A DNA stretch of 64,000 bases, from the IMG/VR virus record IMGVR_UViG_3300036863_000181, positions 1,951 to 65,950 of that record; one strand, 5' to 3'. This document shows, one piece after another, positions 1 through 64,000 of the stretch; the first letter of the stretch is position 1, and each line of letters starts with the position of its first letter. Position numbers and translations under genes: made by a program. Source of the DNA: a virus. Its lineage: Duplodnaviria > Caudoviricetes. The notes below the pieces were generated by a model. That model ran no database searches. It saw only the letters and a list, made by a program, of their open reading frames with translations, and was not told where the DNA came from.

Positions 1-124
1 GAACAAGCTCACTGGCAGCAAATAGCATGCATGCCCGTTGCATCGTTGCAAAATGTTCCGGATTAAAAAAGTTGAATTGTTCTGTTGGCGATGATTGCCT
101 GACTACTGCTTTATCTTCTGACAT
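1..124 (-). CDS. RecT/Bet-like single-strand annealing protein, N-terminus only (runs off window)
   Basis: Manual translation MSEDKAVVRQSSPTEQFNFFNPEHFATMQRACMLFAASELV; resembles RecT-family N-termini and follows the Rad50-like ATPase. Confidence 0.5.
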   Translation of the reverse strand, partial: MSEDKAVVRQSSPTEQFNFFNPEHFATMQRACMLFAASELV

Positions 125-153
125 AAAAAATTTTTAAATATTAATGAATAAGG

Positions 154-2193
154 TTAAGCCACTGCCTCCATTGCCGACTGTACTCTGAGCTTTTTGGCAC
201 CTGGAAAAACCACCAGGCGAATTACCTGGGCATCAATTGGCAGAAGTTTGATCACGCTCTCTGCATTGTCAATGAATACCGGCGCCTGGACCTTATGATA
301 TTCCTGAAGTACACGGATGATATCTAAACCTGCATTGATCCTTGCAGCATTGTTGGCATCTGCGTATGGAACGCCATCAATCAAAGTCAGGCAGGTAGGA
401 ACTTCGCCGCCATTTATCTGAGTTTCGAACATTTTAAATTTTACATATTTGAACATGGAATTAACCCGGGTTTCCAGCTCATCCATCTTCGCTTTTTCAA
501 ACCTGAGGATCGTGAATTCAATTGCTTCGATGTCCGATATCTGCTGAGCAAATTCCTTTTCCTGTCGATCCAGCTCTTCAATACGTTCTTCCTGTTGCTT
601 GCGCAGATCCTTTGTCGCCAGCTGCTTTTTCAGGACATCGATTTCAGCAGTGATCGCAGTTTTCTTTTCCTTCAGTTCAGTTGTAAGTTTGGTAGACGGT
701 TTATCCATATGATCGATCTCCACCTGGATTGTAGCCATCTTGGTTTTAAGCTCATTGATCTTTTCATTGGTAGCAATGGCCGTTGATATCTGAGAAGCTT
801 CGCTGTCATTGAGTAGAGAATGCGTTTGTTCCAACTGAGCAATGCTATTGGTAAGTGCAGCAATCTTGTTTTGATCATCGTCCGTAGTCCCCAATTCAGC
901 AAGTTTTGTTTTCAGGTCAATGATCTTAATTTTAATATTTGAACCATTGGTATTAATGTCATTTAACCTGGTTGTCTTCGCTGAATTGAAAGTCTTTTCT
1001 TTGGCCGCTTTGCTATCGTCAAAATTCTTTTGTAGCGTAGTACGGCGATTGTCTATAGTATCCGCTGGCAAATGTTGTTTGCAGGTAGGACAAATGCTTT
1101 CATTTTCATCGAAAGTAAATTCGTCTGTGAACTCAAATACCCGAGAGTTTTCCTTATGCCATTCTGTGCGAAGGGCTGTTGCCTGATTTTCAAGCGATTC
1201 AATTTCTCCTTTGATCCTGTTCAGTTGATTGGCCCGGCTACTGGTTTCATCCTGCAACGTTCGGAGGTCGGATTTCTTTTGCTGAATAAAAAGTTCCCGG
1301 TTCTGCCTGGCTGTATTGATCTCTTTCTGCAAATCAAAAGTGATCTGATTAATTTCAGTATGCCAGCCATGGACTTTATTAATCTTTTCAGCAACCAGTT
1401 TATTATTGTCCCTTGCGGCCTGCGCCTCATTTTCAATACCAGTTTCTACAGTAAGCAATTCGGCCTGTTTTGCAGTTAGTGCCTTTTCAAAAACCGAATA
1501 TTCAATTTCTTCAGGGAAAGCACGCTTAGCCTCCTGAATACGAGTGGGAATTTGCTCAATCTGATCCTTTAACTTTTTCTTACGTGCGGATTGCAAAGTT
1601 TTATATTCGGCGAATGTCTTTCCTGAAATATCTTTCAGCAGCTTTTCAAAATCAGTATCGCCTTCAGCAACTTCAGTATCACTAATATTTCCGGCGATCG
1701 ATTCCAGTACTTTGCGACGCTCCTGCCAGTTCAGAGAATTGAAATAGGCAGTGTTTGTAATCAACTTAAAAAGTGTTTCATCAACAAGACCCGATATCTT
1801 TCCATGGTATTCTTTCTGCTGCATCGGTACGTCATTCCAGTAATATTCGGTTTCATGGCCAGTCATTTCTGATTCGGACTTACCTCGCTGCTTTGTCCAT
1901 TTTTCCCGGTACACGCGGCGAATAACAATTTCTGAACCATCAACATCTAATACAGCCATTACCTCATGATCAAGCTTATGCATTGGCCGGTTCTTACTGT
2001 CAAGTGTCTTTATCTCAAAATCTTTACGGTCCGTGGAGTCCTTACCAAAAAGCAGCCATAAGAAAGCATCAAAAACAGTTGTCTTTCCTGTAGCATTTTC
2101 ACCAAGAATATCTGTGACCGGGTTAAAATCTATTATCAGATTGCTGATGCCCTTGAAGTTGATAAGAGTCATTGCCTTTAACTGAATATTCAT
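154..2193 (-). CDS. Rad50/SbcC-like AAA ATPase (phage recombination ATPase)
   Basis: Walker A GENATGKTT, long coiled coil with central CPTC zinc hook, Walker B VFIDNAES; start moved to MNIQLK (ATG at 2193). Confidence 0.85.
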   Translation of the reverse strand: MNIQLKAMTLINFKGISNLIIDFNPVTDILGENATGKTTVFDAFLWLLFGKDSTDRKDFEIKTLDSKNRPMHKLDHEVMAVLDVDGSEIVIRRVYREKWTKQRGKSESEMTGHETEYYWNDVPMQQKEYHGKISGLVDETLFKLITNTAYFNSLNWQERRKVLESIAGNISDTEVAEGDTDFEKLLKDISGKTFAEYKTLQSARKKKLKDQIEQIPTRIQEAKRAFPEEIEYSVFEKALTAKQAELLTVETGIENEAQAARDNNKLVAEKINKVHGWHTEINQITFDLQKEINTARQNRELFIQQKKSDLRTLQDETSSRANQLNRIKGEIESLENQATALRTEWHKENSRVFEFTDEFTFDENESICPTCKQHLPADTIDNRRTTLQKNFDDSKAAKEKTFNSAKTTRLNDINTNGSNIKIKIIDLKTKLAELGTTDDDQNKIAALTNSIAQLEQTHSLLNDSEASQISTAIATNEKINELKTKMATIQVEIDHMDKPSTKLTTELKEKKTAITAEIDVLKKQLATKDLRKQQEERIEELDRQEKEFAQQISDIEAIEFTILRFEKAKMDELETRVNSMFKYVKFKMFETQINGGEVPTCLTLIDGVPYADANNAARINAGLDIIRVLQEYHKVQAPVFIDNAESVIKLLPIDAQVIRLVVFPGAKKLRVQSAMEAVA

Positions 2194-2271
2194 AACTTTA
2201 TATTGTGTTTGTGAGTTTAAAAGGGGACCCGGCGTTAACCAGGCCCTTGTCATAATAAAAAGAACTCGTTT

Positions 2272-2303
2272 AAAAAAAAGCCGGGGCCGATCTCCCCGGC
2301 TTT
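2272..2303 (-). terminator. Intrinsic terminator-like hairpin
   Basis: AAAGCCGGGG-N-CCCCGGCTTT stem followed by a T8 run on the minus strand. Confidence 0.7.
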
Positions 2304-2483
2304 AACCATTAAACCTTTATTCTATAAAAAACCTAGGGTCTGAACCCTATCCTGAAACGCTTTTTAAAAAGCCTTCCCGTAGAAACGGGCCGGCTCTAAC
2401 GATTGCTTGCCATGTAAAAAAGAGCTATGAAAAAGATCACCGGAACCAACAACCTAAAACTCACTCGGAAGTGGTCCCGGTAA

Positions 2484-2804
2484 TTATTTATGATAAAAAC
2501 TTTCTGTGTCATCCATCTTCTTTTCTATCTCATCCATTGTCCTGGCAAAAAACTTTCCCCTCGAAATCCAGTTTAAGAAAACCTGCACGCTGAATAATAT
2601 GGCAATCGAAAAGTCAACCAAACACCAGCCTATACCAATTGCCCTATGTGCTATTACCTGAAAACCTGATTTAATTTTATGCAACACGCCGAGAAGCTTT
2701 CCGGGTGCCCTCTTATCTATAAGCAACCAGGTGAGCAGCATACAGCCACCGACAAGGGTCAGCCATATAATGAGAAAAACAAGTATCAGGTTAAGTGCTG
2801 CCAT
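2484..2804 (-). CDS. Small membrane protein
   Basis: 106-aa ORF with two hydrophobic segments. Confidence 0.7.
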   Translation of the reverse strand: MAALNLILVFLIIWLTLVGGCMLLTWLLIDKRAPGKLLGVLHKIKSGFQVIAHRAIGIGWCLVDFSIAILFSVQVFLNWISRGKFFARTMDEIEKKMDDTESFYHK

Positions 2805-2883
2805 AACATTGTTTAAGTTTGATCACTGCTACAATTGCGCATAGCGCGGCTATGCAGGAGAGCACGAATAGGATGAGTATCAT
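2791..2883 (-). CDS. 30-aa hydrophobic peptide (not in ORF track)
   Basis: MILILFVLSCIAALCAIVAVIKLKQCYGST*; overlaps the start of the next gene and begins 21 nt after the hammerhead cleavage site. Confidence 0.55.
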   Translation of the reverse strand: MILILFVLSCIAALCAIVAVIKLKQCYGST

Positions 2884-2898
2884 TGGTAATGGATTTTT

Positions 2899-2968
2899 GG
2901 CTAAGACAACCCCACAAGACTTTCACTTGCCGGGAGTGTTTCGGGTATTCAACCCTCATCAGTTAGCC
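2899..2968 (-). ncRNA. Hammerhead ribozyme, type I
   Basis: Stem I GGCUAA/UUAGCC (6 bp), core CUGAUGA, stem II GGGU-UGAAU-ACCC, GAAA, stem III ACA/UGU extended by CUCC/GGGG and CAAG/CUUG, GUC cleavage triplet (cut between 2905 and 2904). Confidence 0.9.
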
Positions 2969-3080
2969 TAACACTGCTTTATTCAGCTCTCGTTCCTCTC
3001 CAATCGCCATCGCCTACTTAAAATTTGAAGACTTATTTCAAACTAAGTCTGGGTCAGACCGCTTGACTAATACACTTTCC

Positions 3081-3128
3081 AAAAAATGCAGCCGCTGGTA
3101 CGGATTACCTGACGGCTGCCCAACCGTC
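3081..3128 (-). terminator. Terminator with overlapping alternative (antiterminator-like) hairpin
   Basis: GCAGCCG/CGGCUGC stem plus U6; competing GACGGUU/AGCCGUC hairpin overlapping the upstream ORF stop codon. Confidence 0.55.
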
Positions 3129-3243
3129 ACCTCGAAATAATTTTATTTATATCAGCAAGCCTTGCGGCTAAAATTTCTAATTCTGCGTTTTTAGCATCGT
3201 ATCCGAATAGCATTAGATCAATAATTCTTAATAACTTTTTCAT
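3127..3243 (-). CDS. 38-aa hypothetical peptide (not in ORF track)
   Basis: MKKLLRIIDLMLFGYDAKNAELEILAARLADINKIISR*; tightly packed with neighbours. Confidence 0.55.
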   Translation of the reverse strand: MKKLLRIIDLMLFGYDAKNAELEILAARLADINKIISR

Positions 3244-3252
3244 AGGGTTGTT

Positions 3253-3396
3253 TTATGCTGATTGTTTAGATTTAGGTTTTTTACTCTCTTCCAAATCCCG
3301 TTTTATCCTGTCAGCCAGCGCCCGAACCGCCGGGGTAACTGCTTTGGCTTTTTTAATGCCTTTGCGTATATGTGATATGGATAGTGGATAGGACAT
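3253..3396 (-). CDS. 47-aa basic hypothetical peptide (not in ORF track)
   Basis: MSYPLSISHIRKGIKKAKAVTPAVRALADRIKRDLEESKKPKSKQSA*. Confidence 0.55.
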   Translation of the reverse strand: MSYPLSISHIRKGIKKAKAVTPAVRALADRIKRDLEESKKPKSKQSA

Positions 3397-3399
3397 TGA

Positions 3400-3552
3400 T
3401 TAAAAATTGTGCTCCAGGATAAAGATGTTTGACTGTCCGTTTTCGGAACAGATCACTGAGCAGCAACCTTCCAGGAAGGCAGCGTATATTTTATTATACT
3501 GCTCTGCGGATACTTCTACCGTCAGGCCCTGGTTGTTGATCAGTTTTTTCAT
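3400..3552 (-). CDS. 50-aa hypothetical peptide (not in ORF track)
   Basis: MKKLINNQGLTVEVSAEQYNKIYAAFLEGCCSVICSENGQSNIFILEHNF*. Confidence 0.55.
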   Translation of the reverse strand: MKKLINNQGLTVEVSAEQYNKIYAAFLEGCCSVICSENGQSNIFILEHNF

Positions 3553-3591
3553 ATTCAAGATTTTGATTATTGCAAGAATGAATTTTGCGTA

Positions 3592-3819
3592 TTATTTTGT
3601 GGTTTCGTTGATCTGCTCTTGTTCCAATATTTCCAAATCTGTAAGTCCGGTTTCCTCACGAATTACTCTTATTGCTGCAGCCTTTGTAAGGTTGTCATCA
3701 TTATCATTGATGTACCTGTAAACTGTAGGTTCGCTGACATCAATAGCAACTGCCAGCTTATTTATAATCCCAGGACATGCTCCCCTTACTGCCAGTATCG
3801 CTATTCTTGAAAGCCTCAT
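3592..3819 (-). CDS. Cro-like HTH regulator
   Basis: LAVAIDVSEPTVYRYI HTH; divergent from the repressor-like gene; start at MRLSR. Confidence 0.7.
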   Translation of the reverse strand: MRLSRIAILAVRGACPGIINKLAVAIDVSEPTVYRYINDNDDNLTKAAAIRVIREETGLTDLEILEQEQINETTK

Positions 3820-3861
3820 AATGTGATAATTTTTATTACATTTGATAATCTGATACGAATG

Positions 3862-3922
3862 TATAGAACTTTTGTTGAACAAACAAGTAAATTATAGAAC
3901 TTTTTATAAACTATTTTTGAAC
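3862..3922. promoter_or_regulatory. Putative operator repeats of the lysis/lysogeny switch
   Basis: TATAGAACTTTT at 3862 and 3893; (G/A)AAC recurring with ~11-bp spacing between divergent HTH genes. Confidence 0.5.
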
Positions 3923-3933
3923 TATTGTTGCAA

Positions 3934-4500
3934 ATGTTAACTAAAGAGTTGATTAATAAGTTTTATGAAGATGTTGACAGGCTTGGGCTTAAGCGGCCAG
4001 TAGCCTATATAGCAAAAATGACCACTTTCTCTAAAGGTCAGGTAAGCGATTATTTGAGTAAGAAAAAAGAGCCCAGCGAGAATTTCATTAATACATTCTA
4101 CGAAAAGTTCAAAGAAGGTTTACAAAATGTTCCACGCTCAACCATTTACGATTTGGGCCAAAATATTACAGATAAACAGGCAGTTACCAAAGAAGAATTA
4201 TATGAGCGCCTTTTAGCTGAGAAGGAGATAAGCCGTAAGAGGGCAGAAGAAAAGGAAGATAAATTACTGGCAATAATAAAGGATAATCTTAACCTACTAG
4301 TTGCTAATTCGAATTCAGCTCAAATAACTTTAAGGGCAATTTTAGATGGACAGGACGCGGATGATCTTGTGATAATGGATAACCAGGATGAGCAGATGCA
4401 TCATGAGAAAGGAAGTAGCGCCTTAAAATCGGGCAACATGCAAGTAAACGCTGCGAAGGCACGCCTGAAAAAGGGCAAGCAGAAAAGTGTGCACAAGTAG
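3934..4500 (+). CDS. CI-like repressor (N-terminal HTH, coiled-coil C-terminus)
   Basis: VAYIAKMTTFSKGQVSDYLS HTH; divergent from cro-like gene; near integrase. Confidence 0.7.
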   Translation: MLTKELINKFYEDVDRLGLKRPVAYIAKMTTFSKGQVSDYLSKKKEPSENFINTFYEKFKEGLQNVPRSTIYDLGQNITDKQAVTKEELYERLLAEKEISRKRAEEKEDKLLAIIKDNLNLLVANSNSAQITLRAILDGQDADDLVIMDNQDEQMHHEKGSSALKSGNMQVNAAKARLKKGKQKSVHK

Positions 4501-4550
4501 TGCAGGGATTCGGTTCCATATGTATTATCTCCATTTAAGGGTTAAAGAAA

Positions 4551-4693
4551 GCAGGCTTTCAGTACTGAAGTACGGCCACACAAGGCGTACTTTAACAGAC
4601 CTACGGCCTGCCATGAGATGATATCAGAGCTTTGTGTGTGGCGAATGAAAAAAATGAACAGAAATTGTGTGTGGCTGGAAAAGGATAAAGTTA
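4551..4693 (-). ncRNA. C4/CI-like structured antisense RNA element with two upstream complementary sites
   Basis: Outer stem GCAGGC/GCCUGC, inner hairpin AAAGUACG/CGUACUUC with loop CCUUGUGUGGC complementary to two GCCACACA copies (near 4635-4642 and 4668-4675); TAACTTTA promoter-like box at 4686-4693. Confidence 0.55.
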
Positions 4694-4960
4694 GGGCGTT
4701 AGGTTATTTTTTATTGGGATACCGAACTTACAGGTTTTTTTAATCCAACCCAAATAAATTGATAAATAATTTTATATAAGTACGTTAGAATCAATGCATT
4801 ATTTTTATTTGTTATATAACTTTAATGCTTTAGCCTGGTGTATTTTATAATATCTTTTACCAGCTAACGTTAAATATCAATCTAAACATCCTATAGTGAG
4901 GGAAGTATTTTTTATTGCGAATTATGGATAGGAAACCTGGATTTCTTTAAAAAAATATTT

Positions 4961-5494
4961 ATGAAAGGAAGCACTATCGCAATTATCATTCTTATTCTGA
5001 TAACTATTGGCGTTGTGGTCTGGGTGATTTATAAGCAGAAGGAGCCCACTAAAGATTCTACCGATAAACTCATCGACTCCTTAAGGAAAGCTGAAATGGT
5101 AGATAGCCTGGTTAAAGAGAGAATGACAAAAGCCATGTTTGATACTGTTGGGCTTTCATTGGCACCAGTTAAAATAACAGAGGCGTTTCTTTTTAAAGAA
5201 GAATATTCCAGCTTCAGAAATATTCGAATGGTATGGAAGAATATTTCAAAGAAAAAAATAACAGCAATCAGGTTTAGCTGGTACGGAACGAATGCTTTCG
5301 GCGAACCTGCAGATATGGGCACATCCATAACAAAAGGATTCGGGGGAGGGTATACGGATGAATCTTTAGGCCCTGGTAAAGTCGCTAATGGTATATGGTC
5401 AATACTCAGTCGCGATGGAAAGAAAATAGTATTAGCATGGCCCTATGAAGTCGTATTTGAAGATGGGACAAAATGGAAAACAAGTAGAAATTAA
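4961..5494 (+). CDS. Membrane-anchored extracytoplasmic protein (possible lysogenic conversion or superinfection exclusion)
   Basis: N-terminal TM helix, beta-rich C-terminal domain (NAFGEP motif); located between repressor and integrase. Confidence 0.7.
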   Translation: MKGSTIAIIILILITIGVVVWVIYKQKEPTKDSTDKLIDSLRKAEMVDSLVKERMTKAMFDTVGLSLAPVKITEAFLFKEEYSSFRNIRMVWKNISKKKITAIRFSWYGTNAFGEPADMGTSITKGFGGGYTDESLGPGKVANGIWSILSRDGKKIVLAWPYEVVFEDGTKWKTSRN

Positions 5495-5640
5495 TTTTAT
5501 CCCAACCTTAGCAGAATGCCTTAATATGGTTATAAACGAATCTCCGATCAGGATCAAAAAGCCATTTTATTTAGTAATGGAAATCAATAAAGAAAAGCGG
5601 ATCATATAACCAGGTTTGTTGCTTTGTTTGGATTTGTATT

Positions 5641-5831
5641 CAGGGCCACCAGCGGGGACAAAAAAGCCGTTTTTTGCCGTTTTTGATTAAAATTAAATTA
5701 TTGCCATTCAATGTCATACGATACCAAAAAAGCTGAAATCGGAGTTCGAATCTCCTCTTCCGCACAGCTGAAACCCGCTACCACAGCGGGTTTCGATGTT
5801 AACAGATATATCGGGGACAAACTCAGGGACA
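5641..5831 (+). other. Putative attP: tRNA 3' fragment core flanked by arm-type repeats
   Basis: GGAG-TTCGAAT-CTCC-TCTTCCGCA (5741-5764, T-arm plus acceptor strand); 10-bp hairpin 5770-5794; CRGGG(A/C)CA pairs at 5641/5653 and 5812/5824, each 12 bp apart. Confidence 0.75.
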
Positions 5832-6985
5832 TGAAAAATTATAAGAATATAGAGCTTAAGACCTCGGGCAAAAAATGGTTTGTCAGCTTCTACTTTCTTA
5901 TCCCGGTAAAGCTACGCCCCCTTTATAAGAATAAAATATGGCAGCGTTTTAAGATGTATAAGGACATAAACCGGATAAAGACAATGGAATATGCCTATGA
6001 CCTTAAGGCAGCCGTCACCCTGGCTTTACAGGAAGGATACAACCCGTTTAAATATGTAGAACCTGAACCCGAGGAGCCCTTGCCAAAAGTCTGGACCATT
6101 CAGCAGGGCTTATTTTATTTTCTTCAGGTGTGCCGGGAGAAAGGACTTGAGCAGTCAAGTGTGGATAAATATAAATATTCAATTAATAAACTACTGAGCT
6201 GGGCCAGATCTATGGGCCTGGTTCACGCGGATATAAATATCCTGACTTCAAAACATATTCAGTCCTGTTTGTCGGAAGGAATTTCCAGCGGCTGGTCCAA
6301 TCGTAATTATAACAATATAAAATCTTTCCTTTCTACCTGTTTCATATTCCTGATCAGTAAAAAGATCATGGAGGTAAACCCCTGCGAGGGAATAGAGAAG
6401 AAAAGAACGCTGACTAAAAAACACAAAGCCTATAATAAGAGGAACCTGGAACTGATCATTTCGAAATTAAAAGAACATGATCCTTATATCTATTTCGTGA
6501 GCCGGATAATTTATTACCTCTGTATTCGAAGCAATAAAGAGTTGAAAAATTTAAAGATAAAACACATTGATCCTGAGCGAATGCAGGTGTGGGTAATGGC
6601 CGAAAATGCAAAAACTGACAGAGACAGGACCGTTCCCATGTGCGAAGAAATGTTACGAATCTTTGAAGAGCAGGGATTATTTAAATGCAATCCCGAACAT
6701 TATGTAGTTACCGGGAAAAGTTGTCCGGGGCCAAATCGATTTGGTACAAATTTTTTGTCCAAACGATTCGGTAAAGTAAGAGACGCGGCCGGCATTAGTG
6801 CAGACAGCACGCTATACGCTTTCAAACATACCCGTGTAATTCATTTAAAGCTGGATGGAGCACCGGATCCTGATATCATGGCACTTACTGGTCATACTTC
6901 TTTTCAGGCATATAGTGATTACCTGCGCGACCTGGGCATGGACGTAAATCCCAAAGAGATTAATAAGTATACAAGGACGATGTAG
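5831..6985 (+). CDS. int: Tyrosine integrase
   Basis: IRS...KHTR...GH...Y catalytic residues; probable start MKNYKN at 5831. Confidence 0.92.
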   Translation: MKNYKNIELKTSGKKWFVSFYFLIPVKLRPLYKNKIWQRFKMYKDINRIKTMEYAYDLKAAVTLALQEGYNPFKYVEPEPEEPLPKVWTIQQGLFYFLQVCREKGLEQSSVDKYKYSINKLLSWARSMGLVHADINILTSKHIQSCLSEGISSGWSNRNYNNIKSFLSTCFIFLISKKIMEVNPCEGIEKKRTLTKKHKAYNKRNLELIISKLKEHDPYIYFVSRIIYYLCIRSNKELKNLKIKHIDPERMQVWVMAENAKTDRDRTVPMCEEMLRIFEEQGLFKCNPEHYVVTGKSCPGPNRFGTNFLSKRFGKVRDAAGISADSTLYAFKHTRVIHLKLDGAPDPDIMALTGHTSFQAYSDYLRDLGMDVNPKEINKYTRTM

Positions 6986-7044
6986 AAATGGTTTTCCCGC
7001 TATAAAAAAAGCAAAATGCAATAAACACGCAATCCAATTGCACA

Positions 7045-7328
7045 TAAAAAATCCCGCCCCTGTGAAGTTTGGCTACCGCATTGGGCGGGATGGTGTGAAC
7101 TACGCAATCAGAAGTCTGAACCTACCGGAGGGAGACCGGCAATAAAATGAACCCCAGCTGTTGCCGGGGCCTTGGAGTCGCCATCGTGTTTCCTTTTCAC
7201 AAATATTTTTAAAGTACTAATCAAAGTCTTAACCCCCAATAAAAAACCGCCCCTACCTGCGTTCACGGGGCGGGCTATCTAACCATATACCTAAACCACT
7301 AAACCTTATCCTATGAGAGATCAAAGTA
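7045..7328 (-). other. Non-coding cluster of tandem GC-rich hairpins (sRNA/terminator units)
   Basis: At least four hairpins (ATCCCGCCC/GGGCGGGAT, CCGG/CCGG, CCCC/GGGG, CCGCCCC/GGGGCGG), several with T tracts on the minus strand; no ORF. Confidence 0.5.
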
Positions 7329-7445
7329 CAAAATTTACTTTATAAACCAAAATATGTGTCTCATAAGTACACATAATGTATTAAAACTAAATACTATTCT
7401 TATTTCATTGAAACTCATAACATATCTATTGCCTATCATTGCCTG

Positions 7446-7724
7446 ATGGTAAAGGATAAACGCGCTAAAACGGTAAAGCTGTTAATAGAGCACAATGAAA
7501 TAAAAATATTCTCGCAGATATTTGAGCATATTCCGATCACCATAGTAGCTACAAAGGCGTTAGGAACAAATTATGAACGCCTGACTGACAGGATCAACAA
7601 CCCAGGCAAATTCCGGATGAGTGATATAGTATTATTAGCCGCTTACTTTGAAGTTCAGGAAAGAATAATGATTGATCTGATATACCAGCAATTGCTAATG
7701 AATCGTAGTAAAAAGAAAAAATAA
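7446..7724 (+). CDS. Hypothetical HTH-like protein
   Basis: 92-aa ORF with HTH-like VATKALGTNYERL segment. Confidence 0.65.
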   Translation: MVKDKRAKTVKLLIEHNEIKIFSQIFEHIPITIVATKALGTNYERLTDRINNPGKFRMSDIVLLAAYFEVQERIMIDLIYQQLLMNRSKKKK

Positions 7725-7839
7725 AAAAAGCCCGTCCAGATGGTTGTCCAAATCTGCCGGGCCATTCGCCAGCTCTGAAAGTCAAAGCCACATTTAAGGT
7801 ACTGACAAATTCCACACTGGCTTTATTCCTACAAAATTA
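7723..7839 (-). ncRNA. Candidate ~100-nt small RNA with its own promoter and terminator
   Basis: TTTG-N17-TAATTTTG promoter (7860-7832), long hairpin GCCAG...CUGGC, terminator GCCCG/CGGGC plus U7. Confidence 0.5.
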
Positions 7840-7954
7840 TTTCAAAAAAATCTCTTCAAACGTTTGTTATTAGCAAACATTTACCTACCTTTATGAGGTA
7901 ATAGTTCTTTGAACAAAAAGCGTTGCCGGCGCAATATAAACAGGCACAATCACA

Positions 7955-8194
7955 ATGGAAGATCTAGTCAAAAAGCTGCTATTGTTAGCAGCTCAAAACC
8001 CTGATGGGTTTACACTCGTCCTCCCCGATGGTTCACTAGCCGAAATCAGTTGGCTCTATGGGATCAAGGAGGCCAGAACGCCGAAAGGCAACAGAATTGT
8101 AAGCCGTGTGTTCGGGGTGATTTTGAAGATCGGTGAGTCGGAGGCTATCATAGTCCTTCACGAAGAAAAGGAAGATAATAGCTCGCAGAATTAG
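7955..8194 (+). CDS. Hypothetical protein
   Basis: 79-aa ORF followed by a terminator. Confidence 0.65.
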   Translation: MEDLVKKLLLLAAQNPDGFTLVLPDGSLAEISWLYGIKEARTPKGNRIVSRVFGVILKIGESEAIIVLHEEKEDNSSQN

Positions 8195-8199
8195 AATCT

Positions 8200-8228
8200 A
8201 AAAGGGGGAGAAAATCCTCCCCCTTTTT
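8200..8228 (+). terminator. Intrinsic terminator
   Basis: AAAGGGGGAG...CTCCCCCTTTTTT. Confidence 0.7.
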
Positions 8229-8277
8229 ATATATGCCCTGTAATGGGGAAATTGTTAATTGCTAAATTTTAGAGTTT

Positions 8278-8760
8278 ATGGAAAACATTATTAAAGGTCT
8301 GACCTTGCTTCCAAAAGAAGTAAGCAAAGAAACCATTCTGGAAATGGAACAGGCGGCATTGGTACAAGCCAGGCAAGCCAATCTGGAGTTTAAGATAATT
8401 GAGGTTAAAGACAAAAATGTAGTCATTCGTGTGTCCCAGGATAAAGAAGCGGAAGAATTTTATAGCCGGGATCAATTGATCAAGGCTGTACATGAAACTT
8501 TTTTTTCTTTCTTTCCAGGGCGTCGGATATTGGTTCATCCATTTCCATATAAACGACCACCTGTTGACGATGTGGATATCGAATGGATCAACAAAAAAAT
8601 GCTCCACTTCAATATTGGTCTGAAGCAGATTGTGGCTGATACCGGTCTTAATAAATCATCATTGTCTACGCTGATCAATGGAGGAAAGGAACTCAGCCAG
8701 TCAATGAAGGCTTTGTTCTATTATTATTTTGAATGTAAAAAAAGGATGAAGAAATCATAA
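8278..8760 (+). CDS. XRE-type HTH protein (C-terminal HTH)
   Basis: LKQIVADTGLNKSSLSTLING HTH. Confidence 0.7.
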   Translation: MENIIKGLTLLPKEVSKETILEMEQAALVQARQANLEFKIIEVKDKNVVIRVSQDKEAEEFYSRDQLIKAVHETFFSFFPGRRILVHPFPYKRPPVDDVDIEWINKKMLHFNIGLKQIVADTGLNKSSLSTLINGGKELSQSMKALFYYYFECKKRMKKS

Positions 8761-8769
8761 CTTTGAGAT

Positions 8770-9102
8770 ATGAAATACTTCACATTCTTACTTCTGCTCA
8801 TTGCCGTTAATTGTAATGGGCAGATAATTGATACGACAAAACATTTAAGGGATTATGGAATCTATAAAAAGCAACCGGCTTTTGATTCTATTCCAATGAC
8901 TCAGGTTAATGGCTATGATCGTGATGTACCAGCAAACTGGATAAGGCCATTTCAGGCTAAAATACAAGATTCAACAGAAAGGATTATCTATTATGATGTA
9001 TGGTTAGGAGGTCATGGTAAAACTTATCCCGCTGCTTATAAAATCCGTGATAGTGCATGGGTAATTAAAGACAGTGCAGAGGCATTTAAAATGTTGCTTT
9101 AG
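8770..9102 (+). CDS. Secreted hypothetical protein
   Basis: Signal peptide MKYFTFLLLLIAVNCNG-Q. Confidence 0.6.
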   Translation: MKYFTFLLLLIAVNCNGQIIDTTKHLRDYGIYKKQPAFDSIPMTQVNGYDRDVPANWIRPFQAKIQDSTERIIYYDVWLGGHGKTYPAAYKIRDSAWVIKDSAEAFKMLL

Positions 9103-9196
9103 CATGTGGAACAGCAGGCTAAAACATATCGAAGGAATTAAGAAAAAACCCCGCCAAGACTAGCGAGGTTTAAATCTATATTTCACAAAAACACCC

Positions 9197-11929
9197 TCAA
9201 AAAGTCATTGGTATATCAGTTGTACTCTTCGCTCCCTTATCGTCTGTCACCGTTAATCTGAATAAATAATTTCCACTTGGCGCGTTCTGCACGCTGGCTA
9301 TTTTACTACCTGCATTTAATATCGTAATTGTCGGGGCACCGTTGGCAATTTGTGTCCACTGGTATAATATTATGCCACCTTCAGGGTCTATACTTTTACC
9401 CCCGTCGAGAGTTATTGTAGCAAAGATGATCTTACTGGCCGTTGCCGTGGCTACAGGTGGCTTATTCGGAACCGTCGCGGGTACCACATTCACGTTCATA
9501 TCATCGAAAGAAACAGCGCCCTGGTTATCGGTAACACTCAACCTGAAACTATAAGAACCTTGTTTAAAGGGTCCTACGGTTGGCTGTGATGAGCTGGCAC
9601 CCGTTATATTAACAACTGCCCCTGATAACTGTGTCCAGCTATAAGTAGTTACAAACCCATCAGGATCAGAACCCGAACCGATTAATTTCGCCGTGCTATC
9701 CGGTAAGGTTATAGTCAGGTCAGGACCGGCATTTGAAATGGGAGGTTTATTAACCGGTGGTGGAGGCGCTACAACTGTTGTGTATAGCTGACTTTGAGGT
9801 ACTACCTCACCGCCCTTGTGCCATACGTCCATTTGAGGGCAGTACCAACGGAACTCCAAACCACTTACTTCTGATCCATTGCTGATAAAGTCTACACGAT
9901 AATCATAAAGCTGGCCTTGCTTTAAAGCGATGGCGCCTTTAACCTGGTTACCGTTGATGAACAGAGTTGAACTACCCCCTGCATCTGCAGGCATGCTGAA
10001 AGTATAGTTATCATTATACTGAGGTTGAAGCTGCCCGGAAAATCTGATTGAATATTTTGTTGATGTTATTAAGTGATGAACTCTACCCAGGTTCTTCCAT
10101 TCACTGAAATTTATCTGTGGTTCAATTGCTTCCGCTACTTTGAGCTTAAAGCTTATGTCATTAAAATACTCACATTTAACACCATCCCCATTACCCCATG
10201 ATACGGGAGCGAATAAAGGAATTGACCGTTTGCCGGCTGCTGTGAGTTCATAAGCGATACCGTTCTGCTGAACCCTCATTTTCTCATTACCTCGGACAAT
10301 CGGATTCTGGATATTACAATCCACCACATCAGCGTCATGATGTTGCTCCCCCCCGGCTAAAACTATTTCGTTCTTACAGTTGATGAATTTAATCCCCCGG
10401 TACAGTACAGGCGGCTGGCCGTCATCGATTGTTGCCACGGGAGAGCCGACCTGAATTACACCGGCCGTAATATCTTTTGTATCTCCGTAACCAGGTCCAC
10501 CGTTAATAATGGTCATGTTTTCAAAGCGAAGGCGCAAAGGTGTCAAACTACCTGCACGGACCAGGATAGGATTATCATAATAAGTTCCGCCCTTATGCCC
10601 GTATACATTGGCGTAAGCACCTTGAAACCAACCCAACCGGCAATAGTAGGCCGTGAAATCTTCGATCGTATGGTTCTCAGCCGTGTTCTGCCACACTGAA
10701 CCGCCGTTACCGTGATGGCTTAAATTGCCGATAAACTTCCAATGTCCGCGCTCGTTATTATTTCTCCATTGGTAATCTCCTGTGCCATCAATTCCGACCT
10801 GCCCGGATACGCCGAAAGAAATATTATAAGAACAGGTATTCCCGTCACCCATACCGAGGACCACGGTACCCACTCCGAAATCTGTTGTACTTGGGTCTTC
10901 CGCGGTTACCGATTTAACAGTATAGGCAACCTTACCCAGTATATTATGGCTGTAGGTTACCCCGTTGGTCTCATCGCCGAAATCATACCACAAAGGATTC
11001 TCCATCACATCGTAAATCGAATTACCTGTAGCGGTAACCCCATCGCTCACATGTGGTACAATACAGTGAGAATTACATTGCCAGAAAGCGTTATTAAGAA
11101 CCTGTGACCCGATACTTCCATTCATGCAGTGATGGAAGTGTATTCCGTACCTGCCTCTTACAAACTCCTTTTCCGGTCCTCCTGATAGGTTCTTGCGCGG
11201 GCCCAGGTAACGCAGGCGAACGTTCTGTATATTTTGCGGTTGCGTGGATCTTATGAAGATGTGGCTGTAGCCGGTCGCGGTGCCTTGTATAGTGAGATTG
11301 GAAGTCAGGTTCAGCACTTCCGCGGTCCACATGCCATTGATCATCGGGTGATCACCCAGCGCCCGGTCAACGGTTATTTTCGTTCCACTGACAGAAACGA
11401 TCTTCCGCACATCATCATCTATCGCTGTTTTCGCAGTTCGGGAAATAACAATATCATCGCCTGCTCTCCAATTCATAGCTTCTTTAACCTGGAATGAAAG
11501 GTCACCTGATTTAATCGCACTTATCGCCGGTGATCCTCTTGTTTTGTTTTCGCCTTGAAGGTCAAGAATACCCGAACCCATTACCCATAGGCCAATATCA
11601 CCGCTTATCACATCTTCGCCGCCTCCTGTAAAACCCGCTTCATTGATATTGATAAAAGTAATTGAACCTCCCCGGCTGATTAGCTTGCCGGTGATTACAA
11701 TGTTTTTGGAACTGGTAATATTATGAGATAAAGTAATTACATCGTTCTGTGAAGGCACTGTACCACCCCATGTGCGCGGATCATACCAGTCGCCATCCTG
11801 AACACTGGATACGACGGCGCCAAGTTTATAAATAATCTGTGGGCCACAGCTTTTTATATCCATGGCAACTTTGGTAGTGCCAAGGGATATAAACACTATA
11901 ATTGCAAATACAAATTTTAGAAGTTTCAT
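9197..11929 (-). CDS. Large G8 / beta-helix / PA14 / PKD-domain protein with signal peptide (glycan-binding or depolymerase-like)
   Basis: N-terminal SSVQDGDWYDPRTWGG (G8-like), GRYGIHFH (CEMIP/fibrocystin-like), PA14-like YSIRFSGQL, two PKD-like repeats ending VTDN/VTDD. Confidence 0.75.
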   Translation of the reverse strand: MKLLKFVFAIIVFISLGTTKVAMDIKSCGPQIIYKLGAVVSSVQDGDWYDPRTWGGTVPSQNDVITLSHNITSSKNIVITGKLISRGGSITFININEAGFTGGGEDVISGDIGLWVMGSGILDLQGENKTRGSPAISAIKSGDLSFQVKEAMNWRAGDDIVISRTAKTAIDDDVRKIVSVSGTKITVDRALGDHPMINGMWTAEVLNLTSNLTIQGTATGYSHIFIRSTQPQNIQNVRLRYLGPRKNLSGGPEKEFVRGRYGIHFHHCMNGSIGSQVLNNAFWQCNSHCIVPHVSDGVTATGNSIYDVMENPLWYDFGDETNGVTYSHNILGKVAYTVKSVTAEDPSTTDFGVGTVVLGMGDGNTCSYNISFGVSGQVGIDGTGDYQWRNNNERGHWKFIGNLSHHGNGGSVWQNTAENHTIEDFTAYYCRLGWFQGAYANVYGHKGGTYYDNPILVRAGSLTPLRLRFENMTIINGGPGYGDTKDITAGVIQVGSPVATIDDGQPPVLYRGIKFINCKNEIVLAGGEQHHDADVVDCNIQNPIVRGNEKMRVQQNGIAYELTAAGKRSIPLFAPVSWGNGDGVKCEYFNDISFKLKVAEAIEPQINFSEWKNLGRVHHLITSTKYSIRFSGQLQPQYNDNYTFSMPADAGGSSTLFINGNQVKGAIALKQGQLYDYRVDFISNGSEVSGLEFRWYCPQMDVWHKGGEVVPQSQLYTTVVAPPPPVNKPPISNAGPDLTITLPDSTAKLIGSGSDPDGFVTTYSWTQLSGAVVNITGASSSQPTVGPFKQGSYSFRLSVTDNQGAVSFDDMNVNVVPATVPNKPPVATATASKIIFATITLDGGKSIDPEGGIILYQWTQIANGAPTITILNAGSKIASVQNAPSGNYLFRLTVTDDKGAKSTTDIPMTF

Positions 11930-11930
11930 A

Positions 11931-12479
11931 CTATACTTTTAGAGCATTAAAGAATTTCTCGGCATAACCCTGGATCAACAATGCCCGGTCAAGACCATTA
12001 ATAATCTTCCGGGCCTTTAACCAATCAGTGGTCAGATCGTTGAAATAATCAGCCAGTTTTTTACCGGTAAATGAACCGTGAAGCATACCGTAAAAAAGAA
12101 TCTTTGTGGCTACTTTCATATCCATTGCCCGATCGGGATTGTTTACCAGATCTTCGCCCGTTACCTTGCCCATGTTCAGGTAATTGTTTTTCCAGGTAAG
12201 TTGAACGAATCCCCGGCCATAATAAGTTTTACCAGTATCAGGATCAGGTACGCCATAGGCATGGCCTTTGCCCTTACCATATTCAGCAACCGGCTGCATT
12301 GTATGACCTGTTTCATGATAGGTTGTAGCCAGCATATAAGCGAGATAACGCAAGTCAGTTAATTTCTCTGCTTCCCATTCATTGAGAATAGTATCAATCC
12401 CCTCTACCTGCTTTTCGGTTAATGTACCGCCAAATGGAGAAGGTCTAATTGAATCATAAAAACTTTTACGGTTGATCAT
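11931..12479 (-). CDS. Endolysin, GH19 (chitinase/lysozyme-like)
   Basis: LATTYHETG, YYGRGFVQLTW and ARKIING motifs. Confidence 0.9.
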   Translation of the reverse strand: MINRKSFYDSIRPSPFGGTLTEKQVEGIDTILNEWEAEKLTDLRYLAYMLATTYHETGHTMQPVAEYGKGKGHAYGVPDPDTGKTYYGRGFVQLTWKNNYLNMGKVTGEDLVNNPDRAMDMKVATKILFYGMLHGSFTGKKLADYFNDLTTDWLKARKIINGLDRALLIQGYAEKFFNALKV

Positions 12480-12931
12480 AAAAAAAATTTAATTATTAAG
12501 CACCCAATCCACAGCACGGAATAACAAAATATAGATGCCTTTCCGTTATATCCGAATATCCGCACCTCAATTTTATCCATTAATGCCTTGGGTGGTTTAT
12601 CCAGACTTACATAATCCCATTTCAGGCCACGGCGCAGGTTCAGCGGAATATCAAATGACAATTGCCGGTTAAAGAAAGCAGAGGCACCGAATAATATTCC
12701 ATCCTGCCAGCCCAGTTTGAATAACCAGATGATCAGACCAACGCATGCGGAATAGGCCGCGAAGTTGATACCATGCCGTACTGATTTCGGAACGTTTTTC
12801 TTCAGGGCCTGCTTGATCTTATAGGCATCGAGCCATATGTTCAGAAAGTTGAATGCAATTAATATCGCCTGGTTAATCAGGTAGGTGACCATGGGCATAG
12901 TTTTAAAACTGCTTTGATAAATACCCAGCAT
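12476..12931 (-). CDS. Membrane protein in lysis cassette
   Basis: Several hydrophobic segments; overlaps endolysin start. Confidence 0.65.
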   Translation of the reverse strand: MLGIYQSSFKTMPMVTYLINQAILIAFNFLNIWLDAYKIKQALKKNVPKSVRHGINFAAYSACVGLIIWLFKLGWQDGILFGASAFFNRQLSFDIPLNLRRGLKWDYVSLDKPPKALMDKIEVRIFGYNGKASIFCYSVLWIGCLIIKFFL

Positions 12932-12998
12932 GCTCCTGCAATTGCCAGATATTTCAGGAGGCGTAAAACGATCGGATGTATGGATGGAGGATTGACCA

Positions 12999-13349
12999 TT
13001 ACCAATATCCGGCTAATTGAAAGTGATAGCCGATTGTTATGAGCAAAGGCAGGATAATCATGCATCCAAACCATTTCCAATAGCCGATCGCTATATCCCT
13101 TGCAGTAGGGGCATCCGGTTCTACAGCCTTTGTAATCTGCATTTGCTTCAACGTTGCTCTATAAGCTTTCACCCCTGGAAGTACTCCATAGGTAAAGCCG
13201 GTCATCAGCCAGCTAACACCGATCGAAATGAAATAAATAACAATCGGGAATAAGCCATCCAATTTATTACCAAGTAATAAAAGGCTATAACCGCCAAGTG
13301 TTGCAAAAGTCAGCACAACGGCCAACCATGTCGGTAAATTCAGTTTCAT
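12999..13349 (-). CDS. Three-TM membrane protein
   Basis: Hydrophobic helices; probable start MKLNLP. Confidence 0.65.
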   Translation of the reverse strand: MKLNLPTWLAVVLTFATLGGYSLLLLGNKLDGLFPIVIYFISIGVSWLMTGFTYGVLPGVKAYRATLKQMQITKAVEPDAPTARDIAIGYWKWFGCMIILPLLITIGYHFQLAGYW

Positions 13350-13427
13350 ATATTTATTTTTATTAGTTTTGAATCTTGGGTTTAGACCATACACAAATTG
13401 TCAGGCTGGTGATCTCACCGGCCTTCT

Positions 13428-13733
13428 TTATGATCCAACGAGTTCATCTGTTCCTTTCCATACAAACTCACCAACCGGAAGATGCTTCATACAGTGACAA
13501 CAATAAGTAGCACCGTAGAATTTTGGATCACGGGCATATGTTTCTGCTATGGCTAATGCCATTGTTGTTTCAGTGCCACAGGTAACATGGACGTAGGATT
13601 GCCGAACAGGCCGAATGAAACCTTTCGCTCGTTCCTCTTCTGATAAAATAAGGTAGGTTTTATTTTGTGGGACAGGTTGATCATCAACCCCACGTCCTAA
13701 TGCTGGATCATTCCTATCTGTAGTTAAACTCAT
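13428..13733 (-). CDS. Putative Zn-binding hypothetical protein
   Basis: HxxC...CxxC pattern. Confidence 0.7.
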   Translation of the reverse strand: MSLTTDRNDPALGRGVDDQPVPQNKTYLILSEEERAKGFIRPVRQSYVHVTCGTETTMALAIAETYARDPKFYGATYCCHCMKHLPVGEFVWKGTDELVGS

Positions 13734-13777
13734 ATAATTTGTTTTTATTTAGCAATTAAAATCTAATATCGCCGCTA

Positions 13778-14380
13778 CTATTTTCGAAAGGATAGTTTAA
13801 ATCGAGTTCCCAATCGGAAATAATATACACCGGTTGTCAGTATTGAACCCCCGATATAATACTGCTGATCCTTTTTATTCTTCAATGTCAGATCAGCTTC
13901 AAATCCGGTTATCAATTCTTTTGTACTTCCCAGTAATCCACCGCCGATATAAAGCTGATTACGTTTTGGCTCAGCTGCAATCGTAGAGTCATGAATGACC
14001 GGTATTTTAAAATCAGTCAGCAGCCGGCGATCAATGATCCTGTTTTCCCTTACGCTGTCCTGGATAGTGATATCCCCGTACTGTGTTTGCCTGGTATCAC
14101 TATAATACCTGGTAGCGAAATAATCTTTCAACACCTCTTGCGTATCAATTGGCTGAATGATGTATAGACTGTCAGTCCGGTAAATGGTTATAGGGCGGCT
14201 CACTGTCGTTATTTTAGGAACGTAGTGATCAACTGTATCCTGGTGGTGAACGATCACCGTATCGCGAAAGTGTTTAACTATCTCCTGCGCTGGCGGGCAT
14301 TTGGCACCGCTACACATACGGAGGTATAGTACAATACCTGCCAGAATGAGAATAGCTATATGTTCAATCCTGAATTTCAT
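13778..14380 (-). CDS. Spanin-like protein
   Basis: N-terminal TM/lipoprotein-like segment, DT-rich repeats, C-terminal amphipathic beta strands; lysis cassette position. Confidence 0.55.
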   Translation of the reverse strand: MKFRIEHIAILILAGIVLYLRMCSGAKCPPAQEIVKHFRDTVIVHHQDTVDHYVPKITTVSRPITIYRTDSLYIIQPIDTQEVLKDYFATRYYSDTRQTQYGDITIQDSVRENRIIDRRLLTDFKIPVIHDSTIAAEPKRNQLYIGGGLLGSTKELITGFEADLTLKNKKDQQYYIGGSILTTGVYYFRLGTRFKLSFRK

Positions 14381-14658
14381 TCTTCATCCTCCTTTTTTTG
14401 GTCCCCTTTATATTTTTTGTATTCTTGCTGCTGTTTCTGACGTTCAATCCTTTTTATTATTCGCTCATCATTTGATTGTACAAGCTTTACAATAGCGTAT
14501 GCTATCCCGATTACCCCCATAGTCACGGTGACGATATGGTTAAGGTTAACCAGGATGCCGCCGATGTATATTAAGATTGCAGATACGCCAAGGATATTGA
14601 ACATAATTTTCCATACTTTTTTATGATCGACTATAATCATCATGTGTTGAACCGCCAA
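14377..14658 (-). CDS. Holin-like membrane protein
   Basis: Two TM segments, charged C-terminus. Confidence 0.55.
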   Translation of the reverse strand: MAVQHMMIIVDHKKVWKIMFNILGVSAILIYIGGILVNLNHIVTVTMGVIGIAYAIVKLVQSNDERIIKRIERQKQQQEYKKYKGDQKKEDEE

Positions 14659-14726
14659 ACCAGGTTTGATTACTTAATTAAAATTCTATGTATTGGCATA
14701 GGATGGATAGTGTGGCGGGAAAAGGT

Positions 14727-15107
14727 CTAAACTTTATTGGGCGCTGCTGTCCCATCACTTATAGTTGTCTTTACATCTATAGCGGTATTTATCTTGTTGC
14801 TGATTACCCCGAAAAGTTTGCTGGCAATATCACTACCTGTGTAACCAACAAAAGCAAAAAACAACTTAATGTAATCAACTACAGCTGGCTTCCATTTTAG
14901 TATACTATCAACGAAAAACAGGAATAGTACGATAGTAAGCAAAGACGCAGTTACAGAAAGCCAATCATTTTTAAAGTAGGTAGCTGCATTGAATTTAACA
15001 TTGGCAACCCTTGCTTTGTCTTGAAGGGATTTGATTTTCAGAACAGTTTGCAGCATCATTCCAATGAGTGCTACTATAAAACAGGTTATATACAGAGTTA
15101 TGGTCAT
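14727..15107 (-). CDS. Holin-like membrane protein
   Basis: Three TM segments, GYTGS motif. Confidence 0.6.
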   Translation of the reverse strand: MTITLYITCFIVALIGMMLQTVLKIKSLQDKARVANVKFNAATYFKNDWLSVTASLLTIVLFLFFVDSILKWKPAVVDYIKLFFAFVGYTGSDIASKLFGVISNKINTAIDVKTTISDGTAAPNKV

Positions 15108-15122
15108 ATGTGTGGCTGGTTT

Positions 15123-15395
15123 TTATCGTTGTTGATTTAATGGTTTAGATCCTGTCCCACCTATTAGACTATGATTTGTTCGAACGAAATACATGCTAAC
15201 TATAAGAAAAAATGCATTGCTTAATATCTGACTTTCAATTTTTGTGACAGCGCAATATATTGTCGCTCCAGTTATCGTTATTGCAATAACGCCCTGTGTA
15301 AATTCCCATATAAGATTTACGCTTCGTTGCCCTTTTTTAGTTAAGGCATTTTGCAGGTTTGCAGATTCTTCTGATATATTTTGTTCGTCTGTCAT
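15123..15395 (-). CDS. Small two-TM membrane protein
   Basis: Hydrophobic hairpin. Confidence 0.6.
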   Translation of the reverse strand: MTDEQNISEESANLQNALTKKGQRSVNLIWEFTQGVIAITITGATIYCAVTKIESQILSNAFFLIVSMYFVRTNHSLIGGTGSKPLNQQR

Positions 15396-15420
15396 AATTT
15401 AATACCGGGTATTAGCTGGT

Positions 15421-15738
15421 TTATTTTGGTATATCTTCTCCGGATGATATTCCCAACTCCGTTGCCTGCTGAACAATTGCCTGAACAACCCGAACAGTCA
15501 ACCTTTTCTGTTCAACCAAATTCTCATCCATTAACAGAATGGTAGATTCACCAAGCGCAGTTGCTTCACCATCTGCATTGGTACCTGAATCCTTTATCGA
15601 CAATACCGGATCATTGTCCGAAAACCATTTCAACTTTTCTGTTGAATCAGATTGTAATGAAAACTTCTGTCCCAGTACTACATCGAATTTTTCAATGTCA
15701 TAGACCTTGGCGAAATCAAAACTTATGTCTATTTGCAT
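15421..15738 (-). CDS. Small acidic Ig-like protein
   Basis: LKWFSDNDPVLSI...ALGESTI resembles a bacterial Ig-like group 2 domain. Confidence 0.55.
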   Translation of the reverse strand: MQIDISFDFAKVYDIEKFDVVLGQKFSLQSDSTEKLKWFSDNDPVLSIKDSGTNADGEATALGESTILLMDENLVEQKRLTVRVVQAIVQQATELGISSGEDIPK

Positions 15739-15780
15739 AGTAATAATTTTAGGAGAGCGGGGTTACCGCCCTCCCGTTAA

Positions 15781-16146
15781 TTAATTTTTTGGCACTTCAT
15801 CATCATCTGAACTGAGGCCAAGATTTTCAGCAAGCGGGTCACTGTAAGTGTAAGTGCCGCCGTCTTTAATCGTTTTGACGCCTGAACCCAGGTCAACGTC
15901 GGCCTCAACTTCATAAGTACTTACTCCAGCAATGTCCTCTGAAATTACAAACCCCTGAAGGCCTGGTTTTCCTGCCGCTTCATCAGCTGCAATTTCTTCC
16001 GGTGTAGCAACTGCTGAAGTTGCGCCGCCGGTAAGAATGGTGATCTTGGCAAGGCCATCGATCTTAGCATCCTTTTTTGAATGAGTTTTTGGTGCCAATC
16101 GGATTGGCTTCTTTCCTTCTGTTGTTCCAACTAAATCTAAAGGCAT
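15781..16146 (-). CDS. Small acidic beta-rich protein
   Basis: 121-aa ORF with a downstream hairpin. Confidence 0.6.
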   Translation of the reverse strand: MPLDLVGTTEGKKPIRLAPKTHSKKDAKIDGLAKITILTGGATSAVATPEEIAADEAAGKPGLQGFVISEDIAGVSTYEVEADVDLGSGVKTIKDGGTYTYSDPLAENLGLSSDDDEVPKN

Positions 16147-16183
16147 AAAAAATTGTTTTTGATATTAATGATTGAAATTCTGC

Positions 16184-18337
16184 TTAATAATTATGGACTT
16201 TTATCCAGTCCATTGTACCCTTAAAGCAATAGGCCTGCGTCGGATGTTTTGATCCGATCATGTTTATTGCATAAACGCCAGTCACTGTTTTATCAGAGAC
16301 AAACGAACCGTCGATATATAACTTAACAGTATGTGTTGCAACAGAGACTCCACCAACTGTTAATGTTGCGCCCGTTCCATTGTATATTAATTTGTAAGTA
16401 TGAAAATTTGTATACGTTAGTCCCAGGCTGGTCAGGTCCCAAAATACCGAGGATGTCTGTGTTCCAAAATAAAAAGTAGGAGGTTCAACCCCTATACCAC
16501 CGCTAAATCCTCCGAGTGTGGGCGTTGGATTATTACCGGTAAAAAAGTCAACACCGGATGCATCTGATGCAAGCTTTGCCCTGAACTCCACAGTACATTG
16601 GGTCATGGTTCGCCTGGCGCCCAGGCGCAGGTATTCATTTTCGTTAAATACTTTACCATCAGCGTCAAATGTATTTGTAGTAGATGCCCCGGCAAAGGTG
16701 TATGGTGTCGCACTCAGATCGTTTTCCGCTTCAGCTACCGAGCCGTTAAATTCGAAATCCCAGTCAATGACCGGTGCAGGTAAATTTCTGCTTCTATACA
16801 ATTCCCAAAGCAGCAATGCTTTTTTTACCACACGGATCTGTTCTATTACTCCGGTGAACGCATTAGTTGCATCAGGTGATGTCCCGGTTGACCGGATAAA
16901 GGCCTGTGCTTTGAATGAGGTGAAGGACCAATCTGTTATTGTTGCGACAAGCCCCTGGTTCCAATACACACGAAGAGTATTATTTGAAGTGGTATAGATC
17001 AGCGCCAGGTTACCCAGGTTACCAAAATCAACGCCAGGGAGAGTGCCGATATTTTTTATAACACCGTTTCCTTTTATTTCAAGACTGTTACTACTGGTGA
17101 TCTTCAGGTAATCATCTGTCCAATCTCCTGATGATCGGCCGTTAAGAAGTGTGGCTGTGAAATCACTGGCCGTGCATTTGAAAGTAAATTCTACTGACCA
17201 GTCAAAAGCATTTGTAAGATCGCGGGCAGTTGCCGGCGTTAATTCGTTTGGTGTGCCATCGGATGTAACTCCTGATGCACTTTTTGTTAATCCACCGCCA
17301 CTATTGTCTGTAAGATTATTTCGTCCATATATTTCTGCAAAACCTGTTGCTGATACAGTATTGGACATTTGATATACATCATCAAAATATCCTCCTGCAG
17401 GCTGCAGGTTGGTAACCGGTTCAGATGTATGTAACACTTTTAAATGCTGCGTCCTGAAGCTATCGATTGCCTGCGCATAATCATTTCCTATTTGATTCAG
17501 CCCGGTAACAGTATAATGCACCAGGTCGGAAGTCATTTTTCCATTGCCGGTTGTGAATGTACTCGCAGCGCGTGAAGAAAGGACCATCCTTGTATTGCTC
17601 AGGTTCAACCGGTTCTGAGCATCCATTATTTTTTCTGAATTCGTGGAGCTGGTGAAATTGGGATCATACCCGATCCTGGAAACAAAGACTTCGCTAACGC
17701 CAAAACTGTCAATAAACAGGTTAACCATGTCATTGAGCTTTTCAACATAGCCATCTGTCTCATAGAAACCTGCATCATTTTCACCCTGTAGCCAGCATAT
17801 GTATTTTTCTACAGTTAATCCATGGGCAGTACAATATGCAGTCAGCTGTCGCCACCAGGTGAGCATATTGGTGAATTCGGTACTTGTCTTATCTAACCAT
17901 AGATCTATACCGGTATTCCCCTTGGCACCTACAGTTATATACACAGGCTTACCGGAAATCTCAAATAGCCGTTTACCGAGATTTGGGTTTAATGATCTTA
18001 CCGTTGCTACTGTATAACTTCCGCCACCAGACGGCTGTCCGGTTGGGTCCGATAATGTACCTGCCTTCAGATCATTTAAATCAGGCCTGAATTCTCTTAC
18101 TCCTGAAGGAACGGTTACTTCATTAGGCGCGTCGGCCGCAGCTCTGCCAACAGGATTTGATTGTCCTTCATCACCAATTATAATGACATCTGTGGGACCT
18201 GCAGGTGGAGTAGTTGATCCATCTTTAAAGAAAAACTTTATCCGGCCTGTACGTGATAATCTGCCAGCTGGTAGTATCTGGGCAGTTGTATTCTGGACAA
18301 GAAGAATTAAGAACAGTATAATGATTTTAAACCTCAT
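16184..18337 (-). CDS. SGNH/sialate O-acetylesterase-like domain plus LamG-like domains, with signal peptide
   Basis: GQSN, WLQGEND and DLVH catalytic motifs; two concanavalin-like C-terminal domains. Confidence 0.75.
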   Translation of the reverse strand: MRFKIIILFLILLVQNTTAQILPAGRLSRTGRIKFFFKDGSTTPPAGPTDVIIIGDEGQSNPVGRAAADAPNEVTVPSGVREFRPDLNDLKAGTLSDPTGQPSGGGSYTVATVRSLNPNLGKRLFEISGKPVYITVGAKGNTGIDLWLDKTSTEFTNMLTWWRQLTAYCTAHGLTVEKYICWLQGENDAGFYETDGYVEKLNDMVNLFIDSFGVSEVFVSRIGYDPNFTSSTNSEKIMDAQNRLNLSNTRMVLSSRAASTFTTGNGKMTSDLVHYTVTGLNQIGNDYAQAIDSFRTQHLKVLHTSEPVTNLQPAGGYFDDVYQMSNTVSATGFAEIYGRNNLTDNSGGGLTKSASGVTSDGTPNELTPATARDLTNAFDWSVEFTFKCTASDFTATLLNGRSSGDWTDDYLKITSSNSLEIKGNGVIKNIGTLPGVDFGNLGNLALIYTTSNNTLRVYWNQGLVATITDWSFTSFKAQAFIRSTGTSPDATNAFTGVIEQIRVVKKALLLWELYRSRNLPAPVIDWDFEFNGSVAEAENDLSATPYTFAGASTTNTFDADGKVFNENEYLRLGARRTMTQCTVEFRAKLASDASGVDFFTGNNPTPTLGGFSGGIGVEPPTFYFGTQTSSVFWDLTSLGLTYTNFHTYKLIYNGTGATLTVGGVSVATHTVKLYIDGSFVSDKTVTGVYAINMIGSKHPTQAYCFKGTMDWIKVHNY

Positions 18338-20913
18338 TTTCTGAATATTTCCAATGAATTACCATTTGAAACGATAGTGTTATCCGGATCAGCAGTCGCC
18401 CATTGAACGGTAACGGATGATGTCAGCGTACCGCTTGAAGTCATAGTGCTTTTGCCGTTTGCACTAAATCGTTTAATAGTGTTACCGCTTCCATCAAGAA
18501 TATCCAACGTACCCCGATAAAAAGCAGGCTGATTTACCCCTATAGAATAGGTTGTAACTTCAAATTCATACTGGTAAGGCATATTGCTGAAACCAGTAGT
18601 AATACCAGAGACAATAAGACCAAGCGAGGAGTTAGAAATAGTAAAATCAAATTCGCAGTTAGCAGCTACCGCATCAGTGCTGATTACTCCATATCCCTTC
18701 AGAATGAAAGTCGTCCCCGCTGTTATAGTGCTTCCATCAATTGAGGAGGATCCTATAACATTTCCTATGATTGATGTTGCAGATGCCGTATTGGTTACGG
18801 TTGTTTGCGACGTATCTGAGTAGGCTCTATAATAAAGCGGGTACACCTGTCTTGTGATACTATCGGGGTCTTTTACCAGCACAGGTGAGGATGAGGAGCC
18901 AAAAAGCATTCCATCTAACCTGACTGTTCCGTTAACATGAAATTTTGCGGAAGGTGCAGAACTTAATCCAATACCTGTATTTCCGGATGTGGAGTTAAGT
19001 AATATATTCCCTTTTGTAACCTGCAATACTCTAAAATCTGCTGCTGCGGTTATTGTAGGATCGATAAGTAGGCCACCTGTTATTCCAGATGCTCCCCCTG
19101 TTTGATTAATTGTTGGTTTAAGTTGAAGCGTCCAATGTGTTGCCGTATTTGAAGTGGGCGCGAAGGTTGGTTGAAGTAATATCGTATAAACATCGGCTGC
19201 TGCTGTTGTACTTGTTTGATTCGGATTAGCCAGTAAAGACCACCAGGTATTATCCCCTCCCCATGACCATATTGGAGTAGTGCTTCCATAATCTCTTATT
19301 TGCATCGTACCCGCATTATTGGAGGAAAGAAATATGGTTCCCAAAACCGAATTTGAATGTATACCCAGTAGGTTAGTGGCTTGCCCGGGATTCACCCCGT
19401 CATCACCGGTTACTAGACTGCCTGCTGCTGAACTGCTGACATAAACGCCGCCCCCTTCTACAAATAGTTTAGTATTGGTTCCGGGAACAGTAGATCCACC
19501 TATATTCCATTTTCCGCCATTTGCAAAAACTTTCCCTATGGTAGTATTATTCGCTATCCAAAGCCAGTTGTTGTTATCCGTAGTTCCGAATTTCCCGGTG
19601 GCAGCTCCTAATGCGTTTCCGCTCACTAAATCCCAATAAGGGGATACAAAGTTGTGCCATTTGCTATCTGAGGTTTGATATTTCAAAAGATCACCACTGG
19701 CCAGTGAAGTAAGAGCAACATCTGTAAGTCCGGCGAATGTCGTACTACCGCCGCCCGATACTGTTAATTCAGCAGTACTGTCAGTGGCATTTGTTGCTAT
19801 CGTACAACCTGAAATACATTTCAAAGTTTTAAAAAATAAACTATCATTTCGAACGAAGCCCATTCTAAGACCAGTACCAGCATTTGAAACAACTACCGGA
19901 GATATTTTATACCATCCTTTTGTCCCGATCTTACCATAAAATGCACTGTCAACTGGTGTCAACTGATCTCCGTCGAGCTGCATGGCTACATCGTTGGTAT
20001 TTGAAGTACCGAGTATAGATGCCGGGAAAGTGACAGACTTAAACTGCAGGTCGAATGTTGATTTTGTTTTGAACCAGCCGAGTCCTGATCCAACATTTGA
20101 AGCAGTATTTGCTTCACCGGATATTGTTTTCCAGGTACCATCACCTGCCCAAAAACTTGAACCGGATGCACCTGTTCCACTATTCAGATTATTCACCGAT
20201 AGATTACCGGTTACTTCCGTAGCCAGGTTAACAGCACCGAAAGAAAGATTGCCTGATGCATTGCCATGTAATAGTGTTGTGGTTGTTCCCTGGTTCTGAA
20301 ACATTGCCCCTGTTAATGAAGGCGTGAAATAAGATGGAGCTGCAGAGGATCCAGTGTTGTTACCCCAAATTGTATATGCTGAGGGATTACTTAGGGTAAA
20401 TGATAATGCCGGCGTTGTTGTTGCGGTGGCTACTGAAGTGGTGAATAAAGGAGAAAGGTTTCCTGAACTGAATGAGAATACAGTGCCTGAGCCAGCCGTT
20501 GGTGCAGTTAATTTCCATTTATGATTTGTAGAATCAAACGTTAATAAATAATTATTTCTGTTTGTAGAAGTATCAACAAACAAGTGCTTCAATGAATCGG
20601 AACTACCACCTCCTCCACTTCCTGTACCTACTTCAGCCCATGTAATAAATGAAGGATCGTATCTGTATAACTTATGCCCGCATGAATCAAAATAAAAAGC
20701 TGACATGTGTTGGTCGCTACTGCGAAGGCCTGTTATTCCAATTGGTACACCGCAGCCGGTCGGGTAAAATAAAGTTGAATCCGGTCGTAACCTGTTGACT
20801 ATACCACCGTAAGAATTATTTGGCTTAATAAAAATTTGAGCTTTTGTTGTCGTAATTACTAATATATTTAGCAATACAAAACCCAAGATTTTTAGCAAAA
20901 ATTTCATACTCAT
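18334..20913 (-). CDS. Tail fibre/adhesin-like protein with signal peptide
   Basis: Gly/Ser/Thr-rich fibre motifs (LTDVALTSLASGDLLKY, FWAGDGTW, GIGLSSAPSAKFHVNG); signal ending TKA-Q. Confidence 0.65.
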   Translation of the reverse strand: MSMKFLLKILGFVLLNILVITTTKAQIFIKPNNSYGGIVNRLRPDSTLFYPTGCGVPIGITGLRSSDQHMSAFYFDSCGHKLYRYDPSFITWAEVGTGSGGGGSSDSLKHLFVDTSTNRNNYLLTFDSTNHKWKLTAPTAGSGTVFSFSSGNLSPLFTTSVATATTTPALSFTLSNPSAYTIWGNNTGSSAAPSYFTPSLTGAMFQNQGTTTTLLHGNASGNLSFGAVNLATEVTGNLSVNNLNSGTGASGSSFWAGDGTWKTISGEANTASNVGSGLGWFKTKSTFDLQFKSVTFPASILGTSNTNDVAMQLDGDQLTPVDSAFYGKIGTKGWYKISPVVVSNAGTGLRMGFVRNDSLFFKTLKCISGCTIATNATDSTAELTVSGGGSTTFAGLTDVALTSLASGDLLKYQTSDSKWHNFVSPYWDLVSGNALGAATGKFGTTDNNNWLWIANNTTIGKVFANGGKWNIGGSTVPGTNTKLFVEGGGVYVSSSAAGSLVTGDDGVNPGQATNLLGIHSNSVLGTIFLSSNNAGTMQIRDYGSTTPIWSWGGDNTWWSLLANPNQTSTTAAADVYTILLQPTFAPTSNTATHWTLQLKPTINQTGGASGITGGLLIDPTITAAADFRVLQVTKGNILLNSTSGNTGIGLSSAPSAKFHVNGTVRLDGMLFGSSSSPVLVKDPDSITRQVYPLYYRAYSDTSQTTVTNTASATSIIGNVIGSSSIDGSTITAGTTFILKGYGVISTDAVAANCEFDFTISNSSLGLIVSGITTGFSNMPYQYEFEVTTYSIGVNQPAFYRGTLDILDGSGNTIKRFSANGKSTMTSSGTLTSSVTVQWATADPDNTIVSNGNSLEIFRK

Positions 20914-20926
20914 AAAAGTAATCTTT

Positions 20927-22288
20927 TTATATTCTAATTAGTGCGTATATGCCGGTGTTTTTTGGACGCGTTTCTGTTCCTGTATTATTATCGGTAGTAA
21001 CAGGACTCATCGGAATGGGTTCATTGCTATCAGATCCTCCGACAAATCTTCCCTGACCTGCCTGAGTGGACGAGGTTTTATTAGCTGGTACCGTTAGGTC
21101 ATGAACGTGCGGTTTAACATCATCGGCCTCAAAACTTCCGGGCAGTCTGACACTATCAACTGCTTTTCTGAATCCATGTGTAAAAAGTGTGGGTATCCTG
21201 AAAGTGGTTGTTCCATTGCCTGTTGTATATTTCCCTCTGTTAATAAAATTACTGCCCGATACATCATTGTAAGTACTATCTGCAATAACCAGTCCCGCTT
21301 CCAGTGTCTGAACATAAGCCCATAATCTGGGGTAATCAGCTCTGCTGAGTGCGGTGCCGCTGGCAAAAATCGTGTTGATCTGCTGTTTTGAATACTGATC
21401 GATAACCTCTCCCACCATTCTTATTGTATCACTGGACATAAGAACATTCCATTTGCTATTTGATTTTATAAGGATCAGCTGCTCACTTTGCCCAAGGACC
21501 AGATTGACAGTCGGCGTTACCTGATTTGTATACAACTTATATTCAATCGCATCTGATCCCGCACATTGAATTATGGCATTTATATGACTTCCCCCTGCGG
21601 AAAGAAAGAAAAGCGTTTTGTTATTTCCGACCAGCGAAAGAGCAGGCAGAATTATAGTTATGCTTGATCCTGCGCCCTGGATCAAAAACCCCTTACCTAC
21701 ATCTGCATTAGTTAATGTCCGGCTGGCTGTAATAATCTCAGTGGTACTGATCAATGCCGGTACAGTTGGTAACGGGATTTGTGCAACCAACGGTAAAAAG
21801 TGAAGTATAAATTTTTCTTCAACCTCAAATTGGTCGCCTGCCACTAACAAATGAAAGCCATTTACATCTTTAGCATAATTTACGCCCGGCTCCATAGTCC
21901 CAAATCCGCGTCGTTCTAAATCATAGGCCCATCCCGTTAAATCATTCGGAGAGTCAGCAGTATATGATGTTGCCCCGGCATTAAAATTAACAGAAGTACC
22001 AGCCGTCAGATAAAGATCATCCCTAACAGTTATGCTCTCATTAGTAGGCTCGAATGAAAAGCTGGACCTGACTGTTCCTGCTGGGGAAGTTGTTGCCGAT
22101 TCAAATAACTTGAAATCGTACAAAATAGGATCAATCCCTGTAAAAATAATATGTATGGTACTCGCGTAAGGCTTTGGTGGAGCAATGACCTGCACCGGAA
22201 CACCTGGTGCACTGTGATCATAAATCGCAGCTACCAGGTTATTGGCCGGGTTTGAAAGTGTCGCCTGTATAAATACATTCCAGTTCAT
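20927..22288 (-). CDS. Tail fibre protein with collar domain
   Basis: ASGTALSRADYPRLW, GNGTTTFRIP and terminal ETRPKN motifs. Confidence 0.8.
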   Translation of the reverse strand: MNWNVFIQATLSNPANNLVAAIYDHSAPGVPVQVIAPPKPYASTIHIIFTGIDPILYDFKLFESATTSPAGTVRSSFSFEPTNESITVRDDLYLTAGTSVNFNAGATSYTADSPNDLTGWAYDLERRGFGTMEPGVNYAKDVNGFHLLVAGDQFEVEEKFILHFLPLVAQIPLPTVPALISTTEIITASRTLTNADVGKGFLIQGAGSSITIILPALSLVGNNKTLFFLSAGGSHINAIIQCAGSDAIEYKLYTNQVTPTVNLVLGQSEQLILIKSNSKWNVLMSSDTIRMVGEVIDQYSKQQINTIFASGTALSRADYPRLWAYVQTLEAGLVIADSTYNDVSGSNFINRGKYTTGNGTTTFRIPTLFTHGFRKAVDSVRLPGSFEADDVKPHVHDLTVPANKTSSTQAGQGRFVGGSDSNEPIPMSPVTTDNNTGTETRPKNTGIYALIRI

Positions 22289-22289
22289 A

Positions 22290-25200
22290 TTAATCTTCTT
22301 GCGTTATTTGAATAATGTTAAGCCCTGGATCATCACCAAAAGCATTACCATCTATATTGTAGACAACGGTAACATTCTGGTCAAGCCCATCAGCTGTCTG
22401 AGTAATTCCATCCCTGTTGGTTGCTGGTCTAATGCTCAAACTCCAATATCTTTTCGGCCAGCCTTCAGATTTCTTAACCTCCCATTTTACATCGCCATCC
22501 CGGGTAAATGCCAGGCCATCGAAAATCGTGTTGTTCAAAAACATGATCCGGTTCATCTTATCTGTTACCCAATCAGGAACTCCGACGCCCTGCACACCGG
22601 TTGTGAGTGCGATATTTAATTTGTGGGACCTGTAAGGAATACCATTTAACATTTCAAGATCGGCCGGCTGGTCCTCGTATACCGCGAATTTTCCTTCAGG
22701 ATTAAACTGATCAATCCACCCATGAATTCTTATGTTTGGACTGTAGCCTTCACTGAAGATCATAGACTGTTTATTCGTTTTATGCTTATAATTCACAAGC
22801 AAGGTCATGGGCCAGTCGGCTTTAATATATTGGCCTTCGCTGATATATTTTTTGGTACCAATAGTATAAACAATGTAATACACGCCTTCTGTAAGTCCGA
22901 TAGAAGTGCTGTTTAAAGAAAGATCGTAAAGCACGGACGTTCCCTGCAGGGCAGAGGTCGGGACTACTGCCATGTTCGTAGTGTAAACTAATTTCGCATT
23001 GCAGTCATATATATCAACCTGTACCGGACCAATACCACCGGTAATTACCTGTAAAGGAATAGTATCATTTATCTGCCATGGCTGGAAATAATTTGATTTA
23101 TGTATCCAGAATTTCACCTGGTTAATAAACCAGGCATCATCCATATGGACAAAATGATATTTCGGGTTGAGCGTTGTGTCCATTGGCACAAACTTAACCG
23201 GGCAGAGATGTGATATAAAGCTATCGTTTCCCATAAGTGTTAAATAATTAAGTCCATCAATATCAAGATCAACCAGGTCATTCAGATTAGTAAGCGGACT
23301 GCAGAGTAATTTCCATGTCTGCGATTCTTCAATAGCCGGTTTCTGAGTTACTTCAAAAGGAAAGCCATAGAAAGTCTTTCCATTATACCTGAATTTAATA
23401 TGCCCATTGGCAGCAAAACTTAAGAGCTTTGAAAAGTTTAATGGCACTTTGGTTTTGAACTCAAAAAACAGGGGATAAAAAAGCGGGTCGCCAAGTTCAT
23501 CCAAAGACACATCTGCGTTTTCAGTTATCAGCCTACCATCTGCTAACGTGCTTAGGTATTGGTTTTTATCAAGTGTCAGGAACGTGAGTTTATCGGGCGC
23601 CAGGTTAAAAAGCATAGATTTTAAAAACCGGCCATTATTCAGCAGCATCCTTTTGGGAGTAAGATCCTCGATATTAAAGGCTGACTCAGGATTTGGAATG
23701 CCGGTAATAGAATCATAAACCCGTCTTTTCAGATCATAGACCAAAATCTGGGTGCTGGCAAGAAACAATGTGCAGGTCTGCAATGTGACATTGCATCCTG
23801 AAGTTGTGCTGGCTGTGAAGAAAACTATATCTCCTAATGCAAAATCACGGTTGAAATCAAAGAATGTAGAAAAGTTGGAAGTCACGGTTGTGGCCGGGAA
23901 CGTGTTGAATGAAAATATTGCTCCATTTATGTAACATTTAATTGTCAATGTATCTGCCCCGCCTCCTTGTATCTGCCCCCCATAGCCAATAGTTCCATTG
24001 AAATTTGGCATCGCAAGCTGATCATTGAATATCAGGATAGGCAATGCCGAAGAAAGAGGTAAGTATGGACCAGGTGAAGGTCGCAGGTCACTTACATTGA
24101 TCAGGGTGGTTGGTTGCTCAAAAGAACCGGGAACTACATTTATTAAACCGCCATTAATAGCAGCAAAATAAAGAGGGATGTTTAATGATACGACCGTAAG
24201 CTGCCCTTCACCATTCGCAGAGGTCTGAGTACTTATGTAAATAGTATCCCCTTCTGCAAAGGCTTGAGTAAAGACAATTGTTTCAGATGTAAAATTAACC
24301 TGACTTGAAACTACAGTATAGGTTTTTGATCCCTTGATCACGCCATTCACCCGAACGTTGATTATTAGTGTATCTCCTGGAAGACCGTTTAAAAATCCAG
24401 TCAGGGTTGTTGTTACAGTAAATGACCCGGGAGCGGCTTGATTGAATACAAACATGCACGGATCGCTAAACGGCGAAAAGTAATTGCCTGTTATCCTTGC
24501 CTGCGATATGCCTTGTTCATTTCTATTGGTAAGCAGGATCAGGTTCGCGTTCACATCAGCAATAAAAGTGTCAAATGCCGAAATCTCCCGATCTACATTG
24601 GCCAGAAAAACACTATTGTCCGAATTGTTAAAGGTCGTAGACTTGCCCCCAGCCGTATTATAACGCGTATAGTCAAAGCCATAACTATCGGTACGGGCAT
24701 GGCAAATAAGGTCCAGGATCTTAGCTATTGTCTTTATAGGTGCCTGCCATTGAGCTGTGGTATTATATTCATACTTACCAGCCTTTTCATCGTACTGTTG
24801 AGGCACGTACCCGATTTTGAGGATATTGAAAAAGAAATCCAGCGCTACTGAAGTCTCCAATCCCTGTACCTCTCCAAGATCAAAAGTTACTACCGATGTA
24901 TCAAAAACATATTCTTTTTTCTCCAGGAATACAGATTCACTTTCACCTGGTAAAGTCTGGTTGCTCAACGCTGTTCCTTCAATAGGATTGATCATATCAA
25001 AAAACTCGGATAGCGAAATTTTGATATTTGGGCCGAACGAATTGAAAAAGTTTATTAACTGCCCTCCACTCTGCAGGGTCTGTACCTGGTTAAAAAATTT
25101 CTTATAAGATAAATCGGTAGACGCCCGTAGAGCATCGCCGGAAGTAAATACAAAATTCAATCGCTGCTGAAGAAGTTGGCTATCTGCAAGGAAATTAAAA

Positions 25201-26276
25201 GTCTGCACCGAGGTAGAGGCTAACTGGCAAATGTTTCTGATCAATACTTTATAAAGATCGTAACCTGTTATACCCCATGCATTAGATGGCTTATATTTTG
25301 AATTGAATGAAATTTCAAAATTAGAAATGCTTAATTTTTTCGGGCTGAAAAAGAATAGGAATAGTTTTTCATTGGCTGCGAGATTAATTGTCTTATCAAA
25401 ATAATAAATCACAGTATGATCAACGTCCGCTGATTGCGGAGGAATAAGTACTATGTTTTGATGCAGACTTGTTTTGGCCTCAAACAATAAATTATCATTA
25501 GCTATGACATTATTGGGAGAAACAACCAGATTGCCCTTTATTCTTACGGAGACCGCTTCTTCAGATGAAAATATCCAGTTACCGCTTGTTTCTAAAAATG
25601 AGAACTCGCTTAATGCCGGCACAACTTCATAAGTAGGATCACCGTGTTGAATACCTATATTATCTCCATCATTGGAAATAAATATAGCTGGCAGAATGGC
25701 GCCTATGAAGAATGCTCCCGAATGATCCTGTGCATCAATATCAACAACCTGGTAATGAAACACATCCTGAAAAAGTATACCATCATATTTAACTTTGATA
25801 TTCTCAGGTATCGACCCATCACAAGGAATTTCAAACTTTGTATTCTCATAGGCCTTTAGCAGCTGAACTATTCCTCCCTCCATCACATTCACCTGGATAC
25901 CTTCTGCGTGAAGGTCCTTCATCTTGCTTAAATCAATGAGCCCTTTGTAGTACAGTTCATACACGTCATTATCTGGGTTCCATTTAAGAATAACCAGCAT
26001 AACGAGTTGTTCAATACCTCTTTTTTTATAAAACAGTTCACGAAGTATTGCTGCCCCATCACCAACAAATTTTAAAGGAATTCCAAAGGTCCGGTTAAGT
26101 CCGAAATATTTTGCGCTGCGCACAAACTTAAGCTCAGTATTAAACCATCCTTCAGCAGATTTCTGTAATGGTGTTGGGATATTTGTAGTCTGAAGTACCC
26201 CGTTGATATCAACATAGAACGTCCCTGAATTTGTAGGATCGCATAAGAATTGTAAAAAAGTTTTGCGAGGCCTCAT
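22290..26276 (-). CDS. Large tail tip/baseplate structural protein
   Basis: 1328 aa, directly downstream of the tape measure gene. Confidence 0.7.
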   Translation of the reverse strand: MRPRKTFLQFLCDPTNSGTFYVDINGVLQTTNIPTPLQKSAEGWFNTELKFVRSAKYFGLNRTFGIPLKFVGDGAAILRELFYKKRGIEQLVMLVILKWNPDNDVYELYYKGLIDLSKMKDLHAEGIQVNVMEGGIVQLLKAYENTKFEIPCDGSIPENIKVKYDGILFQDVFHYQVVDIDAQDHSGAFFIGAILPAIFISNDGDNIGIQHGDPTYEVVPALSEFSFLETSGNWIFSSEEAVSVRIKGNLVVSPNNVIANDNLLFEAKTSLHQNIVLIPPQSADVDHTVIYYFDKTINLAANEKLFLFFFSPKKLSISNFEISFNSKYKPSNAWGITGYDLYKVLIRNICQLASTSVQTFNFLADSQLLQQRLNFVFTSGDALRASTDLSYKKFFNQVQTLQSGGQLINFFNSFGPNIKISLSEFFDMINPIEGTALSNQTLPGESESVFLEKKEYVFDTSVVTFDLGEVQGLETSVALDFFFNILKIGYVPQQYDEKAGKYEYNTTAQWQAPIKTIAKILDLICHARTDSYGFDYTRYNTAGGKSTTFNNSDNSVFLANVDREISAFDTFIADVNANLILLTNRNEQGISQARITGNYFSPFSDPCMFVFNQAAPGSFTVTTTLTGFLNGLPGDTLIINVRVNGVIKGSKTYTVVSSQVNFTSETIVFTQAFAEGDTIYISTQTSANGEGQLTVVSLNIPLYFAAINGGLINVVPGSFEQPTTLINVSDLRPSPGPYLPLSSALPILIFNDQLAMPNFNGTIGYGGQIQGGGADTLTIKCYINGAIFSFNTFPATTVTSNFSTFFDFNRDFALGDIVFFTASTTSGCNVTLQTCTLFLASTQILVYDLKRRVYDSITGIPNPESAFNIEDLTPKRMLLNNGRFLKSMLFNLAPDKLTFLTLDKNQYLSTLADGRLITENADVSLDELGDPLFYPLFFEFKTKVPLNFSKLLSFAANGHIKFRYNGKTFYGFPFEVTQKPAIEESQTWKLLCSPLTNLNDLVDLDIDGLNYLTLMGNDSFISHLCPVKFVPMDTTLNPKYHFVHMDDAWFINQVKFWIHKSNYFQPWQINDTIPLQVITGGIGPVQVDIYDCNAKLVYTTNMAVVPTSALQGTSVLYDLSLNSTSIGLTEGVYYIVYTIGTKKYISEGQYIKADWPMTLLVNYKHKTNKQSMIFSEGYSPNIRIHGWIDQFNPEGKFAVYEDQPADLEMLNGIPYRSHKLNIALTTGVQGVGVPDWVTDKMNRIMFLNNTIFDGLAFTRDGDVKWEVKKSEGWPKRYWSLSIRPATNRDGITQTADGLDQNVTVVYNIDGNAFGDDPGLNIIQITQED

Positions 26277-29200
26277 GGTATATAGTCCTTTCCAAAGTTT
26301 TTATCCTGTATAATTATTGTCGGGTATTTAATCTTTCCATAAGCGCGGATCAATTCATCATGCTGCCATTTAATAACCTGTTTCAGGCTTTTAATCTCGG
26401 TAGCCGCCTCATCCTTTTTCTGTGGTAACACGGTGACCGTGTTTTGCATCATCATCGCTAGCAGGGCTTTATTCACCTCGTCGTGAGGGATGATCTTGCT
26501 ACCAGTTTCCGGGACATAGCCGATAGTTGCTGTATCAGGTGAGGCACTGACTTTGCCCGAAGGGGTGATCATTAACTCTTTTCCCCTTTCCCCCCATATC
26601 ATTAACCCTTTTTGAGCATAGTCAGAACCATCAGCATATTTCGGAATCGGCTTAGCCAGAAGTGCTGCTATTTCCAATGCACCTATAGCTTCTATAATAA
26701 TCGCTTCAGGAGTAATCCAGCCGGCTTTAGAGGCCTGGTAAAGAGTTTCCCCGAATATTTTTAAAGCCTGAGCATCCCGATCAAACTTAGCCTGGCGCGT
26801 CTGCTCCTGTCTGCGTTTTTGTTCTAACTGGTCCTGTTTGATCTGCGCAGCTGCATTGATCTGGGCAATACGTGCAGCTTTATCTTGTTCACTTAGAGTA
26901 GAACTATTTACCCTGGCTAATTCCTGATCTTTAAGTTTGGTACTGGCATCAATCTGTTCCTGAATAGCGTTTAAATTTTTCTGCGAACCTGCACCTATAA
27001 AAGCAATTGCAGTCTCATAAGCCTTTTCCGCTAATTCCTTTTTTAAATCTTCCAGCCTCCTATGTTCATCAAACGCCTTTTTATTGCTATCAATTTTGGC
27101 TTTATCTTTCTTGCGCTCAATATCCAGTTCAATACTGGAAATCTGGTTTTCTAGCAACACGGTATCCTGGCCAGCAGCTTTTTTGATCGCGATCTGCTGG
27201 CGAATCATATCCTCCTGCGCCTTTAGAATATATACATCTGCCTCATCTTCCAGCCGCTGACGTTCTTTTTGATACTGTTCTTCAGCAGAAATCAATCGAC
27301 CGGTTTTGTCTATAGTAGGCTTGAATCCACCTGATGCGTATTTCTGTTCAAGCGCTTTCAAATTAATATCCCGGTCTTCCGAAAGAAAAGCCTTTCGCTT
27401 ATTGAACTGCTCGGATATCATGTCATCTACCCGCTTACTATGGCGCTGGTCAATGGCTTCTATCTCTTCAACAGATAGCCTATAATCCTCGGTCAACTGG
27501 TCAATAGAATCCTTCCTGATCTTACCTAATTCAATATTGCGCGTAACCTGAAGTCTGAATAATTCATTTTCAGACTGAATGACAATTGCTTTGCGCTGAT
27601 CCTGGGCCGCCTGCTCATTGACCGCAGCTTGTGATCTAAGCGCCTGCTTTTCTGATTCTATGAGTTTGGTATTCTTTAATTGTTCGGACAGATCATGAGC
27701 CGCTTTCTTACTTTCCAGTTCGCTTAAAAGGAGCGTTGTTTTTTTGCGGTCTTCAATAATTTGTTTTTCAATTTCGTAGGAAGATTGTAGTGCTTTGATC
27801 CGCGAATTTTCGGTACCAGCACCAGAAAAGGCCTTTAGCTCTTCTACCCGCTGCTGTTTAATTAATTCGATAAGTTTGGTCCGGGCTTCGATCAGTTTAG
27901 TAATGTCAGTGAACTCCTCTTTCATTACATGATCGGTTACGCCGCCACCAAGTTTTTTAACTTCATCTTCCGACTTCAATGCAATTCCGAATAATGCATC
28001 GATCTGTTTATTAAGTTTGCCAACCTCTTTCTCAGAATTTTTGGCCGCATCCGCTATGCCAGAAATCATTACATCAGTACCGCCACCCGTAGCACCGAAA
28101 CCTATCTTGAACTTTTCCCACAAACCAGCACCTTCTTCTATTGCATTATTCTGTATTTCAAGAACCTTCTTAAATTTTTCCCCGGCAAGTTCCCGGGCTG
28201 CTGTAGCCATTGCCTGCGCTCTTAATGCAGGTATGAGTTTAAGATTTATCGCATCGGCCAAATCACTGGTTAATTCACCTTCATTCTTTATATTACCCAA
28301 TATCTCAGGATACTGATGCTGCATGTCATCGATCAAATTCTTTTTATCTTTCCTTGTCAGGTTCTCATCCTTCAGTTCTTTGACCACAAATTGAATATGT
28401 GAAACCTCGGTAGCATACCCTTCGATAGATTTTTTATTTACTTCATTGAGCGCCTCTTGACCTATTCTGGCGTTTTCCTCAGCTTCCGCTATTTTGGAAA
28501 AAGCCATAGCCGCTAAAGGGAGTAATAATAATAAACCACCAGTTAAAGTGATTAAAGCGGTCCTGAATCCTATAGTAGCAAGTGTGCTTTGTAACATTGT
28601 AGAGGCCCATACACGTTGTGCGGCGGCGGCTATTTTAGAGGCTGTTGTTTCCAATGCTATGGCCACGGCATTACGCTGGTGCAATAATTCAGAAACTTCG
28701 TTTAATCCCTGCAGGATAGTCATTACGGCGATCAACTTCTGTGTTTCCTTTTCTATTTTCCCCTCTTCATCACCGAACAGGGCAACCGCTCCGGCACTAA
28801 GAGCATAAGCCCCGGCCATACCTTTAGCTGCAATGGTCAGGGCTTTAACTGTTGGAGCATGGTTTTCCAGTATCTTTTGTGCATTCTGAAATTCATTGAA
28901 TTCACGATGAGCACTGGCAACACTTAATCTTAACTGCTTGAAAGCATCGGTTTCTTCCAGGCCCGCAGCTCTCATGGTTTGTAAAGCTTTCTCGCCATTC
29001 CTAATCTGCATGGTAAGCGATGTAAAACCAGCGGCATTTTGGCTTACAATAGCTGATATTGCTTCATACTCCTGTTTGAGATTTTCAAATTCAGACCCAT
29101 TGGCCATTCCAGCCCCAGTCATTTGATCCATCTTATTTTTAATCTCATTCAGGACCGGGGTCAGGGTGTTCAGGGCGCCGATATAATCACCTACTTTTCT

Positions 29201-29770
29201 TCGGTGTTCGCCCATAGATCCATCAATAATTTTCAATTTATTATTTAGATCATTGGCCTCTTTTGCTGCAGCATCGGCCTGACCTTTAAGAACATTATCG
29301 GTAGGATTTTTTAAAGACTGGGCAGCCAGGTCTTTTGCCTTGGCTGCAGCTTTTTCTTTCTCCAGGGACAGTTGTTTATATGCTGATTCTTCAGCCTTAA
29401 TGCCGTCCAAACGTTCCTTGGCCAGCTGCTTTGATTTAACGGAATCCCGGAGTTCATCATCGGTCATTTGTTTGGCAGCGATCTTTTTAGCTGCTATGGC
29501 TTTAGCCAGCTGATCCTCAAGCGTTACTCTTTTCTTCGCCTCTTCATCTAACTGCTTTTGGATATTTAATAAATCCTGGTTGGCTTTGGCCAGTTCCTCA
29601 GTATTCTTTTTCAATTCAGCTGAACCAGAAGATCCTTTGTATAAGGTAGTGACCTGACCAACGTTCTTTACCGCAGCATCTACATCTTTGATAATAGCAA
29701 TAACCCTGTCAGCCTCTGCCTGCAGGGCGGCGATATCAGCAATACTATTTAGTGGGTCACGTCCTGGCAT
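26273..29770 (-). CDS. Tail tape measure protein
   Basis: 1165 aa helical, Ala-rich; RKVGDY, hydrophobic central part, IPKYADG...WGERGKE C-terminal motif. Confidence 0.88.
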   Translation of the reverse strand: MPGRDPLNSIADIAALQAEADRVIAIIKDVDAAVKNVGQVTTLYKGSSGSAELKKNTEELAKANQDLLNIQKQLDEEAKKRVTLEDQLAKAIAAKKIAAKQMTDDELRDSVKSKQLAKERLDGIKAEESAYKQLSLEKEKAAAKAKDLAAQSLKNPTDNVLKGQADAAAKEANDLNNKLKIIDGSMGEHRRKVGDYIGALNTLTPVLNEIKNKMDQMTGAGMANGSEFENLKQEYEAISAIVSQNAAGFTSLTMQIRNGEKALQTMRAAGLEETDAFKQLRLSVASAHREFNEFQNAQKILENHAPTVKALTIAAKGMAGAYALSAGAVALFGDEEGKIEKETQKLIAVMTILQGLNEVSELLHQRNAVAIALETTASKIAAAAQRVWASTMLQSTLATIGFRTALITLTGGLLLLLPLAAMAFSKIAEAEENARIGQEALNEVNKKSIEGYATEVSHIQFVVKELKDENLTRKDKKNLIDDMQHQYPEILGNIKNEGELTSDLADAINLKLIPALRAQAMATAARELAGEKFKKVLEIQNNAIEEGAGLWEKFKIGFGATGGGTDVMISGIADAAKNSEKEVGKLNKQIDALFGIALKSEDEVKKLGGGVTDHVMKEEFTDITKLIEARTKLIELIKQQRVEELKAFSGAGTENSRIKALQSSYEIEKQIIEDRKKTTLLLSELESKKAAHDLSEQLKNTKLIESEKQALRSQAAVNEQAAQDQRKAIVIQSENELFRLQVTRNIELGKIRKDSIDQLTEDYRLSVEEIEAIDQRHSKRVDDMISEQFNKRKAFLSEDRDINLKALEQKYASGGFKPTIDKTGRLISAEEQYQKERQRLEDEADVYILKAQEDMIRQQIAIKKAAGQDTVLLENQISSIELDIERKKDKAKIDSNKKAFDEHRRLEDLKKELAEKAYETAIAFIGAGSQKNLNAIQEQIDASTKLKDQELARVNSSTLSEQDKAARIAQINAAAQIKQDQLEQKRRQEQTRQAKFDRDAQALKIFGETLYQASKAGWITPEAIIIEAIGALEIAALLAKPIPKYADGSDYAQKGLMIWGERGKELMITPSGKVSASPDTATIGYVPETGSKIIPHDEVNKALLAMMMQNTVTVLPQKKDEAATEIKSLKQVIKWQHDELIRAYGKIKYPTIIIQDKNFGKDYIP

Positions 29771-29973
29771 TACTTAATAATTGATTTACGTACTATTCTT
29801 TTTACAAACCAGTTGGTCAACTTCTCAATAATGATAACTGAATACCGATGATTGAATATTTTGTATCCTGATAAAAAGATCAATGCATTTTTCAAGATGC
29901 ATATTTGCCTTTCCATTTTATCGATGTTAATAACATCTCGCACATGACCTTCATAATTTCCTATTCTACTCAT
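29770..29973 (-). CDS. Hypothetical protein
   Basis: 67-aa ORF filling the gap in the tail operon. Confidence 0.45.
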   Translation of the reverse strand: MSRIGNYEGHVRDVINIDKMERQICILKNALIFLSGYKIFNHRYSVIIIEKLTNWFVKRIVRKSIIK

Positions 29974-29975
29974 GG

Positions 29976-30680
29976 CTAGTTTTTAGAAAATGATTCAATC
30001 TGTTTTGCAGCTGATCTCATATCCTGGATCATGATAATAAATTCGCTTACCGTAGTTTCTTTCTTATTTACATGATACTTATTGAACCGGGATATAGAGA
30101 CGATAATTGTATCAAAATATTCCCGGGTAATTTCCCCTACGGAAGCATCAGGAATAAGCTTTTCCATTTCATTTTTCAAACTGAGGCCATCACCCAACCA
30201 CTTGTTTTTACGCGCTTCGATCACCGATAACTGTCTTGTAAATCCTTCGTCATCTTTTGGATCAAGATTAACAGGCATGCCATACCACTTAATTAATTCA
30301 TCGGCCCATTCCTTTCTGTACATGAACCTTAAAGATTTGATCAGGGCTGAAATAGTATTACATTTTGACTGAAGAATATTATAGTCCATGGCCAGTTTCT
30401 GAACATAGACCTGATCATCATCCCTCATTTTTTCCATGAACTGATCATCAATAATTTCCCAGGCACGGGCTAGTTCATCGGCCTCTGGCTGACCATCAAT
30501 TATCAGGGCTGTTAAATCCTTATCTACCTTACAGGAAATAAATCTATCCAACGGGAGTTGGTGAATATTGCGATATAATTTGGGTAATGGGGTAGCCGGC
30601 GGCAATGGCAAGTCTGATGAACTGGTACTGACCTTGTTCGTCTTTGTAAATTCCGACAGCTTCATTTTTTTCTTTCGCAT
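29976..30680 (-). CDS. Putative tail assembly chaperone
   Basis: Helical protein upstream of tape measure; start uncertain. Confidence 0.55.
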   Translation of the reverse strand: MRKKKMKLSEFTKTNKVSTSSSDLPLPPATPLPKLYRNIHQLPLDRFISCKVDKDLTALIIDGQPEADELARAWEIIDDQFMEKMRDDDQVYVQKLAMDYNILQSKCNTISALIKSLRFMYRKEWADELIKWYGMPVNLDPKDDEGFTRQLSVIEARKNKWLGDGLSLKNEMEKLIPDASVGEITREYFDTIIVSISRFNKYHVNKKETTVSEFIIMIQDMRSAAKQIESFSKN

Positions 30681-30759
30681 ATTCAGCTGCTTTATTGATC
30701 GCAGTTTTTAACTGCTCGTTATCTGATATCTGCTGCGCTTCGCATCCATGGCATGCCAT
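30544..30759 (-). CDS. Small CxxC protein
   Basis: MACHGC start 1 nt after the upstream stop; overlaps the next ORF. Confidence 0.55.
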   Translation of the reverse strand: MACHGCEAQQISDNEQLKTAINKAAEYAKEKNEAVGIYKDEQGQYQFIRLAIAAGYPITQIISQYSPTPVG

Positions 30760-30760
30760 A

Positions 30761-31201
30761 TTACCTTGTCATTAATCCGGTTTCGTTACTGATCAGCTGC
30801 TTAAGGACCGGTCCCATATCCTCATTCACATATATCTCATGGTTTTCATCATCCAACCCCCATATCTTATCGGAGTACTTTTGTTCGAGGTATGTGGCAT
30901 ACGACACATCACTATCTTCAACCAGGTCGGGGCCAATAACCTGCAATCTGTAAGCATCATGAAAACGATGTGTATCTCTGAGAGTCACCCTATCAGTTGG
31001 TTGCCCTTTTCTTCTTTTAATTGCTACAGTGCTCGCTGCATAAGGAGGTGTTATTTCTTGCCCGGTACTCAGTCTTCCGGCATACATCTGATCAGTATTC
31101 AACTTACCAAACTGTGCAGCCGTATCCTCGATCGCTATAGTCACAAGCGTTTCAATATCCAGGCTTTCAAATCTTTCTATTATATCAACTGGTGTAGCCA
31201 T
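30761..31201 (-). CDS. Tail completion/neck protein
   Basis: YAASTVAIKRRKG...VTLRDT motif; position in the tail operon. Confidence 0.65.
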   Translation of the reverse strand: MATPVDIIERFESLDIETLVTIAIEDTAAQFGKLNTDQMYAGRLSTGQEITPPYAASTVAIKRRKGQPTDRVTLRDTHRFHDAYRLQVIGPDLVEDSDVSYATYLEQKYSDKIWGLDDENHEIYVNEDMGPVLKQLISNETGLMTR

Positions 31202-31237
31202 AATAAAAAAAGGCAGGATATACCTGCCCCTGATATT

Positions 31238-31441
31238 TTAATCCTGCTTTGCAGGGGATGGGTCTGATTTGTCCGGGTCTTTAGTTCCGGTAATTAGATC
31301 ATAAACAAGTCCTAACGCCTTCTCTTTCTCGCCTTCAGGAATATGAAGCAAAAGACTATTAGCCCCGGCATCTGAAACAAACTTTTTTTTGCTCATCGCC
31401 TTTACTACCTCATCATTCCATCCTATTCCGTCAATAGTCAT
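31238..31441 (-). CDS. Hypothetical tail-operon protein
   Basis: 67-aa ORF directly after the major tail gene. Confidence 0.6.
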   Translation of the reverse strand: MTIDGIGWNDEVVKAMSKKKFVSDAGANSLLLHIPEGEKEKALGLVYDLITGTKDPDKSDPSPAKQD

Positions 31442-31443
31442 AG

Positions 31444-32409
31444 TTAGTTTTTAGCTATTGATACAGGAGCGAGTGTTTCATATCCAACAATCGGCGTAGC
31501 AAGGGCCGCCAATGCAGTAGGTCCAACCAGGCTAAAGCTGATATGCTGACCAACCGCAGGATAAGGTGGTGACGTAACGGTACATGCGATATTAACAGCC
31601 AGTCCGCTCGTTGCCAGCGTTACGCCTGTAATCGGAACTGTGAGCCCTGTTTCTGTATTGAATGCTCTCCATGCAGCAGTCTGTAAGATTGGAACAGGTA
31701 ACAGAGAAGCAAGATTTGTCTTATCATCGCCTGCAACAGGAGTAATGATATACGTTCCAGGAGTAGCTGAGCCAACGCCGGTAAGAACAACATCTTTCAA
31801 CCCGGTAACAGAAAGAATATCAAATCCCGGGTCAGTGATATAAGCAATCTGCTCATTTACATATTGAGGCAGAAACCTGAATTTAATCCAGTATTCAGAA
31901 GTTTTCTTTCCATCGTTGGGCATGAAAGGATCTGTGTACAGGTTTACTGGTGGAATGGCACCAATTGAAGGAGCACCAGTAAGATCGTTTGCTGTAGTGC
32001 CAATTAATTGGCCTTTTGAATCAACGAATAAGAACCAGTTTGAAGCACCATTGAAAGAACGCAGACGGTTACTCAGATTCAACCCGCCCAAACGGAAACG
32101 AAACTGCCAGTCATACACACCATCACGAACAGTTTCTACCTGTCCGTATCCAAACTTTTCTTCTACCGCACCTTCTGAATTTGATTTGAAATCAAAGAAA
32201 TTGGCTACCGGGAAAATTCTTGTTGCCTTTGAATCGCTTTCAGAATCGGCAATAAGCTTTGCCTGAAGTGTTGCGAGACTTGCTGCTGGTATAACGTAAT
32301 TAGGCGGGCAAAGGAAGGAGCCTGTAAAATTCTTAGGATCAAAATAACAAGATCCTATGCCCGTATTCCTGGCACCGGTCACGCACTGTAAAGTATTAAG
32401 AGTAGCCAT
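31444..32409 (-). CDS. Major tail tube protein (putative)
   Basis: Size, position, NTGIGSC N-terminus, Ig-like C-terminal extension. Confidence 0.65.
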   Translation of the reverse strand: MATLNTLQCVTGARNTGIGSCYFDPKNFTGSFLCPPNYVIPAASLATLQAKLIADSESDSKATRIFPVANFFDFKSNSEGAVEEKFGYGQVETVRDGVYDWQFRFRLGGLNLSNRLRSFNGASNWFLFVDSKGQLIGTTANDLTGAPSIGAIPPVNLYTDPFMPNDGKKTSEYWIKFRFLPQYVNEQIAYITDPGFDILSVTGLKDVVLTGVGSATPGTYIITPVAGDDKTNLASLLPVPILQTAAWRAFNTETGLTVPITGVTLATSGLAVNIACTVTSPPYPAVGQHISFSLVGPTALAALATPIVGYETLAPVSIAKN

Positions 32410-32423
32410 AATATTTTTTTATT

Positions 32424-32987
32424 TTAACAATCATTCAAATCAAAAAGCAGGTCCATGTTAATCCTGAAACAATGAAGCGGGTGTATATCCCCGAACGTGA
32501 TCATACCGGGTCTTAGCCAACCATCAAACTCAGCAAAAACATTTTTGAAGCCTGTTACTATTTCAGTCATTTCGAAACTGAACTTTCCCAACTGCAAAAG
32601 GAGTTCAACATCTTTTCTTACTTCTGCATCGGCTCGATGCTGAATATTTGGTTTCAGTTTCTGAATATTAACAATGAACAACAGACAAACCCGGGCCCTG
32701 GAATTTCCTTTATCGTACTTAGTATTATCATGGTGGAAAAAACCAATAGCCTTATTAACTGTCTCATCAAAGAACGCTTCTTTGTAAGCCGTTTGACCAT
32801 TGGCAGAATCACCGACAAATACTTCAGGTATATATCCTTTATCAACACTATTTCTGTAGCAACGGCCATACATGTCAAAGTCCGTATCACTCACTCCCCA
32901 TGTGGTTTTTAAGCCACTGTATAAGAACTGCTGTAATTTCTGGATCGGAATATCGATCTCTACAGGGCTGGTTTTAAGCGGTATCAT
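32424..32987 (-). CDS. Tail terminator/head-tail joining protein (putative)
   Basis: Position upstream of the major tail gene. Confidence 0.55.
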   Translation of the reverse strand: MIPLKTSPVEIDIPIQKLQQFLYSGLKTTWGVSDTDFDMYGRCYRNSVDKGYIPEVFVGDSANGQTAYKEAFFDETVNKAIGFFHHDNTKYDKGNSRARVCLLFIVNIQKLKPNIQHRADAEVRKDVELLLQLGKFSFEMTEIVTGFKNVFAEFDGWLRPGMITFGDIHPLHCFRINMDLLFDLNDC

Positions 32988-32992
32988 CTACC

Positions 32993-33292
32993 TTATTTTC
33001 CAGTTAGCTGCCTAATTCTTGCAGCACCTGCTTCCAAAACATCTTTTCGTTGTTCACCAACCAAAAGTTTTTCAACCTCTGCCTGGGTTTTACTGGCATT
33101 GATCGCGACAATGGCCTGGTTTTTTGCCACAGTTGCCTTTTGATCGGTATTATCATCATCCTTCATCACATTTTCTCTTTTCACTTCCTTTCCACCATTA
33201 TGTGGATGCAGATGATGATTGCCGTCAGCTGTAATCCATATAGTATCTACATGTGGTAATGCTGTAAATACTTCTTTCGGATTTGATGCCAT
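32993..33292 (-). CDS. Hypothetical head-region protein
   Basis: 99-aa ORF after the decoration gene. Confidence 0.6.
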   Translation of the reverse strand: MASNPKEVFTALPHVDTIWITADGNHHLHPHNGGKEVKRENVMKDDDNTDQKATVAKNQAIVAINASKTQAEVEKLLVGEQRKDVLEAGAARIRQLTGK

Positions 33293-33318
33293 ATATAAAA
33301 TTTTACGTTGTTAAAAAA

Positions 33319-33711
33319 TTATGCTGTTACTGTCCGACCTCTTTCTACCCATGCAGTTCCGTTGAACATGAAACTTGCATTGGCTGTTTTAGCCGTTGTC
33401 ACAGACAATGTACCATTGGGTAAAAAGCCGGTACCGAATGTTACCACGCGGGTAGTACCATCGGGTGTGAAAAGGAAGTCCAGAATATCACCTATAAAAG
33501 GTGGATTGCCTGCTGATCCAACGCCAGCTGTTACTGTCAAAGCGCCTGTTAATGTCCCCGGTTTTACCAGGGTATATGCCGCATATGGTGCAAGCGCTAT
33601 AGTAGCGGCATAAGCCGGTTCCAGGTACTGGTTATTCCTGGTCCTGTCGGTATTGTCAGTACCAGAATTAATAGCACCAATATTATTTGTAAATCTTGCT
33701 GTAGTAGCCAT
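33319..33711 (-). CDS. Capsid decoration protein (putative)
   Basis: Thr/Ala/Gly-rich beta protein directly after the capsid gene. Confidence 0.55.
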   Translation of the reverse strand: MATTARFTNNIGAINSGTDNTDRTRNNQYLEPAYAATIALAPYAAYTLVKPGTLTGALTVTAGVGSAGNPPFIGDILDFLFTPDGTTRVVTFGTGFLPNGTLSVTTAKTANASFMFNGTAWVERGRTVTA

Positions 33712-33743
33712 GATAAAATATTTTGATCGTTATAAGATCGTTT

Positions 33744-34754
33744 TTATGCAGTGAATGAACCAGCAGTCAGCGTGGTGAACAAAAATGCCTGTTCGCTGAA
33801 CCCGTACTGTACGTCATATTTCATCAACCCTTTTAAGAAAAAGATTTCTGAATTATTCTGGAGTCTCATCAACTGCAGGTTATTATCTTCAGTCGAGTTC
33901 ATACCTACGTAGAGGTTAGAACTGGTATCATCCAATGCCTCGCAGAACAGGATTGTATCATCTGCAATACCAGCCAGTGGCACGATTTCGTATCCCTTGA
34001 ATTTGTTAATACCCTGTTCTGTAGTATTAACACCCTTGAATGTCAGGGTAGTGGTCAGGAAAGTCTGGTAAATCTGTTCGGAGTTTACCGACATTATAAA
34101 TTTGAGACGCTGATACCTGGCAGGTCTGCTCAGTAAAGCCTTTTTGTTTATCGCAGCCAGTGAAAGAAGTGAATTCATTGCATCCACTATATTGGTGTGC
34201 GATCCATCGGTTACTCCGGCCGTCAATGGCAATGGGCTTGCTACTTTGAGAACAGCAGCATCAGCCACCATCTTTTTCAGGAAGCCATCGAAGAATACTA
34301 GCTGACCGTTACCGGCTGAACCTGGTGCGGCGGTATAGGTTGTTGATCCCATCCATATACCATTTTCCAGTTGTTCCATTGCCCTTCCCAAGCCAATCTG
34401 CATCATGTAATTCTCAGCAGTTACCGGAACTTCACGTGCCAGCAACGTTGGGCTTAGTTGTTCGGCTAACCAGTGCTGTTCGAAGTCACGTGGGTTAAAT
34501 TCCGTATACAACATCATGTCAGCTGGCGTGAGTACGCGGCCATCTACGGTAAATGAGCCACTCGATGTTGGGGTAGCGGTGCGCCTCTGTAAAGGGTTGG
34601 CGAAGTCCACCCGTCCAATGGTGTGCGCCTTTTTAATTCCATCCTGTACATATACTGCACCTTTTTGGATAGTATCCATTGCAAAGGTTGCAGGAAGCCA
34701 GAAGTAGGAAGCAAAGGTTCCGGCGTAGGCGGTATCATTGATAACTAAAGCCAT
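33744..34754 (-). CDS. Major capsid protein
   Basis: 336 aa following the protease/scaffold gene; FFDGFLK motif. Confidence 0.8.
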   Translation of the reverse strand: MALVINDTAYAGTFASYFWLPATFAMDTIQKGAVYVQDGIKKAHTIGRVDFANPLQRRTATPTSSGSFTVDGRVLTPADMMLYTEFNPRDFEQHWLAEQLSPTLLAREVPVTAENYMMQIGLGRAMEQLENGIWMGSTTYTAAPGSAGNGQLVFFDGFLKKMVADAAVLKVASPLPLTAGVTDGSHTNIVDAMNSLLSLAAINKKALLSRPARYQRLKFIMSVNSEQIYQTFLTTTLTFKGVNTTEQGINKFKGYEIVPLAGIADDTILFCEALDDTSSNLYVGMNSTEDNNLQLMRLQNNSEIFFLKGLMKYDVQYGFSEQAFLFTTLTAGSFTA

Positions 34755-34804
34755 AGTATGTTATTTTAATTGCTAAGTTTTTTAGCAAGTGTTTACAAAA
34801 AAAA

Positions 34805-36013
34805 TCAGGCGAGTTTCCCTTCCCTACGCAGCTTGTTTTTAACCGCGAGTCCCATTGCGTTGGTCGGTATTTCTTTATCTCCCAGCTTATTTTCAATCGG
34901 AATCACAGGAGCCTTTACATTGAGTGGCAGGGCTTCAATCATTTCCTTGGTACCTGCGAGATCGGCTTTTGCCAGGGCAACCCACTTTTCAATTACCGGT
35001 GCTTCATTTTTGATCCGGCCTATCTTGGCGAAATTTTCAACCATTGCTTTTGCGGCAACATTCTTTGCTTCTTCTTCAGCAGCTTTCTTTTCATTGGTCA
35101 TCGCATCGAGTGCTGCTTTGCAATCATCATAAGCCTTTTGCTTGGCGGCAAGTTCAGCCTTCATCTTATCCATGTCCTCTTTTGCCTTATCGGTTGCGGC
35201 TTTTGCTGCATCAACTTCAGCCTTTGTGGCATTGGTCAATTCTTTCAGTGCTTTATCGCTACTGATCTGCAAGGCCAGAAGATCTGTTTCAGCTTTGTAA
35301 GCTTTGTCTTCAATGGATTTGATTGCAGTAACAATATTGTCTTCACTGGCTGCTTCATTCAGACCCAGTTTCATTGTTATCTTAGTAAGTGCCATATTTG
35401 AATTATTTGGATGAAATAAACTATTTAAGATTTCGTTTCCGGCCATCCACATCGCTTTTGCCGTTGATGGCATGTGCCTCTGGTTTGTTTCACTCGTCAC
35501 TTCAATGTCTGTACAAAACCCCTTTTCAAAACATTCAGCCGATGTTAACCAGGTTGTGCGGTCCATTAAATACCTGACATCTTTCTCACTGAGGTTTGAT
35601 TTTGCCGAAAGCAAGGTCACAATCGAATTTCCAAGAGCGTCGAGTGCTTTCTTGTCTTCTCCCCCAGCTGGCGGATGGATCATAAGTGTTGAGTAGTCGG
35701 CCATTACTCTTTTTCGCCCGGTCATAAACAACACTCCTGCTATACTTGCACAAACGCCGGCATTGTAAGTATCTACCGGAGTTTTGGATTTCAGCACTGC
35801 ATTACACATTGCGAAACCGTCAAGAACACTACCACCAGGTGAATTAATCCAAACCTGAATACGCTTTTTCCCCATTGAATCAAGAAGTAAGAGCTCAGCC
35901 TGAAATTCTGCCCCGTCTACTCCTTTTCCGGAACACGGGTCCCGGCCAATAAAATCACTGACCAGCATAATTGGCTCATCAGCACTCGGATCAACGGTGT
36001 ATAGGAATTCCAT
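34805..36013 (-). CDS. ClpP-type prohead protease fused to scaffold
   Basis: INSPGGSV, CASIA and LMIHPP motifs; Ala/Lys-rich coiled-coil C-terminus. Confidence 0.9.
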   Translation of the reverse strand: MEFLYTVDPSADEPIMLVSDFIGRDPCSGKGVDGAEFQAELLLLDSMGKKRIQVWINSPGGSVLDGFAMCNAVLKSKTPVDTYNAGVCASIAGVLFMTGRKRVMADYSTLMIHPPAGGEDKKALDALGNSIVTLLSAKSNLSEKDVRYLMDRTTWLTSAECFEKGFCTDIEVTSETNQRHMPSTAKAMWMAGNEILNSLFHPNNSNMALTKITMKLGLNEAASEDNIVTAIKSIEDKAYKAETDLLALQISSDKALKELTNATKAEVDAAKAATDKAKEDMDKMKAELAAKQKAYDDCKAALDAMTNEKKAAEEEAKNVAAKAMVENFAKIGRIKNEAPVIEKWVALAKADLAGTKEMIEALPLNVKAPVIPIENKLGDKEIPTNAMGLAVKNKLRREGKLA

Positions 36014-36069
36014 GCTACCGTAAAAGTAGAAAGCTGAAAAATGAAGTGGGGAAAAGTGTTACACCTTTT

Positions 36070-36264
36070 TTAGTAGTTGTTCTTACTGACCTCTTTGAGA
36101 AGGCGCTTTTTTTCATCAGCCGGTAGGCTGTCTATAAAGCATTTTATTGCCTGAACACCGGCTTTTGATTCGCTGGTTTCGTTTATTTTGGCATAGGCCT
36201 TTATAAGCCCTGCATATTTAGTAGGTGGAAAACAGGTAACGCGTCTGTCTTTAGCTACACTCAT
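36070..36264 (-). CDS. Small putative DNA-binding (RHH-like) protein
   Basis: MSVAKDRRVTCF strand-helix-helix pattern; start overlaps the upstream stop. Confidence 0.45.
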   Translation of the reverse strand: MSVAKDRRVTCFPPTKYAGLIKAYAKINETSESKAGVQAIKCFIDSLPADEKKRLLKEVSKNNY

Positions 36265-36446
36265 AATTTGACTCTTTGAAAAAACAATCTCTTCTGCCTG
36301 GCAGCTTCGGTTATCAATCTCAGGTGAAAAAGACAATAACTATGCTTTTCCTCTATCACCAGTTCAACAATAAGCTTAACATGTCCCGGGGTTTCTGCCC
36401 AGCGGAGTTGTTCGATGATTTCGGGGAAGGTATAGGTTGGGTTCAT
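36261..36446 (-). CDS. Hypothetical protein
   Basis: 61-aa ORF coupled to neighbours. Confidence 0.55.
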   Translation of the reverse strand: MNPTYTFPEIIEQLRWAETPGHVKLIVELVIEEKHSYCLFHLRLITEAARQKRLFFQRVKL

Positions 36447-36859
36447 TATATCTTATCGATTATAATATTTTTATCACCGAGCCAAATACTATCATAAATA
36501 TCTGAATGCTCATCAAATATTCCGACCCATTCAATAGTCGATTCTAATTTAGTTATCAAGAATACTTCCGCCGTCTCAATCCATGCTAAATAGTAAGATT
36601 TATTCAAAGGGTCCTGCATCGTTTCTTTTTCAAACTCCTGATCAGTTAAGTTGTATAGCAGGGTCTTTCGCTCCTGTAAGCAATTTAAAAATACTTGATA
36701 CGTCTGCTCGCCTTCCGGAAGCTCATTGCCTTTAATATCTTCATTAAATACATAATACCGGTCTAAAGACCTGCCTTTATAATTTCCGGTTTTGAGTTTT
36801 GCTATTATCGCGCAGTCGGTGCCCATGCTAATTCTGTTTTTGCACTGGTGTAAATTCAA
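36446..36859 (-). CDS. Hypothetical protein
   Basis: ORF track; start may be MGTDC. Confidence 0.6.
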   Translation of the reverse strand: MNLHQCKNRISMGTDCAIIAKLKTGNYKGRSLDRYYVFNEDIKGNELPEGEQTYQVFLNCLQERKTLLYNLTDQEFEKETMQDPLNKSYYLAWIETAEVFLITKLESTIEWVGIFDEHSDIYDSIWLGDKNIIIDKI

Positions 36860-37103
36860 CCCTAAATTTACTATTTTCCTCCACGTACCTTACTACACCG
36901 ATCTTAATTCCATTATAAAGTAACTGATAACTTCCATCCCAGGGATCGCTTAATATCTGGCCACAAGCTTTTGCATCATCCATAGTCGGCTCACGATCCA
37001 GCAAATTGCGTAATACCCCCTTAATGCATTCTTCTTCACACCTGATCTTTTGACGGGTTAATGCATCCTGCAGCCGGCGTTCTATTTCTGTAGTGGTGGT
37101 CAT
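36828..37103 (-). CDS. Hypothetical protein
   Basis: ORF track; coupled overlap. Confidence 0.6.
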   Translation of the reverse strand: MTTTTEIERRLQDALTRQKIRCEEECIKGVLRNLLDREPTMDDAKACGQILSDPWDGSYQLLYNGIKIGVVRYVEENSKFRVEFTPVQKQN

Positions 37104-37384
37104 TTATATTGAATATTATTTAGCCTTCTCCATCGGCGTTCATTATGAAATTGTATCTTCCAAAACCTAATATACATAAACCAATAACAATGTTGTTTCT
37201 GATAATCACCATTAGCTAGATAAATATGAAATGGTCTAATTTTTAAGATGAACCAAAACCCTTTAATTCGGAAATGGATAATACAAATTGGCTTAACCTC
37301 TTTTTCAATTTTTGGGTAATTTCCAAACTGAGTAACTATTGATTCAATAGTAATTCTTTGTGGTATTGGTAATTTATCGCTCAT
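37100..37384 (-). CDS. Hypothetical aromatic/basic protein
   Basis: ORF track. Confidence 0.5.
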   Translation of the reverse strand: MSDKLPIPQRITIESIVTQFGNYPKIEKEVKPICIIHFRIKGFWFILKIRPFHIYLANGDYQKQHCYWFMYIRFWKIQFHNERRWRRLNNIQYK

Positions 37385-37529
37385 CGCATAATTATTTTAA
37401 CCATATTGAAACAATGAACTATTCTGGCAACAAAAGAAGCTTTATTCATCAGCCTATACTACACCATGATGAATGCTGGCAAGCGCCTCAACCTTGCCCA
37501 ACGACTTCTAATTTTTATATACACTTCCA

Positions 37530-38927
37530 TTATTCAACAATAACCTCATCTTTTTTTGGCTTGCCGTTCCCGTTCTTCCCTGGTACCGGCAAATTCGGAT
37601 CATTCAGCGGATTAAAAACAGGCGCTGGCGCTTCGGCCTTCACTACATTGATACCCGTTCTTTCCGAGAAGTATTTCCAATCAGGTTCGCCGCCAGCATC
37701 TTTGATCGTCTTCATAATATCAGCCGTCTTTTTATTACTATCGTCTTCCCTTGCCCGGAATTCTTCTTCCTCACCGCTATTCAAAAATTCAAAATGATAA
37801 CCTACCGGTATATTGAACCCCTGCTTTATCATCCTGGGTAGAAGTTCACTATTGGTAATTCCTTGTGCAAAAATGCCGTCTTTAGTCTGTATATCTTCCA
37901 ATGCTGAGGCGACGGGGCCTTTATCGCCCTGGCCTGCACCAAGTTTACCAGGTGTGCTATCAAGAGCATCGGCATGACCGAGAAGCACTTTTGAGATTTT
38001 AGCCTCTAGCCGTTTTTCAAAATCTTCAAAAGTCATAAACCCACGTCCTGCTGAATTGTGTTCAAGCAGCGTTACTTCATCCCCCTGCAGGTCCATGAGC
38101 ATGTAAGCATTTTGGCCGAGATCACGTAACCCGGCTTCGAATGCATCTTGCTCTTCACCAATTTTATTTGTCTTACCAACCCTTATTGGCTGACCATAAA
38201 GCTCAACGTAATCAGCATTGTAAGCTGTATTGTTACGGAGATATATTTCGGTCTTCGCTATCTTATAAAGAAGGCCATAGCCGCAGTTGCTGACCCCGAG
38301 TTCTGTTGGTGTAGGCACCCATATATTCCAGTCTTTCAACGGATCTTCCAGGAACGGTTGACCCGATAATGAGTAAACGAGAGCTGCTACATTTAATCTG
38401 TCAGGAGATATATTGTGCCTGCGTATTATTGTAAGATCAGGAAAGGCATCATTGACCACATCACCCAGATAAATGAGCGAGTACCCATAAAACTGGGCAT
38501 CCAAAACATAAGTGAGGTAATTGTCAAACCATGCTGTGTTTTTTCCTGTCTCACTATCGCGGAATATTTTCTTTGCATTTTTATCCTCATTACCGTCTGC
38601 ATCACATATTTTAAAATCTCTTAGCAAAGTAAGATTACGACGGCGATCCATACACGAGAAAACATGCTCATTGAGCACAGTATTCATGAACATTCGTTGC
38701 TGTCGTACACGGTGAGGATACCAGGCATTTTCCGCTTCAATCACTGCTTCAAACCACATCTGGATATCATGACGCAGCCGTTGTAATTGAACCTTGGCTA
38801 TATGTCTGTTAGGGTTATTTGGATTGGTGGTTTCGATCCGGGACTGCAGCGAGGTAGACTGGGTACCTGCCTGAGTAACTTTTGGCGGGAAGAAATAATT
38901 TTTTATTTTACTTAGTGGATTTGGCAT
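37530..38927 (-). CDS. Portal protein (DUF935 / Mu gp29-like)
   Basis: DAQFYGYSLI, ELYGQPIRVGKT and ISKVLLG motifs. Confidence 0.85.
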   Translation of the reverse strand: MPNPLSKIKNYFFPPKVTQAGTQSTSLQSRIETTNPNNPNRHIAKVQLQRLRHDIQMWFEAVIEAENAWYPHRVRQQRMFMNTVLNEHVFSCMDRRRNLTLLRDFKICDADGNEDKNAKKIFRDSETGKNTAWFDNYLTYVLDAQFYGYSLIYLGDVVNDAFPDLTIIRRHNISPDRLNVAALVYSLSGQPFLEDPLKDWNIWVPTPTELGVSNCGYGLLYKIAKTEIYLRNNTAYNADYVELYGQPIRVGKTNKIGEEQDAFEAGLRDLGQNAYMLMDLQGDEVTLLEHNSAGRGFMTFEDFEKRLEAKISKVLLGHADALDSTPGKLGAGQGDKGPVASALEDIQTKDGIFAQGITNSELLPRMIKQGFNIPVGYHFEFLNSGEEEEFRAREDDSNKKTADIMKTIKDAGGEPDWKYFSERTGINVVKAEAPAPVFNPLNDPNLPVPGKNGNGKPKKDEVIVE

Positions 38928-38929
38928 TC

Positions 38930-39166
38930 TTAATTCAGTTGGATGGTTTCATAATCAACTTGGTTCTTCCAATCAGGCTCATACGCTCCTATCTCACAAG
39001 GAATTTCCGCAATCAGTTCACCAATGACTTTTAAGTGCCCGGCATTTTTGTCACACCATTGCTGCGCAAGTTCTGCTGTTGGTGCAGAAATATTTTCCCC
39101 TGCCCATGTTTTCATCAGGCCAGTAGACGCTTCAAATGCCCGGAACTCTGTTACCCATTGTCTCAT
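38930..39166 (-). CDS. Hypothetical protein
   Basis: 78-aa ORF coupled to neighbours. Confidence 0.6.
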   Translation of the reverse strand: MRQWVTEFRAFEASTGLMKTWAGENISAPTAELAQQWCDKNAGHLKVIGELIAEIPCEIGAYEPDWKNQVDYETIQLN

Positions 39167-40380
39167 CAGTATGAATTTATTTGCTTGACATTGCTTCCTG
39201 ATCTGAACCTGGCGCCAGCTTTGGGCTGAATTACTGTCAGGTCCGCTGTTATATCGCCTTTGGCCGCTCTCTGCAGCCAGATGATTGCCGCGTTGTACCT
39301 GTCAACACGTAGCTCGGGTATAGATTTGGGCGCTATCCTGCTGTACAAATGATACAGCACAATATCAACCATATACATCAGCATCTGTTGATTTCGGTTA
39401 TCCCCCTTAGTGAAATAAGTCATTATGATTTGGAAAGCATTCAGGCCCGTTGTGTCCACTGGTACCGGTTCATCAGTGATCGGAACAAAGTGAATGACAA
39501 ACTTTTCCCCCGGATTAAATACAATGCCATTTAACAGTGTAAACCCATTTGCGTTTTTCGTATAGTCAGTCCCGGCCGTGAGTGTGCCGGCGCCAGGTCT
39601 TTCTATTCCATAATGCCAACCGACGAGTGAACCTGGTTGACCCTGCGCCGGCGCTGTGTAGGTACTGGCACCAGCTATAAGATTGGGTGTTGTTCCAGTT
39701 ATTAAATTCAGATCATCCCTTGCCTGAAATAATGTTATGGTCTGCGATGGTGTAGTAGTAAGCAGGTTACCTGCAGGTATAACGAATAGCCCATTGTCGG
39801 TCCAATTGGCTGGCCCATTTACCACATCATCAGGAAACACATTGCGAAAGGGGATATTATTGGTATTGACCAGTTGAATAACTGTTTCGTGATCAAATTG
39901 AATCGAGGCGATTTTACAGGTATAGCTATGATTGTTCCACGATATGTGATCACCTACTTTATACTGACCATAAAGATTAAAAACAGGGTAAGGATAGTTT
40001 CCATAGAAAATGTCAAATTGGTTTCCCAGTAGAACCCAGTGTAAGACATTAAATGCCTCTGGCACGCTAATGGTTGTTGTACACTGGTATATCTTTCCTC
40101 CTTGTAGAGTTAGCTGACCTTGTACATAAGTGGCTGCAGCATTATAAGCTGTTGCATCCAAATATACCCGGTCCGCTGCTGAATATGTTGCTTGTGGATT
40201 GTAAAGACTAGTGTTGGTAAACTCCTTGGCCACGTCATACTTCTGCCTGAGATAAGATGATATTTCGGCCTGGGCCGCGACTTCAGCCAATGGCTGGTAA
40301 GCTGCATTGCCAGAAACAACCTGGCTAATTGATACATCCTGAATAAACCGGTTATAGTCGGAAGGGATTAAATAGCCCAT
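39166..40380 (-). CDS. Head-tail connector (DUF1320 / Mu gp36-like) with large internal insertion
   Basis: N-half AQAEISSYLRQKYD and C-half DIVLYHLYSR...RYNAAIIWL; insertion holds CBM-like repeats and a fibre-like domain. Confidence 0.75.
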   Translation of the reverse strand: MGYLIPSDYNRFIQDVSISQVVSGNAAYQPLAEVAAQAEISSYLRQKYDVAKEFTNTSLYNPQATYSAADRVYLDATAYNAAATYVQGQLTLQGGKIYQCTTTISVPEAFNVLHWVLLGNQFDIFYGNYPYPVFNLYGQYKVGDHISWNNHSYTCKIASIQFDHETVIQLVNTNNIPFRNVFPDDVVNGPANWTDNGLFVIPAGNLLTTTPSQTITLFQARDDLNLITGTTPNLIAGASTYTAPAQGQPGSLVGWHYGIERPGAGTLTAGTDYTKNANGFTLLNGIVFNPGEKFVIHFVPITDEPVPVDTTGLNAFQIIMTYFTKGDNRNQQMLMYMVDIVLYHLYSRIAPKSIPELRVDRYNAAIIWLQRAAKGDITADLTVIQPKAGARFRSGSNVKQINSY

Positions 40381-40467
40381 GACCAAAGTTAAAAACAATT
40401 ACCGGTAAATTGCTAAAGAATTTGGGAATGCTAATAGTTCAAGCAGGTTCTTTCGTTTAATATAAAT

Positions 40468-41829
40468 TTAATAATTATTCTTCGATGGCGCCGGCTTTCC
40501 GGTAGATACTTTTCCTGATCCATACCCCTTGTAATCCATTATAACGTAACGGGCAGGATCTATTAAGTGATTGAATTCATCAATCGGCTCATTGGTATAA
40601 TTCCCGTTCTTATCCTGGGCATACACGTAATTATATATCTCATGCCATAGATCGGCACTTTCTTCAACCGCATGCAGGACCATGCTGTCCATTAACCCCA
40701 ACCCATACTCAACGCTCCCCTGCCCTTTCACACATGGAATAATGTAAAATCCATTAGCCAGGCGCGGATGCTTTACAAACACATCGTCCGGTAATTCCGT
40801 GGTCCGGTACCCGACCTTCAATTTATCAATGGACAATGGATCTGCGCTGTCCGCTACAATTTTGTCAGTGCTACCAAAACCCAGCGTACAATACATTTTT
40901 GCAATATCCAATGTGCTTTTGGGTAAGTAGTTCAATTGCCTGATGTAGCAATTGTTTTTATCAAACTTCAGGCCGACAAGACCTGCAGGTGAAGCGGTTC
41001 CAAAATCCTGACCATATATTTCTTTAAACGGTAGAGCGAGGTAATCAGCAAGTTTAATGGCCTTGACCTTGGTTAATATCTGGCCTTTGCGACCAGTAGA
41101 GGCGTAACCCTGAATGGCAGTAAGGAAGTGATGCAGGTTGTACATATGATGATTAGGATCACCATATCCTTTATACCGATCTATAATGTGCTGTGGCAGG
41201 AAAGGATTATCCTGGTACCCAGTCTGAATGCAAACAACTCCTGGTATATTCTTAGGACTGAGTTTAAAATATCCATTATGCTCCGTGGTTTCTAAAATGA
41301 AATATCTCTTAATTAAGAAATGACCAATATCAGGTACATTCATCATAACAATAACCAGGCAGCCCTCTTTTCTTAGCCCATCAATAAATGTATCAAACTC
41401 TTCTTCACTTCTAAGATCCTCGCACTCTTCAATAGCAGCAATATCGATATCTGAGACCCCTTTCATGTTCGCTTTCTTTTCTAATGCACTTGCCCTGAAC
41501 CCTTTAGTATATACCAACTCTTTTCCTGTCTTCCTCTCAGAAATGCCGCTTTTTAAACGCTCAAAATATCTATCAAGCTGATTATTTGAATTGGCTGTAT
41601 CATATCGCAAAAGAATTTCATTGAGGATGGTGTCCTTTATTAAACTCTTTTCATCACGCAGGATAACACATCTCTTTTTTTTGATCGTAGCCTGGAAAGC
41701 TATAAACTTACTGACTTCATATGTTTTAGCACCGCCACGACCACCAATACAGATTATAGTATTTGTGTCAGTAGGAAGATTATAAAGAATTTTAAACTGC
41801 TCAATTGGAAGTTCTACCTCTATTTCCAC
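40468..41829 (-). CDS. terL: Terminase large subunit
   Basis: GGRGGAKT Walker A, IEECE Walker B, GQDFG and DEFNHLIDPARY nuclease motifs. Confidence 0.92.
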   Translation of the reverse strand: MEIEVELPIEQFKILYNLPTDTNTIICIGGRGGAKTYEVSKFIAFQATIKKKRCVILRDEKSLIKDTILNEILLRYDTANSNNQLDRYFERLKSGISERKTGKELVYTKGFRASALEKKANMKGVSDIDIAAIEECEDLRSEEEFDTFIDGLRKEGCLVIVMMNVPDIGHFLIKRYFILETTEHNGYFKLSPKNIPGVVCIQTGYQDNPFLPQHIIDRYKGYGDPNHHMYNLHHFLTAIQGYASTGRKGQILTKVKAIKLADYLALPFKEIYGQDFGTASPAGLVGLKFDKNNCYIRQLNYLPKSTLDIAKMYCTLGFGSTDKIVADSADPLSIDKLKVGYRTTELPDDVFVKHPRLANGFYIIPCVKGQGSVEYGLGLMDSMVLHAVEESADLWHEIYNYVYAQDKNGNYTNEPIDEFNHLIDPARYVIMDYKGYGSGKVSTGKPAPSKNNY

Positions 41830-41835
41830 TTTGTA

Positions 41836-42309
41836 CTATTTGAAAACTATCGGTAAGCCTGCAAGATCATCGCCGTTTTTATCAGTAAACCGGTTTTCGT
41901 TTTTATCAGCCAACCCCAATTCGCGGGCAATTATTACAGGATTCAAAAGATCAGCGGCCGCGCCTTCCAGCTTTTGTGTATATATAATCTCTTTAATCTT
42001 AGCGCAGACGTCGGAATACTCTTTCTCCTTCTCATATTGATTAAAGGTGTCTCGGGAAATATGGGCAAATATGCAAAACCCGGCAATAGTCATAGCCCTC
42101 ATTTTGTTTACTTTTACTCTTTTCCCGTTAGAAAATACTTTTTCTTCCTTCAAAGGGTTAAGATAAACCCACTTTACATATTCAATTGCTCTATTCCATA
42201 GGGCATTTGGCAGGTAACTTTTCGGCTTTTTAAAACCTTTAGCCAGTAAATAATATGCATTTGCTTTAGGGGCAGCCATATATAACAAATTTACTAAATT
42301 ATTTAGCAA
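41836..42309 (-). CDS. terS: Terminase small subunit (P22 gp3-like)
   Basis: RAMTIAGFCIF...TQKLEGAAADLLNPVIIARELGL. Confidence 0.85.
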   Translation of the reverse strand: MLNNLVNLLYMAAPKANAYYLLAKGFKKPKSYLPNALWNRAIEYVKWVYLNPLKEEKVFSNGKRVKVNKMRAMTIAGFCIFAHISRDTFNQYEKEKEYSDVCAKIKEIIYTQKLEGAAADLLNPVIIARELGLADKNENRFTDKNGDDLAGLPIVFK

Positions 42310-42621
42310 TTATATTCTCATTATCAAATCAATGATCTGCTTTTCCTTTCCCGATAGTTCAGAATAACGCTGATCCAGTACCGAGCTTATATTTGTAATA
42401 GTACCAGGCCTGTACTTAGGGTCGGTCATGAATGATACCACATCCTTGATCCCGTAGAGCTTAATAATTTCAGCCAAATCTTTAATCCCTGGTTCGGCTC
42501 TTCCTTCTTCCCATGAGGCAAGCCGCCTTTGTGGAATACTTAGCATGTTTGCTACCTTTGACTGATACCATGACCGGCTATTGCGCTCTTTTTTAAGGTT
42601 ATTGGAAAATATTGGATTCAT
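42310..42621 (-). CDS. XRE-family HTH regulator
   Basis: QSKVANMLSI...LASWEEGRAEP. Confidence 0.8.
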   Translation of the reverse strand: MNPIFSNNLKKERNSRSWYQSKVANMLSIPQRRLASWEEGRAEPGIKDLAEIIKLYGIKDVVSFMTDPKYRPGTITNISSVLDQRYSELSGKEKQIIDLIMRI

Positions 42622-42902
42622 TTCTCTGCGGTTTTCAAAGCATTTATTTCATCAATACGTTGCTGCCATTTAGATTTTTCATTGAGCTTTTGCTTTCTTT
42701 TTTTCTTAATTCTATTCAATTGAACTAAATACCATACGCCCATTGCCGCCAATATTATTAATAGAATACTTGCCCCGATCCATATAGGGCTAAGTACCCA
42801 CCACCATGACCAATTTATTACTTTGCAAAGCTTTAACACTATGAAAGCCAGTAGCAGCAAGCTGCTGAATGAAACTCCGGTTGATGTTGTTTTGTTTTCC
42901 AT
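42618..42902 (-). CDS. Small membrane protein
   Basis: FIVLKLCKVINWSWWWVLSPIW motif common in phages. Confidence 0.75.
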   Translation of the reverse strand: MENKTTSTGVSFSSLLLLAFIVLKLCKVINWSWWWVLSPIWIGASILLIILAAMGVWYLVQLNRIKKKRKQKLNEKSKWQQRIDEINALKTAEK

Positions 42903-43220
42903 TTACCTGTGCCGTTTTGATTTGAAAATAATAATATCGGGCAACGGATGCCTGTATTCATTCAGCGGATCCTTTACGTATCTACCTTTGTCATCTTTCA
43001 ACTGCACCCAGTATCTGCCTTCAGCAGGGCGCCAGTCAATTGTATCGTCGAGTTCTGCCAGGCAGATGGCCATTCTCTTTTGCCATTCAACGGGCATTGC
43101 CTGCATTACCGATCGCGGAACAGTCAGATATCTAGCATAACTCAATTCAAACCAAAGGCTAATTGGTTCAGGTGATTGACCGTAGAATTCTTCGTTGGTA
43201 TGTTCGTTAATATTCTCCAT
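42903..43220 (-). CDS. Hypothetical phage protein
   Basis: WFELSYARYLTVPRSVMQAMP motif. Confidence 0.7.
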   Translation of the reverse strand: MENINEHTNEEFYGQSPEPISLWFELSYARYLTVPRSVMQAMPVEWQKRMAICLAELDDTIDWRPAEGRYWVQLKDDKGRYVKDPLNEYRHPLPDIIIFKSKRHR

Positions 43221-43246
43221 AAGTTGAGCCCATCACAGGCCAGCTT

Positions 43247-43474
43247 TTAATTTGGGTCAATCCAATGTTTTTCCTGTAATTGCACTGCACACATGTCACG
43301 CATTTGCTGAAACGTTAACATGAGATTATTATAATCATCATGCGTCATTTCGCCGAAATACCTATTCACAATGTCTTTACCGCCTTCGTACAGGTCACCC
43401 AGTTTCTTCAAATGGGCTTTCATATCATCTTTATTGGCTATTTCTCTGGGCATATATTTAAGTTTTAGTTTCAA
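43247..43474 (-). CDS. Hypothetical protein
   Basis: ORF track; coupled overlap. Confidence 0.6.
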   Translation of the reverse strand: MKLKLKYMPREIANKDDMKAHLKKLGDLYEGGKDIVNRYFGEMTHDDYNNLMLTFQQMRDMCAVQLQEKHWIDPN

Positions 43475-43668
43475 TCAACAAATCCCCTGAACCTGACTTT
43501 TGTCCTATCGACAAGCAACTTCTTTGGATTCCCTTTATCATCAGGAATTGGAAGACCTTCATCGTCTTCCAACCAGACAACGAGCTTACCATTTACCAGG
43601 TGGTCGCTGTTATAGGTCCGGCCTTTTAGACCGGATGAGGTAGTTACCAGTTTGCCGGGTGATTTCAT
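43471..43668 (-). CDS. Hypothetical protein
   Basis: ORF track; coupled overlap. Confidence 0.6.
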   Translation of the reverse strand: MKSPGKLVTTSSGLKGRTYNSDHLVNGKLVVWLEDDEGLPIPDDKGNPKKLLVDRTKVRFRGFVD

Positions 43669-43901
43669 GTAAATGGTTTTATTAATTGTTCAGCAATCAA
43701 ATCCCAGCCTAAGCAATCGGCTGCTCTTAAAAAAGTTCCAGGGTAATAATCAACTTTTGGCCGGTATTCATATACCCTTTTATACTTTTCCAGCCAGATA
43801 ACTTTGTCCTCTACCGTTTTTGGAAACCAGGCAAAGCGCCTGATTATTTTGAAGTCGCCTACTTCAGGGATCGGTTTGGTAGGTATTGTTTTTAGTTTCA
43901 T
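43665..43901 (-). CDS. Hypothetical protein
   Basis: RFAWFP...WLEKY motif. Confidence 0.6.
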   Translation of the reverse strand: MKLKTIPTKPIPEVGDFKIIRRFAWFPKTVEDKVIWLEKYKRVYEYRPKVDYYPGTFLRAADCLGWDLIAEQLIKPFT

Positions 43902-43906
43902 ATCCT

Positions 43907-45550
43907 TCAGTTAAAAAGATTATCAGATGCCTTTACCATTCCCCTTTCTGTTATATTCACAAGTTCCTTTGCCACTAACCTTTGCAAAAAGGCATCACGG
44001 CTCGATCTCTTGTATTCAGTACGATTGGTGATTTCTTCCCGGTCAACAGATTTTGGATATGCATTCATCAGTATTTCCAGAATTGGCTTCTCCCCACCAG
44101 GTAAATTGTTAAGCCAATATTCTCGTAGTGCTTTCCCTTTTGGCAGTGGCTTATAAGAGTCGCCTAATGTTTGGATAGCAAATCCTGTTGCTGTTATTCG
44201 ATCATCACTTATTGTGATAAGATCCTTGGCTGAAAGGCGCTGAATGAAAGCGTCTCTGCTGGAGCGTTTATAGCCAGTCAATACAGTGAGCTGAATCCGC
44301 GTTACTCCTTTCTGATGTTGGGCAATTGCCGATAATACTGTTATTTCTCCTTTGCCCAATGTGCCGTTTGAGGCCTTCAATTCACCTTGGTTTTTGAATG
44401 CAGGAATTTTCTGTATTTTCTCTTTTGTTGGAATGACAATGTTGTGATCAGGATATGGACGCCCGTGATAATTAATTTCTTCTGTTTGATATCCACCAGG
44501 TAACCGCAGGTCAGCAGGTTTTACGCCTTCTTCCAAAAACACTTTTGCAGCGTCAGCCGCCAGTTGGAAACCATGCACAACTTCAAGCAATGCCCGGTAT
44601 TGTGATTGCTGTTCCTCATTATGCTTTTTAAGAGCAGCAATCTCATCCTTATACTCTTTCACTAGGATATCAGGCTTAGAGCAGCTCTCCGCTTTTGGCT
44701 CGGTTTTTATCAATTCATCATTCAATTTTGCAAGAATGGATATCAATTTACCGGTTGGTGCCTTAGCCGTAATATTCATATTGGTTCCGGCCTGTGGCAT
44801 TTTACTCTGTGGGGTTTTGATCTTAACCTCATGAACCTCATGAGGTTCTATACTGGTACCAAAGGCATAGAAATAACCTGGTTTCAGATCGCGTAATTTC
44901 ATTCTGTCATTCATCTTACTGAAACCCAATTCTTTTGCCGCACGATCCATGTCAATATCCAGGTAAGTGCGACCTATGAATTTATTATTGCACTCAGCTG
45001 CCACATCTTTGTGAAGCTTACTAATTCGCTGGGTAATAGGAATACCACAGTAACCACGTTTACGGCCTCGGCTGAGAAGATCTTTCACCGCTGGCCCGCT
45101 TTCATATTTATCCTGTTCGCCCGCCAACTTGTGACATTCTTCCAGGAATACGAGTAACGCTGTCCAGTACTGTTGGGGCAATTGCATAAGACTTTCCAGG
45201 AAAAGGCGTGCGAACCTTATACGCTCTCCCATATCCATGTCACTGATATCGAGCACAGCACTAAGCTGGTTTTCTATAATAAATTTGGGTAACTGTTTTG
45301 CCAACTCCATTGATATGGGAACATCCGCATGCTGGCCGCCAATGACAATTATATCGCCATGCACTTCTTTAAGCGTGTAGTATTCACCGTCAATATCCAT
45401 GACCACCCAGGGTATTTTACCATAAGACTCTTCCATGATCACCCGGGCGATGGCAGATTTACCGCCGCCGCTATTTGCCTGGATAAGTAGCCGGCTTTTA
45501 ACCAGGTCCGGTAGATTAATTGTTGTTCCGATGTTGATTGTCTGATCCAT
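43907..45550 (-). CDS. HerA/DUF87-like ATPase with two C-terminal winged-helix repeats
   Basis: ANSGGGKS, VFLEECH, RGRKRG, TQR; duplicated YKRSSRDAFxQRL. Confidence 0.8.
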   Translation of the reverse strand: MDQTINIGTTINLPDLVKSRLLIQANSGGGKSAIARVIMEESYGKIPWVVMDIDGEYYTLKEVHGDIIVIGGQHADVPISMELAKQLPKFIIENQLSAVLDISDMDMGERIRFARLFLESLMQLPQQYWTALLVFLEECHKLAGEQDKYESGPAVKDLLSRGRKRGYCGIPITQRISKLHKDVAAECNNKFIGRTYLDIDMDRAAKELGFSKMNDRMKLRDLKPGYFYAFGTSIEPHEVHEVKIKTPQSKMPQAGTNMNITAKAPTGKLISILAKLNDELIKTEPKAESCSKPDILVKEYKDEIAALKKHNEEQQSQYRALLEVVHGFQLAADAAKVFLEEGVKPADLRLPGGYQTEEINYHGRPYPDHNIVIPTKEKIQKIPAFKNQGELKASNGTLGKGEITVLSAIAQHQKGVTRIQLTVLTGYKRSSRDAFIQRLSAKDLITISDDRITATGFAIQTLGDSYKPLPKGKALREYWLNNLPGGEKPILEILMNAYPKSVDREEITNRTEYKRSSRDAFLQRLVAKELVNITERGMVKASDNLFN

Positions 45551-45579
45551 GGAATATTTTTATGCAGTTTTGTGGAATA

Positions 45580-45981
45580 TTATTTAAATGCTGGTTTGAA
45601 AACAACTTTTGAAGAATCGAATGCCGCCTTATAAAGTAACCAACACCAGTAGGAACTATCATAATACAGGTTCCCTAGCTTGCGGTATTTATCTTTGTGC
45701 GTCCGCAGGTATAGGATTTCGTAATCCTGGGCTTTCCGCTTTAGCATCACCTGATGCATAGTGTTATTCAGGTCTTTAAGTAAAGTATCCATTGCCAGGC
45801 GCTGACGCTTTTGTGAAAGGATCTGATTATTATGATTGATCTTTGCCAGGCTGTCGCCGCTATTATAAGGCTTGACTTGCCTTTGCCCGCAGCCCGCGAG
45901 CAGCGCGATTACCGCCAGCAGCATGATCGCGGCCAGAATGCTGGTATAAAGGTTTTGGGTGTGAGTGTTATGTGGTGTCAT
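45580..45981 (-). CDS. Putative lipoprotein
   Basis: Lipobox LAGC after a hydrophobic stretch. Confidence 0.65.
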   Translation of the reverse strand: MTPHNTHTQNLYTSILAAIMLLAVIALLAGCGQRQVKPYNSGDSLAKINHNNQILSQKRQRLAMDTLLKDLNNTMHQVMLKRKAQDYEILYLRTHKDKYRKLGNLYYDSSYWCWLLYKAAFDSSKVVFKPAFK

Positions 45982-46310
45982 AAATTAAGTGTTGATTGTT
46001 GTGCAGTAGTATCTTTTTCAGATGGCCCCTCGTTAATTGCAGTTACAATATCATTCATCACCTTACAATTCTGGTGAAGGGTAACCATGCTGGTTTTCCA
46101 CTTTTGTAAATCGGCAATTAGTTCATCAAGACCTCGTTCCGTAACCATAAACCGGGATTCTTTCAAAATTGGAATTGTAACAATTTTTTCACTCTTTGCT
46201 ATGTACTGCATACCATCCGTATGAATGATTATTACTTCAAGCTTTGGCTTCAATTTTCCCACGTCTGTGGTGTAGATGGTATTGGCCCGGACTTCAATTA
46301 CCTCTTTCAT
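45978..46310 (-). CDS. Hypothetical protein
   Basis: ORF track. Confidence 0.65.
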   Translation of the reverse strand: MKEVIEVRANTIYTTDVGKLKPKLEVIIIHTDGMQYIAKSEKIVTIPILKESRFMVTERGLDELIADLQKWKTSMVTLHQNCKVMNDIVTAINEGPSEKDTTAQQSTLNL

Positions 46311-46535
46311 GTTGTTACTATTTAAGATTTAGAATCACTTTTTTCGATACGTTATCTCTGATTGTAACCCTTTTAACCTCGTTCATGCTAAAGTATAACC
46401 GTGCATATTTTTCTGCATTTGATTGGCGGCTATACTGAAATTCTTCAGGTTTCCCGGTATTGTAATAAACCTTTACCGTGTATCTTTTTTGGCTCATGGT
46501 TGCTTATTTACTGGTTATTGTTGTGTTATGCAATT

Positions 46536-46745
46536 TTATTTCTCCCAATGCCATACCCATTTTGTTTCTCTGTATTGGGTTATAGTTATTGTTTTAATTT
46601 CATAGCCCTGCCTCGCATAATCGCCAAGTTTTTTACGCTTAAAGCATTCTGGTTTGCCAGCCTCAATAAGCTTACCATCCTTAGTTGTTACGACTAATAC
46701 CGGTTCTAAATTGGCGGCATTGATAGGCTGCTCTGTCTGTATCAT
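46536..46745 (-). CDS. Hypothetical protein
   Basis: ORF track; coupled overlap. Confidence 0.55.
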   Translation of the reverse strand: MIQTEQPINAANLEPVLVVTTKDGKLIEAGKPECFKRKKLGDYARQGYEIKTITITQYRETKWVWHWEK

Positions 46746-47245
46746 TTTTGATAATTTTGTAGTTTAGGATTCTTAACAGTTCCTTTATACATTAATGCAA
46801 GCGGATGCATGGGGGTTCCGTTTTTGTTTTTACCCAAACATTTTGCATTGGGAAAATTTGGAAGCACCTGCCTTATTCTATCTTCTGCTTGCTTGAAAGT
46901 ACCCCAACATACAATTACATCACTGCATTGATCCCCAACTTCTTTAAGTTTGAAATCGTTATCGCCTACCGGGTTTTCGCAGGTAAGTAACTCTTCTGGC
47001 TTTGATGAAATCCATGCAAATAAGTTCATCATGTAGAAACCACCATATCCAAGTGTTGTTAGCATGCTTCTTAGATTATTGATAGTCGGGTCATCCTGAT
47101 CGGCATTCGCGGTTGATGGGTTCAATCCAATGCACATAGCCAATGGCAGGCAGCTATCCCATATTCGCCACAGCTTGTAACGATACTTTCCGCACTGCGA
47201 AAATTCTGCCCCCTTTCCACTATCAAATAAGCTTTCCTGTTTCAT
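46742..47245 (-). CDS. DUF1643 family protein
   Basis: YRYKLWRIW, GLNPSTA, DDPTI and HPL motifs. Confidence 0.85.
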   Translation of the reverse strand: MKQESLFDSGKGAEFSQCGKYRYKLWRIWDSCLPLAMCIGLNPSTANADQDDPTINNLRSMLTTLGYGGFYMMNLFAWISSKPEELLTCENPVGDNDFKLKEVGDQCSDVIVCWGTFKQAEDRIRQVLPNFPNAKCLGKNKNGTPMHPLALMYKGTVKNPKLQNYQK

Positions 47246-47756
47246 TGATCTGTTTTACATTACTTAACTCTGAAATTATCTTCCCATCCCGGTATTGCTC
47301 GGCCGTTATCTTATTAGCCAGATACATTTCTATCCATAGCTGGCGCCATCTATAATACATTTTAACCGCCAACATTCTCCAGTCTGTAAACCTGTTGTTA
47401 TTCAACCTGCTGGCGCGCTTGACAATGAAAGCATTGTGCTTAGATACATAGATCAGCCCATACTTTTTATCAACCTCACTTGGCTTAATTAAATCTTTAG
47501 GGCACACGTAATAGAAAAAGTTCGCGCCCTCTGCCTTATGCTTGTCCTTTTTCAAATCCTTAAAATAGTCGCCGCGGCTGATCTTAATCTCAAATTCTTT
47601 GGTCACACCTTCCTTATCCATGATCCAGTAATCGCACTCCCAGTTGTAGATGAATGCGTTGGGAATCTGGAAGATGAATTTCTGATCATCCAGGCTCTTA
47701 GATAACAGCTTTATTATATTGAGTTCAGTCATCCCTGTCGTTTTACAGCCATCCAA
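47223..47756 (-). CDS. MmcB-like PD-(D/E)xK nuclease-fold protein
   Basis: ECD...EFEIKISRGDY...FYYVCP...YGLI. Confidence 0.7.
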   Translation of the reverse strand: MDGCKTTGMTELNIIKLLSKSLDDQKFIFQIPNAFIYNWECDYWIMDKEGVTKEFEIKISRGDYFKDLKKDKHKAEGANFFYYVCPKDLIKPSEVDKKYGLIYVSKHNAFIVKRASRLNNNRFTDWRMLAVKMYYRWRQLWIEMYLANKITAEQYRDGKIISELSNVKQINETGKLI

Positions 47757-47938
47757 TCATTTATGCCTTTGATCGCGGCTTTGGTTTCATCAATCTGTTT
47801 TTGTATTTCCGGGATCATATCCATTGTATAATGATTTTTACCTGACCATGCTTTGTTGTTTTTAACATATCGCGGAATCATCATTTTGCGATTCTCCAGT
47901 TGCGTTAACCTGTTTTCCAGCTCTTTCTTCAGATTCAT
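47729..47938 (-). CDS. Hypothetical coiled-coil protein
   Basis: ORF track. Confidence 0.55.
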   Translation of the reverse strand: MNLKKELENRLTQLENRKMMIPRYVKNNKAWSGKNHYTMDMIPEIQKQIDETKAAIKGINDWMAVKRQG

Positions 47939-48129
47939 GGCTCCTATTTAATTTTCCTTAATAGCCTAGCAATCACTACTACCGGTCCGTTCTCAAACTT
48001 TACCAGCATATTTCCATTCCTGCCCCTGATACATTTACCATCAGGCCGCCGCACAGCTGAGCACGGTTGGCCCTTGTATTTCGGATCCGTGTGTTTATCG
48101 CCCAGGTATATGTATTCCACAGACTTATT

Positions 48130-48543
48130 TTAAAATGGTAAATCATCTTCATCGGTAATAATAATGTGCATGTCCTTGTTTTGCCGATCCTCAGGTTCAT
48201 CTTCACCACATGTACATGTTGAATAATCATTCGCAATTTCACCGCCGCACGTAGAGCATTTATAAGAATAGCTATCGTCATCGTCCTCAAAATCATTGAT
48301 CATGCTATCATAGAACCCATTTGCCCAGCGTGCCCTTTCCTCGTCCACCTCCTCATAATGGTATATCTCCTGCTTTGTTTCAGGATCAATATGCATACGT
48401 ATTTTAACCTCAGAATTACATTTGCTGCAAAAGGGAATTTTTCCCCATTCGTCATCGGATAATTGAACATTTATATATTCAACCTCATCTGACAACCGTT
48501 TTCCACATTTTGGACAATCATATATATTAAGTAGGTTGTACAT
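48130..48543 (-). CDS. Acidic Zn-finger protein
   Basis: Multiple CxxC; SSB-like C-terminal DDLPF tail. Confidence 0.65.
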   Translation of the reverse strand: MYNLLNIYDCPKCGKRLSDEVEYINVQLSDDEWGKIPFCSKCNSEVKIRMHIDPETKQEIYHYEEVDEERARWANGFYDSMINDFEDDDDSYSYKCSTCGGEIANDYSTCTCGEDEPEDRQNKDMHIIITDEDDLPF

Positions 48544-48544
48544 C

Positions 48545-49207
48545 TTAAAATAGTTTGCCCTGACCCGTCTGCTCAGGAATTAAAGCGATATTCTTATTCT
48601 GTGCTGATTCAAACAGGAATTTGGTTTCTGCATGTGCTTTTGCCGCGTTCCGGCCTTTGCCACTATTATCAGGCGCTGGTATGTAAACCACTTTCTCCTT
48701 TAGCGCATTTCTCTGGCAACCCAGTTGAACTGCGTATTTGCTGATAATATCCAGATCATCCTGTTTCTCGAACAGTATTTCATTCAGGTACTCATAGAGA
48801 TTGGTTTTCATGTTTACAGGAAGAGGGACGATCTTTTTGACATTATCCGGATGATTATAATTCGGCTTGAAATGGTCTTCACCATAGTCCTGCTCATCAT
48901 ACCACACTGTTTTATAACTGCCTTCCAGATTCTGGTAACCGCTGAATACGCCCATATGGCAGGGAACAACCGTAACCTGCGCCTTCATCGTTAGCGTACC
49001 GGTTCGCAGTGTATTAGATAGATTTATTTCATGCTCTATAAAGAAATGGCAGATATCATCAGTCTTTACACCGCGGGGAATCCGGAATATTATTCCTGGC
49101 TGATGAGTATATCTGTATACATTAAAATGAGGTAGCGCCTGGATCAATTCAGTATGCTTAATCAGCTGAGCCGGGAACTTTAGTGTGACATAATTAATTG
49201 TTGCCAT
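48545..49207 (-). CDS. Hypothetical protein
   Basis: ORF track; probable start MATINY. Confidence 0.65.
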   Translation of the reverse strand: MATINYVTLKFPAQLIKHTELIQALPHFNVYRYTHQPGIIFRIPRGVKTDDICHFFIEHEINLSNTLRTGTLTMKAQVTVVPCHMGVFSGYQNLEGSYKTVWYDEQDYGEDHFKPNYNHPDNVKKIVPLPVNMKTNLYEYLNEILFEKQDDLDIISKYAVQLGCQRNALKEKVVYIPAPDNSGKGRNAAKAHAETKFLFESAQNKNIALIPEQTGQGKLF

Positions 49208-49209
49208 GG

Positions 49210-49623
49210 TTAAAAAAGTTTTGTTGTGTATCTGAATCCCTGGAATCCTTTCTGCGGACACTCATAAGGAGGGCGAATAGCGGGTCCTGACAGAATCACC
49301 CAATTGGCATTTGGAAAATTCCTACACTTCCTATCCGGTCCATCATTGAACGACTTCGACACATTTCGTTCATACATAACCATATTAGTCCTGAACTGCA
49401 CATGCTTATCAAACACAAGGTATATCCATAGAACTTCATGCAGCGGGAGATTGGTTAACCGGAAATTCCTTAGGCTGTCTTCCCTGGCCATGTACCGCTC
49501 AAACATCTTAATAAACCCTTTGTAGTCCCATTTCCGATCTTCAAAAAACTGGACCGGTAAAGTCAGCATAATACCTTCTGGTATAATCGACCGATCCTTT
49601 GAATATCCTGTTGCCGTAATCAT
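49210..49623 (-). CDS. Hypothetical protein (PUA/ASCH-like?)
   Basis: C-terminal KGFQGFRY. Confidence 0.6.
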   Translation of the reverse strand: MITATGYSKDRSIIPEGIMLTLPVQFFEDRKWDYKGFIKMFERYMAREDSLRNFRLTNLPLHEVLWIYLVFDKHVQFRTNMVMYERNVSKSFNDGPDRKCRNFPNANWVILSGPAIRPPYECPQKGFQGFRYTTKLF

Positions 49624-49898
49624 GAGTTCAAATATTTAGCTACGTGCTGTTCCCGGGAAACATTGCTATAGATCGCAGGCGGTCGGTTAATTTTCTCCCT
49701 TTCCGGTACCATGCCTTTGATTTGCTCTATTCTTTCTTTGGTCCCGGCTTTCGGCACAAGGCCTTGTTCCTTGCAATGAGCTTCTACCGCGGTAGTCGGC
49801 GCCTTTAAATAAGCTGCCATCTGGAAAATGGTCAGAGTATCATGATTATGATCAATGAACCTGATTTCAACCTCTGATAATTTGTATTTGTAACTCAT
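49620..49898 (-). CDS. HTH-like hypothetical protein
   Basis: ORF track; coupled overlap. Confidence 0.6.
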   Translation of the reverse strand: MSYKYKLSEVEIRFIDHNHDTLTIFQMAAYLKAPTTAVEAHCKEQGLVPKAGTKERIEQIKGMVPEREKINRPPAIYSNVSREQHVAKYLNS

Positions 49899-50281
49899 AC
49901 TTCAAGTTTTTTAATTTCTGCAGTATATGTTTGAATGATGGCATGGAGTTCGGCTCTACTCCACTTCTTTGCCGTGCGCCTGGCAGCACTGTCCAGCATC
50001 AACACTTTTTGTTCACCATACCTTTTAATCAGACCATTGCGGTAATGCAGCAGGTTACCATGTAGAAAACAATTGCACCTGGTACACTGGCCGTTGGTAT
50101 TCATTTCATTAAACCTCAGCGCCGAATGATGACCAGCGCTATGATAATGCCCCGCCTGCGTAACCGGGGCAATACATGATATGCAACCTTTATCCAGGTC
50201 CCGTAGCCGAATGAATTTGTTGAACACATCCTGGGCTTTCAACAACAGCACGGGTAATGATATTTGCCTTGCAGTCTTCAT
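49895..50281 (-). CDS. ninG: NinG/Rap-like recombination endonuclease
   Basis: FNKFIRLRD, CISC, AGHY and QCTRCN motifs. Confidence 0.85.
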   Translation of the reverse strand: MKTARQISLPVLLLKAQDVFNKFIRLRDLDKGCISCIAPVTQAGHYHSAGHHSALRFNEMNTNGQCTRCNCFLHGNLLHYRNGLIKRYGEQKVLMLDSAARRTAKKWSRAELHAIIQTYTAEIKKLEV

Positions 50282-50496
50282 TTAATTTCCTCAGTTAAAA
50301 ATTTCCGGTAATCTTTAAATCCACAATTCTCAAGTATCCTGACCAGTGTTTCAAGAGGCGGACTGCTATAGCCATCTTCATACCCGTAATAAGTCATTGT
50401 CTTTACCTGAACCTTCTTTGCAAAATGAGCTGGCGATAACCCACTTTTTTTTCTCAGCCTGAGCAAATTCACACGGATGTTTTGTCTTATATTCAT
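50278..50496 (-). CDS. XRE-family HTH protein
   Basis: LRKKSGLS...TYYGYEDG. Confidence 0.75.
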   Translation of the reverse strand: MNIRQNIRVNLLRLRKKSGLSPAHFAKKVQVKTMTYYGYEDGYSSPPLETLVRILENCGFKDYRKFLTEEIK

Positions 50497-52013
50497 TAGA
50501 ATAAGTCTTTATCAGTATCAGTAAAATTCTTAACCGGTCTCCAGGTATTTGGACTTGGTAAACTTGTAGCTGTTGGTGCTTCGCCATCCCATGGCATAAA
50601 CTTTTGAATATGAAGCATGGCTCTTAGTTTGATCAGGCCCAAGGATCCGTTGCGGTGTTTGGCAATCCGGATATGGGTCTCTCCCTTATTGCTATCGCCC
50701 ATTTCATTGGCCGTTATATCGTAATACTCCGGCCGGTACATAAATAGCACCATATCAGCATCTTGCTCAATGGCGCCGCTATCACGCAGATCACTGAGCA
50801 TTGGCATTTTGTTTCCATCCTTCCTGCTCTCTACCGCGCGACTTAATTGCGATAATGCGATGACCGGTAGCTGTTCTTCTTTAGCAATCCGCTTCAGTCC
50901 CCGGCTGATCTTTGAAATCTCCTGTTCCCGGTTTCCTTTTTCTTCATTTCCACTCATCAACTGCAGGTAGTCAAGAATAATCAATCCTCGATCGCTGCTA
51001 TATAACTTCATCCATAAACGCTTTAATCTTCTAACCGCGGCATGCAATTCATATATCGATATCGCTGCAGTATCATCGATAAATATCGGGGCCTTGGCCA
51101 ACTTCATTATCCCTTTTTGATAAAGTACTTTCATTTGCTCATCATCAAGCCGGCCATTGCGGATATTTTCAAGCCATATCTCGCTTTCGGCCGACCAGTT
51201 ACGCTCTGTAATTTGCTGTGTGCTCATCTCCAGGCTGAATAGTCCAACAGGGACCGGTTTAAAAACGTCCATTGCCGCGCTCCTGGAGAATTGTATCGCG
51301 AGTGCTGTTTTACCGACAGAAGGCCTTGCCGCCAGTATAATCAAATCCGTATCCTGCCAGCCATTAGTGATGTGATCAAGTTCCTTGATTCCGCTTGGAA
51401 CCCCGGTCATGTGGTCAGTTCTTTGCCTCAATAGCTCAAGACGCTGAAGTCCTGTAACACACGCTACATCCATGGCCGTGAACCCTTTTTTTACCCTACC
51501 CAAAACCAGGTCGGTGAATTTTTTTTCATGCTTTTCCATCATTTCAAAGACATCAGTACTATCCTCATATCCTTCGCTAATGGTTTCCATCGACAGCCTG
51601 ATCATTTCCCGGGCAAGAAACTTTTGCTGTATAATTCTGCTATGATCTTCGATATTGGCAGATGAGACAATTGCATTGGTCAATTGGGTTACGTAATACG
51701 GACCGCCAACCATTTCAAGTTCTTCAGCCTTTTTCAGTTCTTCAACAACCGTGAGAATATCTATAGGCCTGCCTGTAATATTCAGATTGAGCATCGTTTT
51801 AAAAATCCGCTGGTGTGCTTCAACGTAAAAACTTTCGGGTTTAAGAATCTCAGATGCACGATCAAATGCCGTTTTTTCAATCATGATCGCCCCAAGAATA
51901 GCGGCTTCTAAATCCCTAGCCTGTGGTGGAACTTTGCCGTAGACCATGGTCGATAGATCTATTGTTCTGCCTTTCTTCGCTTTCCGGTCTTTATTTAGTT
52001 TGCTGAGATCCAT
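50496..52013 (-). CDS. dnaB: Replicative DNA helicase
   Basis: AARPSVGKT, FSLEMS, LDYLQL, SQLSR and SGAIEQDAD motifs. Confidence 0.95.
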   Translation of the reverse strand: MDLSKLNKDRKAKKGRTIDLSTMVYGKVPPQARDLEAAILGAIMIEKTAFDRASEILKPESFYVEAHQRIFKTMLNLNITGRPIDILTVVEELKKAEELEMVGGPYYVTQLTNAIVSSANIEDHSRIIQQKFLAREMIRLSMETISEGYEDSTDVFEMMEKHEKKFTDLVLGRVKKGFTAMDVACVTGLQRLELLRQRTDHMTGVPSGIKELDHITNGWQDTDLIILAARPSVGKTALAIQFSRSAAMDVFKPVPVGLFSLEMSTQQITERNWSAESEIWLENIRNGRLDDEQMKVLYQKGIMKLAKAPIFIDDTAAISIYELHAAVRRLKRLWMKLYSSDRGLIILDYLQLMSGNEEKGNREQEISKISRGLKRIAKEEQLPVIALSQLSRAVESRKDGNKMPMLSDLRDSGAIEQDADMVLFMYRPEYYDITANEMGDSNKGETHIRIAKHRNGSLGLIKLRAMLHIQKFMPWDGEAPTATSLPSPNTWRPVKNFTDTDKDLF

Positions 52014-52912
52014 CAGTTTTCTCTGTATTTTTCAAGGAGTTTTGTATAATTATTTTCCGATTCTATGATGTGGTTGAATGTAACGACCCATCGATTTTGA
52101 TTTTCGCCCTGATAGAATTTGTTCTGGCGGATTGAACTTAAAATTTTGAAAAAATCAAATCCGGGTTCCCTTACCCTAATTTTCAGTTTATCGCGCCGAA
52201 ATTTGGTGACGCTGATTACCGGATCCAAGTTATTGTTAGGCGCAAAAATATTCCAGGCGTCAACAAATGGTTCAGCAAACGATGGCTTTCGTTCAGATAC
52301 AAAATCTCGTATTGTCTTAAAAACCTCACGGGCATCCTTCCCGGTAAGTTGTGTTTTTAATTTTTCATAATCCCCCTTCAGCTGAGTTTGCCTGTCAGCC
52401 TCTTCAGAGGCGGCAAGTGCGGTAGCACTTGGTTGCTTTCCTTTACTTTCCTCTTCTTTACTTTCCTTTACTTTACTTTCCTTTACTTTACTTTGTGTAC
52501 TTTTTGCTGTAGAAACCCCCGTTTGTCCGGTGTTTTCAGTACAGAAACTCGGCTTAACTGGTATTTTCTGTTTCCTATTCACGTATACATCGGATATTCT
52601 GTCCACAAACCCTTGCGACCAAACCATCTTTTGCTCCCATAAATCTTGATCAATCGCGTCCAAACTGGCCAATAAATCCAAAATTTTAATAACGCCGGCA
52701 TCATCCACCCGGGTTTTAGCTTGTAGAAATTCCATGTCGGCTACATTACTACAATCTAAAAAATGGCCTTCTTTTGATCCTAAAAATTCCAGCAGCTTAA
52801 ACCAGAAAGCATAACCATCATTACCATGCTTCTGTTCCAGGATAAAAAGGGTTTTTCCGGATATACAATCGTGGGGGAAATAATCCACCCCTTTTTTTAA
52901 AGGCCTTGCCAT
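52013..52912 (-). CDS. Replication initiator (DUF4373 / Lin1244-like)
   Basis: MARPLKKGVDYFPHD N-terminus, SKVKE repeats, directly upstream of dnaB. Confidence 0.8.
   Translation of the reverse strand: MARPLKKGVDYFPHDCISGKTLFILEQKHGNDGYAFWFKLLEFLGSKEGHFLDCSNVADMEFLQAKTRVDDAGVIKILDLLASLDAIDQDLWEQKMVWSQGFVDRISDVYVNRKQKIPVKPSFCTENTGQTGVSTAKSTQSKVKESKVKESKEEESKGKQPSATALAASEEADRQTQLKGDYEKLKTQLTGKDAREVFKTIRDFVSERKPSFAEPFVDAWNIFAPNNNLDPVISVTKFRRDKLKIRVREPGFDFFKILSSIRQNKFYQGENQNRWVVTFNHIIESENNYTKLLEKYREN
52435..52494. repeat. CTTTACTTT(C) tandem repeats inside the initiator gene (possible origin/iteron region)
   Basis: Repeats visible in the sequence, encoding SKVKESKVKESKE. Confidence 0.6.
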
Positions 52913-52954
52913 TACGAATCAGGGTTTTTATAGGTTAATTTCAATGGGTTATTT

Positions 52955-53140
52955 TTATTCTGGTATAATTCCCGGTTCTACATCCTCAATCTTAAATTTG
53001 TCTTCTTCCGGAATATTAACTTTCTTCTTCTGCTCTTCGACCAGTATCCTGAAATAATGCTCCTCTGACAAAGCCCGGTGCCAAATTCCCGGCCTGGTCG
53101 GTAATGTCAGTTTTCCATTAAACATTATATATCCAGTCAC
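52955..53140 (-). CDS. Hypothetical protein
   Basis: ORF track. Confidence 0.5.
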   Translation of the reverse strand: MTGYIMFNGKLTLPTRPGIWHRALSEEHYFRILVEEQKKKVNIPEEDKFKIEDVEPGIIPE

Positions 53141-53373
53141 ATTAGCCAGTTTACGCGGTCATCAGGATTAAAAAATCCCTCAGCCACTTTTGTACGATTG
53201 CATTTTTTTATTCTTGAACCATCCCTGGGAACATGCTTATTACTGCTTAATGTCCTCTGTATGGTTGCCCGGCCAAGATTAAGTTCTTTGGCAATTTTTA
53301 ATTGAGAATGACCATCTGCTTTCATCAGTTTTATTTTAAGTTCTATTTCGGGTTTGACTTTATATCGTTTCAT
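53137..53373 (-). CDS. HTH protein
   Basis: GHSQLKIAKELNLGRATIQRTL. Confidence 0.7.
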   Translation of the reverse strand: MKRYKVKPEIELKIKLMKADGHSQLKIAKELNLGRATIQRTLSSNKHVPRDGSRIKKCNRTKVAEGFFNPDDRVNWLM

Positions 53374-53600
53374 TTTTGCTGCGTTGTAAGCAACTCTTCC
53401 AAATTAAGTTGCAGGTTTTTCTTATGAGCCTTCAACATCTTAGCCAGCCGCTCGTATACCGCGATCTCATGCTTTGCTACTGTATCTTTCTTCTTTCCGA
53501 TAAAGACCATGGATGGATAATTACGCTTCATCCAGGACAAGCGATCATCAACCGTTTTTATCAGGTCAGCATAGGTAATATGATACGGGTCACGGGCCAT
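53370..53600 (-). CDS. Hypothetical protein
   Basis: ORF track; coupled overlap. Confidence 0.6.
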   Translation of the reverse strand: MARDPYHITYADLIKTVDDRLSWMKRNYPSMVFIGKKKDTVAKHEIAVYERLAKMLKAHKKNLQLNLEELLTTQQK

Positions 53601-55843
53601 TAACTTCGCTTGAATGTTACGTTTGTAAGATGCCGGCCATTGTTCATGATCGAGAACAGACCTTTATCGTTCTCTACAATCCGCATGGTTTCGATCTTGC
53701 CAAAGAATTTTATATTTCCCCCAAGATCAACAACCCATCCTGATTTCTTTGATCCATCTTCATAGGTATATGGTCGCATTACCCGGCCAACAATCTGATA
53801 ATAAAGGGCCAACGACATAGTAGACCGGGCTATGAGCACGCATTCCAGTTCAGGGTAATCAAAACCTGTAGTGAGCACACCAACGTTGATCACGCATTTT
53901 ATCTTGCCACACTTGAACTTTTTGAGAATATCATCCCGAACATCTGCAGGTGTTTCACCAGTCAGAACAACTGAACCTGGGACTTTCTTTGCCGTAGAAT
54001 TAGCCTCTTCAATCAGCGAACAAAAGACCAGCAGATTATTGCGTTTGGCCAGTAACCGGTTCGCATACTTTGCAGTCAGCGCCGGCATATCAATGGACCG
54101 GTAATAACTGCGGAGACTACTTTCTGTAAAGTCTGTACCCGTTGAATTCATTTCCAACATCTGCCTGTTGATCGTGTCAAAGCTGAAATATTCGAGCGGC
54201 GCCAGGTGACCGGCATTGAACAGCACATCATTCTGAACATAGTAAAGAACCTTATTGAATATCTTAGGTCGTGTACGGGTCAGGAATTTGAGCATGGCAC
54301 CATCAGCATCAGATGTTAAACGGTAAGGCGTAGCAGTAAGTCCCAATACTTTTGCATGCCCCAGTGTTTTGATAAATGAATGATACATGCCTTCACGCGC
54401 GTTCACCAAATGGCAATTGTGAACAATAATGCCGGCAGTAGGTTGTTTTTTGCTTTTATCATATTTGCCAGGACTGACAGTATATGTTTCATTGTCCTCT
54501 ACCTGAATATTATACACAGGCTCCTTTCCTGCAGACTCTTTGCCAATTAAAACACATGCTCCCCTTTGATTGAAATCAGAATTCCATTTATAGCTCCCGG
54601 CAAGGTGTTTAACTGAATCAATGATTTTATAAGACATTGATGGATGCACATAAGGAGCAATCATCCTGCACAGATTTTCTACGGCAACCTTTTTGAACTT
54701 AATATAATAGTGAGTTCTTTTGCTGATTTTGCTAATGCCAGAACAGACCCTGCCTGGCACGCCATATGAAGTTAGCATTGCGCGAAGCTTTTCTGTAAGT
54801 TCCTTTGATGTAGCCGTTGAATAAAGGGAGCCCCAATTCTGAAGCTTAGCCAAATGACCGTCATCCATCCATGCAATAGCCAACATCCGCAGGTTAAGGT
54901 TTTCGATTATACTGCCAATAGCACATTTATCATCTTCCATAAAAACAACCTTGGAAGAAAACGCATATGCGTTCTTGCCTGCAAAGCCATTTTTTAAAAC
55001 CAACCGTGGCTTTTGCTTCAGCATGTCGGCCTTCCACATAAGATATTCCTTCTGATCTGTTCCCTGGATAAACCTAAACCGATTAATATTCTTTATCAAC
55101 CTTGTTTTATCCAATGAACCGTCACCCAGGAGGCTGCCTAAGAGCAGACTTCTTTGGTCGCTGCTTGGAATAGGCGCATAGGTGCCGGTTGGGCACGATG
55201 ACAAAATGCAATCTCCAATTTGCAGGTCATGGGCAGTTTTCCAGCCATTACTGGTTAAGAATGGATGGCCAGATGTGCAGCAGACAGATACATTTTTGCT
55301 AAAATGTAGCCTCAGTATTTCCTTTTCTCCGGTGCATTTTCCGGTGATAACACGCTTCAACTCCATAGCATTCGTTTCCGAATTATAGCTCAACACCCGG
55401 GGAACTGATTTGCCGGCATTTATCAATTTCACCAGGTAACCTATTCTAAGCTTGCCTTTCTCTGTACTAATGAAGGTGTCATAAGGGAAGCACTCATCGA
55501 CAATAATGTTCTGAAACTCCTTGAACAAATGCGGCTTCTTTGCTACACTACCAATGGTACAAAAGGTGATGTCATCGATATACTTCATGCCGGCTGAAGC
55601 ACTATATATGCCTGCACGGTAGCCGTAAGAAAGGAACTTGGCAAAGTTCTGTGCCAGTATTTCTTTCGAAGGTTGGAAAACCACCGTCTTTCCTTTCAGG
55701 TTCATGGCCGTATTGGCAATGACCACGCTCTTACCGCTTCCGGTTGGAAGGATCTCTATTCCATTTATCTTTTTCTTATTCTGGAAAAAGTCGATATTGG
55801 CGCTTATCGCATCTACCTGATATGGTCGCGGTGTGAAATTCAT
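53600..55843 (-). CDS. SF2 DExH helicase containing an intein
   Basis: PTGSGKS, DE|CH split by intein, TATP, TTGFD, QIVGRVMR. Confidence 0.9.
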   Translation of the reverse strand: MNFTPRPYQVDAISANIDFFQNKKKINGIEILPTGSGKSVVIANTAMNLKGKTVVFQPSKEILAQNFAKFLSYGYRAGIYSASAGMKYIDDITFCTIGSVAKKPHLFKEFQNIIVDECFPYDTFISTEKGKLRIGYLVKLINAGKSVPRVLSYNSETNAMELKRVITGKCTGEKEILRLHFSKNVSVCCTSGHPFLTSNGWKTAHDLQIGDCILSSCPTGTYAPIPSSDQRSLLLGSLLGDGSLDKTRLIKNINRFRFIQGTDQKEYLMWKADMLKQKPRLVLKNGFAGKNAYAFSSKVVFMEDDKCAIGSIIENLNLRMLAIAWMDDGHLAKLQNWGSLYSTATSKELTEKLRAMLTSYGVPGRVCSGISKISKRTHYYIKFKKVAVENLCRMIAPYVHPSMSYKIIDSVKHLAGSYKWNSDFNQRGACVLIGKESAGKEPVYNIQVEDNETYTVSPGKYDKSKKQPTAGIIVHNCHLVNAREGMYHSFIKTLGHAKVLGLTATPYRLTSDADGAMLKFLTRTRPKIFNKVLYYVQNDVLFNAGHLAPLEYFSFDTINRQMLEMNSTGTDFTESSLRSYYRSIDMPALTAKYANRLLAKRNNLLVFCSLIEEANSTAKKVPGSVVLTGETPADVRDDILKKFKCGKIKCVINVGVLTTGFDYPELECVLIARSTMSLALYYQIVGRVMRPYTYEDGSKKSGWVVDLGGNIKFFGKIETMRIVENDKGLFSIMNNGRHLTNVTFKRS
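54416..55492 (-). mobile_element. Intein (359 aa) with LAGLIDADG homing endonuclease
   Basis: Begins CFPYDT, block B TSGH, LLGSLLGDG and AWMDDG motifs, ends IIVHN followed by extein Cys. Confidence 0.9.
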
Positions 55844-56508
55844 ACTTTGGACCCTTCAAAATCCAGATCATCTTCATCAGCACCCGCGGATACAGTTACG
55901 TCGGTTATCTTTAACTGCCTGGCATCTTCTTCTGGTTCCTCTTCAGCAACAGGTGTATAATTACCTTCTTTATACATGGCTACTTCATTGGCAGCATCCA
56001 TGGCCGCAGTCTTCAACTCATTCTTCCATTTATAAGAAGACAGCTCATCGATCGCTATATCATCGGTCTTCAATTCCATTCTACCGCCCATGCTCACATA
56101 TCGATTACCGATTAACGAAACAGTCAGATTATCTTCATCCCCCTTTAGCGTGAAAGCTGTGACCGTGTATAACATTGTTAATGGATGACCGGCCATTGAT
56201 TCCAGGTCATCAAACTCAATGCCCGCATTCTTGAAAATATCATCGACAATAGCCAGGTGAATATTCATTGCAGCAAAAGCCGTTTTTAGGCTATCTCTGA
56301 CATAACCGGCTTTTCCTTTCACACCATGGATATCATGAATACCTACGCCTTCAGTTATTTCATACCGGTAGTCACAGAAATCGTCTTTAACCTTAGCTTC
56401 TATGATTTTATATTCACGTTTTACAAGGTTTTTAATTGCGGCTGTAGCCTTTTTAAGATCAGTAATCGTGACAGGGTTTTCTTTGGTCCCTTTTTTTGCT
56501 TTGGTCAT
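55840..56508 (-). CDS. Hypothetical acidic protein
   Basis: ORF track. Confidence 0.7.
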   Translation of the reverse strand: MTKAKKGTKENPVTITDLKKATAAIKNLVKREYKIIEAKVKDDFCDYRYEITEGVGIHDIHGVKGKAGYVRDSLKTAFAAMNIHLAIVDDIFKNAGIEFDDLESMAGHPLTMLYTVTAFTLKGDEDNLTVSLIGNRYVSMGGRMELKTDDIAIDELSSYKWKNELKTAAMDAANEVAMYKEGNYTPVAEEEPEEDARQLKITDVTVSAGADEDDLDFEGSKV

Positions 56509-56514
56509 TGTGTT

Positions 56515-57594
56515 TTATTTTGATTGATTAATAGGCATTTCGTTGTATTCCAAACCATCCAGATCGCGACCGGCTTTCTTTTTGCCTACGCGTACAATTG
56601 GTAAGGAATTATCGCCAGCAGTATTTTTAAAGCAATGCACTGTGCCATTTGTTGCTAAAAGGAAGGCAGGAGGATAACCCGAATTGCCTTTGCTGGTGTC
56701 GTATTCTTCCGATGCCAGTGGTGGCCTCCATTCACCCCATTGCTTAAAAAAGAAAGCAGTCCCGGCATCTTTACACTGATTGCGCAATGACCTCACCCAT
56801 TCAGGATGCATTGGCCTGGCGCCGGGCCCTGATTCGCCGCCGACAATTACCCAGTCAATATATCCGCTACCATCATTGCTGTCAGCAGGAAGTTGAAGCG
56901 GTCCCAATAAAGGTTCACATGAAAGGAAATGAACAGCAGCAGGAGTTTTTATTAAATCTTCAAATCGATCTTCCAGTGCTTTTTGATTCTCTACAGACAC
57001 TCCAACCCATACATTGGGCAGCGGATCATATTGCTCAAAAATTAGAGTAGAGTCTTTACTTCCATCATGGTCATAACTTTTATCCCAGAGCCAACCAGCC
57101 TTTTTTAAATGTGGCAAAAGCTGTTGGTCATTACCATGCATATAATCGAAATAAGGGGAGGCAAGGTCTTCAAAATCATCGCCCAGACCATTTTCATATT
57201 CCTCATAATACTGTAGCATTATATCAGGACGTTTGGTAAGAACCTGGAAAGTATGTTGCGGGCATAAAGCCATAATCAGGAATATCTTTTGTATAAACTC
57301 AAATGGTATTTCCTTATGAAAAAGATCGCTCATGCTGTCCACGAAATACACTGTTGGCTTTTTGTTCAGGAGAGGTTCTATTAACCGGCTTTCGATAAGG
57401 TTAATTTTATCATCCCAAACTATTTTACCATTGGCAAGCTTTTTGGTGAGCCCTTCATATTCTCGGGACATTGCCGGATTAAATGAAAGCCGGTAAGCCA
57501 TACGCGCTGCGTAACAATTAGTACAGCCTGGAGAGACTTCTGTACAGCCCAAAGTTGGGTTCCATGTCTTTTCGGTCCATTCGATTTTACTCAT
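56515..57594 (-). CDS. DUF5131 (phage Gp37/Gp68) family protein
   Basis: MSKIEWT..TWNP..GC...SPGC.NCYA, SMSDLFH, GGESG and FFFKQWG motifs. Confidence 0.9.
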   Translation of the reverse strand: MSKIEWTEKTWNPTLGCTEVSPGCTNCYAARMAYRLSFNPAMSREYEGLTKKLANGKIVWDDKINLIESRLIEPLLNKKPTVYFVDSMSDLFHKEIPFEFIQKIFLIMALCPQHTFQVLTKRPDIMLQYYEEYENGLGDDFEDLASPYFDYMHGNDQQLLPHLKKAGWLWDKSYDHDGSKDSTLIFEQYDPLPNVWVGVSVENQKALEDRFEDLIKTPAAVHFLSCEPLLGPLQLPADSNDGSGYIDWVIVGGESGPGARPMHPEWVRSLRNQCKDAGTAFFFKQWGEWRPPLASEEYDTSKGNSGYPPAFLLATNGTVHCFKNTAGDNSLPIVRVGKKKAGRDLDGLEYNEMPINQSK

Positions 57595-59417
57595 GCCACG
57601 TTAGTTTTATAGTCAATAATTTTCATTGCCAGTGATTCAATCCACTTCTTTACTACCAATGGCACCACGCTATTACCGATGAACTTTTTCTGATCAGTCT
57701 GGTTGCCTTCCAGTTTGTAGCCTGCAGGGAAACCCTGGATAGATAGCAGTTCATGCACACGTAGCATTCGCATTTTTATATCTACCAATTCATATACAGC
57801 CATGAACTGTTTTATCTTGATCATAATATCGCTGTCCCCTTCGTAAACTTCTATTGCAACACGGCCAGATTCAACCTGAACAAAGTATAATGGTGCTTTG
57901 TCCTGTCGCGCTACGATCACACAACAGGGCTCTTCGACGCTACCAGGGTTGCCATACCATGATGGATTTACCAGGTAATGATGTTTCCGATTGGCTGTAA
58001 TCGTAGGAGCTGGCTGATCCACAGACACAGGCTTATTATCAAAGTTGGTAGGCATAATAAATGGATCGCACTGCACCAGGTTCATTTTTGGATATGGAAG
58101 GATGGCGCCAGCCGGCTGCTCAACTGACTGATGATTATGATCTCCGCTATTATGCTGTTTATCGATAAAGAATTGCGGTTGAACAAGCCCAAGCCTGTCA
58201 TTACAAGGAACCACAGGCGCCGGTTCATCTACTCCTCGGTTAAGGCTTTTGCCATTATAAATCGTAAGGAATTCAGGACTAACTAAAGCTGTCCTTGCCT
58301 TTGTCGGAATGGTTGGAGCCGGGCTTTCTATCGAAGAAAGCTGTCCACCAGTACCGTAATAATGAGTAAGGAATTTTGCCTGCGCTAAATACAATCTGTT
58401 CTGTGTTGAAATAACGGGTGATGGATCATCGACCGAAGGAGGATTATAATTACCTGCTTTGTCGCGTGAATTGTATTTGACAAGAAATTCTGCCTGTACC
58501 AGAGATTGATTACCGGCCGTCGCTATGGTACCAGCAGGTCCGTCAACCGGAATTACTTTTCCATCAGGTTTGCCACTGAAATATTTTGCAATGAAAGCCT
58601 TATCACCTTTGGCTACATATTTTATTAGGCCGGCATAGATCCTTTCCAATGTTTTATCGGAAAGTGCTTTATCACGGGTGAAAATGCTTTGCCCCTCATC
58701 CTTGAAATCAAGAACCTCTTTGACCGGCATCCACTTTTTAAGATCGCCGTACATTGAAAATGATGAAGGTTTTTTGGCATGCGTAGGCTGTGGAAAACAG
58801 ATAGGAAGCCATGGCCTGGCAAATATTCCGAATAACCGGTTACGGCTGGTATATGCACCGTAATTTGCGCTGTTGAGTTCCGTCCATTCATCGACATATC
58901 CATGACCGCAGATTAATTTTCTCCACCTCATCCAGTCCTGCCCATTCTTTTTGCTCACCGGTTTCCCGTTCTCATCGAGAGGCCCCCAGCTCATAAACTC
59001 AACAACGTTTTCAATCTTTACATAATCACAATTCAATGCTACTATATACCTGTCAAGATGATCAGCCAGCGTCCTGCTATCAGCATCGCGTGGTAACCCA
59101 CCCTTAGCCTTAGAAAAATTTGTACATTCCAAACTAGCCCATAATATGACCTTCGCATTGGGATATTTGGTCCTGTAAAAGTCTACCAGCTTCACCAGTT
59201 CGGTTAAATCTAGTGTCCTTATATCCTCTTCAAAATGTTTTACCTCCGGATGATTAGCCCAATGGCTTTTTATTGCAATAGGATCATGATTAACACAGGC
59301 AATGACTTTTACGATAGCGTTGCCATCAAGTTCCGCCTGAACAAATCCGCAGGTGGTGCCACCAGCGCCGCAAAAAAGGTCAATTACAAGGAATAAAGGG
59401 TCTTTCATCTTATACAT
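57591..59417 (-). CDS. C5 cytosine DNA methyltransferase with internal repeats
   Basis: DLFCGAGG, SLECT, ENV, RNRLF, QGFP, GNSV; about seven SxDxPAPxI repeats. Confidence 0.9.
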   Translation of the reverse strand: MYKMKDPLFLVIDLFCGAGGTTCGFVQAELDGNAIVKVIACVNHDPIAIKSHWANHPEVKHFEEDIRTLDLTELVKLVDFYRTKYPNAKVILWASLECTNFSKAKGGLPRDADSRTLADHLDRYIVALNCDYVKIENVVEFMSWGPLDENGKPVSKKNGQDWMRWRKLICGHGYVDEWTELNSANYGAYTSRNRLFGIFARPWLPICFPQPTHAKKPSSFSMYGDLKKWMPVKEVLDFKDEGQSIFTRDKALSDKTLERIYAGLIKYVAKGDKAFIAKYFSGKPDGKVIPVDGPAGTIATAGNQSLVQAEFLVKYNSRDKAGNYNPPSVDDPSPVISTQNRLYLAQAKFLTHYYGTGGQLSSIESPAPTIPTKARTALVSPEFLTIYNGKSLNRGVDEPAPVVPCNDRLGLVQPQFFIDKQHNSGDHNHQSVEQPAGAILPYPKMNLVQCDPFIMPTNFDNKPVSVDQPAPTITANRKHHYLVNPSWYGNPGSVEEPCCVIVARQDKAPLYFVQVESGRVAIEVYEGDSDIMIKIKQFMAVYELVDIKMRMLRVHELLSIQGFPAGYKLEGNQTDQKKFIGNSVVPLVVKKWIESLAMKIIDYKTNVA

Positions 59418-61953
59418 TTACCAGGTCAAATAATGTTGGTAGCTTTTTGTTATGTTCAGCTGCTTTACAATAAGCTGCTCCGTCCAAAAAATATTGATGA
59501 TTAAGTTCTATGCCTATACCATATCTGCCCTGAAGAATCGCCTCTACCGGGACGGTCATCAACCCTCCAAATGGATCAAGCACCCTATCACCGGGATTTG
59601 ACATCTGTTTAATAACCCGCTGCGCCAATTCTATCTGCATAGGGCACAAATGAAGTTCCTTACCTTTTGCATGTTGTGAACCATTAAGCGTTCGCATGCG
59701 AGTTATATCGGTCCATACCTCATCGGACCAGCTCTGTGGTTGCAGTAGCATGAAGGTTGTTGGAAGCTTACCCATGGCCATGAGTGTATCACCGATCTCA
59801 ACATGATACTCGAAATCATAAATACAGTTCAGCGAGTAATCACGGAAGAATTTGAATATTTGATTGTGATCCAGCTTCGCAATCTCTTCCGGCATCAAAG
59901 GCCTATTGCCAGATGCCCTGGTAAATCCATGAGCATCTACCTGCCATTTTGAAAGGGAGTAATCTTCTTTAGATTTTGTGACAGGAACATCTGCATAACC
60001 ATTTGACGGATCAGTAACTGGCTTGCGGAATAACAAAAGATATTCTGGCATACCCACTCCCATTTTGCTACCGTCTTTACATTGTTCAGTCCAACCTAAC
60101 CGATATGTTTGGTTATTCTCCCGCACTACATCAGTCACAATTGTTTTCATACCGATATAGGCGAACCCATGTTTAATGTAGTGATCCATTACATGCTTAT
60201 GGAATGGATATACTGTTTGAAAGCCGAGACCCGTCATTCCTCCAGGTACAATCCTGTCCTTTACATGAATGGCTGCAATCCTGCCAGGCATGAGCGATCG
60301 GTAAAGCTCAGGGGTGAGGTAATCCATTTGCCCAAAAAACTCATCGTTATTTTCGGAGTGACCAAAATCAGAATAATTTGGTGAGTATTCATACTGCGTA
60401 GAAAATGGAATGGAAGTAAGTATTAGCCCAACACTATTATCTTGTAAGTTCCGGCTTTCAATTACGGAATCATTATTGATAAGGTGATAGTTATTGCCGA
60501 CAATGGTTATTCGATCAACGCCAAAACCGCGCGTCAGGGCCTTCGCCATTTCTCCATGGCTTAAACCAAACTCTTTAATTAGGTCGGTCATTATTTTAAC
60601 TTTTTTATTGTGCTGTGACCATTTTCTTTCCAAATTTTTTCTTACCTGTCGCTCTGCTTCTGTGTAAATAAGATCAACCCGTACACGATTTTGTTGGAGA
60701 AAACGTTGCAAACGCATTACGCTTTGTATGAAGTCATTGAACTTAAAACCAATGCCTAGGTATATTGCCCAGGAACAGTATCGTTGCAAGTTGGTACCTG
60801 AACCGATCATTACAGGCTTACCGCCCAGTTCCGGAATTCGGCCATAAGAGAAATCGGCAATAATCTTTTCCCGTTCCTCTAAATCCATGGTACCATAAAC
60901 AGTTGCGCAATCAGGGAGCGCCTTTTCAATAGCATGCCTTTCCGCTTCGAGGTCATGCCAGATTATCCGGTGAGCAGAAGGATCTTCCTTCCGGAGTTCA
61001 AGCATCTTCGCTATTCGCGAAGGAAGGCTTTCACGTTTTTCCCTGGCAGCATCAACCAGGCCGACGGCCGTATTTTTGAATAACCTTTTTTGACCGTTCT
61101 TTTCAAAGCCGGCTGACGAGTGATCGCTCGGCAATTCGTGCCAGTGGATATCTAATTCGGGAAGAACATAACCTTCATCGTCTGAAGGATCACCGGTAAT
61201 ATCAGAAGGGAGGGAAATAAATAATGCCCATGAACTAACCCACATCCAAAATTCTTCTTCCTTGTGTTTATGCAAAGTGAGTTTGTCAGCCTGTGTACTA
61301 TCACGTTTGAAGAATCGGGTTTTAGCTTGGCTAACGTCCATTATCCCAAGAAAGTCGGCGTAAGCCAGCAGCTCAATATGATCATTGGGATCAGGCGTAG
61401 CAGTGGCTATAAAACGATATGGAACACACTGAGTACTGCGCCGGTTTCCATTGGGACCACCATCCCCTGTAAATAGCCGCATGAATTCGCGGAATGTTTT
61501 GCTACTTCCAAATCCACGTAGAACAGATGCCTCATCCAAAGATGCTGCCTGGAATAATCGCGGGTCCAGTTTAAGATCACGTACGGTTTCATAATTTGTA
61601 AGATAAATACCCGTTTCACCAGCTTCTTCAATTGAGCGAATGAATTTTGGTGCAGTATCCCAGCCAAGAACGTTTTTCGAATCGTTTATAAATTCCTGAC
61701 GCACACCCAGAGGACAGATGATCAATCCCCGGCCTCCCGTTTTTGTAAGAATAATGCGAAGTGTTTCAAGTTGACAAACGGTTTTATGAAGGCCAAAAGC
61801 GGCAAAACATGCTCTCCTGCCTCCTTCAACCATCCATTTTACCATCAGCTTATTGTGCGGTTTCAATGCAGGATTGACCTCTGAAATATTCAGGCTAAAA
61901 CCGGTTGAGCCGGCTATGCGTATTTTAGATTTTAAAAAGTCCTGGTATTCCAT
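59410..61953 (-). CDS. SNF2-like helicase domain fused to N4/N6 DNA methyltransferase
   Basis: GLHKT, DEAS, TATP; TSIPF catalytic motif; LDPFGG SAM-binding motif. Confidence 0.88.
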   Translation of the reverse strand: MEYQDFLKSKIRIAGSTGFSLNISEVNPALKPHNKLMVKWMVEGGRRACFAAFGLHKTVCQLETLRIILTKTGGRGLIICPLGVRQEFINDSKNVLGWDTAPKFIRSIEEAGETGIYLTNYETVRDLKLDPRLFQAASLDEASVLRGFGSSKTFREFMRLFTGDGGPNGNRRSTQCVPYRFIATATPDPNDHIELLAYADFLGIMDVSQAKTRFFKRDSTQADKLTLHKHKEEEFWMWVSSWALFISLPSDITGDPSDDEGYVLPELDIHWHELPSDHSSAGFEKNGQKRLFKNTAVGLVDAAREKRESLPSRIAKMLELRKEDPSAHRIIWHDLEAERHAIEKALPDCATVYGTMDLEEREKIIADFSYGRIPELGGKPVMIGSGTNLQRYCSWAIYLGIGFKFNDFIQSVMRLQRFLQQNRVRVDLIYTEAERQVRKNLERKWSQHNKKVKIMTDLIKEFGLSHGEMAKALTRGFGVDRITIVGNNYHLINNDSVIESRNLQDNSVGLILTSIPFSTQYEYSPNYSDFGHSENNDEFFGQMDYLTPELYRSLMPGRIAAIHVKDRIVPGGMTGLGFQTVYPFHKHVMDHYIKHGFAYIGMKTIVTDVVRENNQTYRLGWTEQCKDGSKMGVGMPEYLLLFRKPVTDPSNGYADVPVTKSKEDYSLSKWQVDAHGFTRASGNRPLMPEEIAKLDHNQIFKFFRDYSLNCIYDFEYHVEIGDTLMAMGKLPTTFMLLQPQSWSDEVWTDITRMRTLNGSQHAKGKELHLCPMQIELAQRVIKQMSNPGDRVLDPFGGLMTVPVEAILQGRYGIGIELNHQYFLDGAAYCKAAEHNKKLPTLFDLVNV

Positions 61954-62243
61954 TAGCTAAAAAGGTATTGATCGCTTTGTTTAATAATCGTCGTCTTAAA
62001 AGGAAAATCCGTTTTCGGTACCTGCTCTATCATTTCTCTCAGCACTTTTGAACCTGTCCATATAATTCGCTTCTCATCTTTGTATTCAAACCAAATTGTC
62101 AGTCTCTCCCCCGTATATTTTGATGGTTCAATTTTATAATCAAGAACCACTATTGCCTGATTCAGGATACGTTCGATTTTTATTTTGTCGCCAGTGAACT
62201 CTTTTTGGGACACGGCGATGTTGAAGTTTTTGAACTCTTTCAT
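61953..62243 (-). CDS. Small beta-rich protein overlapping the DGR RT 3' end (candidate accessory factor)
   Basis: 96-aa ORF; its stop overlaps the methylase start. Confidence 0.75.
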   Translation of the reverse strand: MKEFKNFNIAVSQKEFTGDKIKIERILNQAIVVLDYKIEPSKYTGERLTIWFEYKDEKRIIWTGSKVLREMIEQVPKTDFPFKTTIIKQSDQYLFS

Positions 62244-63192
62244 CTAATAAGGTTTTAAGTAAGGTTTTTGTATTAGCATGGCAGGCCCATCCATAATAGG
62301 ATGCTATGGACTTTCGATTTGGGCGGCGTGCCAGCATGCGACAGAAATTCTGTTTTATGCTTTTTCTGAGCTTTGTATAACCATGGTAATAAACGTAGCC
62401 AAGGAAATCAACGCCCCTGTTTTTGTTGATCGGGAATACCTGGTAATTGCCTTTCACCTGCAGGTTCAATTCTGAAGTGAGGTAATGACTTATCTGTTTA
62501 AGCAGAGTATGTAAATATTCTTTACTACCTGAGAATACCACGATATCATCAGCATAACGGAAGTAATGCTTTACCCGGAGGATTTCTTTAATCCAGTGAT
62601 CAAAATAAGTGAGGTAGAAATTGGCGAAGTACTGGCTTAGATAATTGCCGATTGGCAGACCTTCAGCACTATCAATTATTTCATCCATCAACCAAAGAAG
62701 ATCCGGGTCCTTTATCTTGCGGCGAAGTAATTTTTTCAGGATAGCGTGATCAACTGAGGGATAAAATTTTTTAATATCGATCTTCAGGCAAAACCGGGTT
62801 TCAGTTTCATTCCTTAAAGCTTTTTTAATGGCTTTATCGGCTGCATGAATTCCGCGACCTTTTATGCAGCTGTAGGTATCGGACGTAAATGTGGAAACAA
62901 AAATATTTTCCACCAGGTTCATTACCGCATGATGGACTATGCGATCAGGGAAATAAGGTAATCTGAAAACCAGCCTTTCTTTAGGCTCATAAATTTTAAA
63001 GGTGGTATAGGCCGAAGTTTTGTACGTCTTATCCAGCAGCATGCTGTTCAGTGCCTGCAGATTGAGATCACGGTTACGATCAAAGACCTTTATTCCGTAA
63101 TGGTGCTTCTTTCCCTTCCTGGCGATGGCGTCCGCCAGTTTAAGGTTTTCCACACTGCAAATCTGCTGATATAAATTTCCAAGCCTTTTCAT
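62140..63192 (-). CDS. DGR reverse transcriptase
   Basis: PKER, DRIVHH, DIKKFY, LPIGNYLSQ (DGR-type SQ motif), YADD, DFLGY; probable start MKRLGN at 63192. Confidence 0.95.
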   Translation of the reverse strand: MKRLGNLYQQICSVENLKLADAIARKGKKHHYGIKVFDRNRDLNLQALNSMLLDKTYKTSAYTTFKIYEPKERLVFRLPYFPDRIVHHAVMNLVENIFVSTFTSDTYSCIKGRGIHAADKAIKKALRNETETRFCLKIDIKKFYPSVDHAILKKLLRRKIKDPDLLWLMDEIIDSAEGLPIGNYLSQYFANFYLTYFDHWIKEILRVKHYFRYADDIVVFSGSKEYLHTLLKQISHYLTSELNLQVKGNYQVFPINKNRGVDFLGYVYYHGYTKLRKSIKQNFCRMLARRPNRKSIASYYGWACHANTKTLLKTLLDERVQKLQHRRVPKRVHWRQNKNRTYPESGNSGS

Positions 63193-63296
63193 GCCTTTGT
63201 TTAATGGGTCGCTTTCCACTATAGTACCAGCGCCCCAATTTTAAAAAGTCATTTTTTGCCAAGAGGCAAGGCCTGTCCCGCAAATCATTACTAACA

Positions 63297-63365
63297 ATTG
63301 CGCGAGCTGACGTTCGAATTCGTGTTATCGTAGTTCGAATCGTTGAACTGGAAACCTGCAGGCGA
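63297..63365 (-). repeat. DGR template repeat (TR), 69 nt, 19 adenines
   Basis: TCGCCTGCAGGTTTCCAGTTCAACGATTCGAACTACGATAACACGAATTCGAACGTCAGCTCGCGCAAT; differs from both VRs only at A. Confidence 0.95.
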
Positions 63366-63400
63366 ATGCCAACCCTTCCAGCGGGACACAACCTGTTATT

Positions 63401-63778
63401 TTACTGAATCATTAAATCCCTGTACAGATCAATGAGTTCCTTTCCTGCTTTGTCCGAAAGCGCCCGATTTACGTATGAAAGGCGCGAGCCGACGTACGAA
63501 CCCGCGTAATCGCAGTACGAACCGTTGAACCGGAAACCCGCAGGCGAACCGTCTCCTATTTCGAAATAAGGCATATACTTCCACTGATCATACTTGGTAT
63601 AATCATGGATATGGCCCTTATTCCAGTGATCGACGATCAGCATCAGTTTTGCTCCTGCTATTGCACCCTTCCTTTGTGCTGCAGGATATGCCGAGAATTT
63701 AGGGACCGCCTTATTATGATCAAGGCTCTTAGCCTTGCACGCCGCCCGATAATGTTTTTCCGAAAGTGATAGTTTCAT
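63401..63778 (-). CDS. DGR target protein 1 (125 aa)
   Basis: Contains VR1 encoding SPAGFRFNGSYCDYAGSYVGSRL. Confidence 0.92.
   Translation of the reverse strand: MKLSLSEKHYRAACKAKSLDHNKAVPKFSAYPAAQRKGAIAGAKLMLIVDHWNKGHIHDYTKYDQWKYMPYFEIGDGSPAGFRFNGSYCDYAGSYVGSRLSYVNRALSDKAGKELIDLYRDLMIQ
63479..63547 (-). repeat. DGR variable repeat VR1
   Basis: Ungapped 69-nt match to TR; 13 mismatches, all at TR adenines. Confidence 0.95.
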
Positions 63779-63780
63779 GA

Positions 63781-64000
63781 TTATGATTTTGTGTGTAATG
63801 CCTTATAATCCGCAAAGAAATATTTCACCATGTGCTGTACCCGGTCTTCCGATTTTAAAACAAAGCGCGAGCCGACGCTCGAACTCGAGTCATCGTAGCC
63901 CGAAGCGATGAACCGGAAACCCGCAGGCGAATTGTGATAAAACCAGGGAAACCATTTGTATTGGTCACTATCATCCCAGTTGGGAAAATTGGGATCATCA
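63781..64000 (-). CDS. DGR target protein 2 (5' end outside window; not in ORF track)
   Basis: Manual translation ...PNWDDSDQYKWFPWFYHNSPAGFRFIASGYDDSSSSVGSRFVLKSEDRVQHMVKYFFADYKALHTKS*; paralogous to target 1. Confidence 0.9.
   Translation of the reverse strand, partial: DDPNFPNWDDSDQYKWFPWFYHNSPAGFRFIASGYDDSSSSVGSRFVLKSEDRVQHMVKYFFADYKALHTKS
63862..63930 (-). repeat. DGR variable repeat VR2
   Basis: Ungapped 69-nt match to TR; 13 mismatches, all at TR adenines. Confidence 0.95.

Follow-up and report, generated by a model that had tools for sequence, protein, structure and literature searches.

Receptor binding is the known biology of phage diversity-generating retroelements (DGRs). In Bordetella phage BPP-1 (mtd-avd-TR-brt), a reverse transcriptase (RT) with GxxxSQ and YADD motifs rewrites a VR from a TR specifically at adenines. 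[quoted passage not shown] Weinberg et al. 2017 (PMC5737381) placed the RT-10 motif in the BPP-1 spacer and named only RT-10 as part of a DGR, speculating upon the other RT motifs. Lineages that lack Avd were reported by Wu et al. 2018, and for the virus ANMV-1 a figure legend in Paul et al. 2015 (PMC4372165) names an 'Avd' ORF. Passages of Roux et al. 2021 (PMC8144416) describe VR domains as 'systematically' C-type lectin and anticipate that unknown domains will prove to be new variants of CLec. DGR targets outside the virion are not a new idea: in passages of Benler et al. 2021 (PMC8008677), Quimbyvirus carries a non-structural target among methyltransferases, which is read as a phage-host conflict protein, and both Quimbyvirus targets are called CLec-domain proteins. 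We infer from its matching layout that LoVEphage (MW660583.1) is of the Quimbyvirus type.

Here we analyzed a window of 64,000 nt, the whole stretch of DNA under study, whose end is also the end of a 65,950-nt viral record. The host of the DGR was a temperate soil phage, classed as temperate because it encodes an integrase (5711..6985). The window contained an active, Avd-less diversity-generating retroelement, with TR, both VRs, RT, and both targets all on the minus strand, in the following arrangement:

61953..62243, minus strand: 96-aa basic protein (pI 9.1), its start overlapping the 3' end of the RT gene by 104 nt
62140..63192, minus strand: DGR reverse transcriptase, 350 aa when started at the homologues' ATG
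63187..63273, minus strand: structured spacer RNA from TR to RT start, matching Rfam RT-17 (RF03020)
63297..63365, minus strand: TR, 19 adenines, non-coding, 35 nt past the stop codon of target 1
63401..63778, minus strand: short target (target 1, T_short), 125 aa, phrog_11581 at E 2.8e-7
63479..63547, minus strand: VR1, 13/69 mismatches to TR, 13/13 at TR adenines
63752..64000, no strand: assembly overlap, equal to the first 249 nt of the record save 8 VR2 positions
63781..64000, minus strand: long target (target 2, T_long), 3' part of 72 codons, phrog_11581 at E 3.9e-9
63862..63930, minus strand: VR2, 13/69 mismatches to TR, 13/13 at TR adenines, with a second allele at the record start

Recounting the repeats returned the 69-nt TR and the two VRs of the original prediction, each VR with 13 A-only mismatches: all 26 fell at TR adenines and none elsewhere (P = 7e-10 per VR, hypergeometric). 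The number of variants that this permits had been put at 4^19 per target, which stands as an upper bound for DNA, but at the protein level each target has 12 variable codons and ~10^10.7 variants. Stop codons are unreachable from the variable codons of the TR, which are AAC/AAT-rich as in BPP-1. Three TR-A sites read as G in every one of the three VR alleles observed, so the positions that vary in practice may be fewer. The full-genome search for more VRs that had been suggested, run as a scan of the whole record for TR-like stretches (≤4 non-A mismatches), returned only TR, VR1, and VR2, so the fiber genes carry no VR, as proposed from the window. Their separation from the DGR, given as more than 40 kb, held on the linear window (~41 kb; fiber gene at 20927..22288) but falls to ~23 kb around the circle.

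The record is labeled 'linear', but because its ends repeat over 249 nt it is circular or terminally redundant. A Logan contig of run X1 spans the overlap stretch internally and continues beyond the window end. Target 2, cut off at the window end, is complete at 156 aa across the record ends, its gene running on at the record start (record 30..500). The two end copies differed at 8 sites, 8/8 of them TR-A sites of VR2 (P = 2e-10 for such placement within 249 nt), and because they differ nowhere else the record holds a second VR2 allele; this record-start allele also appeared in Logan contigs from both run X1 and run X2. Related loci varied in the same manner. Seven near-identical loci were variable at 30/37 VR A-sites versus 1/116 VR non-A sites, with 1/79 variable columns in the TR and 70/1898 elsewhere, and another trio varied at 22/63 A-sites versus 1/2258 sites outside. 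VR1, by comparison, was identical throughout, with no second allele in the contigs compared (contigs, not raw reads), as might be expected if the repeats were a decayed, inactive relic or the end difference an assembly artifact. We regard such an explanation as highly improbable, given an intact RT ORF with its catalytic motifs kept, 19 adenines retained in the TR, no TR/VR mismatch at a non-A site, end differences confined to TR-A sites, and A-site variation in relatives.

The combination of (I/L)GxxxSQ and YxDD is a hallmark of DGR RTs. The enzyme encoded here, first recognized from LPIGNYLSQ/YADD, has IGNYLSQ (residue 190) and YADD (residue 222), matched Pfam RVT_1 and phrog_1423 (1e-119), and shared 47-55% identity with RTs annotated in crAss-like phages, which upholds its assignment; IGNYLSQ-type and YADD-type motifs are given as the DGR RT hallmark in PMC12386605. 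Its ORF is open from a GTG at 63219 (62140..63219), and homologues begin at the ATG at 63192. The spacer upstream of it matched RT-17 over the full model length (1-95) with 38.6 bits and E 2.6e-5, slightly below the gathering score of 40.4. This score was exceeded in 9/17 related loci, every time between TR and RT, and the RNA of the window is probably a divergent RT-17 member. The layout resembles that of BPP-1, with the TR just upstream of the RT and a structured RNA in the spacer, RT-10 there and RT-17 here.

Unlike BPP-1, the locus has no Avd, and searching all 65,950 nt of the record with PF05635 (Avd-like) gave nothing at E ≤ 1. Its lack is no bar to DGR membership, because Avd-less lineages are described (Wu et al. 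2018). Past the RT there is instead the ORF of the 96-aa protein, which matched phrog_19665 and gave an AF2 model with pLDDT 89.9. The best VIA match of this model was a RuvB-like 2 domain (Z 6.8, rmsd 2.5, 67 aligned), and further matches included Rim1 SSB (Z 6.2), SSB (6.0), and PriB (5.0). Most of the VIA matches listed were OB folds, at Z 5-6.8, under the safe level of the tool, and Foldseek returned no match at E ≤ 1e-3. On those Z scores and the uniform type of match, the protein is modeled with an OB fold, and it is a candidate DGR accessory factor. Homologues immediately follow the RT in two archaeal-virus DGRs with tail-type targets, those of ANMV-1 (37% identity, E 7e-9) and of Methanosarcinales virus vir525 (34% identity, E 8e-7). 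The neighboring gene in ANMV-1 is adtA, annotated as the DGR target and located next to capsid tail fiber genes, and in vir525 it is a 'tail protein'. In these two viruses we found neither a gene of the target family nor an RT-17 match.

Both targets belong to phrog_11581, a widespread and previously reported family (972 representative clusters at E ≤ 1e-3), and align with its core domain (alignment A1), where the VR sits on a strand-loop before C-terminal helices. They are paralogues, as predicted, with 33% identity over 80 aa (E 2e-8), the short form lacking an N-terminal stretch of ~40 residues that the long one has. Other predicted properties held as well. The VR of target 1 lies inside the protein, encoding aa 78-100 of 125 and leaving 25 residues downstream (25-26 across the targets), and neither target has a signal peptide or transmembrane stretch, every 19-residue Kyte-Doolittle window scoring ≤0.66. 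In BPP-1 a single C-terminal CLec tip is diversified; the window has two small soluble early-region proteins in which coding residues follow the VR, and the model of the target had no CLec fold among the matches listed. This AF2 model of the long target (pLDDT 95.4) shows a beta-hairpin resting on a helical scaffold, with two helices completing the C terminus; the variable codons map to the hairpin's second strand and to the loop that comes next. Foldseek found no PDB match at E ≤ 1e-3, and the best VIA match among 48,161 chains was a salivary protein (Z 4.3, rmsd 5.4, 108 aligned), with no CLec or fiber-like fold among the best 50 VIA matches listed; a second comparison over Foldseek matches gave Z ≤ 2.1. 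The '...VGSRL' VR end of the family resembles the 'GFRL/GFRC' at which CLec VRs end. Neither Foldseek nor VIA gave a CLec match among those listed, yet the Quimbyvirus targets are called CLec in the pertinent passages of Benler 2021.

To place this arrangement in context, we surveyed 80 related loci. The cassette order of long target, short target, TR, RT, and ~98-aa protein is the same in the window. An RT was present in 75/80 loci and the small protein after it in 65/80, with the start of the small gene overlapping the end of the RT ORF in 65/65. Three of the ten loci with an RT but no small-protein match end right after the RT, and no homologue was detected in the seven that have room past it. 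Among the 75 RT loci, 40 had the long-short order and 21 a short-short order, and 147/156 target-TR pairs were clean. The pair of a ~155-aa long and a ~125-aa short target is ancient and sometimes fused as a ~300-aa protein: a search for longer relatives gave 12 matches, 10 of which were long-short fusions, and this weak search found no fusion to a tail domain among the 12. The N-terminal modules are interchangeable, with a helical module of ~40 aa, an alternative at L032:7908-8351, and longer extensions in P0280 and P0281.

The original prediction placed the targets in an early/replication region, and the neighborhood bears this out. SbcC-like, RecT, and MBL hydrolase genes lie on one side of the DGR and a SNF2-type helicase-N6/N4 methyltransferase, a C5 methyltransferase, a helicase, a replication initiator, and DnaB on the other, distant from the terminase, portal, protease, capsid, and tail genes. 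The flanks of 34 related cassettes (135 ORFs) likewise encoded recombination and replication families, including PD-(D/E)XK nucleases, DUF3164, DUF2800, RecT, SSB, PolA, pol III beta, methyltransferases, ParB, and an S24 repressor, with no virion family among the best 25 of 46 families matched. The two methyltransferases noted alongside are present in this genome but are not general, as few of the 80 loci have matches to them nearby.

LoVEphage offers a close comparison for such a setting. Its protein QVQ57199.1 aligned over its full length with the family (hhalign probability 99.7%, E 2.6e-25), and by this alignment the distal 'defence-island' target of LoVEphage is a member of the same target family, with a ~27-aa insertion ahead of the VR core. 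As in the window, this member has a VR written by the phage's own TR and is encoded at a distance from virion genes, with cytosine and adenine methyltransferases around it. The two systems differ in that the LoVEphage RT is ~15 kb from the family member and split over three frames, whereas the targets in the window lie directly upstream of TR and RT, together with the putative OB-fold gene and RT-17-type RNA. Furthermore, the LoVEphage TR also writes a tail collar fiber, whereas the DGR of the window serves two tandem family members only.

The double use of the LoVEphage TR counts against a non-virion role, as the VR peptides of the collar fiber and the family member are 62% identical and a TR shared in this way would also fit a shared extracellular ligand. 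The targets might then be virion-associated receptor-binding modules, variable tips made as separate proteins that attach to the tail or capsid via their conserved helices and switch host range as in BPP-1, with genes outside the structural operon. Interchangeable N-terminal modules could serve as docking adaptors. The family's hosts are mainly what we take to be Bacteroidota (19/22 genome loci), and variable Bacteroidota surfaces favor tail diversification. A passage of Macadangdang et al. (bioRxiv 2024.11.15.621889) likewise guesses at a tail-fiber role for prophage DGR targets that are small and carry no further domain. We nevertheless consider virion modules unlikely, if still deserving of weight, given the position of the cassette between RecT/MBL and helicase-methyltransferase genes, flanks free of virion families among the best 25 matched, the lack of tail-domain fusions in the weak search for them, and the lack of a CLec or fiber-like fold among the matches listed for the target model.

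Temperate lifestyle raises another alternative, in which the pair would be a prophage-encoded defense or exclusion sensor of the lysogen and the DGR a prokaryotic 'antibody' generator, with variable surfaces that recognize and block proteins of superinfecting phages rather than acting in counter-defense. Family members also occur in bacterial genomes as prophage genes, a neighboring 359-aa ORF matched the candidate defense families PDC-M41B and PDC-M30B at 2e-81, and a DGR-based immunity hypothesis is set out in a passage of PMC10053308. However, no conserved effector domain was found attached or adjacent to the targets, PADLOC models matched neither the targets nor the 96-aa protein, a result that weighs against a counter-defense role as well, and the cassette accompanies recombination and replication genes, which would usually act in the lytic cycle. 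A sensor for the lysogen therefore seems to us distinctly improbable.

The element is an active DGR, composed of RT, RT-17-type RNA, and predicted OB-fold protein, that rewrites two small targets, and on balance we lean toward these being soluble non-virion proteins that would form an intracellular binder library. A bolder version, which we think rather unlikely, would make the long and short targets one two-chain intracellular binder (VH/VL-like) on a non-C-type-lectin scaffold, forming an adaptive counter-defense library; separately, it would make RT, OB-fold protein, and RT-17-type RNA a distinct Avd-independent DGR engine common to Bacteroidota phages and archaeal viruses. The points added here are the absence of Avd, the predicted OB-fold partner, and the RT-17 match of the TR-RT spacer; both the spacer RNA and the conserved partner had been missed by the original prediction. 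Copying of the TR introduces errors at adenines, and the product replaces 69 nt in each of the two neighboring paralogous genes, altering up to 12 codons in each. The engine has three conserved parts, the RT, the RT-17-type RNA, and the small basic protein with a predicted OB fold, the last of which may handle nucleic acid as Avd does in the Bordetella phage system. With the intracellular library as the preferred reading, both targets would be made alongside recombination and replication genes, and their likeliest partners may be variable proteins of host defenses or of competing phages. Within infected or lysogenic cells, the phage population would thereby be able to draw on a standing library of binders.

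All parts of the diversity-generating retroelement (DGR) in the window were encoded on the minus strand:

61953..62243, minus strand: 96-aa ORF (pI 9.1), with a 104-nt overlap with the end of the reverse transcriptase
62140..63219, minus strand: reverse transcriptase (RT) ORF with motifs IGNYLSQ and YADD
63187-63273, minus strand: RNA of the TR-RT spacer
63297-63365, minus strand: template repeat (TR), with 19 adenines
63479-63547, minus strand: variable repeat VR1, in the short target, with 13 mismatches to TR over 69 nt
63862-63930, minus strand: variable repeat VR2, in the long target, with 13 mismatches to TR over 69 nt

All 26 mismatches between TR and the two VRs were located at TR adenines (chance of such placement 7e-10 per VR). 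The RT, whose start was placed at the ATG at 63192 by alignment with homologues, matched RVT_1 and phrog_1423 at 1e-119 and shared 47-55% identity with RTs annotated in crAss-like phages. The long and short targets were paralogues (E 2e-8), and a TR search of the whole record for more VRs, as suggested with the original prediction, found none besides VR1 and VR2. The DGR reported there from adenine-only mismatches and RT motifs was therefore borne out, and was strengthened by a second allele of VR2.

The record of 65,950 nt (the window being bases 1951-65950) was classed as linear by IMG/VR, with no end repeat, and as 100% complete by CheckV. Its first 249 nt were the same as its last 249 nt (window 63752-64000) save for eight positions, all eight inside VR2 at TR-adenine sites (P 2e-10). 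Since the end copies were otherwise equal, the genome is circular or terminally redundant, and target 2 is thus a complete 156-aa gene; since the differences fell on VR2 TR-adenine sites, the sample contained at least two VR2 alleles. The linear label was probably the result of a terminal overlap that differed at these eight sites, and DGR variation can conceal circularity from end-repeat checks. Logan contigs from sequencing runs X1 and X2 carried the start-copy VR2 allele, and the X1 contig spanned the junction internally; both runs, soil metagenomes marked as possible sources, are thus not independent evidence. VR1 was represented by a single allele in Logan contigs, the comparison being made at contig level. 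Contigs from run X3 covered TR and its flanks without differences, with none over VR1 or VR2, and at a depth of 2-5 provide no evidence; run X4 comprised 261 nt only.

We evaluated the cassette in 80 IMG/VR loci, of which 78 were the distinct loci among the best 80 of 165 confirmed matches and two were obtained separately. An RT was situated beside target-family genes in 75 of the 80, and a homologue of the 96-aa ORF was found in 65 of the 80, its start overlapping the RT ORF end in every case, usually by 14-17 nt. Three of the 10 RT-bearing loci that had no match to the 96-aa ORF ended at the RT. Targets upstream of TR-RT were mostly ordered long-short (40 loci) or short-short (21), with long-short-short (3), short-short-short (3), short-long-short (2), long alone (3), long-long (1), long-long-short (1) and no target (1) being rarer. 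Of 156 target-TR pairs, 147 were of clean A-type, an outcome that the TR/VR scoring favours: it penalized non-A mismatches heavily, and these set the segment ends, so that the totals of 2084 A-site and 40 non-A mismatches overstate purity. Unbiased A-site tests were provided by the window TR and VRs, the record-end alleles and a comparison of close relatives. Among seven loci with RTs at least 80% identical, variable positions in the VRs comprised 30 of 37 A-sites and 1 of 116 non-A sites, with 1 of 79 columns varying in TR and 70 of 1898 elsewhere. Further clusters of close relatives gave a similar picture, and one trio had zero variation. Five of the 80 loci (L029, L030, L049, L053 and L079) had family genes but lacked an RT within as much as 8 kb of flanking sequence, and may represent orphan or remote targets; L053 retained a TR-like remnant. 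At another locus (L055:5737-5810), TR had only 11 adenines and each VR six non-A mismatches, and from its sequence this cassette looks to be decaying.

Both targets matched phrog_11581, the function of which is unannotated, and neither matched Pfam or NCBIfam; across 114 family members, Pfam gave only four single chance-level matches. Searching 1.84 billion representatives with phmmer recovered 972 clusters at E <= 1e-3 (180 at E <= 1e-10), mostly of ~155 aa, with about a dozen two-domain fusions of ~250-300 aa. Target 2 had no tblastn match in 50,697 phage records, and a more central family member (P0009) used as query found LoVEphage, cr60_1 and Bacteroides phage BT-TP2 (PQ571279.1). By record title, 19 of 22 loci with family genes in bacterial genomes were Bacteroidota, a phylum to which we take the named genera to belong, the top match being a Puia MAG. 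Prophages of Chryseobacterium, Dyadobacter and Epilithonimonas were among the carriers. The long target had a pI of 6.1 and the short target 9.4 (family median ~5.4), no hydrophobic leader or transmembrane stretch was found in either, and no PADLOC model fitted the targets or the 96-aa protein. In some short members (L032:7908-8351, L019:2002-2451, L045:6440-6889 and others), the helical N-terminal ~40 residues were swapped for a different module of ~35 residues with the pattern '..IxIPEGFxIDxFDxxTGEIKFKEKPK..', and two further members (P0280 and P0281) had N-terminal extensions of 180-270 aa with no family match.

An AlphaFold2 model of the target, built from a 114-sequence alignment (pLDDT 95.4, pTM 0.87), was helical as far as residue 84 and continued with a beta-hairpin (residues 99-107 and 111-120), a loop and two C-terminal helices. 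The VR (residues 108-130) formed the second hairpin strand and the loop after it, and its 12 variable codons allow ~10^10.7 proteins with no stop reachable. When target models were compared with C-type lectin (CLec) folds, as had been proposed, Foldseek against the PDB and VIA (a wide search and a second look) gave no convincing PDB match and no CLec row (top Z 4.3). BFVD and the ESM Atlas returned only uncharacterized phage proteins, and a profile search of PDB sequences found nothing below E 0.2. Since Benler et al. 2021 (PMC8008677) call Quimbyvirus targets CLec-domain proteins, and Roux et al. 2021 (PMC8144416) expect unidentified VR domains to be CLec variants, we do not claim a new fold class from these blanks. 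A predicted complex of long and short targets scored 0.37, compared with 0.44 for a control in which another chain took the place of chain 1, which is evidence neither way; the sole hint that the two might act together is the recurrence of fusions of ~300 aa.

On the minus strand, genes for an SbcC-like protein, RecT and an MBL hydrolase preceded the long target, short target, TR, RT and 96-aa ORF. These were followed by an SNF2-type helicase fused to an N6/N4 methyltransferase, a C5 methyltransferase, a 359-aa ORF, a helicase, a replication initiator and DnaB, and then by terminase, portal, protease, capsid and tail genes. Individual genes were as follows:

5711..6985: integrase
40468-41829, minus strand: ORF matching terminase large-subunit family phrog_2 at 7e-20
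43907-45550, minus strand: second ORF matching a terminase large-subunit family, phrog_2666, at 6e-15
53600-55843, minus strand: helicase of 747 aa; residues 228-407 match a LAGLIDADG homing endonuclease family, which suggests an intein or inserted endonuclease
56515-57594, minus strand: 359-aa ORF just after the C5 methyltransferase; phrog_2045 (function unannotated); PADLOC candidate-defence PDC-M41B and PDC-M30B at 2e-81
record 525-1262 (L002:525-1262), minus strand: MBL hydrolase directly upstream of the long target, outside the window start; phrog_392 at 7e-71

The MBL hydrolase had a weak, sub-threshold Pfam match to anti-Pycsar Apyc1 (E 0.013; score 15.4 bits, cut-off 50), and a homologous gene flanked the cassette in L028 and L079.

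For 34 of 39 RT clusters the representative had sufficient flanking sequence, and around each of these cassettes we scanned the two nearest ORFs per side (135 ORFs in total). Matches included PD-(D/E)XK nucleases (5), DUF3164 (4), DUF2800 (3) and DUF4494 (3), as well as PcfK, C5 methylase, HNH, FtsK, RecT, SSB, PolA, D12 and N6/N4 methylases, ParB, S24 peptidase, DnaA_C and pol III beta. The link to methyltransferases drawn in the original prediction was real in the window genome, but was not the rule across the flanks of relatives. No virion family was among the 25 shown of 46 matched for the 135 ORFs. In LoVEphage (Bacteroides phage MW660583.1), which has an RT split over three frames, one VR is located in the tail collar fibre, as a virion-linked receptor-binding role would have it; a second lies ~15 kb away in a 194-aa protein among methyltransferases, the same layout as in the Quimbyvirus of Benler et al. 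The 194-aa protein was a full-length member of the window family (hhalign 99.7%, E 2.6e-25), and its likeness to the fibre protein was limited to the VR peptide. We consider it unlikely that the window targets serve in virion-linked receptor binding. The phage is temperate, as its integrase indicates, and the targets might alternatively act in exclusion on the lysogen side, a role to which we assign a lower probability still. The best-supported reading, and one we somewhat favour, is that the targets are non-structural, probably intracellular, variable binders.

No Avd-like gene (PF05635, the BPP-1-type accessory) was found in the record. Wu et al. 2018 list Avd, HRDC, MSL and CH1 as accessory classes, together with four potential accessory genes, PAG1-4, for which support is weak. 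The 96-aa family had 507 members at E <= 1e-5, and the 120 listed had no Pfam domain and were named only 'hypothetical protein'. Its model (pLDDT 89.9) resembles an OB fold, a predicted likeness drawn mainly from uniform matches of moderate Z (RuvB-like 2 domain 6.8, SSBs 6.2-5.4, PriB 5.0). Homologues directly follow the RT in two archaeal viruses, ANMV-1, in which the adjoining DGR target, adtA, is annotated next to capsid tail fibre genes, and Methanosarcinales virus vir525, in which the RT comes after a tail protein; the gene thus tracks the RT and not the family of targets. In crAss-like phage cr55_1, the ORF that follows the RT showed no similarity to the 96-aa protein. The spacer RNA matched Rfam RT-17 over its full length, scoring 38.6 bits where the threshold is 40.4. 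RT-17 was above threshold in 9 of 17 relatives, always beginning 11-25 nt past TR and running to the RT start. No RT-17 match was obtained at the ANMV-1, vir525 or LoVEphage loci, and the one in cr55_1 was sub-threshold (32.9 bits). Weinberg et al. 2017 (PMC5737381) assigned RT-10 to the spacer of BPP-1 and put forward, as speculation, a DGR function for further RT motifs. The predicted OB-fold gene and the RT-17-type RNA offer testable parts for Avd-independent homing.

The kind of cassette is already known, and the window DGR is a further member. This analysis adds that its predicted OB-fold gene also occurs in archaeal-virus DGRs, that the spacer can be assigned to RT-17, and that long and short targets are paired and recurrently fused. 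With a complete genome, two VR alleles recorded and targets modelled at very high confidence, the window is a good entry point, and a scaffold of 125-156 aa tolerating ~10^10 variants may interest protein engineers. Phage DGRs have been interpreted almost exclusively as a means of changing host range through tail fibres. In this type of cassette the machinery is directed only at small soluble proteins whose genes accompany those for recombination and replication, and the type is common, with hundreds of protein clusters, mostly from Bacteroidota phages. If the intracellular reading is true, phage-host conflict would include a new kind of weapon, a hypervariable binder acting inside the cell.
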